A stretch of 32,000 bases of DNA from the NCBI RefSeq assembly GCF_000017305.1, contig NC_009664.2, positions 510,001 to 542,000 of the forward strand, written 5' to 3'. Under the pieces are notes generated by a model. That model saw only the letters and a list, made by a program, of their open reading frames with translations. It was not told where the DNA came from and searched no databases. This document shows, one piece after another, positions 1 through 32,000 of this stretch; positions within the stretch are counted from its first letter, which is position 1, and every line of letters begins with the position of its first letter. Both the position numbers and the translations under genes were made by a program. Source of the stretch: Kineococcus radiotolerans SRS30216 = ATCC BAA-149 (lineage in GTDB: Bacteria; Actinomycetota; Actinomycetes; Actinomycetales; Kineococcaceae).

Positions 1-202
1 GTCGGGCGGGGATAAGAACGCAGTAGTGCTGATGCACGTCGAGGACGTCACGGAGGCAGATCGAGCAGGCCAGATCCTCGCTATCGAACATGCCCTGATG
101 CTTCGAGCACAGCACTGGGGTGGCGGGGTGCTCGTGCCGGCACATCGACTCCATGGGCTGTCCGGGCTGGTCGCAGAACTGGCAGATCTCGCCGATGCTC
201 AC
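1..202 (-). CDS. hypothetical Cys-rich (zinc-ribbon-like) protein; N-terminus at 202, C-terminus runs off the window
   Basis: Manual reverse-strand translation from GTG 202..200 is open to the window edge: VSIGEICQFCDQPGQPMESMCRHEHPATPVLCSKHQGMFDSEDLACSICLRDVLDVHQHYCVLIPAR. It has two CxxC pairs plus further Cys/His. The GTG overlaps the upstream gene's stop as GTGA (199-202). It is not in the supplied ORF track, probably because it is partial. Confidence 0.4.
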   Translation of the reverse strand, partial: MSIGEICQFCDQPGQPMESMCRHEHPATPVLCSKHQGMFDSEDLACSICLRDVLDVHQHYCVLIPAR

Positions 203-456
203 GCGCCGCCACCCATCCCCGGCCCGCGGGTGAGGTCTTCCGGGCGCGGTGCCTGGGCGCCCACCCGGTCGTTCAGCCAGAAGCGCCGGAAGGCGTCTTG
301 GTCCTCGACGTGGAAGTCAGTGACGGTGAGCCCGACCAGGAAGTCGTGGTCGACCCAGGGACCGAGGTCCTCTGGCTCCGGTTCTGGCAGGGAGGTGACG
401 ACGTGCGCCAGCTGGTCGCGACTGAGGCCTCGATCGAGAGGAGTGCGGTGAGTCAT
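199..456 (-). CDS. hypothetical protein (85 aa)
   Basis: ORF track 199..456. Its ATG overlaps the stop of the upstream gene as ATGA (453-456). It is part of an unbroken chain of overlapping small genes. No recognisable motif. Confidence 0.5.
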   Translation of the reverse strand: MTHRTPLDRGLSRDQLAHVVTSLPEPEPEDLGPWVDHDFLVGLTVTDFHVEDQDAFRRFWLNDRVGAQAPRPEDLTRGPGMGGGA

Positions 457-710
457 TCCTGCCCACCCTCAAAGGGCCCGTGGCGCTCGACGTGCTGCTG
501 CAGCGCCTCCTCCCACGTCAGGTGCAGGTTGCGCGGGACCAGCCCGGCACGGACCCGCTCGATGGCCCGGCGGGTGGACGAGCGCGCCAGCTCGGCAGCG
601 CGCTCCGCCTCGTACTCGAGGATCTCCTCGTCGGTCGCGTCGTAGACGACGATGGCGTCGACGATCGAGGACCAGATGGCCAGCTTGCCGTTGGGCTGCA
701 CGAGGATCAC
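453..710 (-). CDS. hypothetical protein (85 aa from GTG 710)
   Basis: Frame of ORF 453..767. GTG at 710..708 overlaps the TGA of the DUF6221-like gene (GTGA, 707-710). Product begins VILVQPNGKLAIWSSIVDAIVVYDATDEEILEYEAERAAE... The longer 104-aa version would overlap the upstream gene by 60 nt. Confidence 0.5.
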   Translation of the reverse strand: MILVQPNGKLAIWSSIVDAIVVYDATDEEILEYEAERAAELARSSTRRAIERVRAGLVPRNLHLTWEEALQQHVERHGPFEGGQE

Positions 711-1192
711 GTCGCGCTCCAGGTGGGGTCGTAGTCGGGGTGGTCGGAGTAGGCGGCAGCAAGCCACTCGACGGCGTCCTCCATGGCGTTGTCGTAGGGG
801 TACTCCGCGTCTTGGTGGCTAACGCAGGCGTTGAGGATGGCCCGCTTCGCTGCGACGTCCCGAAGTACCCGCGCGGGGGCGTGGCGGGCAATGTGCTCCC
901 GGTCCGCGTCCTCCGCCGAGATGGACGGGTCCTCGTACCCGGACGCGCCGAGCACGGTCTCGCTGACGAGGTGCTCGTGTCCCGGCTCGCCGACCGTGCC
1001 GCGACTGGTGATCGAGCCGGTACCCCAGCGGCAGAAGTAGGAGCACCGGTACCAGGTGTCTTGAGTGGCCAGCAGGTTGCCGCTGCTCAGGTAGCCCTCG
1101 GGCTCCCACACCCAACGGCCCTGGGTCGCCGCTCGCGCCACCTGCTCGTCTTCGTCCAGCCGCGCCGCCAGGAAGGCGATGAGGTCGCTCAT
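707..1192 (-). CDS. DUF6221-like protein (family common in actinophages/prophages)
   Basis: ORF 707..1207. The internal ATG at 1192 forms ATGA with the upstream stop (1189-1192). N-terminus is MSDLIAFLAARLDEDEQVARAA, with a later block HIARHAPARVLRDVAAKRAIL. This matches my recollection of the DUF6221 signature. Not verified by search. Confidence 0.6.
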   Translation of the reverse strand: MSDLIAFLAARLDEDEQVARAATQGRWVWEPEGYLSSGNLLATQDTWYRCSYFCRWGTGSITSRGTVGEPGHEHLVSETVLGASGYEDPSISAEDADREHIARHAPARVLRDVAAKRAILNACVSHQDAEYPYDNAMEDAVEWLAAAYSDHPDYDPTWSAT

Positions 1193-1512
1193 AGAGCGAC
1201 CTCCCACTGGCCGGCGCGGCGGCGTCGGAGCAGCACGGGCCTGGCGTGGGGGTGACGGCAGCGGTCGCGGGCCGCCTCCTCGGAGGGGAACTGCTGATCA
1301 ATGCCGGGGACGTCGAGGAAGCGGACGCCCCAGTCCCAGGCCTCGACGCGCGGGACGACGTCATAGCCAGCGGAGGCCAGGGCAGCGAGGACCTTGTCGG
1401 CGAACAGGTGGTCGGCGTGGTCGACGAAGACGGGCTGGGTGACCCCCTCGTCGTCGGCGTGCACCTGGGCGATGACGTCGATCAGGCGCGAACGAGCGCT
1501 CCCGTCGTTCAC
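1189..1512 (-). CDS. hypothetical protein (107 aa)
   Basis: C-terminal part of ORF 1189..1764. GTG at 1512..1510 is preceded by GGAGG (spacer 7 nt) and overlaps the upstream stop as GTGA (1509-1512). Product begins VNDGSARSRLIDVIAQVHADDEG... Confidence 0.55.
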   Translation of the reverse strand: MNDGSARSRLIDVIAQVHADDEGVTQPVFVDHADHLFADKVLAALASAGYDVVPRVEAWDWGVRFLDVPGIDQQFPSEEAARDRCRHPHARPVLLRRRRAGQWEVAL

Positions 1513-1835
1513 GGCTTGACCTCCGCCAGGCGGGCGAGGCGCGCGGCGCATTGGTCGAGGGTCCGGTAGACGGATGGGTCCGACTCGGCCCCGGCCTCGG
1601 TGGCGAACACCTCGGCCAGGGCGAGTACGGCCTGGCGCAGCACGGCGTGCCGGTGCAGAGCGGCAAAGACGCGGTCCCCGCGTTCGACGATGTCGGTGCT
1701 TTCGTCGTCCTCGGCGGCCTGCAGCGTGTCCCAGACCAGCGCGCGGATGTCGTCCGGCCACCACTGCCGGGCCGTCGCCGTGGCCGCCGAGACCGGGCCG
1801 GTGGTGGAAGGGTGCGGTCGATTCATGGACACCAA
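1509..1835 (-). CDS. hypothetical protein, first gene of the small-gene operon
   Basis: ORF 1509..1835. Candidate starts are TTG 1835, GTG 1832 (7 nt after GGAGG at 1844..1840) and ATG 1826. The exact start is ambiguous. Confidence 0.5.
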   Translation of the reverse strand: MVSMNRPHPSTTGPVSAATATARQWWPDDIRALVWDTLQAAEDDESTDIVERGDRVFAALHRHAVLRQAVLALAEVFATEAGAESDPSVYRTLDQCAARLARLAEVKP

Positions 1836-1868
1836 GTTACCTCCAATTGCCTCTTTTGGGAGGTAACT
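1835..1868. promoter_or_regulatory. perfect 10-bp inverted repeat AGTTACCTCC-N14-GGAGGTAACT covering the SD and start of the first small gene
   Basis: Read directly: arms at 1835-1844 and 1859-1868, loop 1845-1858. It lies in an AT-rich patch in an otherwise very GC-rich window. On the minus-strand RNA, the CCUCC of the upstream arm can pair with the GGAGG Shine-Dalgarno. Confidence 0.5.
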
Positions 1869-1913
1869 GGAAGTCCCGGGTGAGTCCTAGCCGTTCTAGG
1901 CCCGGCAACGAAG

Positions 1914-1949
1914 AAGCCCCCGACCTGCATTTCTGCTGGTCAGGGGCTT
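1914..1949. terminator. GC-rich hairpin downstream of tRNA-Leu (putative terminator, possibly bidirectional)
   Basis: AAGCCCCCGACC (1914-1925) pairs with GGTCAGGGGCTT (1938-1949), 12-nt arms with one G:U position and a 12-nt loop. On the minus strand it is followed by CTTCGTT. It lies about 22 nt past the tRNA 3' end. Confidence 0.5.
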
Positions 1950-1970
1950 GTTCGTCGCTGTCTCAACGAG

Positions 1971-2055
1971 TGTCCGAGGGGGGACTTGAACCCCCACCCA
2001 CTATACGTGGACTAGCACCTCAAGCTAGCGCGTCTGCCTATTCCGCCACCCGGAC
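1971..2055 (-). tRNA. tRNA-Leu (anticodon GAG), class II with long variable arm
   Basis: Reverse complement reads GTCCGGGTGGCGGAATAGGCAGACGCGCTAGCTTGAGGTGCTAGTCCACGTATAGTGGGTGGGGGTTCAAGTCCCCCCTCGGACA. Acceptor stem is GTCCGGG/CTCGGAC. Anticodon stem is CTAGC/GCTAG with loop TTGAGGT (anticodon GAG). It has a long variable arm and a GGTTCAAGTCC T-loop. CCA is not encoded. Confidence 0.9.
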
Positions 2056-2139
2056 GAGTGGTGCCCACCCGGGCCCTGCGGCCCGTGCGAACGAGGAAAA
2101 CCGTAGCACGCTGGGGGTGGCGATCACGCCACGCGGGCG

Positions 2140-3228
2140 GTGGGCCGGTCGGGGGACGCGCACCCCCGGAGCCTCCGGTGCGCGTCGCCCGGTGCCGATC
2201 ACCGAGGGGTGGACCACCCCCTGCCCGAACCCTCCGGTGCGCCCGCGCCCGCTCCCGCCCCGCTGCCCGACCCCACGGCCGCGGCCCGGGCCCTGGTGGA
2301 CGGCGTCGAGCGCGTCGTGCGCGGTCGCCGGGCGGCGGTGGAGCTGCTCGTCACGGCCGTGCTGGCCCGCGGCCACGTCCTGGTGGAGGACGTGCCCGGC
2401 AGCGGGAAGACGACCCTGGCCACCGCGTTCGCCGCGTCCCTGGGCGCGGAGTGCTCCCGGGTGCAGGCGACGGCGGACCTGCTGCCCGCCGACGTCACCG
2501 GCTCGGGGGTCTGGGACCCCGCCTCGGGCGGGTTCCGGTTCGTGCCCGGTCCGCTCTTCGCGCCGGTGGTCCTGGTCGACGAGCTGAACCGGACCTCGCC
2601 GCGGACGCAGTCGGCGTTCCTGGAGGCCATGGAGGAGCGGAGGGTGACCGTCGACGGCGTCCGGCACCGGCTGCCCGAGCCGTTCGTCGTGGTGGCGACC
2701 CAGAACCCCGTGGAGCAGCACGGCACGTACCCGCTGCCGGAGGGGCAGCTCGACCGGTTCGCGGTGCGTCTGGTGCTGGGCCCGCTGACGGCCGACGTCG
2801 AGCGCCGGGTGCTGCGCGAGCAACTGGCCGGCAACCGTCCCGAGACGCTGACCCCGGTCCTGGACCTGGCCGGCCTGCTCGCGCTGCAGCGGGCCACGGC
2901 GGGCGTCCACGTCGCCGACGCGACCCTGGACCTGGCCGTGGGGTTGACGCGGGCCACCCGCACCGACCCGCGGGTCCGGCTCGGCGCGGGCACCCGCGCG
3001 GGCCTGACCCTGGTCCGCTGCGCGCAGGCGCGGGCCCTGCTCGCCGGGCGCGACCACGTCCTGCCGGAGGACGTGCAGGCCCTCGTCGTCCCGGTGCTGG
3101 CCCACCGCCTGCTGCTGGCCGAGGAGCACGAACCCCTGGAGGTCGGGGGGGCCGGGTCGCGGACCCTGGCCCAGGAGCGCCTCGCGGCGGGCCTGGTGCC
3201 CGGCACCGCCGTCCCGCTGCACCGGTGA
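2140..3228 (+). CDS. moxR: MoxR-family AAA+ ATPase
   Basis: ORF 2140..3228 (GTG start; true start may be further downstream, e.g. GTG 2209). Walker A is EDVPGSGKTTLA and Walker B is VVLVDELNR. Other MoxR-type blocks: ATADLLPADVTGS, VVATQNPVEQHGTYPLPEGQLDRF. Confidence 0.9.
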   Translation: MGRSGDAHPRSLRCASPGADHRGVDHPLPEPSGAPAPAPAPLPDPTAAARALVDGVERVVRGRRAAVELLVTAVLARGHVLVEDVPGSGKTTLATAFAASLGAECSRVQATADLLPADVTGSGVWDPASGGFRFVPGPLFAPVVLVDELNRTSPRTQSAFLEAMEERRVTVDGVRHRLPEPFVVVATQNPVEQHGTYPLPEGQLDRFAVRLVLGPLTADVERRVLREQLAGNRPETLTPVLDLAGLLALQRATAGVHVADATLDLAVGLTRATRTDPRVRLGAGTRAGLTLVRCAQARALLAGRDHVLPEDVQALVVPVLAHRLLLAEEHEPLEVGGAGSRTLAQERLAAGLVPGTAVPLHR

Positions 3229-4244
3229 CCGCCCCCGACCGCGAGGTCCGGCTGGGCGCGGCGCCGCGGGCCCCGCGCCTGCGCCCGGTCCTCACCGCGA
3301 CCGCCGGCCCGGCGCTGGTGCTGCTGTCCTTCGGCGTCGGCAACCGGTGGCTGACGCTGCTCGGGTGCCTGCTGCTGGGTGCGGTGGGGGTCGCCGCGGC
3401 GACCTCGCCGCGGGTCCGGTCCCTGGCCGTGCGCGTCGACGTCCCGGCGCGCACCCGCGCCGGGGACGTGGTCGAGCACGTCGTGCACGTGCGCAACACC
3501 GGCTCCCGCGACCTGCCCGCCGCGCTGCTGCGCCTGCGCGGGGACGGGTTCGCGGAGGTCCACTGCGGGCTGCCGGCCGTCGCCGCCGGGGCGGTGGTCT
3601 CGGTGCGGGTGCCCCGGCGCGCGGGCCGTCGGGGCCTCAGCGGTGGGCCGGAGGTCGTCGTCGAGGCCTGCGACAGCCTGGGGCTGCTGCTGGTGAGCGG
3701 TTCCGGGCGGGTCCCCGCGCCCGTGCACGTCCACCCCGCCCCCGCCCCCGTGCCGGTCCTGCCGGCGCCGCCCGCGAGCGCCGGGGGGCTCGACGTGGCG
3801 GGGGTGCGGCCGTTCCGGCGCGGGGACGGGGCGTCCTCGCTGCACCGGCGGGCGAGCGCCCGCCGCGGCGCGGCGGGGCGGGGACCCGGTGGGCCCGGTG
3901 CGGGTCTGGTGGTGGTGGAGCGGGAGGCGGAGGCGGCGGGTCCGCTGGTGGTGGTGCTGGGGGCGTCGGGGGTGGAGGACGAGGTGGCGTGGGAGGAGCT
4001 GGTGGCCTCGGCGGCGGCGCTGGTGCGCCGCGAACTGGCGTCGGGGGGCGCGGTGCGGGTGGTGGCGGGCGGGGCGAGCGCCGCGGGGCCGGGGGCGCTG
4101 GACGTGCTGGCGGCCGTGGGCGCCCCGGAACCGGTGGCCGCGGGCGTGGTCGCGGCGCGCCGCTCCGCGGGCCGCTCGGGGCGGGTGCTGGTGGGTGAGC
4201 TCGTCGCGGGCGGTGCCCGGGCCCGCTGGGGGTACGCGTCGTGA
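3225..4244 (+). CDS. DUF58 domain protein (MoxR-associated)
   Basis: GTG 3225 overlaps the moxR TGA (GTGA 3225-3228), in the frame of ORF 2058..4244. It has two N-terminal TM segments and the DUF58-type motif GVRPFRRGDGASSLHRRASARRG (R-x-Y/F-x-x-GD ... H-W/R-x-x-SAR). Confidence 0.8.
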   Translation: MTAPDREVRLGAAPRAPRLRPVLTATAGPALVLLSFGVGNRWLTLLGCLLLGAVGVAAATSPRVRSLAVRVDVPARTRAGDVVEHVVHVRNTGSRDLPAALLRLRGDGFAEVHCGLPAVAAGAVVSVRVPRRAGRRGLSGGPEVVVEACDSLGLLLVSGSGRVPAPVHVHPAPAPVPVLPAPPASAGGLDVAGVRPFRRGDGASSLHRRASARRGAAGRGPGGPGAGLVVVEREAEAAGPLVVVLGASGVEDEVAWEELVASAAALVRRELASGGAVRVVAGGASAAGPGALDVLAAVGAPEPVAAGVVAARRSAGRSGRVLVGELVAGGARARWGYAS

Positions 4245-6262
4245 GGCGGGCGGGTCGTGCGGTGGCGGCGGACGGGTTCGCGACGCACGCGCCGGCTCCG
4301 GTGGCGCTGGGGTGCGCGGCCGTCGCGGTGGTGGCGTCGGCGTGGGGCCTGGCCGTGACCGGGGGCGTGCCGGTGGGCGGGCTGGTCGCGGCGGCGCTGG
4401 GGGTCGCCCTGGGGGTGCTGGTGCGCCGGGTGCCGCGGCGGGCGGCGGCGGTGGCGGTGGGCGTGCTGGGGGCCGCCGGGTGCGCGGTATGGGCGCCGGG
4501 GCTGGCGGCGTCCTCGGGGGCGCTGGCGGTGTGGCCGGTGCTGGGGCTGGCCCTGGCGGTGCTGCAGTTCGCGACCGCGCGCTCGCTGCGCGAGGTGCGG
4601 CTGGTGCTGGGGTTGTCGGTGCTGGTCGTGCTGGCCGCGGCGGGGGTGTCGCCGGTGGCGGCGCTGGTGGGCCCGCTGGTGCTGGTGTGGGGTTCGGTGC
4701 TGGCCGGGTTCGCGGGGGCGGTGCCGCACCGGGGGCCGGGCGCCGGGCCGCGGGGCCGGACGGTGCGCGCGGTCGTGGCGGCGGGGACGGCGGGCGTCGT
4801 GCTGTTCCTGCTCGTGCCCCCCACCGGGGGCGCCGTCCTGGCCGGTGGCGCGCTGGGACGCGCCGCGGCCGCTGGTGGGGCCGCCGCGGCGGCGCCGCGG
4901 TCGAGCGCGGCGTACGCGGGGGGCGAGCTGGACCTGTCCTCGCGCGGGGACCTGCCCGAGACGGAGCTGCTCAGCGTGCCGGCGGGATCGCCGTCGTGGT
5001 GGCGCTCGGGGGTCCTGGACACCTACGACGGGCGCACGTGGTCCGCGAGCGCGGCGACGGCGACGTGGTCGGCGGTGCCGGAGGGCTGGGCGGCCGGCGC
5101 GGAGGACGGGGCGTCGCCGGTGCGGCGGGTGGACGAGGTGCGCCCGCTGTCCTCGGAGTACCCGGCGCTGGTCAGCGCGGGGTCACCGGTGGGGGTGTCC
5201 CCGCGGGCCGACGGCACCCGGTTGAGGGTGCTGGGGACCTCGGTGCTGCTGACCCCGCCGGGAGCGGGGTACGCGGTGACGTCCCGGCAGACCCCGACGG
5301 TGGGCGACGCCGTCGCACCGGGGACGGCCGGGCCGGCTCCCGCCGACGCCGGCCGGTGGCTGCAGGTGCCCGCCTCGGTGCCGCAGCGCGTGCGGGACCT
5401 GGGCCGGGAGCTGGCCGACGGCGCCGGGGGCGGCGCGGCGGCGGTCGCGCTGGCGGTGGAGGAGCACCTGCGCTCGGTGGCGCGGTACTCGCTGGACGCA
5501 CCCGTGCCCGGGGCGGGTGAGGACGCGGTCGACGCGTTCCTCTTCGTGGACCAGGTGGGGTTCTGCGAGCAGTTCGCGAGCGCGGAGGTGGTGCTGCTGC
5601 GCTCGGCGGGGATCCCGGCGCGGCTGGTGACGGGGTTCGCGGCGGGCACCGAGGTGGACGGGCGGCGGGTGCTGCGCGGGGTGGACGCGCACGCGTGGGT
5701 GGAGGTCTGGGTGCCGGGCCAGGGGTGGACGACGTCGGACCCCACGGCGGGTGCGGTGCCGGTGGCCGGGTCCCGGAGCCCGTGGTGGGCAGGGGCGTGG
5801 TCGTGGGCCCAGCGGGCGGTGGGTGCGCTGCTGGACGGCACGGGGTCGCGGGTGGTGGCGGCGGCGGTGCTGGCCGGGGTCGTGGTCGGAGGTTGGCTGG
5901 TGCTGCGGGCGCGCCGCGGGACCGGCGCCCCGGCGAGCGCGGCGGTCCCGGTGGGCGCGCGGCGGCGGGGGGACGCCTCGCTGGTGGCGCTGCTGGTGGC
6001 CCTGGACCGCTTCGACGCGGCCCTGCCGCCGGATCGGCGCCGGGGCCCGGCAGAGGGGTTGTCGACGTGGCGGGCCCGGCTGGGGGCGGCGGGGTCCCGG
6101 GGGGTGCCGGTGGAGGCGCTGGGGGTGGTGGAGCGGGCGTGCTTCGCGCGGGCGGTGCCGGCGCGGGCGGAGCTGGACGGGGCCCGCGAGGCGCTGGAGC
6201 GCGCGGCGTCCCGGGTGCTGGGCGAGGCGGGCGCCGCGGGCCCGGCGGGCGGTCGGGGATGA
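4241..6262 (+). CDS. transglutaminase-like membrane protein (TgpA-like)
   Basis: GTG 4241 overlaps the DUF58 stop (GTGA 4241-4244). The N-terminal half is multi-TM. The transglutaminase core has Cys (GFCEQFASA), His (DAHAWVEVWVPGQGW) and Asp (TTSDPT), followed by a C-terminal TM segment. Confidence 0.85.
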   Translation: MRRAGRAVAADGFATHAPAPVALGCAAVAVVASAWGLAVTGGVPVGGLVAAALGVALGVLVRRVPRRAAAVAVGVLGAAGCAVWAPGLAASSGALAVWPVLGLALAVLQFATARSLREVRLVLGLSVLVVLAAAGVSPVAALVGPLVLVWGSVLAGFAGAVPHRGPGAGPRGRTVRAVVAAGTAGVVLFLLVPPTGGAVLAGGALGRAAAAGGAAAAAPRSSAAYAGGELDLSSRGDLPETELLSVPAGSPSWWRSGVLDTYDGRTWSASAATATWSAVPEGWAAGAEDGASPVRRVDEVRPLSSEYPALVSAGSPVGVSPRADGTRLRVLGTSVLLTPPGAGYAVTSRQTPTVGDAVAPGTAGPAPADAGRWLQVPASVPQRVRDLGRELADGAGGGAAAVALAVEEHLRSVARYSLDAPVPGAGEDAVDAFLFVDQVGFCEQFASAEVVLLRSAGIPARLVTGFAAGTEVDGRRVLRGVDAHAWVEVWVPGQGWTTSDPTAGAVPVAGSRSPWWAGAWSWAQRAVGALLDGTGSRVVAAAVLAGVVVGGWLVLRARRGTGAPASAAVPVGARRRGDASLVALLVALDRFDAALPPDRRRGPAEGLSTWRARLGAAGSRGVPVEALGVVERACFARAVPARAELDGAREALERAASRVLGEAGAAGPAGGRG

Positions 6263-6331
6263 CCTCGGCGAGCGCCGCGCCCGACGACGGTTAACCTGAG
6301 TGCCCGCCGCGCGGATGCCCGCAGCCAACGG

Positions 6332-7468
6332 GTGGACGGTGGACCCGGCACGGCGAGCCACCGCCGCGCGGCCGACGACGATGGATCGGGGAAGCCCTTG
6401 TACGACCCTTCTGCCTCCGACCGCGCGGCCCGGGACGGTTCGCCGTTCCACGGGAACGCGACGTTCGCCCCTGCGAACGCGGCGCTGCTGTCGATCTCGC
6501 ACGTGGAGGCGCCGCAGGTGGTGCCCTCCTCCTACTTCGACGAGGTGCTGTCGGGGACGCTGGAGCGGCTGCGGTTGCGGCCGGGGCTGCTGGAGAAGGT
6601 CGCGGGGGTGCGCGAGCGGCGCTGGTGGGCGGAGGGCCAGAAGGCCTCCGACGTGGCCGCCGAGTGCGGGGCGAAGGCGTTGTCCGAGGCCGGGGTCGAC
6701 GCCAGCGAGGTGGGCGTCGTCATCTCCACGACCGTGACGCGCCCGCACCTGGAGCCGGCGGTGGCGACGTCGGTGCACCACGGGATGGACCTGCCGCCGT
6801 CGGCGATGAACTTCGACATCGCCAACGCCTGCCTGGCGTGGGTCAACGGGGTGCAGGTCGCCTCGGCGATGATCGACTCCGGGATGATCCGCTACGCCGT
6901 GGTGCTGGGCGCGGAGGACGTGCGCAGCATGCACGAGGGCACGATCGCGCGCCTGCAGCGCGAGGGCATCACCCGCAAGGACTTCCTCAACGAGTTCGCG
7001 ACGATGACGCTGGGCTGCGGGGCGGCCGCGGCGGTCATCGGCCGCGCCGACGAGCACCCCGAGGCGCACCGGATCGTGGGGGGCGTGAGCCGGGCGGGCA
7101 CGGCCCACCACGAGCTGTGCATCGGGGACATGAACCACATGAAGACCGACGCGAAGCTCATGCTGACCGAGGGCATCGAGATCGTCGTGGACGCGTTCAA
7201 CGCCGGCGACGAGCTGTGGGGCTGGCGGGACGCGGAGAAGTTCGTCATCCACCAGATCTCCAAGGTGCACACCGAGACCCTGGTGGAGCGGATCGGGGTG
7301 GACGCGGCGAAGGTGCCGATGACGTTCCCGCAGTGGGGCAACGTGGGGCCGATCTCGCTGCCGATGACGCTGGCCGCGACCGCGCCGGAGCTCTCCCCCG
7401 GCGACCGGGTCATCGCGATGGGCGTGGGCTCCGGCCTGAACACCGCGATGCTCGAGCTGCAGTGGTGA
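6332..7468 (+). CDS. oleA: OleA, FabH-like thiolase catalysing head-to-head acyl-CoA Claisen condensation
   Basis: ORF 6332..7468 (GTG). By recollection it aligns along its length with Xanthomonas OleA. Shared blocks: EPAVATSVHHGMDLPPSAMNFDIANACLAWVNG (active-site Cys), ATMTLGCGAAAAV, FVIHQISKVHTE, QWGNVGPISLPMTL, GVGSGLNTAMLELQW. The first ~40 aa may be an over-extension, so the start is uncertain. Confidence 0.85.
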   Translation: MDGGPGTASHRRAADDDGSGKPLYDPSASDRAARDGSPFHGNATFAPANAALLSISHVEAPQVVPSSYFDEVLSGTLERLRLRPGLLEKVAGVRERRWWAEGQKASDVAAECGAKALSEAGVDASEVGVVISTTVTRPHLEPAVATSVHHGMDLPPSAMNFDIANACLAWVNGVQVASAMIDSGMIRYAVVLGAEDVRSMHEGTIARLQREGITRKDFLNEFATMTLGCGAAAAVIGRADEHPEAHRIVGGVSRAGTAHHELCIGDMNHMKTDAKLMLTEGIEIVVDAFNAGDELWGWRDAEKFVIHQISKVHTETLVERIGVDAAKVPMTFPQWGNVGPISLPMTLAATAPELSPGDRVIAMGVGSGLNTAMLELQW

Positions 7469-10212
7469 GCGCTGGCCTCCCGCTGCCGGCGGTGACCCCG
7501 CCCGCGGACCTGCCGGGCTTCGACCCGCGCTGGTCCCGCCTGGTGCAGGCCCCCGACCACGCGGGGGTGCTGCGGACGTGGCACGTGCTGGACACCGCGC
7601 CCGACGCCGGGCCCGACGACGTCGTGGGGACGCTGCTGTGCGTCCACGGCAACCCGACGTGGTCCTACCTGTGGCGGGGGCTGGCCTCGGCCGCCTCGGC
7701 GGTGCAGCTGGGCTGGCGGGTCGTGGCCGTGGACCAGCTGGAGATGGGGTACTCCGAGCGCACCGGCACCACGCGCCGGCTGGCGGACCGGGTCGAGGAC
7801 CTCGCCGGGCTGGTGCAGGCGCTGGAGCTGTCCGGCGAGGTCGTGGCCGTGGGTCACGACTGGGGCGGGATCGTCGTGTCGGGCTGGGCCGCCGGGGAGC
7901 TCGCGCGCGGCGGGGGCCGGCGCGACGCCGGTCGTCACGCCTCCACCGGCCCGGCGTCCCCGCTGCGGGTCGCCGGCCTGGTCGTGGCCAACACCGCGGC
8001 GAGCTGGCCGGCCGACGCCGCGGCGCCGGGGGTGCTGAAGCTGGCGCTGCTGCCCGGGGTGCTGCCCGGGGTCACCTCCCGCAGCGAGGTGTTCCTGCGC
8101 ACCACGCTGGCGCTGCCGAAGCCGCCGCTGCCGGCGGCGGTGAAGGCCGCCTACCGCGGCCCGTACCGCAGCCGCGGCGAGCGCGCGGGGATCGAGGCCT
8201 TCGTCGCCGACGTCCCGGTGGGGGCCGGGCACCCCAGCCGCCCGGCGCTGGACGCGGTCACCGAGGGGGTCGCCGCGCTGGCGGCGGCGGGGCTGCCGAC
8301 GTTCGTGGCGTGGGGTCCGCGCGACCCGGTGTTCACCGAGTGGTTCCTGCGCGACTGGCGGGCGCGGGTGCCGCACGCCGACGTGCACCGCTTCGCCACC
8401 GCCAGCCACCTGACGCCGGAGGACCCGCAGTTCGCGGCCGCGGTGCTGCGCTGGCTGGACGAGCGGGTCCTGCACCCGGTCTCCCCCGACACCACCGCCG
8501 CCGCCCCCGCGGTGCCGGCGCCCCGGATGTGGGCGGCGCTGGAGCAGCGCGCGGCCGACCCCGCGACGGCCTCCTCCCCCGCCGTGGTGGAGATGTCGCC
8601 CGACGGGACCTCGCGCCGCGTGGCGTGGGGGCTGCTGGCGCGCCGCACCGACGAGCTCGCCGCGGGCTTCACCGCGCTGGGGGTGCGTCCCGGGCAGCGG
8701 GTCTCGCTGCTGGTGCCGCCCGGGGCGGACCTGACCGCGACGCTGTACGCGCTGCTGCGCATCGGCGCGGTGGCCGTCGTCGCCGACGCCGGGCTGGGCG
8801 TGCGGGGCCTCTCGCGCGCCGTCACCGGAGCCGGGGTGGACTGGGTGGTGGGCGTGCCCAAGGCGCTGGCCGCCGCGCGGGTCCTGCGCTGGCCGGGTCG
8901 TCGCGTCGCCGCCGGGGACGTCTCCGACGCCGCCCTGAGGGCGCTGGGGGTGGAGGCGACGCTGCTGCAGGTGGCCCGCACCGGGGCGCAGCGGCTGGCC
9001 GCGGGGGCCGAGGCGCCCGTGGAACCGGCGCCGGGCGCCGAGGCGGCGGTGCTGTTCACCTCCGGGTCCACCGGGCCGGCCAAGGGCGTCGTCTACACCC
9101 ACGGCCAGCTGGCGCAGCTGGCCCAGGCCATGGGCGCCACGATCCGCATCGGGCCGGGGCAGCCGCTGGTGTCGGCGTTCGCGCCGTTCGCGCTGTTCGG
9201 GCCCGCCCTGGGCGCCACCTGCGTGGTCCCGGCCATGGACGTCACCCGGCCCGCGACGCTGACCGCCGCGGCCCTGGCCGAGGCCGTCGCGGCGGCCTCG
9301 GCGACGTCGGTGTTCCTGGCCCCGGCCGCGGTCGTCAACGTCCTCGCCACCGCCGGCGACCTCACCCCCGCGCAGCGGGAGGCGCTGGGCGGGGTGAGCA
9401 CGCTGCTCTCGGCGGGGGCGCCGGTCCCCACCCCGCTGCTGCAGCGGGTGCGCGAGCTGATGCCGCTGGCCGACCCCCGCACCCCCTACGGCGCCACCGA
9501 GGTGCTGCCCGCGACCGACGTGGGGCTCTCCGACGTCCTGGCCGCGGGGGCCGGGGAGGGCATCTGCGTGGGCCGGCCCGTGGAGGGCGTGGTGGTGGCG
9601 ATCGCGCCGTTGGACGCTGACGGGCGCGCCGGGCTGGACCTGGTGAGCACCCCCGGGGCCGTGGGCGAGGTCGTCGTGGGCGGTGAGCACGTCAAGGACC
9701 ACTACGACCAGCTGTGGTTCACCCAGGCCGCCAGCGTCGACGTGCGCCCCTCCCCCACCCTGCTGGGCCGGGTCCGCCCGGGGCGCTGGCACCGCACCGG
9801 CGACGTGGGGCACCTGGACGCCGAGGGGCGGGTGTGGGTCGAGGGCCGCCTGGCCCACGTCGTCGTCACCGCCGACGAGGTCGTCACCCCCGTGGGGGTC
9901 GAGCAGCGCGCGGAGTCCGTGCCGGGCATCGCGCGGGCGGCGTTCGTGGGGATCGGGCCGCGCGCGGCGCGGCGGTTCGCCGTCGTCGCCGAGGTCGAGG
10001 CCGACGTGGTGCCGGGGATCACCCGCACGACCGTCGCCGACCCCGAGCTGGCCGAGGCCGTGCGCGCGGCGACGGGCCGGAACCTGGTGGCGCTGCTGCT
10101 GGTGCCCGCGCTGCCGACCGACGTGCGGCACAACTCGAAGATCGACCGGGCCCGGGTGGGTGCCTGGGCGGAGCGGGTCCTGGCGGGCGAGAGGGCGGGG
10201 AAGCTGGCGTGA
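7465..10212 (+). CDS. oleBC: fused OleB-OleC: alpha/beta-hydrolase (beta-lactone decarboxylase) + AMP-dependent beta-lactone synthetase
   Basis: GTG 7465 (or 7462) overlaps the oleA TGA (GTGA 7465-7468), in the frame of ORF 6625..10212. The N-domain has haloalkane-dehalogenase-like motifs HGNPTWSYLW and VGHDWGG. The C-domain has adenylate-forming motifs LFTSGSTGPAKGVVYTHGQL, TPYGATEV, HRTGDVGHLDAEGRVWVEGR and RHNSKIDR. An OleBC fusion is the arrangement reported for Actinobacteria (e.g. Micrococcus luteus). Confidence 0.85.
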   Translation: MSAGLPLPAVTPPADLPGFDPRWSRLVQAPDHAGVLRTWHVLDTAPDAGPDDVVGTLLCVHGNPTWSYLWRGLASAASAVQLGWRVVAVDQLEMGYSERTGTTRRLADRVEDLAGLVQALELSGEVVAVGHDWGGIVVSGWAAGELARGGGRRDAGRHASTGPASPLRVAGLVVANTAASWPADAAAPGVLKLALLPGVLPGVTSRSEVFLRTTLALPKPPLPAAVKAAYRGPYRSRGERAGIEAFVADVPVGAGHPSRPALDAVTEGVAALAAAGLPTFVAWGPRDPVFTEWFLRDWRARVPHADVHRFATASHLTPEDPQFAAAVLRWLDERVLHPVSPDTTAAAPAVPAPRMWAALEQRAADPATASSPAVVEMSPDGTSRRVAWGLLARRTDELAAGFTALGVRPGQRVSLLVPPGADLTATLYALLRIGAVAVVADAGLGVRGLSRAVTGAGVDWVVGVPKALAAARVLRWPGRRVAAGDVSDAALRALGVEATLLQVARTGAQRLAAGAEAPVEPAPGAEAAVLFTSGSTGPAKGVVYTHGQLAQLAQAMGATIRIGPGQPLVSAFAPFALFGPALGATCVVPAMDVTRPATLTAAALAEAVAAASATSVFLAPAAVVNVLATAGDLTPAQREALGGVSTLLSAGAPVPTPLLQRVRELMPLADPRTPYGATEVLPATDVGLSDVLAAGAGEGICVGRPVEGVVVAIAPLDADGRAGLDLVSTPGAVGEVVVGGEHVKDHYDQLWFTQAASVDVRPSPTLLGRVRPGRWHRTGDVGHLDAEGRVWVEGRLAHVVVTADEVVTPVGVEQRAESVPGIARAAFVGIGPRAARRFAVVAEVEADVVPGITRTTVADPELAEAVRAATGRNLVALLLVPALPTDVRHNSKIDRARVGAWAERVLAGERAGKLA

Positions 10213-11186
10213 AGGTCCTGGTGACGGGAGCGAGCGGGATGCTCGGGCGGGAGACCGCGCGGGCCCTGGCCGCGCGCGGGGAGGACGTGCGGCTGCTGCA
10301 GCGCCGCCCCGCGGGCCTGGAGGGTTTCGAGGAGGTGCTGGGGTCGGTGACCGACCCCGCGGCCTGCGCGCGGGCCGTGGAGGGCGTGCAGGCCGTCGTG
10401 CACCTGGCGGCGAAGGTGTCGGTCACCGGGCCCCACCCGGAGTACGTGGCCACCAACGTCGACGGCACCGCGAACCTGCTCGCCGCGGCCCGGGCGGCGG
10501 GGGTGTCTCGCTTCGTCATGGTGTCCTCGCCCTCGGTGGCCCATGCGGGGTCCGCGCTGGTGGGCGTGGGCACCACGCCCGCCGACCCGGCCACCGCGCA
10601 CGGCTCGTACGCGGTGACCAAGGCGCGGGCGGAGCTGCTGGCCCTGGCCGCCGACGCCCCGGGGTTCGCGGTGTGCGCGGTGCGCCCGCACATCGTGCTG
10701 GGGCCCGGGGACACCCAGCTCGTCCAGCGCATCGCCGACCGCGCCCGCGCCGGCCGGCTGCCGCTGCTGGACGACGGGACGGCGCTCATCGACACCACCT
10801 ACGTCGACAACGCGGTGGACGCCCTGCTCGCGGCCCTGGACCGCTGCGAGGACGAGGGCGTGCACGGGGAGGCCTTCGTCGTCACCAACGGCGAGCCCCG
10901 CACCGTCAGCGAGGTCTTCGCCCGCATCTGCCGGGCCGCGGGGGTGCCGGCCCCCACCCGCCGGGTGCCCGCGGCGGCGGCCAAGGTCGCCGGGTCGGTG
11001 GTGGAGCGGGTCTGGACCCGCTTCGGGCTGCCCGACGAGCCGCCCATGACGCGGTTCCTGGCCGAGCAGCTGTCCACCGCCCACTGGTTCGACACCACCC
11101 GCACCCGCGAGCGCCTGCACTGGTCCCCACGGGTCCCGCTGGACGAGGGCTTCGACCGCCTCGCCGGGGGGTTCGACGCCCGTTAG
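10209..11186 (+). CDS. oleD: OleD, NAD(P)H-dependent short-chain dehydrogenase / 3-beta-HSD family reductase
   Basis: GTG 10209 overlaps the oleBC TGA (GTGA 10209-10212), in the frame of ORF 9714..11186. It has a Rossmann motif VLVTGASGMLG and catalytic YAVTKARAE (YxxxK). Confidence 0.85.
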   Translation: MKVLVTGASGMLGRETARALAARGEDVRLLQRRPAGLEGFEEVLGSVTDPAACARAVEGVQAVVHLAAKVSVTGPHPEYVATNVDGTANLLAAARAAGVSRFVMVSSPSVAHAGSALVGVGTTPADPATAHGSYAVTKARAELLALAADAPGFAVCAVRPHIVLGPGDTQLVQRIADRARAGRLPLLDDGTALIDTTYVDNAVDALLAALDRCEDEGVHGEAFVVTNGEPRTVSEVFARICRAAGVPAPTRRVPAAAAKVAGSVVERVWTRFGLPDEPPMTRFLAEQLSTAHWFDTTRTRERLHWSPRVPLDEGFDRLAGGFDAR

Positions 11187-11196
11187 GGTCGGGCGG

Positions 11197-12423
11197 GTGA
11201 TCAACCGACCCGCTCTCACCGGCGCGCAGCGCCGGGCACGGCGCATCGAGGAGGCCCGGCGCGACCTGGAGCAGCTGCGTTCCCTGGACCTCGCGCCCCG
11301 TCCGGGCGAGCACGGCCTGCACCGCGCCGCCCGCCTGGAGGACGCGGTGAAGGGCCTCGCCGGCTCGCGGCTGCGCCGGCGCGGCTACCACGCCCGGGCC
11401 ATCGCCTACCCCGGTTACGGCGGCCCGGGCTGGGTGCGGGTCCTGGGCCGGGTGCTGCTGGGCCGGGAGGACACCCCGGCCGACACCGAGCGCGACGGGA
11501 CCCGCAAGGTGCGGGGCTGGCGCAACTTCCTCACCGTCCCCGTCTCCGGGGCGGCCGTCACCGTGCGCATCGGCGGCCACGAGCGGGTGCTGCGCACCAA
11601 CCGGGAGGGCTACGTCGACGAGGTCGTCGAGGTCGACCTGCCCCCGGGCGAGCACGAGGTCGTCCTGACCGTCGGTCCCGACGGCGAGGACGCGGGCCCG
11701 GGCACCGCGGCCGAGCGCGTGGAGGACGACACCGAGGGCGGCGCGGAACCGGTGCCGCAGAGCGCGTTGCGGCACAGCGGGACCTCGCGCGTCGTCGTCG
11801 TGGGGCCGGACCCGGTGATCGGGCTGCTCTCCGACATCGACGACACCGTCGTGGTGACCCGCCTGCCGCGTCCGCTGGTGGCGGCGTGGAACAGCTTCGT
11901 CCTCGACGAGCGCGCCCGCGTCCCGGTCAACGGCATGGCCGAGCTGTACCAGCAGGTCGTCGCCGAGAACCCCGGCGCCCCCGTCCTGTACCTCTCGACG
12001 GGGGCCTGGAACGTCGCCCCCACCCTGACCCGGTTCCTGCACCGCTCCGGCTACCCCGCGGGCCCGCTGCTGCTGACCGACTGGGGCCCCACGAACACCG
12101 GGTTGTTCCGCGACGGCGCCCGCCACAAGCGGGAGTCGCTGGCCCGGCTGGCGCGGGAGCTGCCGCAGGTGACGTGGCTGCTGGTGGGCGACGACGGTCA
12201 GCACGACCCCGCGCTGTACGCGGAGTTCCTGGCCGCGGCGCCCGAGCGGGTCGCCGGGGTCGCGATCCGCCGGCTGACCCCGGCCGAGCAGCTGCTGGCC
12301 GGTGGGCACCCGCTGGCGCCGACGGCGATGCCGGCGGACTCCCCCGTGCCCTGGGTCACCGGGGACAACGGCTACGAGCTGCTGCACCACTGGTACCGGG
12401 CGGGGGTCCTGAAGACCCCCTGA
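11197..12423 (+). CDS. App1-like phosphatidate phosphatase / DUF2183 (HAD-type DxDxT) protein
   Basis: ORF 11197..12423 (GTG), 10 nt after the oleD stop. It has a DxDxT motif in LLSDIDDTVVVT and a distal acidic motif LVGDDGQHDPALY. The overall layout resembles App1/DUF2183. Confidence 0.7.
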   Translation: MINRPALTGAQRRARRIEEARRDLEQLRSLDLAPRPGEHGLHRAARLEDAVKGLAGSRLRRRGYHARAIAYPGYGGPGWVRVLGRVLLGREDTPADTERDGTRKVRGWRNFLTVPVSGAAVTVRIGGHERVLRTNREGYVDEVVEVDLPPGEHEVVLTVGPDGEDAGPGTAAERVEDDTEGGAEPVPQSALRHSGTSRVVVVGPDPVIGLLSDIDDTVVVTRLPRPLVAAWNSFVLDERARVPVNGMAELYQQVVAENPGAPVLYLSTGAWNVAPTLTRFLHRSGYPAGPLLLTDWGPTNTGLFRDGARHKRESLARLARELPQVTWLLVGDDGQHDPALYAEFLAAAPERVAGVAIRRLTPAEQLLAGGHPLAPTAMPADSPVPWVTGDNGYELLHHWYRAGVLKTP

Positions 12424-12446
12424 GGCGGGCGGGCCCACGACGACGA

Positions 12447-12477
12447 GGAGGCCGGACCCCGACGGGGTCCGGCCTCC
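12447..12477. terminator. strong perfect hairpin between convergent transcription units (bidirectional terminator candidate)
   Basis: GGAGGCCGGACCCC (12447-12460) + GAC + GGGGTCCGGCCTCC (12464-12477) gives a 14-bp perfect GC-rich stem. It lies 24 nt after the App1-like stop and 12 nt after the stop of the 32-aa minus-strand ORF. Confidence 0.7.
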
Positions 12478-12489
12478 TGCGCGTTCGGC

Positions 12490-12588
12490 TCAGAGCTGGG
12501 TGCGGCGCGGGTTCGCGACGGTGGTCAGCTCGAGGGAGCGGACGTCGATCACGACGTCGGTGCTGTCGTTGGTGGTGCTGTCGTTCAT
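12490..12588 (-). CDS. candidate 32-aa small protein MNDSTTNDSTDVVIDVRSLELTTVANPRRTQL
   Basis: ATG 12588 is preceded by GAGGAGG (about 12604-12598) with a 7-nt spacer. The stop at 12490 is followed directly by the 12447-12477 hairpin. The N-terminus is encoded by a 15-nt tandem duplication (NDSTT/NDSTD). No family recognised; it could be non-coding. Confidence 0.3.
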   Translation of the reverse strand: MNDSTTNDSTDVVIDVRSLELTTVANPRRTQL

Positions 12589-12731
12589 CTCACGACCTCC
12601 TCGTTCAGGACGGTGACTCTGGTCGACCGCAGACGACGCTGTCCTCACCGAGCCGGTGGCGGGTCCGGACCAGGATAGCGACGGGGGCCCGCAGCGGAAC
12701 TCCCGGTCGCCGGGCCGTGGGGTGAGGTTGG

Positions 12732-14663
12732 TCACGCCGCGCGCCAGCAGGCGCGCCCGGCGGCCTTGGCGCGGTACATGGCGCGGTCGGCGGCGCGCAG
12801 CAGCTCCTCGGGCCCCAGGTCGCCCTCGGTGCGGGCCGCGCCGATGCTGGCGCTGACGGTGACCGTCCGCACCCCCAGGTCGACGGGGATGGAGATGCGC
12901 TCGCAGACCCGCTCGGCGATGGAGGAGAGCGCCTGGGCGTCGCCGACGTCCTCGCAGACCAGGACGAACTCGTCGCCGCCGATGCGGGCGGCGAGGTCCC
13001 CGGCCCGCAGCAGCCCGCGCAGCCGGTCGGCGACGTCGATCAGCAGGGCGTCGCCGGCGGCGTGGCCGAGGGTGTCGTTGACGTCCTTGAAGTGGTCGAG
13101 GTCGACGAAGAGCACGGCGCAGCCGCCGCCGCGGCGCACCGTCCGCGACAGGGCGCTGCGCAGCTGCTCCTCGGCCTTGGCCCGGTTGGGCAGCCCGGTG
13201 AGGGGGTCGTGCAGGGCGGCGTGCTCGAGCTGCTCGGCTTCGCGGCGGCGGGCGGTGACGTCCTCCACGAAGGCCAGGAACGCCGGCTCCCCCGAGCTGC
13301 TGGAGGTCAGCGACAGCGAGATCCGGGCCCAGACGACCTTCCCGCTGGGCAGCTCGTAGCACCGTTCGCGGTGCACGACCTCGGCGTCGCCGCTGAGCAG
13401 GGCCTGCAGCTGGTCCTCGGCCCGGGCGCGCTCGTCGCGGTCCCCGGCGTGGGGGCGCTCGTCCTCGGCGGGGGCGGCGGGGTCGAGGTGTTCCCCCGCG
13501 GGGGCGCCGACGAGCTCGGAGGGGTCGCGCTCCCAGAAGGTGCACAGCGCGTGGTTCACCTCGCTGATCCAGCCCTCCAGCCCGAAGAGCAGCATGCCCA
13601 CCGGACCCCGGGCGAAGATCTCGTGGAAGCGGCGCTCGGAGCCGGCGAGGGCGTCCATCGTCGTGATGGTCTCGGTGAGGTCCTGGGCGAGGCCCACCAC
13701 CCGCACCGGGACCCCGGCCGCGGAGCGGTCGGAGACGGTGGAGCGGGTGTGGATCCAGCGGTGGCCGCCGAAGGGGTCCAGGACGCGGTAGGTGCACTCG
13801 ACGATCTCCCCGGTGCCCGCGGTGCGCAGGGCCTCCAGGGCCCGCCGCACGCCGGGGGCGTCGTCGGGGTGCGGGGGTTCGGCGGGGGTGCTGCCGTCGC
13901 CGGGGGGCAGCCCCAGCAGGGAGGCGGGGCCGGTGTTCGCCCACTCCACCACCTGCTGCCCCAGGTGGATGCGGTAGATGGTGTCGGGGCTGGCGGAGAT
14001 GACGGCCTCCTGGCGGGCCAGCAGCGTCCGCAGCTGCTGCTGGGCGGCCCGTTCGGAGGTGATGTCGCGCAGGACCAGGACGGCGCCGTCGCCGTCGTCG
14101 GTGGTGACCTGGACGTGGGCGACGAGCAGCTGCCCGTCGCTGCGCGCGACGTCGACCTCCACGTCGACGTCACCCGCGCGCACGGCGCGGAGGAGGTCCA
14201 CGCCGGCGGGCGCCGCCGCGCGCAGCGCCGCGCCCTGGACGGGGTCCAGCCGGGAGCGGCCACCGGCAGGCTCCCCGCCGGCGGGGTCCCCCTGGCCCGG
14301 TAGCGGGGCGACGACGCTGAGGCCGAGCCACCAGGTCAGCCGGCGCTGTCCGAGGACCTCCTGCGGTCCCAGGCCCAGGGCGCGCGTCAGCCCGCGGGTG
14401 GCGTGGACCACCGCGCCCTCGGCGTCGAGCAGCAGCAGGGCGAGGCCGGAGCGTTCCAGGGCCCCGGCCAGCCGCGGGTCCACCGCGACGGGCGCGGCGC
14501 CCCCGGCGGGGCCCGAGGGGCCCGAGGACCGCACCGAGCGCACGGGTCGTCCCGGTCGCACCGTCTCCACCTGCCACCTCCGCGGTCGCACCCGGTCCGG
14601 GGCTGGGCCGCGGTGCTCACGGGTGCTGTCGGCCGCGCGGGGGGCGGCCTTGAGGGCGCGCAC
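12732..14663 (-). CDS. multi-PAS diguanylate cyclase (GGDEF with intact active site and I-site)
   Basis: ORF 12732..14663 (GTG start uncertain; GTG 14483 is an alternative). It has about three PAS-like repeats. The GGDEF domain contains HDPLTGLPNR, FVDLDHFKDVNDTLGH and LRAGDLAARIGGDEFVLV, i.e. RxxD five residues before GGDEF. No EAL domain. Confidence 0.85.
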   Translation of the reverse strand: MRALKAAPRAADSTREHRGPAPDRVRPRRWQVETVRPGRPVRSVRSSGPSGPAGGAAPVAVDPRLAGALERSGLALLLLDAEGAVVHATRGLTRALGLGPQEVLGQRRLTWWLGLSVVAPLPGQGDPAGGEPAGGRSRLDPVQGAALRAAAPAGVDLLRAVRAGDVDVEVDVARSDGQLLVAHVQVTTDDGDGAVLVLRDITSERAAQQQLRTLLARQEAVISASPDTIYRIHLGQQVVEWANTGPASLLGLPPGDGSTPAEPPHPDDAPGVRRALEALRTAGTGEIVECTYRVLDPFGGHRWIHTRSTVSDRSAAGVPVRVVGLAQDLTETITTMDALAGSERRFHEIFARGPVGMLLFGLEGWISEVNHALCTFWERDPSELVGAPAGEHLDPAAPAEDERPHAGDRDERARAEDQLQALLSGDAEVVHRERCYELPSGKVVWARISLSLTSSSSGEPAFLAFVEDVTARRREAEQLEHAALHDPLTGLPNRAKAEEQLRSALSRTVRRGGGCAVLFVDLDHFKDVNDTLGHAAGDALLIDVADRLRGLLRAGDLAARIGGDEFVLVCEDVGDAQALSSIAERVCERISIPVDLGVRTVTVSASIGAARTEGDLGPEELLRAADRAMYRAKAAGRACWRAA

Positions 14664-14687
14664 CCGATCGGGTGGCGCCCGGGCGGG

Positions 14688-14924
14688 TCAGGTGCCGGCG
14701 CGGCGCACGATGCCCTGCAGGGCGGAGATGGCCTCCTCCGAGGCGGTGGCGGCGGAGATGTTGGCCTCGCGCACGGCGTCGTAGACCTCCTGGCGGTGCA
14801 CCTGGACGTCGCGGGGGGCCTCGATGCCCACCCGGACGACGTCACCGCGCACCTCGAGCACGCGCACGACGACCTCGTCGCCGATGACCACGGATTCCCC
14901 GGCCTTGCGCGTCAGGACCAGCAT
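14688..14924 (-). CDS. csrA: carbon storage regulator CsrA (flagellar/FliW-type with C-terminal extension)
   Basis: Within ORF 14688..14960. The canonical N-terminus [48 protein letters not shown] starts at ATG 14924 (upstream in-frame ATGs at 14936 and 14960). It closely parallels B. subtilis CsrA, MLVLSRKINEAIQIG...GIDAPK..IHRKEIY. The C-terminal tail is [23 protein letters not shown]. Confidence 0.9.
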
Positions 14925-15003
14925 GGGGCTCAGCATAGGTGACGAACCGTGTTCGGCCATGTCGTTGTCGTGACCGGGTTCCGATGTCGCACCGCACGCA
15001 GGA

Positions 15004-15031
15004 GGCGCCCGTCCCGGAGGGGACGGGCGCC
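15004..15031. terminator. perfect 12-bp GC hairpin between the small membrane gene and csrA
   Basis: GGCGCCCGTCCC (15004-15015) + GGAG + GGGACGGGCGCC (15020-15031). It lies 17 nt downstream of the 15048 stop on the minus strand and about 80 nt upstream of csrA ATG 14924. Confidence 0.55.
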
Positions 15032-15047
15032 TCGTGGCGGTGGGTGC

Positions 15048-15302
15048 TCAGAAGTCGTCGCGGCGCCGTCCGGGGACCCCGGGGACGGCGTCCTGCTCCC
15101 CGGCGGGGTGCGGGGGGTTCTCCGCGGCCTGGGCCTGGTAGCCGCGCACCACGCCGCGCACCAGGTGCCCGGCCACGGCGGTGACCACCAGGGCCAGGAC
15201 CAGGTGGAGCAGGGCGGTGTCCACGTCGCCGGTGCCCTCCAGGGCCGCCAGCACCGAGGGCCCGGCCAGCAGCAGGCTGACGGCCAGCACGATCGCGGTC
15301 AT
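15048..15302 (-). CDS. small membrane protein (2 predicted TM helices), unknown function
   Basis: ORF 15048..15302. Its ATG overlaps the PilZ gene stop (ATGA 15299-15302). Hydrophobic segments are TAIVLAVSLLLAGPSVLAAL and LLHLVLALVVTAVAGHLV. Confidence 0.55.
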   Translation of the reverse strand: MTAIVLAVSLLLAGPSVLAALEGTGDVDTALLHLVLALVVTAVAGHLVRGVVRGYQAQAAENPPHPAGEQDAVPGVPGRRRDDF

Positions 15303-16027
15303 CGGTCTCCTCCACGGCGTTGCCTGATCTGGGTCTGCATGACGTAGCGGCGCAGGCGGTCCGCGGCCGGGACCGGTTCGGTGAAGGCCACGACGACCTC
15401 CAGCAGCGCCGGGTCGAGGGAGTCCAGCGAGCGCACGACCTGCCCGACCTGGTCCACGGGGGACCCCTCGAGGTCGAAGGACGTGCGCACCAGCCGGCCC
15501 AGCCGCAGCCAGGTGCCCACCGGCACGCTCAGCGCCGACCCGCCCTCGCTGAGGTCGACGAGGTGGGCGGTGACGACCGGTTCGGCCGCGGCGTCGACGG
15601 GGTCGACCTCGCGCTGCATGGGGTCACCGGGCACCGGGGACAGCCGGGCCGTCCCGGTGGCCGGCACCCGCGCGTAGCGGCGGCGCTGCTCGACGACGAC
15701 CTCGCCGCAGGGGGCGAGGTCCCACGCCGCCACCCGGCGGCGCACGACCTCGGCGATCAGGAAGTCCTGCTTGCTGCGGCCGCGCGTGCCGGCCCAGGCC
15801 ACGGTGACGGGGAGGCCGGGGGCCACCACGTGCAGGTCCCCGCGGAAGCCGGGGGCGGCCACCACCAGGCTGGCCTCGCCGGTGTCCTCGACCCGCGTGG
15901 GCAGCCGGATCAGCTCACCCCCCAGGGTGTCGGGCATCTGCAGCTCGACCCAGACCCGGTCGTTGAGACCGGGCCACTGCGCGGCGGCGCGGGTCAGCTG
16001 GGCCCCGGGGGCGGCGCGTCGGGCCAT
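15299..16027 (-). CDS. YcgR/MotI-like PilZ-domain c-di-GMP receptor (flagellar brake candidate)
   Basis: ATG 16027 lies within ORF 15299..16309 and is preceded by GAGGACGAGG. Length is 242 aa. PilZ motifs are RxxxR (EQRRRYARV) and DxSxxG (VDLSEGGSAL), with an N-terminal PilZN-like half. It starts 31 nt after the flhF-like stop. Confidence 0.8.
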   Translation of the reverse strand: MARRAAPGAQLTRAAAQWPGLNDRVWVELQMPDTLGGELIRLPTRVEDTGEASLVVAAPGFRGDLHVVAPGLPVTVAWAGTRGRSKQDFLIAEVVRRRVAAWDLAPCGEVVVEQRRRYARVPATGTARLSPVPGDPMQREVDPVDAAAEPVVTAHLVDLSEGGSALSVPVGTWLRLGRLVRTSFDLEGSPVDQVGQVVRSLDSLDPALLEVVVAFTEPVPAADRLRRYVMQTQIRQRRGGDR

Positions 16028-16058
16028 GACGGCCTCGTCCTCGTGTTCCGGGGACCGC

Positions 16059-18512
16059 TCAGCGCGCGCCGTGGTCGCCGGCGGCGTCCAGCAGCAGCCC
16101 GGCCCAGGCGCCGGAGGTGGCGGGGCGCCCGTCGAGGAAGCCGACCGGCACGTCCAGGGAGAGGACGTCCAGGGGGTCGGGGCTCTCGGCGGCGCGGTGC
16201 ACGGCGAGGCGGCGCGCGGGGAGGCCGACGGCCTCCAGGGCGCGCAGCAGGCTGGCGACGGCGTGGCTGCGGCGGGTGGCGTCGACGCAGACGACGACGG
16301 AGGCGGCACCGATCTCGGCGGCCATGCGGGCGGCGCGCTCGGCGTCGGCCCCGGTGGGGCGGGCCGGGACGGCGACGGTCAGCGGGGCGCTCCAGCGGCG
16401 GGCCTGGTCCTGGCGGGCGGGCAGCTCGTCGGCGGTGACGGTGTTCTGGACGTCGGCGCGACCCAGCACCACGGGGGCCTCGGAGCCGACCTCGTCGGCG
16501 ACGAGCAGCGCGGCGGAGACGACGGCGTCGGCCTCGCCGATGACGACGACGAGCTCGCCGGCGCCCACGCGCAGCGGCGCGGGGACCTCGATGTCGCGGG
16601 CCAGGCGCAGCACGTCGCCGGTGTCCTGCGGCTCGCGGTAGACCGGGCGCTGCACCGCACGCTCGCTGTAGGTGGACATCGGTTCACGGTAAGTCAGATC
16701 CATGCTCATCGCCTCGTTCTCGTCCCCGTCACGTGCACTGGTGGTCTGGTAGCCGTTCACGGCCGTGTACTCGCGGGCGACGCGCTCGTCCTGACGCGGT
16801 GCGCGCTCGTCCTGCTCGGGGGCGTAGTGGCCCGCGAGGTCCTGCTGGTAGGCCGCCTCGAAGTCCTGGCCGGGCTGCTCGTGCTCCCCGGCCCACTCCG
16901 CGCGGCGCTCCTCGATCCCGCGCTCGGCGAAGCGGTCGCCGAACTGGTCACCGAACTGGTCGGCGAACTGGTCCGCCACGGCCGCCGGGCGGCGGAGCTC
17001 CGGGCGGCGGACGGGCCCGCGGGCCTCGAACTGGTCGGCTCGGCGCCCCGGGGAAGCGTTGGGGGCGACGCCGTTGGCCGCACCGAACTGGTCAGACACG
17101 CGATCCTCCGAGCTGCGAACGGTCCGGGTCGAGGCTTCGACCACGGGGCGACCCGGACGGGGACGAGCGGGCCGCGCAGGCTGCTTCGTCACCGAGCGTA
17201 CATCAGCCGTTACTCCAGTCGCAGAAGTTCGCGTGGGCCGGACCGCCTCGCCCCCCGTGCTCGCGGAGGAGCGCATCGAGGCCAGGGTCTGGGCGAAGGA
17301 GTCGCTCTCCGTGGAGATCGGGCGGTGCGGGCGCAGCGGGGCCTGCTCGCGGCGCGGGGCGGCCTGGGCCGGGACCGGGGCCTGCGAGCGCCCGGCGGTG
17401 AACATGGCCTCGAGGCGGTTGGTGCCCTCGGCGGCGTCGGCGGCGGCGAGGACCTCGCCCAGCGACCGGGTGGCCGGCGCGGTGCGGGCCACCCGCTCGG
17501 CCTGGCGGCGGCGGACGTCGGCCCGGGCCTCCTCGCGGCGCAGCTCCTGCTCGCGGGCGGCCTCCCGGCGGGACACCTCCTGCGCGTGCTGGCGCTCGAT
17601 CTGCTGCTGCCTCATCCGCTCCTCTTCCCGGGCTCGACGGTCGGCTTCCTGCTGCGCGGCCAGGCGCTCCTGCTCGGCGCGCTGCTGCTCGGCGCGCTGC
17701 TGCTCGGCGCGCTGCTGCTCGGCGCGCTGCTGCTCGGCCCGCTCCTGCTCGATGCGCTGCTGCTCGATGCGCTGCTGCGCAGCGCGCTCGGCACGTTCCT
17801 GCTCGGCGCGCTCGGCCTCGGCGCGCTCGATGCGCTCGATCTCGGCCCGCTCGGCCTCGGCCCGCTCGGCGTCGGCGCGCTCCTGCTCGAAGCGCTCCTG
17901 CTCGGCGCGCTCGGCCTGGCGGCGAGCCTGCTCGAGGAGCTGGGCCTCGAAGCCCGCGGCCTGCGCGCCGGCCTCGACCTCGCGGTCGTGCTCGACGTCG
18001 CCACCGGTCTCGACCGGGGTGCTGTCACCCGTTTGCGCGATCACGCCGTGGTCCTCGGCACCTGCGGGGAGAACCTTGAACGCGGCCGGCGCGGTGAGCT
18101 CGGGGGCGTCGGCGCCGGAGGCGCGCAGCACCTCCAGCAGACCCTGGCGGGCGGCCTCGAAGTCCTCCGCGGGCTGGGCCTGGGCGGGCGCCGGGACGGG
18201 CTCGGGGAGGGACTCCGCGGCGGACTCCGCGGCGTCGGCGGCGGCGAGGAGGGCCTCGAAGTCGAGGGCCTCGCGCTCCTCGCCCTCCACCGGGCCGGGG
18301 CCGGCCTGCGCACCCGCGGCGGGGTCCTCGGAACCGGTCTCGCTGTCCATCTCGACGGTCACCTCGTAGCGCTCCTTGGAGAAGAACCCGGCGACACCAC
18401 CGGAACGGATGCGTTCGGCGCGGATCACGCGGGCGGTCTCGCCGTGGGTCTCACGGACCTGCGTCAGCAGTTCCTGCAAGTCAGAACCTTCAAGAAGCAA
18501 GTGCATGGACAC
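16059..18512 (-). CDS. flhF: FlhF-like protein, 817 aa, with FlhF-type N-terminal domain, about 500-aa low-complexity/coiled-coil insert and degenerate (P-loop-less) NG-like C-terminus
   Basis: ORF 16059..18512. The N-terminus MSMHLLLEGSDLQELLTQVRETHGETARVIRAERIRSGGVAGFFSKERYEVTVEMD matches the FlhF B-domain pattern. The position after flhA is the conserved one. The C-terminal ~200 aa has the SRP-GTPase-like strand/helix rhythm (ELVVVIGEADAVVSAALLVA ... VVVCVDATRRS), but there is no GK[ST] anywhere and only 3 Lys in the whole protein. Confidence 0.7.
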   Translation of the reverse strand: MSMHLLLEGSDLQELLTQVRETHGETARVIRAERIRSGGVAGFFSKERYEVTVEMDSETGSEDPAAGAQAGPGPVEGEEREALDFEALLAAADAAESAAESLPEPVPAPAQAQPAEDFEAARQGLLEVLRASGADAPELTAPAAFKVLPAGAEDHGVIAQTGDSTPVETGGDVEHDREVEAGAQAAGFEAQLLEQARRQAERAEQERFEQERADAERAEAERAEIERIERAEAERAEQERAERAAQQRIEQQRIEQERAEQQRAEQQRAEQQRAEQQRAEQERLAAQQEADRRAREEERMRQQQIERQHAQEVSRREAAREQELRREEARADVRRRQAERVARTAPATRSLGEVLAAADAAEGTNRLEAMFTAGRSQAPVPAQAAPRREQAPLRPHRPISTESDSFAQTLASMRSSASTGGEAVRPTRTSATGVTADVRSVTKQPARPARPRPGRPVVEASTRTVRSSEDRVSDQFGAANGVAPNASPGRRADQFEARGPVRRPELRRPAAVADQFADQFGDQFGDRFAERGIEERRAEWAGEHEQPGQDFEAAYQQDLAGHYAPEQDERAPRQDERVAREYTAVNGYQTTSARDGDENEAMSMDLTYREPMSTYSERAVQRPVYREPQDTGDVLRLARDIEVPAPLRVGAGELVVVIGEADAVVSAALLVADEVGSEAPVVLGRADVQNTVTADELPARQDQARRWSAPLTVAVPARPTGADAERAARMAAEIGAASVVVCVDATRRSHAVASLLRALEAVGLPARRLAVHRAAESPDPLDVLSLDVPVGFLDGRPATSGAWAGLLLDAAGDHGAR
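17664..17783. repeat. about 8 tandem 15-bp units (GCGCTGCTGCTCGGC and variants) inside flhF-like, encoding (AEQQR)n / (IEQQR)n
   Basis: Four perfect units lie at 17679-17738, flanked by degenerate units. A second coding repeat of 12-bp period (GAACTGGTCNCC) at 16929-16976 encodes ADQFADQFGDQFGDRF. Confidence 0.85.
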
Positions 18513-20598
18513 CGCTCACCGATCCAACCGTCTCGATCCGGGGGTGGTTGCTCACGTCGTCGTAGGAGAGGACGTGCAGGCGGCCCACCGCCACCTTCAG
18601 CAGGCGGCGCAGGGGGGCTCGCAGAGGGGGCGCGCACACGAGGACTGCACTGATGCCGTGCTGTTCGGCACGTTCCAGGCAGGAACTTGAGCCGGTCACC
18701 AGGTGCTCGGCCGTCGCGGCGTCCAGGGCGAGGCTCGCGCCGTGCTCCCCGGGGCGCAGGGACTCCGCCAGCTGCTGCTCCAGGACCGGGTCCAGGGTGA
18801 TGACGTGCAGCGTGCCGTCCTGCTCGTGGACGGCCGCGACGGCCGGGCCGAGCGAGCGGCGGGCCGCCTCGACGAGGCCGTCGAGGTCGGAGCCGGCCTT
18901 CGCCTTGAGCGAGAGGGCCTCGAAGATGCGGGCGAGGTCGCGGATGGGGACGGCCTCGTCGAGCATCGCCTGCAGGACGCGCTGGACCTCGCCCAGCGTG
19001 AGCACCGCGGGGGTGAGCTCGTCGACGACGGCGGGGTGGGTCCGCTTGAGGGCCTCGACCAGGGAGCGGACGTCCTCGCGGGAGAGCAGGCGCGGAGCGT
19101 GGGTGCGGACCAGTTCTCCGAGGTGGGTGATGAGGACGCTGGCGCGGTCCACGACGGTGGCGCCGGTGAGCTGGGCCTGGTGGCGCAGCTCGGCGGGGAT
19201 CCACTTGCCGGCCAGGCCGAACACCGGCTCCACGGTGGCGCGCCCGGGCAGGCCGTCGAGGTTGTCGCCCAGGGCCAGGACCTGCCCGGGCGGGGCGGTG
19301 CCGCGGGCGACCTCGACGCCGGAGATGCGCACCGCGTAGGTGGACATCGGCAGGTCGAGGGAGTCGCGGGTGCGCACCGGGGGCACGACGAGACCCAGCT
19401 CGAGGGCGATCTTGCGGCGCAGGGCGCGCACGCGCTCCAGCAGGTCGCCACCGCCGGAGGTGTCGACGAGGTCGACGAGGTCGGGGGCCAGGACCACCTC
19501 GAGGGGGTCCACCCGCATCTCCTCCAGGAGGTTCTCGGCGGCCTCATTGGGGTTGACCGGGGCGGGGGTCAGCTCGGCCAGCGCCGCGGCGCGCTCGTCC
19601 TGCTGGTCGCGCTTGGCGATGCGGGTGGAGGCGAAGAACGCCAGCCCACCGACGAACAGGAAGGGCAGCTTGGGCATGCTGGGGATGAGCGCGAGCACGA
19701 CCATGGCCCCGCCGGCGATCTGGAAGGCCATCTTCTGCTGGGTGAACTGCTTGATGGCCTCGGTGCCCATGTCCCCGGTGGAGGTGGAGCGGGTCACGAT
19801 GAGGCCGGTGGCCACGCTCAGCAGCAGGGCGGGGACCTGGGTGACGAGCCCGTCGCCGATGCTCAGCAGGGCGTACTTGTTGATGGACTCCGCGGGGCTC
19901 AGACCGTGCTGGACCATCCCGATGGCGAACCCGCCGATGAGGTTGATCAGCATGATGATGATGCCGGCGATGGCGTCGCCCTTGACGAACTTCGAGCCAC
20001 CGTCCATGGCGCCGTAGAAGTCGGCCTCGGCGCTGACGTCGGCGCGGCGCTGACGGGCGGTGGCCTCGTCGATGAGCCCGGCGTTGAGGTCGGCGTCGAT
20101 GGCCATCTGCTTGCCGGGCATGGCGTCGAGGGTGAAGCGGGCCCCGACCTCGGCCACGCGCTCGGCGCCCTTGGTGATGACGACGAACTGGATGACGACC
20201 AGGATCAGGAAGACCACGAGGCCGATGACCAGCGAGCCGGAGATGACGAAGTGGCCGAAGGCCTCGATGACCTTGCCCGCGAAGCCGTCACCGAGGACCA
20301 GCCGCGTCGAGGCCACGTTGAGGCCGAGGCGGAAGAGGGTGAGGACGAGGATCAGCGAGGGGAAGACGGAGAAGTCCAGCACCCGCTTGACGAACATCGT
20401 CACCAGCAGCGCCATCAGCGACAGCGTGATGTTGACGGCGATGAGGAAGTCCAGCACCGTCGCCGGCAGCGGCACGATGAGCAGCAGGATGATGCCGACG
20501 ACTCCCGCCGGGACCACCATCTGCGAGATGTTGGGGATTCGCACCGCACCGCCTGTTGTTCGCGGGAGCCCTCGCGGGTCCCTCGTCCAGCGGCCCAT
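18490..20598 (-). CDS. flhA: flagellar type III export gate protein FlhA
   Basis: ORF 18490..20598. The N-terminal TM region contains LLLIVPLPATVLDFLIAVNITLSL and the FHIPEP-type block AERVAEVGARFTLDAMPGKQMAIDADLNAG. A large cytoplasmic C-domain follows. The 3' end overlaps the flhF-like start by about 20 nt. Confidence 0.95.
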   Translation of the reverse strand: MGRWTRDPRGLPRTTGGAVRIPNISQMVVPAGVVGIILLLIVPLPATVLDFLIAVNITLSLMALLVTMFVKRVLDFSVFPSLILVLTLFRLGLNVASTRLVLGDGFAGKVIEAFGHFVISGSLVIGLVVFLILVVIQFVVITKGAERVAEVGARFTLDAMPGKQMAIDADLNAGLIDEATARQRRADVSAEADFYGAMDGGSKFVKGDAIAGIIIMLINLIGGFAIGMVQHGLSPAESINKYALLSIGDGLVTQVPALLLSVATGLIVTRSTSTGDMGTEAIKQFTQQKMAFQIAGGAMVVLALIPSMPKLPFLFVGGLAFFASTRIAKRDQQDERAAALAELTPAPVNPNEAAENLLEEMRVDPLEVVLAPDLVDLVDTSGGGDLLERVRALRRKIALELGLVVPPVRTRDSLDLPMSTYAVRISGVEVARGTAPPGQVLALGDNLDGLPGRATVEPVFGLAGKWIPAELRHQAQLTGATVVDRASVLITHLGELVRTHAPRLLSREDVRSLVEALKRTHPAVVDELTPAVLTLGEVQRVLQAMLDEAVPIRDLARIFEALSLKAKAGSDLDGLVEAARRSLGPAVAAVHEQDGTLHVITLDPVLEQQLAESLRPGEHGASLALDAATAEHLVTGSSSCLERAEQHGISAVLVCAPPLRAPLRRLLKVAVGRLHVLSYDDVSNHPRIETVGSVSGVHALAS

Positions 20599-20664
20599 CC
20601 GTGGCCCTGCTGTCAGCCTTCCTGGCTAGTGCCTCCTTCGGCACCGGCCCCCGTTCCCTTGAGC

Positions 20665-20705
20665 CACCCGTCCGGGCGCACCCGTCCGGACGTCACCGTC
20701 CGGAC
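20665..20705. repeat. three direct repeats CACC(C)GTCCGG at 14-15-nt spacing, the last two forming a 9-bp perfect hairpin, in the REC-flhA spacer
   Basis: Repeats are at 20665-20675, 20679-20689 and 20694-20703. The inverted repeat is GTCCGGACG (20684-20692) / CGTCCGGAC (20697-20705) with a 4-nt loop. It lies 15 nt after the receiver gene stop (minus strand). Confidence 0.45.
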
Positions 20706-20719
20706 GCCACCGCCGGCCG

Positions 20720-21106
20720 TCACCAGCCCGCCGTCTCCACGGCCGCGGCGAGGGCCCGCTCGATCGCCGCGCCGAGCGCGCTGACCACGAAGGGCTTGGT
20801 GAGGTAGATCGCCCCCAGCGCCTCCCCCGCGGCGATGTCCTCCGGGCGCACGCGCGCGGAGAGGAAGACCGCGGGCAGGTGGGCGTGCTCGGGCTGCTCC
20901 CGCAGGGTGCGCAGGACCTCCAGGCCGGTCATGCCCGGCATGGCCACGTCGAGGACGAGGACCTCGGGGGCCCCGCGCTCGGCGACGACGGTGAGCGCCT
21001 CGGGGCCGGAGGCGGCCGAGACGACGCGGTGGCCCAGCCCGCGCAGGCGCAGTTCGACGAGCTGGCGGATGTCGGGGTCGTCCTCGACGACGAGCACTCG
21101 GGCCAC
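20720..21106 (-). CDS. stand-alone CheY-like receiver domain response regulator (no output domain)
   Basis: ORF 20720..21106. GTG start is preceded by AGGAGG (6-nt spacer). Receiver signature residues: VVEDDPD, phospho-acceptor VLVLDVAMPGMTG, and conserved Lys in YLTKPF. Length is 128 aa. Confidence 0.9.
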   Translation of the reverse strand: MARVLVVEDDPDIRQLVELRLRGLGHRVVSAASGPEALTVVAERGAPEVLVLDVAMPGMTGLEVLRTLREQPEHAHLPAVFLSARVRPEDIAAGEALGAIYLTKPFVVSALGAAIERALAAAVETAGW

Positions 21107-21161
21107 GGGGTTCCTCCTGGGGTCGACGGACTGACGTCGGCCCCATCGGCGGCGGGCGGCG

Positions 21162-23024
21162 TCAGCTGAGGGAGGGCCCGGCGGAGGGGTGGGCGCCCGC
21201 GGGGCGCGCGGCGGGGAAGGTGCAGCGCAGGGTGGCGCCGCCGCCGGGGGTCTCCTCGGCGCGGATGCGCCCGCCGTGGCGCTCGACGATGCGCAGGCAG
21301 GTGGCCAGCCCGATCCCGTGGCCGGGGCGCGCCGCGGGGGTCCCCCCGGGGCGCTCCTCGCCCAGCGGGGCGACGGCGAACATGGCGAAGACCTGCTCGC
21401 GCTGGCCGGCGGGGATGCCGCGGCCGTTGTCGGCGACGAGCAGCTCCCACCCGCCCCCGGGCAGCGGGCGGGTGCTCACCCGGACCCGGCACGGGCGCAG
21501 CGGGGAGCGGTAGCGCACCGCGTTGCCGACGAGGTTCTGCAGCAGCTGCCGCAGCAGGACGGGGTCGGCGCGGGTCTCGACCTCGACCCCCGTCCCGGCG
21601 CACGCGCCGCCCGCGCCACCGCCCGTGCCGGTCGCGATCGGCTCGAAGGCGATGTCGGCGTCGTCGGCGGCCGGGCCCAGGTCCTCCACGACGTGGGCCA
21701 GGACGTCGGGCAGCAGGACCGGGCGCACGCTGAACCCGGTGGAGCCGGCGCGGGCGTGGTCGAGGACGGCCTCGATGAGGCCCTGCATGCGCAGCGCGGC
21801 GCGCACCGCGGTGGCCATCCACTCCCGCCCCTGCCCGCCGAGGGCCTCGCCGTGGACGTCGAGGACCAGTTCCAGGTAGCCCAGGACGGCGGTCAGCGGG
21901 GAGGCCAGGTCGTGGCTGGCCACGGCGGCGAGGTGGACGAGCTCCTCGTTGGAGCGGCGCAGCTCGGCCACCGCGGCGGCCAGTTCCCCGCCCTGGTGGC
22001 GCAGCTGCTCCCCCGCCTGCTCCAGGGCCGCGATGCGGGCCCGGTCGGCGGTGATGTCCTGCATCGCCACGACGGCGCCGAGGACGCGGCCCTCGTCGTC
22101 GTGCAGGGCGCGCCCGGTGACCAGGACCCGCACGGGGTCGCCGTCCCGGGGGGCGATGACCACCTCGGCGTCGCGGACGGAACCCTCCGCCAGCGCCCGC
22201 CGCAGCGGGACCCGGCCGGCCTCCAGCGGGGTGCGGCCGTCGGCGTCGTAGAGGACGTGGGTGGGCGCGGACCCGGCCGGGGGCGGGCCGGAGCCGGCGT
22301 CCATGCCGTGGAAGCGGCGGGCGGCGGGGTTGAAGGCGGTGAGCGCGCCGTCGGCGTCGCAGGCGACGACGCCCACCTCGAGGCTGTCCAGCAGCGCCTG
22401 GGTCAGCTCCTCGCGCGCCTGCAGCTCCCCGAGGGTGAGCTCGGCGAGCGCGCGCTGCTCCTCGACCTCGTCGAGCAGGCGCTGCTGCTCGCCGGTGCGG
22501 CGGTGGCGGCCCAGCAGGGCCGTCGCGACGCCGGCGAGGTCGCGCAGCCGCTCGAGCTGGTCCGCGCTCAGCTCGCGGGGGGCGACGTCGCCGACGCAGA
22601 GGCTGCCCAGGCGGTGGCCCTCGGCGGTGACCAGCGGGGCGGCGGCGTGGAAGACGACCTCGCCCAGCCGCCCGTCGACCCACGCGGAGGTGGCGTAGCG
22701 GGGGTCGCGGCGGGCGTCGGGGACGTGGACGACGCGGGGGTCGTCGAGGTCGCGCGCGCCCAGCGACTCCGCCCGCTCGCTCCCGCCCCGGGCGGCGCCG
22801 ACGGCGGCCACCCGGTGCTGCCGGGTGGCGTCGAGGAGGTCGAGGGTCGCGGTGGGGACCCCGACGAGGGCGGCGGCGACGCGCACGAGGGCGTCCAGCT
22901 CGGGGTCGGCGGCGGCGGCGGGCAGGTCGTGGGCGCGCAGGGCCGCGAGCCGGGCGGCCTCCGCGGGTGCGGCGGCCGCGCGCGGGTCCCGGGCGCGCGG
23001 GTCGACGACGGCGGGGCGGGTCAC
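21162..23024 (-). CDS. cytoplasmic sensor histidine kinase (GAF - coiled coil - PAS - HisKA - HATPase_c)
   Basis: GTG 23024 overlaps the upstream kinase stop (GTGA 23021-23024), in the frame of ORF 21162..24062. H-box is AAVASHDLASPLTAVLGYLEL. N-box is LLQNLVGNAVRY, G1 is VADNGRGIP and G2 is GHGIGLATC. No TM segment seen. Confidence 0.85.
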   Translation of the reverse strand: MTRPAVVDPRARDPRAAAAPAEAARLAALRAHDLPAAAADPELDALVRVAAALVGVPTATLDLLDATRQHRVAAVGAARGGSERAESLGARDLDDPRVVHVPDARRDPRYATSAWVDGRLGEVVFHAAAPLVTAEGHRLGSLCVGDVAPRELSADQLERLRDLAGVATALLGRHRRTGEQQRLLDEVEEQRALAELTLGELQAREELTQALLDSLEVGVVACDADGALTAFNPAARRFHGMDAGSGPPPAGSAPTHVLYDADGRTPLEAGRVPLRRALAEGSVRDAEVVIAPRDGDPVRVLVTGRALHDDEGRVLGAVVAMQDITADRARIAALEQAGEQLRHQGGELAAAVAELRRSNEELVHLAAVASHDLASPLTAVLGYLELVLDVHGEALGGQGREWMATAVRAALRMQGLIEAVLDHARAGSTGFSVRPVLLPDVLAHVVEDLGPAADDADIAFEPIATGTGGGAGGACAGTGVEVETRADPVLLRQLLQNLVGNAVRYRSPLRPCRVRVSTRPLPGGGWELLVADNGRGIPAGQREQVFAMFAVAPLGEERPGGTPAARPGHGIGLATCLRIVERHGGRIRAEETPGGGATLRCTFPAARPAGAHPSAGPSLS

Positions 23025-25294
23025 GGTGCGCCTCCGGTCCGGGCGGGGTCGCGGTCCTCCAGCAGCGGCAGCTCCAGCCGCGCGGTGGTGCCCTGGCCCT
23101 CCACGGACTCCAGGTCCAGGGACCCCCCGTGCAGGCGGACCAGGTCGCGGGCGATGGTGAGGCCGAGCCCGGCGCCGGGCACGGCGAGCGCGGTGGCGTT
23201 GGACCCGCGCGCGAAGCGGGCGAAGACGGCGTCGGTCTCCCCCGCCGGGATCCCCATCCCGTTGTCCTGCACCACGATCCGTACCCGCCCGGGGTGGTTC
23301 TCCACCCGCAGGCGGACCAGGGACCCCACGGGGGAGAACTTCACGGCGTTGTCCACCACGGCCAGCACGGCGCGGTGGAGGTGCTCGGCGTCGCCGCGGG
23401 TGCGCAGGCCGGTGAGGTCGGCGGGCGGGGTCGTGCAGCGCAGCGTGCCGCCGCGGGTGGCGCCGCCCTGCACGGTGCGCGCGACCCCGGCGACGAGGTC
23501 GGCGACGGTGGTGGTGGTGCGCACCGGGGCCCCGGGGCCCGCGGCGAGGGGCTCCACCCGCGAGAGCAGCAGCAGGTCCTCGATGAGCGAGCGCAGCCGG
23601 TCGGTGTTGCGCTCGACGATGCCCAGGACGGCGGCGACGTCCTCGGGGACCTCCCCGAGGGCGCCGTCGCGCAGCAGCTCCAGGTAGCCGGCGATGCTGG
23701 TCAGGGGGGTGCGCAGCTCGTGCGAGACGGTGGCCAGCAGGTCCGACTTCACCGACTCCACCTCCCGCAGCTCCCCCAGCAGCCGCTCCTGGGCGCGGTA
23801 GAGACCGGCCAGGACCAGGGCGCGGGCCAGGTCGACGGCCACCGAGCGGGCCAGTTCGACCTCCGGCACCGACCAGTCGCGCGCCCGGGCTCCGACGAGG
23901 GTGAGCAGGCCGTGCGGGGCTTCCCCGACGCCGATGGGGACGAGCAGCGCCGCGCCGGCGCGGGCGCCGGGGAGGTCGTCGAGCAGCTCGCGGGGGACCT
24001 CGGAGGGGGTGGTGCCGGGCACGGCGTGGACCTCCCCGCCCGCGTGCAGCCGCCGCAGCCACTCCGCGGCCCCGGGGGCGCCGGAAGGGTCACCGGGCAC
24101 GGCGGTGCCGCCGGGGCCCGGGGCGTCGAGGGGGGCCAGCGGCGGGCGGGCCCACTGCTGGGCGATGGGGGTCACCCCGGAGCCGGTGAGCAGGCGCACC
24201 CGGACCCGGGCGACGTCGAGCTCCTCCCCCAGCCGGGTCACGGCCACCTGCAGGGCGTCGTCGGCGACGAGCTGGTCGCGGACCTGGCGGCCGATGTCAC
24301 CGGCGAGGCGGTGCAGGTGCGCGGACTGCTCCGCGGCCTGCAGCAGCCGGCGGTTCTCCCGGGCCAGGTCGTTGAGGGCGAGCGCCACGGCGCGGACCTC
24401 GCCGGGGCCGCGGGTGGGGTCGGCGACGGGGGTGGCGCGCTGGGCGCGTCCGCCGGGAGCGGTGCGCAGGGCGTCGAGGACGTCGACGAGGGCCCGCAGG
24501 GGGTCGACGAGCGCGTGGCGGGTGCGGACACCGGTGGTGACGACCACGGCGAGAGCGGCGGCGAGGGTGAGGGCGGTGACGACGAGGGCACCGGTGCGGG
24601 CCCGGTCCTCGGCCGAGGTGGCCTCGTCGCGCTGGTGGCGCACGAGGACGTCGAGGCGCTCGTTCGCCTCGTGCAGGGCGTCGAAGGCGTCGGCCTCGGC
24701 GGTGGCGGCGGCGACCACGGCGGCGCCGCGGTCGGGGTCGGTGCCGGCCAGCCAGACCTCCGCGAGCCGGGTCTGCTCGTCGAAGAGGCTGCGCTGCAAC
24801 GGGTCGGTGAGGAGGGACTCGACGTCCCCGCGCAGGGCGGGCAGCGTCCGGACGGACTGGCGGTAGGCCTCCAGGTGGTCCGGCCGCAGGGTGTCGCGGT
24901 AGTCGCGCAGCGCGGCGTCGGCCTCGGCGGTGGTCAGCTGCAGGGCGGTGTTGGCCGCCTCGAGCCGGCGCAGCTGGGTCTCGTGGGCCCGGGAGGCCCC
25001 GGTGACCAGCAGCCCGCCCGCCCCGGAGACCCCCACGAGCAGCAGCAGGACGACGACGACGCCGTGGGCGCGGGTGAGGCGGGCCCCCACCGAGGTGCCG
25101 GTGCGCCCGCGGGGGCGGGAGGCCGGACGGGCTGCGGGGTGGGTGTCGGGGTGGGTGTCGCCGCCGGGCCGCGGCGGGTGCGCGCGGTCCACGTCCGGCG
25201 CCCTGCGCGCACCACCCGGTCGGCCCACACCGTCACCATCGGCCCGGTCCCCGGCGGTCTTGAACGACCCCGGGGGGCCCGCTTCGCGCGGCAC
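23021..25294 (-). CDS. membrane sensor histidine kinase (TM - CHASE3-like - TM - HAMP - GAF - HisKA - HATPase_c)
   Basis: ORF 23021..25294 (GTG, 3 nt after the flhB stop; alternative GTG 25090 just before the first TM). Segments: TM HGVVVVLLLLVGVSGAGGLLV, periplasmic helical region ALRDYRDTLRPDHLEAYRQS (CHASE3-like), second TM ALVVTALTLAAALAVVV. H-box is LATVSHELRTPLTSIAGYLELL. N/G boxes are VVDNAVKFS, VQDNGMGIP, GAGLGLTIA. Confidence 0.8.
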   Translation of the reverse strand: MPREAGPPGSFKTAGDRADGDGVGRPGGARRAPDVDRAHPPRPGGDTHPDTHPAARPASRPRGRTGTSVGARLTRAHGVVVVLLLLVGVSGAGGLLVTGASRAHETQLRRLEAANTALQLTTAEADAALRDYRDTLRPDHLEAYRQSVRTLPALRGDVESLLTDPLQRSLFDEQTRLAEVWLAGTDPDRGAAVVAAATAEADAFDALHEANERLDVLVRHQRDEATSAEDRARTGALVVTALTLAAALAVVVTTGVRTRHALVDPLRALVDVLDALRTAPGGRAQRATPVADPTRGPGEVRAVALALNDLARENRRLLQAAEQSAHLHRLAGDIGRQVRDQLVADDALQVAVTRLGEELDVARVRVRLLTGSGVTPIAQQWARPPLAPLDAPGPGGTAVPGDPSGAPGAAEWLRRLHAGGEVHAVPGTTPSEVPRELLDDLPGARAGAALLVPIGVGEAPHGLLTLVGARARDWSVPEVELARSVAVDLARALVLAGLYRAQERLLGELREVESVKSDLLATVSHELRTPLTSIAGYLELLRDGALGEVPEDVAAVLGIVERNTDRLRSLIEDLLLLSRVEPLAAGPGAPVRTTTTVADLVAGVARTVQGGATRGGTLRCTTPPADLTGLRTRGDAEHLHRAVLAVVDNAVKFSPVGSLVRLRVENHPGRVRIVVQDNGMGIPAGETDAVFARFARGSNATALAVPGAGLGLTIARDLVRLHGGSLDLESVEGQGTTARLELPLLEDRDPARTGGAP

Positions 25295-25297
25295 GGC

Positions 25298-26380
25298 TCA
25301 GGCGGGGACGGTGTGGGCGTCGCCGAAGGCGGTCAGCGACCCGCGGCTGCGCAGGTTCATGACGAAGGCGAGGACCTTGGCCACGGCAGCGAAGAACTCC
25401 GGCGGGATCTCCTGGCCGATCTTGCAGCTCTTGTACATGGTGCGGGCCAACTGGACGTCCTTGACCAGGGGGACGTCGTTCTCCTTGGCCTTCTCGCGGA
25501 TCTTGCTGGCGATGGCGCCGGCGCCCTTGGCCACGACCTTGGGCGCCCCGGTGCCGGGTTCGTAGCGCAGGGCCACCGCGATGTGGGTGGGGTTGACCAG
25601 GACGACGTCGGCGGAGGCGACGTCGGACATCATCCGGTTGCGCGACATGGCCATCTGCTTGGAGCGGATGGCGCCCTTGAGCAGCGGGTCGCCCTCGGCG
25701 TTCTTGTGCTCCATCTTGATGTCCTGCTTGCTCATCCGCAGCTTCTTCATCGTGCGGCGGTAGCTCATGGCGTAGTCGCCGGCGGCGATGATCAGGCCGA
25801 GGAGGACGGTGACGGCGACGATCTTCACCACCGCCCCCTTGGTGAGGGTGAGCACCGAGGCCAGCGGCATGAGGCCGCTGCCGACGAACTGCGGGACGAG
25901 GTTCTTCACCACCAGCCACATGACCGTCCCGATGACGACGGTCTTCAGCAGCGACTTCGTGCCCTCCCACAGGGCCTGCGGACCCCAGTGCTGCTTGAAG
26001 CCGTTGACGGGGTTGAGGTTGCTGAACTTCGGCTTCAGCTTCTTCGGCGCCGGGCGCAGGGTGCCCTGGACGCCGCCGGAGACCACGACGGCGAAGACGG
26101 TGGCCGCGGCCAGCGGGCCCAGGACGCCGGGGATCCCGGCGAAGGTGGCGGCCAGGGCGGCCAGGGCGCGCGCGGGTTCGGGATCGGCCGCGACCGCGCC
26201 GACCCCGGCGAACGCCTTGCGCAGCAGCACCTGACCGGACTCGATGGTGTGCGGGATCGTCACGGCCCCCGCCCCGGTGGACAGCCACGCCGCGACGTCG
26301 CGGGAGAAGGGGATGTTCCCCTCGTCGCGGGCCTCCTTGAGCTTCTTCGGAGTCGGCTTCTCGGTCTTCTCACCGCTCAC
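25298..26380 (-). CDS. flhB: flagellar export switch protein FlhB
   Basis: ORF 25298..26380 (GTG overlapping the fliR stop, GTGA 26377-26380). N-terminus is SGEKTEKPTPKKLKEARDEGNIPFSRDV. The NPTH autocleavage site is in ADVVLVNPTHIAVALRY. Confidence 0.95.
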   Translation of the reverse strand: MSGEKTEKPTPKKLKEARDEGNIPFSRDVAAWLSTGAGAVTIPHTIESGQVLLRKAFAGVGAVAADPEPARALAALAATFAGIPGVLGPLAAATVFAVVVSGGVQGTLRPAPKKLKPKFSNLNPVNGFKQHWGPQALWEGTKSLLKTVVIGTVMWLVVKNLVPQFVGSGLMPLASVLTLTKGAVVKIVAVTVLLGLIIAAGDYAMSYRRTMKKLRMSKQDIKMEHKNAEGDPLLKGAIRSKQMAMSRNRMMSDVASADVVLVNPTHIAVALRYEPGTGAPKVVAKGAGAIASKIREKAKENDVPLVKDVQLARTMYKSCKIGQEIPPEFFAAVAKVLAFVMNLRSRGSLTAFGDAHTVPA

Positions 26381-27201
26381 CGGCCCTCACCCCCGCCCGC
26401 GGGGGCGGCCGCGCCGCCGGTGTCGGGGGGACCGGGGGTGACCAGGCGCACCACGGTCTCGCGGGCGGTGCCGGCCATGTCGTCCACGACCCCGGGCAGC
26501 ATCGAGAACGCGAACCCGGCCAGGGTGAGGGTGATGAGGATCTTGACGGGGAAGCTCATGGCGAAGACGTTCAGGGCCGGCGCCACGCGGGAGAGCAGAC
26601 CCAGGCCGATGTCGGTGAGGAAGAGGACCGCGATGAGCGGCGCGGCGATCTGCACGGCCGAGATGACCAGCTGCGCCACGCCCTCGGTGAAGACGCGGGC
26701 CACGGTGCCGGTGTCGAGGCCGGCGTCCAGCGGCAGGACGTCGTAGCTGCGCAGGAAGCCCTGCAGGATCAGCAGGTGCCCGCCGGAGACGACGAGCAGC
26801 GCGGTGCTGGTCCAGGTGTAGAGCTTGCCGAAGACCGCGGTCTGGGACTGCATGAGCGGGTCGTAGGCCGAGGCCATCTGGAAACCGCCGAACAGGTCGA
26901 GCATGTCCCCCGCGGCCTGGACGGCGGCGAAGACGAGAGCGACGAAGGCCCCCATGACCGCCCCCACGACGGCCTGCTGGACGACGGCGGTGATGAGGGC
27001 GCCGGGTTCGACGGCCGGCACGGAGTCGCGCAGGCGCTCGGCCACCGCCAGTCCCAGCCCCACCGACAGCAGGGCCTTGACCTGCCCGTTGACGGCCTTG
27101 TTGGCGAACGGCGGGGCCAGCATCAGGAACGCCGCCGAGCGGACCGAGGCCAGCAGGACGGCCACCAGCAGGTCGAGCGGGACGGCGGGGAGCCCTTCCA
27201 C
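26377..27201 (-). CDS. fliR: flagellar export apparatus protein FliR
   Basis: ORF 26377..27201 (GTG 4 nt after the fliQ stop). It is a polytopic membrane protein with a FliR-like profile (LLASVRSAAFLMLAPPF..., LVISAVQIAAPLIAVLFLTDIGLGLLSRVAPALNVF). It sits in the conserved position between fliQ and flhB. Confidence 0.9.
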   Translation of the reverse strand: MEGLPAVPLDLLVAVLLASVRSAAFLMLAPPFANKAVNGQVKALLSVGLGLAVAERLRDSVPAVEPGALITAVVQQAVVGAVMGAFVALVFAAVQAAGDMLDLFGGFQMASAYDPLMQSQTAVFGKLYTWTSTALLVVSGGHLLILQGFLRSYDVLPLDAGLDTGTVARVFTEGVAQLVISAVQIAAPLIAVLFLTDIGLGLLSRVAPALNVFAMSFPVKILITLTLAGFAFSMLPGVVDDMAGTARETVVRLVTPGPPDTGGAAAPAGGGEGR

Positions 27202-27205
27202 CGGC

Positions 27206-27484
27206 TCAGCCGCCGTGGGTCAGCAGGGAGGGGATCTGCCCGTACAGGGTGGACGTGAAGCCCGTGAGCTCGTGCAGCATCCACTTGCCGCACACCACGA
27301 TCGCGATGCCGACGGCCACGGCCTTGGGGACGAAGGCGATCGTCTGCTCCTGCAGCTGGGTGACGGACTGGAACAGCGAGATGCCGAAGCCGACGGCCAG
27401 CGCCGTCAGGAGCATGGGGGCGCTGAGCTTGGCGGCGAGGACGAGAGCGGTCATCCCGATGTGGATGACGGTCACGTCGGTCAT
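27206..27484 (-). CDS. fliQ: flagellar export apparatus protein FliQ
   Basis: ORF 27206..27484, 92 aa. It has two TM helices and the typical block SLFQSVTQLQEQTIAFVPK. SD GGAAGG lies 7 nt upstream. Confidence 0.95.
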   Translation of the reverse strand: MTDVTVIHIGMTALVLAAKLSAPMLLTALAVGFGISLFQSVTQLQEQTIAFVPKAVAVGIAIVVCGKWMLHELTGFTSTLYGQIPSLLTHGG

Positions 27485-27528
27485 CGCGGTGCCTTCCGTT
27501 CGCAGGGGTGTTCACGCTTCTGGCGTAG

Positions 27529-27556
27529 TTCTCGGCCGATCGGGTGAGGTTCTTGA
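27529..27556 (-). promoter_or_regulatory. sigma-28 (FliA/SigD)-like promoter candidate TCAA-N16-GCCGAGAA upstream of fliQ
   Basis: The minus strand reads TCAAgaacctcacccgatcgGCCGAGAA. The known consensus is TAAA-N15-GCCGATAA. The -10-like box matches 7/8, the -35 matches 3/4, and the spacer is 1 nt long. It lies about 45 nt upstream of fliQ ATG. Motif match only. Confidence 0.25.
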
Positions 27557-27733
27557 ACCCGGCCCGGGCGGGGTTCCGCGGCTGGTCGTCGCCTGGACGC
27601 AGGACGGGGCGGGCCCGGCGGATACTCCGTTCGCGCCACCCGGCCACGCGTCTCGCGACGGCCCTCGGGCGCTCACTCCGGACATCCGCCGGACCCACCC
27701 CGGCCTGCGCCCCTCGCGGGCGCCGTGCGTGGT

Positions 27734-28597
27734 TCAGCCCGTGTAGGAGCTCACCAGGGCCTTGATGATCAGTCCCCAGCCGTCGATCATGACGAACAGC
27801 AGCAGCTTGAAGGGCAGGGACACCGTGACCGGGGGCAGCATCATCATGCCCAGGCTCATCAGGGCCCCTGAGACGACGATGTCGATCACCAGGAACGGGA
27901 TGAAGATCACGAAGCCGATGATGAAGGCGCTGCGCAGCTCGGAGAGGGCGAAGGCGGGCACCAGGGTCGTCAGCGGGGTCTCCTCGCGGGTGGCGGGGAG
28001 GTCGCGCTTGGCGGCCTTCGTCATCAGGGCCAGTTCCTCGGGCCGGGTCTGCTTCAGCATGAACTCCTTCAACGGCTGGCTGCCGTCGGTGAAGGCGACC
28101 GTGGCGGTCTTCTCGCCCTTGAGGTAGGGCTGGACCGCGGTGTCGTTGATCGCGCCGAAGGTGGGGGCCATCACGAACATCGTGAGGAACAGCGCCAGGC
28201 CGGCGAGGACCTGGTTGGGCGGGGTGCCCTGCAGGCCGAGCGCGTTGCGCGTCAGGCCCAGGACGATGAGGATCTTGGTGAAGCAGGTCGTCAGCAGCAG
28301 CAGCGCGGGGGCCACCGACAGGATCGTCAGGGCGATGATGACGGTGATGGACTGGCTGGGCTTGCCGTCGACGCCGTTGATGTCCAGCGACACCGAGCCG
28401 GGGGCGGCCGGGGCCTGCGGGGCGACCGGGTCGGCGGGGGCGACGGCGCCCGCGCTCACGCCCGTCGTGTACGCGACGGGGGCGGCGGCGGAGACGGTGG
28501 CCGGGGCGGCGGCCTGCGCGGTCGCGGCACCTCCGGCGATCAGTCCGCCGGACAGCACCAGCGCCGCGACCAGGGTGCGAGCACGGGAGTTCTTCAC
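27734..28597 (-). CDS. fliP: flagellar export apparatus protein FliP (with signal peptide)
   Basis: ORF 27734..28597 (GTG overlapping the fliO stop, GTGA 28594-28597). Conserved blocks: LTTCFTKILIVLGLTRNALGLQGTPPNQVL, FLTMFVMAPT, AFALSELRSAFIIGFVIFIPFLVIDIVVSGALMSLGMMMLPP. Confidence 0.95.
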   Translation of the reverse strand: MKNSRARTLVAALVLSGGLIAGGAATAQAAAPATVSAAAPVAYTTGVSAGAVAPADPVAPQAPAAPGSVSLDINGVDGKPSQSITVIIALTILSVAPALLLLTTCFTKILIVLGLTRNALGLQGTPPNQVLAGLALFLTMFVMAPTFGAINDTAVQPYLKGEKTATVAFTDGSQPLKEFMLKQTRPEELALMTKAAKRDLPATREETPLTTLVPAFALSELRSAFIIGFVIFIPFLVIDIVVSGALMSLGMMMLPPVTVSLPFKLLLFVMIDGWGLIIKALVSSYTG

Positions 28598-29118
28598 CTG
28601 CGGGTCGTCCTCTCACGCAGCACGTCGACTGCCTTGGTCCAGGTGGCCGGCGACAGGGCCGAGCCGGCGACGCCCGAGGAGGCGTGGCGCGCGGACTTCA
28701 CCGCGATGGTCTCCCCGTCCCTGCGCACGTACCGCTCGCCGGCCGCGGGCTGGGGGGTGACGCCCTCGGCGGGGTCCGTGTCGTCGTCCGCCGCGGGGGC
28801 GGTGACGCCCTCCTCCTCGGCAGGTGCGGCCGATCCCTTGACCGCGGCCGCGGCCGGGCCCAGGACCGAGGCGACGTCGGTCTCGCCGAGCAGGCTCACC
28901 CCGGCGTCGGAGACCCCGACGACCAGGGCCTTGTCGCCGACCTGGACGAGCGCCACGGCGGCCTTGGCGCCCAGGCTCTGCTTGGCCAGGACGGCGAAGC
29001 CGGCCCCGCCGGCCACGACGCCCTGACGGCGGCGCAGCCAGCGGGAGATCAGGTAGAGGAGGCCGAGCACCGCGACCAGCGAGATGCTCGTGCGGGCGAT
29101 CGCGGCGACGGCGTCCAT
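28594..29118 (-). CDS. fliO: FliO/FliZ-like flagellar biosynthesis protein (single TM)
   Basis: ATG 29118 (TGATG junction with the fliN stop), within ORF 28594..29562. It has an N-terminal TM SISLVAVLGLLYLISRWL, then LAKQSLGAKAAVALVQVGDKALVVGVSDAGVSLL, typical of FliO. The position between fliN and fliP is conserved. Confidence 0.7.
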   Translation of the reverse strand: MDAVAAIARTSISLVAVLGLLYLISRWLRRRQGVVAGGAGFAVLAKQSLGAKAAVALVQVGDKALVVGVSDAGVSLLGETDVASVLGPAAAAVKGSAAPAEEEGVTAPAADDDTDPAEGVTPQPAAGERYVRRDGETIAVKSARHASSGVAGSALSPATWTKAVDVLRERTTRR

Positions 29119-29867
29119 CAGGCGCCGGCCTCCGGGGTGACGATCTCGGTGATGCGGATGGCGTAGTCCTCGTCGACGACGACGACCTCGCCGCGGGCGA
29201 TGAGCTGGCCGTTGACCAGGACGTCGGCGGGGCTGCCCGCGGCGCGGTCGAGCTCCACGACCGAGCCGGGGGTCAGGGCCAGCAGGTCCTGCACGGTCAT
29301 GCTCGTGCGGCCGAGCTCGACGGTGACGTCCATCTGCACGTCGCGCAGCAGGTCCATCGTGCGGCGCGGGCCGGCCGGGGCGGGGGTGCCGGCCGGGGCG
29401 AAGGACGGCATCGGGGCCGGGGTGGTGTCCGGCTGGGCGGTGAGGGTGAGGCCGATGAGGGCCAGGGTCTCCCCGCCGGCGTCGATGACGGCGACGGCCC
29501 CGTCGGCGATCTGGGACAGCGCCTGCGCCGGGTCGCCCTCGACCCCGGCCTCCAGGGTGCACTGACCCAGGGCGTGCACGACGGTCTCCAGCGCCGGGCG
29601 CAGGGCGTCGACGGGGTCCAGGGCGCCCTCGGGGCTCATGAGGAGGGTGTTGAGGGTCTCCTCGCCGACCACGACGGTGACCCGCCCGTTGGCGGCGCCG
29701 GCGAAGTTCGCCGAGACCGCGATGCCCTCGTCGCCGAGGTCGGGGGCCTGGGCGACCGCGAGGACGGTGGAGATGGTGCCCGGCGCGGACAGCGGGAGGA
29801 CGGCGAGCGCAGCCTGAGCGGCCTCGCGCAGCGTGGACATGAGGTCGGCGTGGGTGGCGGTGCTCAT
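29118..29867 (-). CDS. fliN: flagellar motor switch protein FliN/FliY (C-terminal SpoA/FliN domain with ~150-aa N-terminal extension)
   Basis: ORF 29118..29867. Its ATG overlaps the fliM stop (ATGA 29864-29867). The C-terminal block is DVQMDVTVELGRTSMTVQDLLALTPGSVVELDRAAGSPADVLVNGQLIARGEVVVVDEDYAIRITEIV. The N-terminal part is only weakly CheC/FliM-middle-like. Confidence 0.85.
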   Translation of the reverse strand: MSTATHADLMSTLREAAQAALAVLPLSAPGTISTVLAVAQAPDLGDEGIAVSANFAGAANGRVTVVVGEETLNTLLMSPEGALDPVDALRPALETVVHALGQCTLEAGVEGDPAQALSQIADGAVAVIDAGGETLALIGLTLTAQPDTTPAPMPSFAPAGTPAPAGPRRTMDLLRDVQMDVTVELGRTSMTVQDLLALTPGSVVELDRAAGSPADVLVNGQLIARGEVVVVDEDYAIRITEIVTPEAGA

Positions 29868-30808
29868 CGTGCGTTCTCCTCGGGGGTCGGGACGATCAGG
29901 CAGGCGAGCTTCGCGCCGCGGCTACCGGCCACGGCGGAGGCGACGTGGGCGTCGGAGGACACGACCTCCAGGGGTTCGTCGGCGCGGTGCGGCAGGCGCA
30001 GCACGTCGCCGGGGACGAGACCGAGGATCTCGTCGGGGCGCATCTGCGCCGCCTTCATCCGCACCGAGACCTCGACGGGGATGTGCTCGAGGTGGTCGTC
30101 GAGGCGGTCGCGCATGAGGCGCCGGATCCGCAGCTCCTCGGGGCTGGCCACCCGCAGCTCGGCCGCGGTCAGCGCCGTCGACAGCGGGTCCAGCGGCATC
30201 GCCAGGGTCGCGGTGCCGGCCACCCCGTCGACCTCCAGGTGGAAGGAGGACACGATCATCACGTCCGTGGCGGCCGCGGCCTGCGCGAAGGCGGGGTTCT
30301 GGTCGATCGCGGTCAGCTTCGGCTTGAGGTCGGTGACCGTGACCAGCGAGGAGGCCAGCTCGACCAGGGTCCGCTCGACCATGCCGCGGGCCAGGACGGC
30401 CTCGATGTCGGTCAGCTGCCGCTCGGGCTGGGCGTTGTGCCCGGTCCCGCCGAGCATCCGCTCGATGCAGGAGAGCACGAAGGCCATGTCCATGTGCAGG
30501 ACGGCCGCCCCGACCAGCGGTTCGGGGTCGAAGACGGCCATGACCGTCGGCATCGGCAGCGACGCGGCGTACTCGTCGTAGCTGTACTGCTGGATGCCGT
30601 CGAGCTCCACCTGCACCGTGGTGCGCAGGGTGGAGGACAGCAGCGTCGCCCACTGCCGGCAGAAGCCCTCGTAGGTGATCTCGAGCACGCGGGCGTGCTG
30701 ACGGGACAGCTTGGTCGGCCGTCGGAAGTCGTACGGGACGGGAACACCGCGTCGCCGGGAGCGACGGGTGCCTGTCCGCTCTGCGGTGCTGGGGGTCTCG
30801 GCTGCCAC
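29864..30808 (-). CDS. fliM: flagellar motor switch protein FliM (no N-terminal CheY-P docking motif)
   Basis: ORF 29864..30808 (GTG). Blocks seen: PYDFRRPTKLSRQHARVLEITYEGFCRQWATLLSSTL, GGTGH (GGxG region), and a C-terminal FliN-like domain LGLVPGDVLRL. An in-frame TAG 9 nt upstream of the GTG prevents any N-terminal extension. Confidence 0.9.
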   Translation of the reverse strand: MAAETPSTAERTGTRRSRRRGVPVPYDFRRPTKLSRQHARVLEITYEGFCRQWATLLSSTLRTTVQVELDGIQQYSYDEYAASLPMPTVMAVFDPEPLVGAAVLHMDMAFVLSCIERMLGGTGHNAQPERQLTDIEAVLARGMVERTLVELASSLVTVTDLKPKLTAIDQNPAFAQAAAATDVMIVSSFHLEVDGVAGTATLAMPLDPLSTALTAAELRVASPEELRIRRLMRDRLDDHLEHIPVEVSVRMKAAQMRPDEILGLVPGDVLRLPHRADEPLEVVSSDAHVASAVAGSRGAKLACLIVPTPEENAR

Positions 30809-30814
30809 GCTCCC

Positions 30815-30843
30815 CTATCGGCACGAACGGCCGTCACCCTTTA
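30815..30843 (-). promoter_or_regulatory. sigma-28-like promoter candidate TAAA-N17-GCCGATAG abutting the fliM start (would give a leaderless or near-leaderless mRNA)
   Basis: The minus strand reads cTAAAgggtgacggccgttcgtGCCGATAGgggagcGTG. The -10-like box matches GCCGATAA 7/8 and ends 6 nt before the fliM GTG. The spacer is 2 nt longer than consensus. There is no usable SD. Motif match only. Confidence 0.3.
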
Positions 30844-30946
30844 GCGCGAGCCCGAACGGGTGTTACCGGGCGCCCGGCCCTCAAGTCCGCCGGGTCCGGG
30901 CGCGGGCTGCGCGGGGCTGCGCGGGGGCCGGGGGGCGCTGCGCGGG

Positions 30947-30983
30947 GACGACGAAGGCCCCCGCGCGTCGTCGCACGGGGGCC
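30947..30983 (-). terminator. two overlapping, mutually exclusive GC hairpins downstream of fliL (terminator/attenuator candidate)
   Basis: Hairpin B is GGCCCCCG (30956-30963) / CGGGGGCC (30976-30983), 8 bp. On the minus-strand RNA it is followed by UUCGUCGUC. Hairpin A is GACGACG (30947-30953) / CGTCGTC (30966-30972), 7 bp, and shares sequence with B. Confidence 0.35.
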
Positions 30984-31046
30984 CGGGTCGGACCAGGTCC
31001 GGTCAGGCGGAGCCGGTGGCGCCGGGTGGCGCCGGGTCGGGTCGGG

Positions 31047-31562
31047 TCACTGCATCACGAAGGACGTGAGGTAGATGCCCATGACCCCCTGGGTCTCCTC
31101 GCCCTCCTCGTCGTGGGTCATGTAGGCGTGGATGATCTTCTCCTGCAGCAGGTCCTTGTGGTGGTTGCGCTGCTCGGCGTTGGCCAGGTCGGCCATCGAC
31201 AGGTTGGAGAACTCGGAGATGATCAAGTCGTAGGCCTTGCTGCCGTCCAGGGCGGTGCTGCCGCCCCCGTGCCCGCCGGCGTCGGCGGCGGCGACGGCCT
31301 GCAGGCCGACGCCGATCTTGAGGTAGTGCCCGTCGGCGAGGTTCACGCTGATCGGGTCCAGCGCGGTGACGTCACCGGGGGTGAGGGTGGGCGTCGGGGT
31401 GGCCTCGGCCGCCGCGGCCGTGTCGCCCTTGGTGAGCATGAAGACGCCGGCGCCGGTGCCGCCGGCCAGCAGCACGGCCGCGGCCGCGCCGATGACGATG
31501 AGCTTCTTCGCGCCGCCGGGCTTGGCCTCGCCGTCGCCCGCCGTCTTGTCCTTCTTGGCCAT
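31047..31562 (-). CDS. fliL: flagellar basal-body-associated protein FliL
   Basis: ORF 31047..31562. It has a Lys-rich N-terminus, one TM (KLIVIGAAAAVLLAGGTGAGVFML), then FliL-like blocks LDPISVNLADGHYLKIGVGLQ and IYLTSFVMQ. It lies between motB and fliM. Confidence 0.85.
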   Translation of the reverse strand: MAKKDKTAGDGEAKPGGAKKLIVIGAAAAVLLAGGTGAGVFMLTKGDTAAAAEATPTPTLTPGDVTALDPISVNLADGHYLKIGVGLQAVAAADAGGHGGGSTALDGSKAYDLIISEFSNLSMADLANAEQRNHHKDLLQEKIIHAYMTHDEEGEETQGVMGIYLTSFVMQ

Positions 31563-31591
31563 GGGAACTCCGTTTCGGGGTCGTCAGGTGG

Positions 31592-32000
31592 TCAGTGGGC
31601 GACGTCGGTCGCGAGGTCCGGCGCGATGCCGGCGGCGACGTCGATGGCGACGTCGGTGGTGCTCACGGTGCTGGTGGTGGTCGAGGAACCGCTGGTGCCG
31701 CTGGTGCCAGTGAGCTCCGCCGGGCCGTCCCCGGTGGGGATGCCGGCGGCGACCTCGGGCAGGAGGGCCTTGACCGCGTCCGAGCTCGGCGAGGCGACGA
31801 CCAGGTCGACGCGGCGGTTGCCCGTCAGCGCCTTGGGGTCCTCGTTCGGGTAGAGCGGGCGGCTGTCGGCGTAGCCGGTGCCCGAGAGGTGGTTGCCGGG
31901 GATGCCGGCGGCGGTGAAGCGCTGCACGACCGTCATGGCGCGGGCGGCCGAGAGGTCCCAGTTGTCCCGGTAGCGGGTGGTCGCGCTCAGCGAGAGCGAG
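31592..32000 (-). CDS. motB: flagellar stator protein MotB (C-terminal OmpA-like part; N-terminus outside the window)
   Basis: ORF 31592..31936 continues open in frame to the window edge: ...SLSATTRYRDNWDLSAARAMTVVQRFTAAGIPGNHLSGTGYADSRPLYPNEDPKALTGNRRVDLVV. This is the OmpA/MotB peptidoglycan-binding signature (NWxLSxxRA ... GxGxxxP ... NRRVxxV). The tail is Ser/Thr-rich. Confidence 0.85.
   Translation of the reverse strand, partial: SLSLSATTRYRDNWDLSAARAMTVVQRFTAAGIPGNHLSGTGYADSRPLYPNEDPKALTGNRRVDLVVASPSSDAVKALLPEVAAGIPTGDGPAELTGTSGTSGSSTTTSTVSTTDVAIDVAAGIAPDLATDVAH

Follow-up and report, generated by a model that had tools for sequence, protein, structure and literature searches.

The GTPase FlhF and the ATPase FlhG are regarded as a conserved switch for the site and number of flagella (review PMC12826062), and a 2023 survey reported the later-branching actinobacterial classes to be without FlhF (PMC10746217). 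In the 32,000-nucleotide stretch of Kineococcus radiotolerans analyzed here (the window), an ORF at 16059..18512, on the minus strand like all protein features located below, encodes 817 aa plus stop and follows flhA. The question is what this protein is, and whether it still belongs to the GTPase switch. Its identity can be given with high confidence: it is the Actinomycetes form of FlhF, in which the FliG-interaction domain (FID) and the SRP-GTPase G fold are kept. The complete explanation preferred here, an FlhF-derived pseudo-GTPase acting as a GTP-independent tether and enlarged by a genus-specific expansion, appears rather probable as a whole.

The ORF starts with GTG, an ATG two codons on giving 815 aa, and probably corresponds to Krad_1674 of K. 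radiotolerans SRS30216, which bears the annotation 'hypothetical protein'; cluster member P0170 is 100% identical to its product. The GC3 of 0.92 is usual for coding sequence of the K. radiotolerans genome, with a low of 0.68 at codons 421-480. Uninterrupted orthologues with matching flanks occur in K. gypseus (827 aa) and K. xinjiangensis (876 aa), and a second K. radiotolerans strain carries a protein of 819-828 aa with the same FID-linker-pseudo-G layout and the same flanks. The ORF is thus real and uninterrupted across three Kineococcus species. Directly upstream lies flhA (18490..20598; Pfam FHIPEP, E 2e-249; TIGR01398, 791 bits), whose stop is overlapped by the target start by 23 nt, and this overlap is kept in the three species. 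An initial annotation had described an 817-aa ORF directly after flhA with only three lysines and no GK[ST]; position and length are confirmed, and both counts are correct (K46, K146 and K443; GK[ST] count 0). On the downstream side, the flagellar gene neighborhood continues with a PilZ/YcgR-like gene (15299..16027; Pfam PilZ, E 2e-10; start set at the ATG of MARRAAPG), a gene for an 84-aa protein with two TM segments (15048..15302), and csrA (14688..14924; Pfam CsrA, E 1.5e-24), which closes this segment of the flagellar operon. The two-TM protein gene comes after FlhF or its relative in the aligned Actinomycetota and Chloroflexota loci. The PilZ gene has the same place in loci L081 and L082 and is a neighbor to the family only in Kineococcus. 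A PAS-GGDEF gene is also located near the target.

Residues 1-58 (18339..18512) constitute the FID, which is the structured N-terminal part of the FlhF B-domain. The FlhF B-domain pattern recognized earlier at this end is borne out by hhalign against canonical FlhF N-termini (99%, E 6e-18) and by a match to TIGR03499 (E 2e-7), the latter scoring 31.3 bits over the N-terminal part only against a cut-off of 174.15, such that the family threshold is not reached. A Pfam scan of the full-length protein returned no match at E <= 1. The AF2 model shows three strands and one helix (E3-9, H12-23, E28-37, E46-55; pLDDT 80-97), a fold that agrees with the published FID crystal structure (PMC11236974), and the best PDB match of this segment is the FlhF entry 9en1 (E 0.01). 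The dN/dS value of the FID is 0.26.

The opposite end, residues 631-817 (16062..16622), is predicted to be a degenerate SRP-type G domain, termed pseudo-G, with one remnant helix ahead. It was modeled by AF2 with pLDDT 93.2 and pTM 0.90, and the best 50 Foldseek matches in the PDB are all SRP-type GTPases (FtsY, Ffh, SRP54, SRalpha and FlhF, including 8r9r), at query-normalized TM-scores of 0.50-0.68. Because Foldseek does not separate FlhF (E 1e-4) from FtsY/Ffh (E 3e-5) for this domain, the link to FlhF is based on the FID, on synteny and on the evolutionary intermediates described below. Alignment of pseudo-G with canonical FlhF by hhalign (84%, E 7e-6) is confined to the C-terminal half of the G domain. 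The family HMM, on the other hand, matches FlhF of Solirubrobacteraceae that still bears a P-loop (E 1.2e-6 at Z = 1e6), in an alignment that crosses the P-loop strand. The profile and structure searches which the initial annotation had proposed for the C-terminus hence favor kinship with SRP-type GTPases. PDB sequence-profile searches with two C-domain alignments (A1 and A2) gave chance matches only, which explains why BLAST/PSI-BLAST surveys missed this domain.

The nucleotide-binding motifs G1, G3 and G4 are all lost. At the former P-loop (G1) site, ELVVVIGEADAVVSAA (residues 653-668; 16509..16556), a 2-residue deletion is found and no GK[ST]; the aligned site reads GEAD--AVVS with a 2-residue gap, and in the AF2 model strand 1 passes almost straight into helix 1. 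That ELVVVIGEADAVV, from residue 653 on, occupies the place of the P-loop had been proposed before, and the alignments agree. The reading of VVCVDATRRS as the counterpart of DTAGR did not hold: this stretch (residues 740-749; 16266..16295), the site of the family signature VVDATRK, is equivalent to LVLSATTK of FlhF, and the lost G3 position is LTVAVPARPT (residues 711-720; 16353..16382). The G4 position (TKLDET in FlhF) is likewise lost and reads LAVHRAAES (residues 769-777; 16182..16208). A conserved motif, PVGFLDGRPAT (residues 789-799; 16116..16148), stands at the position of P-x-x-Y-x-T-x-GQ-x-VPDDI in FlhF and is followed by the near-invariant W803. Among 104 sequences, D744 is conserved in 88%, A745 in 92%, R747 in 87%, P789 in 97%, D794 in 93% and W803 in 94%, and P780 is also near-invariant. 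These 104 sequences span the sampled genera of Micromonosporales, Geodermatophilales, Kineosporiales and Micrococcales. The C-terminus had been called NG-like; the G fold stands, the N domain does not, as it consists of one helix (631-640) ahead of strand 1, the helical bundle being absent and residues 418-630 being predicted to be disordered. The N-domain remnant of other family members is helical and comprises about 45 aa.

With the P-loop, G3, G4 and the N domain lost and FlhG absent from the window, the protein can be classified as a pseudo-GTPase. The sequence suggests that GTP is not bound in the canonical way, and the domain is, on its predicted fold, a pseudo-GTPase in the sense that the fold is kept, the motifs are gone and dN/dS is 0.21. 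The pseudo-GTPase reading advanced in the initial annotation is thus supported by sequence and predicted structure, through the SRP-type fold, the destroyed G1, G3 and G4 motifs and the lack of flhG nearby. As to this last point, the window contains no G....GK[ST] in any of its six frames, and therefore no MinD-type flhG, in line with the earlier remark that none follows the gene.

Word-indexed homologue searches yielded no more than 4 and 22 proteins, and many of these were fragments on short contigs, such that an exhaustive search was needed; in 1.84 billion representatives, 156 relatives were found. A Walker A motif is present in none of the 151 family proteins inspected, and all members that bear a name are called 'hypothetical protein'. 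Full-length representatives with an intact ORF and the FID-linker-pseudo-G layout number 59. The loss of the GTP motifs is accordingly a trait of the whole lineage of flagellated Actinomycetes and no oddity of a single gene. The decay can be followed stepwise, from canonical forms through Thermoleophilia and then Gaiellales and Solirubrobacteraceae to the Actinomycetes. FlhG comes after flhF in 14 of 14 loci outside Actinomycetota and Chloroflexota, whereas KGGxGK[ST], indicative of FlhG, was found in 0 of the 26 loci of these two phyla. In Nocardioides and three Microbacterium loci, no family gene occurs within 8 kb of flhA, so that some flagellated Actinomycetes either manage without the gene or carry it elsewhere.

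A recognizable descendant of FlhF thus persists under purifying selection in the later-branching actinobacterial classes; it has shed the nucleotide machinery along with the activator, and the basal classes still harbor stepwise intermediates. This corrects the flagellar gene inventory of the Actinomycetes and provides a name for more than 150 protein clusters. It also represents a natural experiment, in which the tethering functions of FlhF (FID to FliG, G domain to landmark) are split from the GTP cycle. Orthologues amenable to testing exist in Actinoplanes missouriensis, where null mutants are routine. A literature search, with subscription journals outside its scope, returned no paper that pairs FlhF with the term pseudoGTPase.

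In common with FlhF, for example that of B. subtilis or S. putrefaciens (PDB 8r9r, 9en1), the target has the FID, a disordered linker and a C-terminal G fold, its gene sits straight after flhA with overlapping start and stop, and its sequence is continuous with FlhF through the P-loop-bearing proteins of basal Actinomycetota. Unlike FlhF, it is without G1, G3 and G4, its P-loop site is short by two residues, a single helix is left of its N domain, its insertion-box region is shorter, and FlhG is absent (in the window and at the 26 loci); VVDATRK, LDGRPAT, W803 and two linker motifs are the family's own. The basal Actinomycetota and Chloroflexota have FlhF proteins (loci L037, L044, L048, L051, L017 and L032) that share position, FID and the lack of FlhG nearby, and in which decay of G3 and G4 (DTPP; TQLE or THAQ) has already set in. 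They differ in that GxxGxGKT is kept in Gaiellales and two Solirubrobacteraceae loci, whereas the Actinomycetes family has none, and VVDATRK is a feature of the latter. Pseudo-GTPases have the GTPase fold without the nucleotide-binding residues and have been described mainly in eukaryotes. The target resembles them in that it retains the G fold without the catalytic and binding motifs, the domain presumably serving as an interaction module; it is, in contrast, bacterial and of the SRP/SIMIBI class, not of the Ras/TRAFAC class.

In terms of mechanism, FliG is bound by the FID of FlhF, whose NG domain attaches to the landmark HubP without regard to GDP or GTP (PMC11236974). By analogy, the FID of the target would capture FliG and, via FliG, the MS-ring protein FliF, while the pseudo-G domain, perhaps together with the two conserved linker motifs, may bind some site or partner, the two-TM protein encoded downstream being one candidate; such tethering would nucleate basal-body assembly without a GTP cycle driven by FlhG. 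A role as nucleotide-independent tether or adaptor is inferred with moderate confidence. In P. aeruginosa, the G domain maintains polar localization, flagellar assembly requires the N domain, and the binding of FliG is under the control of GTP binding. On the last two counts, and with the N domain missing here, the ancestral mechanism cannot simply carry over.

The alternatives have to be weighed against this tether. The protein could be a decaying relic, a leftover of FlhF after the loss of FlhG with no role or at most a trivial function, for example in translational coupling or spacing within the operon. Every catalytic motif is gone, no family gene stands beside flhA in Nocardioides and Microbacterium, the linker evolves near-neutrally with a repeat number varying within the species, and actinobacterial flagella have been described as degeneratively evolving (PMC10746217). 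Against this stand the purifying selection on FID and pseudo-G (dN/dS 0.21-0.26), the new near-invariant residues D744, A745, R747, P780, P789, D794 and W803 across the 104 sequences, the 59 full-length representatives with intact ORFs and a well-packed AF2 domain (pLDDT 93), which make a mere relic improbable. An artefact, two genes fused by a frameshift or an assembly error in a repeat-rich region of high GC, was named at the outset as what would overturn the assignment; tandem repeats are indeed present, GC3 falls to 0.68 at codons 421-480, and spurious long ORFs are common at 77% GC. It was rejected on the intact orthologues with the same layout: the 827- and 876-aa proteins of K. gypseus and K. 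xinjiangensis, with the same synteny, and the second K. radiotolerans strain share architecture and flanks, and the architecture recurs in the 59 full-length representatives, such that its chance is negligible.

Two further readings grant the protein a function other than tethering by a nucleotide-free adaptor. The G-like domain could be a retained sensor with GTP, (p)ppGpp, c-di-GMP or some other compound as ligand, bound via non-canonical residues such as those of the DATRK motif. The conserved, charged VDATR(K/R) motif and the LDG motif align with the LVLSATTK strand and the GQ-x-VPDDI motif of FlhF, SRP GTPases bind (p)ppGpp (PDB 7o9i, 7o9g and 7o9f are among the fold matches), and a PilZ gene is adjacent, with the PAS-GGDEF gene near. 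The shortened phosphate-binding loop, with its 2-residue deletion and strand 1 running almost straight into helix 1, the absent G4 specificity motif and the confinement of the PilZ neighbor to Kineococcus speak to the contrary, and we consider such a sensor unlikely. Somewhat less so, yet still doubtful, is a chaperone or assembly checkpoint that holds FliG from FliM/FliN until FliF is available and thereby sets when flagella are made in zoospores, or how many, rather than where, with dimerization or stability as the only contribution of pseudo-G. FliG bound by FlhF can bind FliF and not FliM/FliN (PMC11236974), and Kineococcus cells are cocci with flagella only on zoospores and under particular conditions (PMC2587704). 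On the other hand, the strongly conserved surface-type motifs of pseudo-G suggest a specific partner over mere stability, and the checkpoint overlaps largely with the preferred tether model, the two being computationally inseparable.

The size of the protein, twice that of FlhF, is a separate matter. The family has a median length of 449 aa, near the 413 aa of canonical FlhF, so the comparison of orthologue lengths, suggested earlier, marks the large size as specific to the genus. The middle region, previously described as an insert of about 500 aa with heptad-like repeats, is long as stated; it is better described as a linker of about 575 aa, within which a clean Kineococcus-specific insertion is confined to residues ~81-340. 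It begins with an acidic Ala/Pro/Glu-rich segment (residues 59-181; 17970..18338), mostly disordered with short helices at 85-98 and 116-131, a net charge of -22 over residues 59-184 and a dN/dS of 0.79. Occupancy of the family alignment is higher before residue ~81 and 0.03-0.05 from there on, and residues ~81-181 are part of the insertion. There follows the E/R/Q/A-rich segment with 5-aa repeats (residues 182-343; 17484..17969), also Kineococcus-specific and present in only 3-5% of family members, which AF2 predicts as one uninterrupted helix of 162 residues (pLDDT 88-97). A heptad coiled coil was rejected for this region: with an autocorrelation of 0.65 at lag 5 vs 0.12 at lag 7, the repeats have a 5-aa period, the hydrophobic content is 9% and the DNA repeat is 15 nt long. 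The latter is a tandem repeat of ~17 copies at 17664..17911, encoding AEQQR/AERAE pentapeptides, and another K. radiotolerans strain has 13 additional residues at this tract. In K. xinjiangensis, a P/Q/V-rich stretch is found where K. radiotolerans has the helix. Beyond it lie the two family-wide linker motifs, SLGEVLAAADAA (residues 350-361; 17430..17465), predicted as an acidic amphipathic helix (H354-361), and HRPISTESDSFAQTLASM (residues 396-417; 17262..17327; H404-417), the regular expression of the second giving zero matches against canonical FlhF. The remainder (residues 418-630; 16623..17261; pLDDT <50) is disordered and carries at 474-525 the DQF(G/A) repeats, noted before and counted here as five copies, with a 12-nt repeat at 16924-16973; dN/dS for residues 346-634, which include this segment, is 0.60, and 0.5-0.8 for the linker overall. 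The doubled size reflects a genus-specific, fast-evolving, low-complexity expansion, comprising the long helix and the acidic segment, by slippage of the 15-nt repeat, which lengthens the linker only.

A broader proposal, speculative and rather doubtful in its entirety, is that flagellated Actinomycetes initiate and place their flagella with FlhF rewired as a nucleotide-free adaptor, its pseudo-G domain and the two family-wide linker motifs contacting partners unrelated to HubP or FlhG, and with number and timing coming from other inputs (c-di-GMP via the adjacent PilZ protein, developmental regulators of the zoospore); the Kineococcus helix of ~24 nm would then be a spacer setting the reach between anchor and FliG. 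Single alpha-helix (SAH) spacers of the ER/K type are found, for example, in myosin VI, myosin X and caldesmon. The predicted 162-residue helix is similar to these in being modeled as unbroken and in being E/R/Q/A-rich, with few hydrophobic residues and opposite charges at i/i+3 and i/i+4; it differs from them in being based on arginine and glutamine with almost no lysine, in its 5-aa tandem repeats and in not being conserved even within the genus.

The gene at 16059-18512 (minus strand), which the initial annotation had read as an FlhF homologue without a P-loop and with a long repeat-rich insert, is present as described and encodes 817 aa from GTG, or 815 aa from an ATG two codons downstream; database entries place the start at three different codons, for a product of 806, 815 or 817 aa. 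The product contains only three lysines (46, 146, 443) and no GK[ST], as had been noted. For the gene as a whole GC3 is 0.92; most of it lies between 0.88 and 1.0, with a single local drop to 0.68 at codons 421-480 (window 17073-17252, minus strand), where the reading frame is backed by the Kineococcus gypseus orthologue. An origin by frameshift or assembly error was checked and is rejected, three intact orthologues sharing the same flanks. Its start and the stop of flhA (FHIPEP, E 2e-249; TIGR01398, 791 bits) overlap by 23 nt, in agreement with the position first assigned to it. NCBI and UniProt label the protein (entry 100% identical) "hypothetical protein", and the flagellar table of the K. 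radiotolerans genome paper gives Krad1673 flhA and Krad1677 csrA, omitting the three intervening genes (PMC2587704).

A Pfam scan of the protein gave no match, and NCBIfam returned a sub-threshold FlhF match restricted to the N-terminus (TIGR03499, E 2e-7, 31 bits; cut-off 174). Profile-profile comparison of 54 family N-termini with canonical FlhF N-termini reached 99% probability (E 6e-18) and, with the TIGR03499 match, bears out the early recognition of an FlhF B-domain, whose structured N-terminus (residues 1-58) is called the FID (FliG-interaction domain) here. In the full-length AF2 model this region consists of strand 3-9, helix 12-23, strand 28-37 and strand 46-55 (pLDDT 80-97), the same fold as the crystallised Shewanella FlhF FID with its three antiparallel strands and one helix (PMC11236974). 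The top match of a PDB sequence search with the family profile was the entry of that Shewanella domain, 9en1 (E 0.01).

Kinship of the C-terminus to SRP-type GTPases emerged from both structure and profile comparison. The prediction for residues 635-817, from a 25-sequence alignment, had a pLDDT of 93.2 and a pTM of 0.90, and the best 50 Foldseek matches in the PDB were all SRP-type GTPases, including FtsY (1fts, E 2.8e-5), FlhF (8r9r, E 1.1e-4), Ffh, SRP54 and SRalpha, with query-normalised TM-scores of 0.50-0.68. A family HMM built from 104 C-domains matched P-loop-bearing Solirubrobacteraceae FlhF (E 1.2e-6, computed with Z = 1e6) in an alignment spanning the P-loop strand, and hhalign with 28 canonical FlhF NG domains aligned the second half of the G domain at 84% (E 7e-6). 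In the alignment with canonical FlhF, G1 (GPTGVGKTT) is replaced by GEAD--AVVS with a 2-residue deletion, so that ELVVVIGEADAVV, beginning at residue 653, had been placed correctly at the P-loop site. G3 (DTAGR) appears as VAVPARPT, G4 (TKLDET) as VHRAAES, and P-x-x-Y-x-T-x-GQ-x-VPDDI as PVGFLDGRPAT. The segment VVCVDATRRS, beginning at residue 740 and originally equated with DTAGR, is off by one motif, since it aligns with the LVLSATTK strand of FlhF. In the predicted domain helix 1 follows strand 1 almost without a gap; as modelled, the domain therefore has no phosphate-binding loop. Of the proposed NG-like C-terminus the G-like part stands and the N domain of FlhF is missing: the sole helix ahead of the G-like domain in the AF2 model is 631-640, residues 418-630 being predicted disordered.

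The size of about twice that of FlhF holds for the 817-aa protein, but the full-length family median is 449 aa, compared with 413 aa for canonical FlhF, so that doubling is not a family trait. Residues ~81-340, comprising an acidic Ala/Pro-rich part and an E/R/Q/A array, are found in just 3-5% of 63 aligned family members. The array is encoded by a 15-nt tandem repeat of ~17 copies (window 17664-17911); with a peptide period of 5 aa, not 7, and a hydrophobic content of 9%, it is no heptad coiled coil, as had been supposed, and AF2 predicts one helix for residues 182-343 (pLDDT 88-97), whose 162 residues would extend over ~24 nm at 0.15 nm per residue. The reported DQF repeats were recovered as five copies, all between residues 474 and 522. 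K. gypseus carries a comparable AERLE-type array, in K. xinjiangensis P/Q/V-rich repeats take its place, and the 15-nt copy number varies even within the species, two database entries from a second K. radiotolerans strain (P0005, P0173) having 13 additional residues. Given this turnover, the insert is a fast-evolving low-complexity linker, of which only considerable length is kept within the genus.

The protein is not a one-off; it belongs to a family spread through the Actinomycetes lineage. With the C-domain as query, an exhaustive phmmer search across 1.84 billion representatives yielded 156 proteins at E <= 1e-3, with the domain C-terminal in the matches listed; G....GK[ST] occurs in none of the 151 proteins inspected, and the FID motif opens most full-length members. 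Those relatives that have a source name are all called "hypothetical protein", and their records list no Pfam domain over the family domain. Among 80 flhA loci from other genomes, a P-loop-less FID protein directly follows flhA in Krasilnikovia, Dactylosporangium, Pseudosporangium, Actinoplanes, Blastococcus, Sanguibacter, Arthrobacter, Cryobacterium, Naasia, Glaciihabitans and Curtobacterium. Within 8 kb of flhA, the Nocardioides locus and three Microbacterium loci (L006, L010, L013, L015) carry neither FID nor pseudo-G coding sequence; in some flagellated Actinomycetes the FlhF descendant has thus been lost or moved.

Judged by alignment, basal Actinomycetota FlhF sequences form a graded series of motif loss. 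Thermoleophilia FlhF retains all three motifs, G1, G3 and G4; G1 persists, together with DTPP and TQLE or THAQ, in Gaiellales and two Solirubrobacteraceae loci; in one Solirubrobacteraceae locus and two Chloroflexota loci G1 is gone. In 14/14 loci of other phyla flhF is followed by a MinD-type gene with KGGxGK[ST], compared with 0/26 loci of Actinomycetota or Chloroflexota. The absence of a MinD-type flhG behind the gene, remarked on initially, was confirmed within the window, where no reading frame contains G....GK[ST]/Walker A. The Chloroflexota homologues after flhA (L017 10069-11436; L032 10042-11352) have the P-loop lysine replaced (GAPGSGRTT, GPPGSGRTT), lack DTAGR and TKxD, and have no FlhG nearby; they may represent independent or shared decay of the FlhF GTPase outside Actinomycetota. 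A 2023 survey reported FlhF absent from later actinobacterial classes (PMC10746217), a 2025 review on FlhF/FlhG diversification leaves Actinobacteria unmentioned (PMC12826062), and in the literature collection searched, which leaves out subscription journals, no paper connects FlhF with pseudo-GTPases. The finding is thus a lineage-wide SRP-type pseudo-GTPase derived from FlhF, reported absent in that survey and unrecognised in current annotation.

That the protein derives from FlhF as a pseudo-GTPase, the interpretation offered initially, is supported and in our judgement very probable; the underlying observations largely stood, with three points corrected. A functionless relic of FlhF is disfavoured by the selection data: in comparison with K. 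gypseus, the FID has a dN/dS of 0.26, the pseudo-G domain (residues 631-817) 0.21 and the parts of the linker 0.53-0.79. Over the 104 C-domains G659, V743, D744, A745, R747, P780, L784, P789, D794, G795, A798 and W803 are 86-98% conserved; since these positions fall outside canonical G1, G3 and G4, the pattern points to new constraint, not decay. Two linker motifs with family-wide conservation, SLGEVLAAADA (residues 350-360, window 17430-17465, minus strand) and HRPISTESDSFAQTLASM (residues 396-414, window 17262-17327, minus strand), are each predicted as a short helix inside the otherwise disordered linker and are candidate partner-binding sites; a regular expression for the second had zero matches in canonical FlhF.

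In other species the FID binds FliG-MC; FliG on FlhF can bind FliF, not FliM/FliN; binding of the NG domain to the landmark protein HubP takes place with or without GDP or GTP; and FlhG resets the FlhF cycle (PMC11236974). Work in P. aeruginosa assigns maintenance of polar localisation to the G domain and shows assembly to require the B and N domains (PMC12713375). The actinomycete protein would have kept two tethering modules and dropped the nucleotide cycle together with FlhG: its FID would capture FliG, and the pseudo-G domain and linker motifs would dock to a further partner without GTP. This GTP-free mechanism is tentative, with chances slightly short of even; the combined statement, an FlhF-derived pseudo-GTPase acting as a tether, we consider reasonably likely. 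With lower probability, the pseudo-G domain may instead be a non-canonical ligand sensor, or the protein may serve as a FliG chaperone or in timing, a role computationally inseparable from the tether model. The main importance lies in a natural separation of FlhF scaffold function from its GTPase cycle.

The minus-strand order is fliL, fliM, fliN, fliO, fliP, fliQ, fliR and flhB, then two histidine kinases and a receiver protein, flhA and the FlhF-like gene, followed by a PilZ/YcgR-like gene, an 84-aa two-TM protein, csrA and a PAS-GGDEF gene. The flhB-flhA interval (20720-25294, minus strand) holds a CHASE3-domain histidine kinase (23021-25294), a PAS-domain histidine kinase (listed ORF 21162-24062, overlapping the former, start uncertain) and a receiver-only response regulator (20720-21106), all on the minus strand. 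As flhA directly follows flhB in K. gypseus and K. xinjiangensis, this block is a lineage-specific regulatory insertion in the export-gene operon. Further left, a MoxR-type AAA ATPase (AAA_3, E 1e-55; 2140-3228, plus strand) and a TgpA-like transglutaminase membrane protein (4241-6262, plus strand) bear no relation to the flagellar cluster. In the Actinomycetota and Chloroflexota loci aligned, FlhF or its relative is followed, directly or one gene further, by a protein of ~80-113 aa with two predicted TM helices (window 15048-15302, minus strand; e.g. L001 11572-11865; L006 10103-10372; L017 12094-12351); in Nocardioides, where the FlhF-like gene is absent, this protein comes directly after flhA. 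Pfam assigns it no significant family, and it could be a flagellar component so far unrecognised or a membrane partner. In each of the three Kineococcus species the PilZ/YcgR-like gene comes directly after the FlhF-like gene (window 15299-16027, minus strand; K. gypseus, L081, 8513-9232; K. xinjiangensis, L082, 8628-9377), which is not the case in the other Actinomycetes loci; taken with a PAS-GGDEF gene that follows csrA (window 12732-14663; present in K. xinjiangensis too), it suggests c-di-GMP control of the Kineococcus motility module.

What the first reader, a model, noticed from the sequence alone, without database searches (positions are those of the whole stretch)
20599..25297. Two sensor kinases plus a stand-alone CheY-like receiver inserted between flhB and flhA of the flagellar export operon
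In the flagellar operons I know (e.g. B. subtilis fla/che: fliP-fliQ-fliR-flhB-flhA-flhF-flhG), flhB and flhA are adjacent. Here 4.7 kb separates them.

The insert encodes three proteins on the same strand:
- a membrane kinase (TM-CHASE3-like-TM-HAMP-GAF-HisKA-HATPase);
- a soluble kinase (GAF-PAS-HisKA-HATPase);
- a 128-aa receiver with no output domain.

The junctions suggest co-expression with the export genes. The longest kinase ORF starts 3 nt after the flhB stop. The two kinases share a GTGA start/stop overlap. The receiver has a strong AGGAGG. No convincing terminator is visible until the hairpin after the receiver gene.

A receiver-only output implies protein-protein signalling. It sits next to switch proteins that lack the usual CheY-P docking peptide (separate finding). 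My hypothesis is a dedicated, CheA-independent phosphorelay that gates flagellar assembly or rotation in response to two different sensory inputs.
Basis: partly seen in the sequence, partly recalled or inferred. Interest (0 to 1): 0.72.

Follow-up and report, generated by a model that had tools for sequence, protein, structure and literature searches.

The report
Kineococcus flagellar-cluster two-component module
Two sensor kinases and a small receiver protein really do sit between the flagellar export genes flhB and flhA of Kineococcus radiotolerans, but the arrangement was listed in the 2008 genome paper, occurs only in one clade of this genus, lies in a gap where other genes have also been inserted, and its function is untested.

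Summary
On the minus strand the order is flhB, membrane kinase HK1, soluble kinase HK2, a 128-aa stand-alone receiver (RR), then flhA. The window is Kineococcus radiotolerans, genes Krad1669-1673.

The arrangement was already tabulated by Bagwell et al. 2008, who proposed a CckA-like developmental role. No experiments were found.

New here:
- Distribution: the module is conserved in six core Kineococcus species. HK2 is missing in one and shortened in another. It is absent from K. xinjiangensis and from 17 other flagellated Actinomycetota.
- Junction: it is a boundary between transcription units. flhA keeps a conserved sigma-28/WhiG-type promoter motif and a roughly 90-nt leader. Pseudokineococcus carries unrelated genes at the same spot, and K. 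aurantiacus has an opposite-strand gene between RR and flhA.
- Promoters: HK1 and RR each have their own conserved sigma-28-type motif. The module therefore looks recruited into the flagellar sigma regulon rather than expressed only by read-through.
- Receiver: it is not a CheY equivalog. It belongs to a large actinobacterial family ending in Trp, normally paired with CHASE3 hybrid kinases.
- FliM: loss of the CheY-docking peptide is shared by all 17 sampled Actinomycetota, so it is not linked to this insert.

The output target is unknown. Interest is modest.

The parts
25298..26380 (-). flhB (Krad1669), export-gate protein; upstream flank of the insert
   Evidence: Pfam Bac_export_2, E 2.9e-109. 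Listed as flhB in PMC2587704 Table 7.
25236..25263 (-). Sigma-28/WhiG-type promoter motif upstream of HK1 (TCAAG-N15-GGCCGATGG)
   Evidence: Pattern hit. The -35 and -10 blocks are invariant in six Kineococcus species while the flanks diverge (A3). It fits the published T(A/C)AA-N16-GCCGA form (PMC12871210).
23021..25228 (-). HK1 (Krad1670): TM, CHASE3-like, TM, HAMP, GAF, HisKA, HATPase_c membrane kinase. The longest ORF extends to 25294.
   Evidence: Pfam hits. H-box SHELRTP. Full-length orthologues at 59-71% identity carry only Kineococcus names or are unnamed, apart from one MAG contig labelled Janthinobacterium. The GTG at 25228 is conserved.
21162..23024 (-). HK2 (Krad1671): GAF, PAS, HisKA, HATPase_c soluble kinase. 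Its start overlaps the HK1 stop (GTGA).
   Evidence: Pfam hits. Overlap seen. Absent in Kineococcus sp. TBRC 1896. Shorter, with no PAS hit on record, in DHX-1.
21143..21170 (-). Sigma-28/WhiG1-type promoter motif upstream of RR (CTCA-N16-GCCGATGG). The -35 block overlaps the last HK2 codons.
   Evidence: Pattern hit. Present with N16-17 spacing in all six species, including the one that lacks HK2.
20720..21106 (-). RR (Krad1672): 128-aa stand-alone receiver with D9, D10, D53, S83, Y101, K104 and a C-terminal Trp
   Evidence: Pfam Response_reg only. 84-90% identical across core Kineococcus. In the wider family, 112 of 120 members end in W.
20684..20705 (-). 9-bp GC-rich hairpin after the RR stop (GUCCGGACG-GUGA-CGUCCGGAC); possible terminator without a U tract
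   Evidence: Fold; the region's z-score is only -1.76. No canonical intrinsic terminator was found between flhB and flhA on this strand.
20635..20663 (-). Sigma-28/WhiG-type promoter motif of flhA (CTCAAG-N15-TGCCGAAGG)
   Evidence: Pattern hits. Invariant in six Kineococcus species (A2). Retained in K. xinjiangensis and Pseudokineococcus.
20545..20634 (-). Conserved non-coding flhA leader with hairpins that present GGA in their loops
   Evidence: The core leader is almost entirely invariant in A2, and indels break any reading frame. RNAalifold predicts the hairpins, with one compensatory pair. No Rfam family matches.
18490..20544 (-). flhA (Krad1673), export-gate protein; downstream flank of the insert
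   Evidence: Pfam FHIPEP, E 2.3e-249. The 684-aa form is 92-93% identical across the genus.

Best explanation
This is a two-component module found only in a core clade of Kineococcus. It was inserted into the gap between two flagellar transcription units, after the flhB stop and before the older flhA promoter and leader.

HK1 is a membrane sensor with a periplasmic CHASE3-like domain, HAMP and GAF. HK2 is a cytoplasmic GAF-PAS sensor and is dispensable in some species. Both are inferred to phosphorylate the stand-alone receiver Krad1672 on D53.

HK1-HK2 and RR each sit behind a conserved sigma-28 (FliA/WhiG1)-type promoter motif. The module is therefore inferred to be made together with the flagellar regulon of the motile zoospore. 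It would then adjust flagellar assembly, motor behaviour or the adjacent PilZ/CsrA/diguanylate-cyclase circuit through protein-protein contacts of the phosphorylated receiver.

Shown: genes, domains, catalytic residues, distribution, and conservation of the motifs. Inferred: phosphotransfer, sigma-28 dependence, and a motility-related output. The direct target is unknown.
For: - Domains and catalytic residues are intact.
- The same order, flhB-HK1-(HK2)-RR-flhA, occurs in six Kineococcus species, although the kinases are only 60-71% identical to the K. radiotolerans proteins.
- RR is 84-90% identical, comparable to FlhB at 79-83%.
- HK1-HK2 translational coupling (GTGA overlap) is conserved.
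- HK1 and HK2 share the DHp helix-1 segment PLT(S/A)(I/V)xGYLEL. The hybrid kinases that pair with the RR's paralogues read differently there. This fits a shared partner.
- Sigma-28-type motifs match the published actinobacterial consensus. They lie upstream of HK1, RR and flhA in all six species, inside otherwise diverged spacers.
- In the window, TCAA-N15-17-NCCGA occurs 9 times, all on the flagellar strand, against 0.89 expected.
- The unrelated cargo at the same junction in Pseudokineococcus has no such motifs.
- K. radiotolerans zoospores grow flagella only after particular environmental cues (PMC2587704), which creates a need for sensory input.
Against: - There are no expression, phosphotransfer or phenotype data.
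- The junction is an insertion hot spot, so position alone is weak evidence.
- The RR's wider family is encoded outside flagellar loci.
- Some sigma-28-like matches inside coding sequence are conserved only because the protein is conserved, for example the one in flhB. The motif alone therefore gives false positives.
- The hairpin after RR is not significantly more stable than shuffled sequence.
Confidence: 0.55

Rival explanations
1. Passenger module. The three genes are an ordinary two-component system with a function unrelated to motility. They landed in a permissive gap between operons and stayed there by descent.
For: - The same junction holds a glycosyltransferase and an NmrA-like gene in Pseudokineococcus.
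- The RR|flhA gap holds an opposite-strand phosphotriesterase gene in K. aurantiacus.
- RR paralogues and relatives are encoded next to CHASE3 hybrid kinases in non-flagellar neighbourhoods.
- HK2 is lost or truncated in some species.
Against: - Flagellar-sigma-type promoter motifs are conserved in front of HK1 and RR in all six species. The Pseudokineococcus cargo has none.
- Position and order are kept despite substantial divergence of the kinases.
Confidence: 0.2
2. The genes are co-transcribed within one export operon, and the receiver acts as a CheA-independent CheY substitute at a switch complex that has lost the CheY-P docking peptide.
For: - No canonical terminator lies between flhB and RR.
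- The receiver has the aromatic switch residue Y101 and the K104-P motif, as CheY does.
- CheY structures are among its PDB matches, E about 7e-17.
- FliM here lacks LSQxEIDALL.
Against: - The FliM peptide is missing in all 17 Actinomycetota examined, and none of the 17 has the insert.
- The CheY equivalog model scores 50.8 bits against a cut-off of 189. PleD REC1 and PhoB-type receivers score as well or better.
- flhA has its own ancestral promoter motif, and in K. aurantiacus it is separated from RR by an opposite-strand gene.
- A complete chemotaxis pathway is reported elsewhere in the genome.
Confidence: 0.12
3. The Bagwell et al. 2008 proposal. Krad1670 is a CckA-like developmental kinase at the top of the hierarchy that switches flagellar gene transcription on during zoospore formation.
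For: - The kinase sits next to export genes.
- The organism has a dimorphic life cycle with flagellation that depends on environmental cues (PMC2587704).
Against: - HK1 has no C-terminal receiver domain, and no Hpt protein or DNA-binding regulator is encoded nearby.
- No curated kinase model reaches its cut-off. DivJ scores 84.6 bits against 1000.
- A kinase sitting behind a sigma-28-type promoter would be expressed late, not at the top of the cascade.
- The module is absent from K. xinjiangensis, which keeps the rest of the cluster.
Confidence: 0.08

Closest known systems
Published annotation of the same locus (Krad1670-1672; Bagwell et al. 2008, PLoS One 3:e3878, PMC2587704)
   Same: The same three genes are listed between flhB (Krad1669) and flhA (Krad1673) as histidine kinase/GAF, histidine kinase/GAF and receiver domain protein. 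A regulatory role in flagellar biogenesis was suggested.
   Different: That paper gave no comparative, promoter or family analysis, and it called Krad1670 a possible cckA homologue, which is not supported here. It treated Krad1670 as the last gene of the export operon.
Flagellar-cluster two-component systems FlgS/FlgR (Campylobacter, Helicobacter), FlrB/FlrC (Vibrio) and FleS/FleR (Pseudomonas). Comparison from general knowledge.
   Same: A histidine kinase and a response regulator are tied genetically to flagellar genes and link flagellar gene expression to assembly state or signals.
   Different: Those regulators are NtrC-type sigma-54 activators with AAA+ and DNA-binding domains. Here the regulator is a bare 128-aa receiver, there are two kinases, and the module appears to lie downstream of sigma-28 rather than upstream of the late genes.
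Stand-alone receivers CheY, DivK and CpdR, and the REC1 domain of PleD. Comparison from general knowledge.
   Same: It is a single receiver domain with intact phospho-acceptor and switch residues, so its output must be by protein-protein contact. The best PDB match is PleD REC1, and CheY is close behind.
   Different: It reaches no equivalog cut-off (CheY 50.8 of 189; CpdR 49.9 of 180). It is partnered with HisKA kinases rather than CheA, and it ends in a family-specific Trp.
Actinobacterial receiver family ending in Trp, encoded directly upstream of CHASE3-HAMP-HisKA-HATPase-REC-(Hpt) hybrid kinases (loci L096, L097, L100, L103). Uncharacterised as far as I could find.
   Same: 59-73% identity to Krad1672 over the full length, the same size, and the same C-terminal Trp. 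HK1 also has a CHASE3-like plus HAMP sensor.
   Different: In Kineococcus the gene order is kinase(s) then receiver. HK1 and HK2 have no REC or Hpt domains, so transfer would be direct. HK1's kinase core is only about 30% identical to the hybrid kinases, and its DHp helix differs. The setting is flagellar.
WhiG1/FliA (sigma-28) promoters of Actinomycetota (consensus CTCA-N16-17-GCCGAACT; PMC12871210)
   Same: The motifs upstream of HK1, RR, flhA, fliQ, fliM and the GGDEF gene fit the published -35, spacer and -10 pattern.
   Different: No transcription-start or sigma-dependence data exist for Kineococcus, and that study's text does not mention the genus.

Membership tests
Two-component system (HisKA-class kinase plus receiver) | HisKA dimerisation domain with the H-box histidine, and an HATPase_c catalytic domain | tested here: met
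   HK1: HisKA E 1e-19, HATPase_c E 7e-25, H-box SHELRTP. HK2: HisKA E 1e-9, HATPase_c E 4e-25, H-box SHDLASP.
Two-component system (HisKA-class kinase plus receiver) | Receiver domain with the acidic pocket, phospho-acceptor Asp, Ser/Thr and Lys | tested here: met
   Response_reg E 6e-21. D9, D10, D53, S83 and K104 are present and conserved in the 120-member alignment.
Two-component system (HisKA-class kinase plus receiver) | Phosphotransfer from these kinases to this receiver | not testable with these tools
   Only indirect support: adjacency conserved in six species, and a DHp helix-1 segment shared by HK1 and HK2.
CheY (chemotaxis response regulator) | Scores above the curated CheY equivalog cut-off | tested here: not met
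   NF007901 CheY: 50.8 bits against a cut-off of 189. PhoB, CseB and PleD receiver models score higher.
CheY (chemotaxis response regulator) | Partnered with CheA and encoded with che genes | tested here: not met
   The neighbours are HisKA-class kinases. No CheA, CheW or MCP gene is in the window.
CheY (chemotaxis response regulator) | Target FliM carries the N-terminal LSQxEIDALL docking peptide | tested here: not met
   The FliM match begins at model position 34 of 320, and no such motif is in its N-terminus. The peptide is also absent in all 17 actinobacterial FliM sequences examined.
CckA-type developmental hybrid kinase (the 2008 proposal) | Hybrid kinase with a C-terminal receiver domain feeding an Hpt phosphorelay | tested here: not met
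   HK1 ends after HATPase_c. No REC or Hpt domain is found in HK1 or HK2, and no curated kinase model reaches its cut-off.
NtrC-type flagellar regulators (FlgR, FlrC, FleR) | Receiver fused to a sigma-54 AAA+ activator and a DNA-binding domain | tested here: not met
   The regulator is 128 aa with the receiver domain only.
Sigma-28/WhiG1-dependent promoter | CTCA or T(A/C)AA, 16-17 nt spacer, GCCGA, within 200 nt of a start codon | tested here: met
   Hits lie upstream of HK1, RR and flhA and are conserved in six species. The consensus is taken from PMC12871210.
Sigma-28/WhiG1-dependent promoter | Transcription start at the expected distance, and dependence on the sigma factor | not testable with these tools
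   No transcript data are available. The generic sigma-70 scan found nothing in 18-27 kb.
Receiver family ending in Trp, paired with CHASE3 hybrid kinases | About 126-130 aa, at least 59% identity across the family, C-terminal Trp | tested here: met
   Listed relatives are 59-73% identical. 112 of 120 end in W, and Krad1672 ends AGW.
Receiver family ending in Trp, paired with CHASE3 hybrid kinases | Encoded immediately upstream of a CHASE3-HAMP-HisKA-HATPase-REC-(Hpt) kinase | tested here: not met
   Here the receiver follows HK1 and HK2, which have no REC or Hpt domains. The canonical arrangement is seen in L096, L097, L100 and L103.
CsrA-regulated leader (for the flhA 5' region) | Multiple GGA motifs presented in hairpin loops near the ribosome-binding site | tested here: inconclusive
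   Three conserved hairpins have GGA in the loop, with one compensatory pair, and csrA lies four genes downstream. Only six close sequences were available, and there are no binding data.

The most novel reading that the evidence does not exclude
The phosphorylated receiver could be a checkpoint factor for the flagellar sigma regulon in a phylum that lacks FlgM and has no known anti-sigma factor for WhiG1. It is made from sigma-28-type promoters. It might feed back on WhiG1/FliA activity or on the FlhA/FlhB export gate, so that environmental signals sensed by HK1 and HK2 decide whether zoospores complete and use their flagella.
Probability: 0.07. Interest if true: 0.65.

Novelty: new member of a known kind. 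Interest (0 to 1): 0.3.

Why it matters
If the module does control zoospore flagellation or swimming, it would give a concrete entry point to a question the 2008 genome paper left open. That question is which environmental cues trigger flagellum formation in Kineococcus, and how they are sensed.

It would also be an example of a stand-alone receiver recruited from a non-motility family into a flagellar sigma regulon.

The wider lessons are comparative:
- In this order, the flhB|flhA junction is a promoter-bearing boundary that accepts foreign genes.
- The absence of the FliM CheY-docking peptide in all Actinomycetota sampled here is the more general puzzle.

Tried and rejected
- Rfam scan of the RR-flhA region: only chance-level matches, best E 0.25 and far below the gathering scores.
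- Generic sigma-70 and terminator scan of 18-27 kb: no promoters, and no canonical terminator between flhB and flhA on the gene strand.
- Search for the flhA leader in 17 other actinobacterial loci by blastn-short: only 9-13-nt chance matches.
- Common origin of HK1 and the CHASE3 hybrid kinases that pair with the RR's relatives: BLASTP aligns only the kinase core at about 30% identity, no closer than HK1 to HK2. Not supported.
- Horizontal transfer judged from composition: the insert is 77-81% GC against 71% for flhB and flhA. Non-flagellar genes in the window are equally GC-rich, so this is not informative.
- Logan contigs spanning HK2-RR-flhA as evidence of co-transcription: rejected. The library type is unknown, and the shared contig ends look like assembly breaks.
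- The sigma-28-like hit inside flhB: rejected as a promoter. The same sequence is conserved in distant genera because it encodes a conserved peptide.
- My first Pfam call on the left part of the window failed because of wrong coordinates. It was redone.
Full report
**Observation**

The window is about 75% GC, so I called genes by third-position GC. All relevant genes lie on the minus strand.

Pfam gives this order: motB-like, fliL, fliM, fliN, fliO, fliP, fliQ, fliR, flhB (25298-26380), HK1 (23021-25294 as the longest ORF), HK2 (21162-23024), RR (20720-21106), flhA (18490-20598 as the longest ORF). After flhA come an 817-aa protein with no Pfam hit, a PilZ protein, a small ORF, csrA and a PAS-GGDEF gene.

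- The long HK1 ORF starts 3 nt after the flhB stop.
- The HK1 stop and HK2 start overlap as GTGA.
- AGGAGG precedes the RR start.
- A hairpin follows the RR stop.

CHASE3, HAMP and GAF in HK1, and GAF in HK2, are sub-threshold in this species. They are on record among the precomputed Pfam hits of orthologues.

**Identity and prior knowledge**

The receiver is 100% identical to a Kineococcus radiotolerans protein, and the locus maps to assembly GCA_014191015.1. [quoted passage not shown] It suggests a CckA-like developmental role. A full-text search for these locus tags found no other paper. The arrangement is therefore already published, but it has not been characterised.

**Distribution**

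- flhB lies next to flhA, with no intervening gene, in 16 of the 17 other flagellated Actinomycetota recovered through FlhA; in Dactylosporangium flhB is inverted.
- Full-length HK1 orthologues (59-71% identity) carry only Kineococcus names or are unnamed, apart from one MAG contig labelled Janthinobacterium. The next hits align only over the kinase core.
- The order flhB-HK1-HK2-RR-flhA recurs in K. sp. R86509, K. rhizosphaerae, K. aurantiacus and K. sp. DHX-1. In DHX-1, HK2 is 456 aa with no PAS hit on record. K. sp. TBRC 1896 has HK1-RR only.
- K. xinjiangensis (FlhA 80% identical) keeps the whole cluster but has only a 286-nt gap between flhB and flhA.
- Pseudokineococcus (FlhA 71%) has a glycosyltransferase and an NmrA-like gene at that junction.
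- K. aurantiacus has an opposite-strand phosphotriesterase gene between RR and flhA.

The module therefore arose in a core Kineococcus clade, at a junction that has accepted other cargo.

**Transcription signals**

The RR-flhA spacer ends in a block that is almost entirely invariant across six species. Indels in it break any reading frame, and the ATG at 20598 is not conserved, so flhA starts at GTG 20544.

The block begins with CTCAAG-N15-TGCCGAAGG. The published actinobacterial consensus is CTCA-N16-17-GCCGAACT for WhiG1 and T(A/C)AA-N16-GCCGATAA for WhiG2 (PMC12871210). The same element precedes flhA in K. xinjiangensis and Pseudokineococcus. Similar motifs precede flhA in Krasilnikovia, Nocardioides and Sanguibacter, and overlap the aligned flhA start in Dactylosporangium.

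In the window, TCAA-N15-17-NCCGA occurs 9 times, all on the flagellar strand, against 0.89 expected.

Conserved copies lie in front of HK1 and RR:
- HK1: 25236-25263. The motif is followed 7 nt later by a genus-conserved GTG at 25228. This suggests a 735-aa protein and a very short leader or none (A3).
- RR: 21143-21170. It is present with N16-17 spacing in all six species, including the one that lacks HK2 (A4).

The Pseudokineococcus cargo has no such motifs. I infer three sigma-28-type units: HK1-HK2, RR, and flhA with the genes after it. I do not infer a single operon. Read-through from flhB is not excluded, because no canonical terminator was found.

**The receiver**

It has D9, D10, D53, S83, Y101 and K104, and it is 84-90% identical across the six species. 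For comparison, FlhB is 79-83%, FlhA 92-93%, HK1 66-71% and HK2 60-67%.

It reaches no curated equivalog. CheY scores 50.8 bits against a cut-off of 189. The best PDB match is PleD REC1.

1244 proteins match at E ≤ 1e-8, and outside the flagellar clade the listed relatives are 59-73% identical. Among the 120 best matches, 112 end in Trp. All four non-flagellar members whose context I read lie directly upstream of a CHASE3-HAMP-HisKA-HATPase-REC-(Hpt) hybrid kinase. One is in K. arenarius, a core species by FlhA identity (89%), and another is in K. xinjiangensis. Krad1672 is therefore a paralogue recruited from that family.

HK1's kinase core is no closer to those hybrid kinases than it is to HK2. 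HK1 and HK2 share PLT(S/A)(I/V)xGYLEL after the phospho-histidine. By inference from established work on specificity residues, this is consistent with a common partner.

**The FliM argument**

FliM here lacks the LSQxEIDALL peptide. So do all 17 other actinobacterial FliM sequences examined, while many non-actinobacterial loci in the same set have it. None of those 17 has the insert, so the trait cannot explain a module found only in Kineococcus.

**Mechanism and confidence**

- Most likely (0.55): a Kineococcus-specific sensory branch expressed with the flagellar sigma regulon. HK1 supplies an extracytoplasmic input and HK2 an optional cytoplasmic input. Both converge on a stand-alone receiver that acts by protein contact on flagellar assembly, the motor, or the neighbouring PilZ/CsrA/GGDEF circuit.
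- Rival (0.2): a passenger two-component system unrelated to motility.
- Rival (0.08): the CckA-like master-regulator proposal.

None of these can be settled without transcript mapping, phosphotransfer assays and mutants.

**Verdict**

The feature is real, and it was accurately described apart from the operon inference and the FliM link. It had already been tabulated in the literature, and it is taxonomically narrow. It is a new, uncharacterised member of a familiar kind of system: a branched two-component pathway with a single-domain receiver. Interest is 0.3.

Noticed in passing
window 20545-20634 (-), with equivalents in L091, L092, L094, L098, L099, L101: The flhA 5' leader is more conserved than most coding sequence nearby. 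It contains three hairpins with GGA in the loop (GCC-GAAGGA-GGC, GCC-AGGAA-GGC, GGCC-ACGGAUG-GGCC), which resemble CsrA binding sites. csrA lies four genes downstream. No Rfam family matches.
   Followed up: partly
window 30818-30843, 27532-27556, 18055-18079, 14629-14653 (all -): Further sigma-28/WhiG-type motifs on the flagellar strand. They lie directly before fliM (TAAA-N16-GCCGATAG, 9 nt from the GTG, so nearly leaderless), in the 250-nt fliP-fliQ gap, inside the 817-aa gene, and in the csrA-GGDEF gap. Those before fliQ, inside the 817-aa gene and (where the locus reaches it) before the GGDEF gene recur at orthologous positions in the other Kineococcus loci; the fliM site was not checked there.
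   Followed up: partly
FliM in window 29864-30814 (-), and FliM in loci L001-L016 and L023: All 17 actinobacterial FliM proteins examined lack the N-terminal LSQxEIDALL CheY-docking peptide. Many Bacillota, Nitrospirota and other FliM proteins in the same data set have it. How CheY reaches the motor in flagellated Actinomycetota remains an open question across the sampled phylum.
   Followed up: partly
window 16059-18512 (-): The 817-aa protein after flhA has no Pfam hit. Its first roughly 55-200 residues weakly match the N-terminus of FlhF (TIGR03499, E 2e-7, far below cut-off), with no GTPase domain detected. Only its N- and C-terminal ends are conserved in other Actinomycetota. A sigma-28-like motif conserved across the genus lies about 430 nt into the gene.
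   Followed up: no
window 12732-16378 (-): The flagellar cluster ends with a PilZ protein (the K. xinjiangensis orthologue also hits PilZNR, as YcgR does), a small ORF of about 80 aa, csrA, and a PAS-PAS-GGDEF cyclase behind its own sigma-28-like motif. No FliW was detected next to csrA.
   Followed up: no
L102 5600-7775 and L098 7511-8464: The flhB|flhA junction carries different cargo in relatives. Pseudokineococcus basanitobsidens has a glycosyltransferase and an NmrA-like gene. K. aurantiacus has an opposite-strand phosphotriesterase-family gene between RR and flhA.
   Followed up: yes
RR family (P0086-P0205); loci L096, L097, L100, L103: A large family of stand-alone receivers of about 128 aa, seen here in Actinomycetota loci and in metagenomes, ends in an almost invariant Trp (112 of 120). 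Where the context was read, the gene sits just upstream of, or overlaps, a CHASE3-HAMP hybrid kinase with REC and Hpt. I found no description of this pairing.
   Followed up: partly
window 3000-6000 (+): This stretch has extreme composition: GC up to 0.83, GC skew up to +0.26 and AT skew down to -0.63. It lies around a MoxR-type AAA gene (2140-3228) and a TgpA-like transglutaminase gene (4241-6262), and is unrelated to the flagellar cluster.
   Followed up: no
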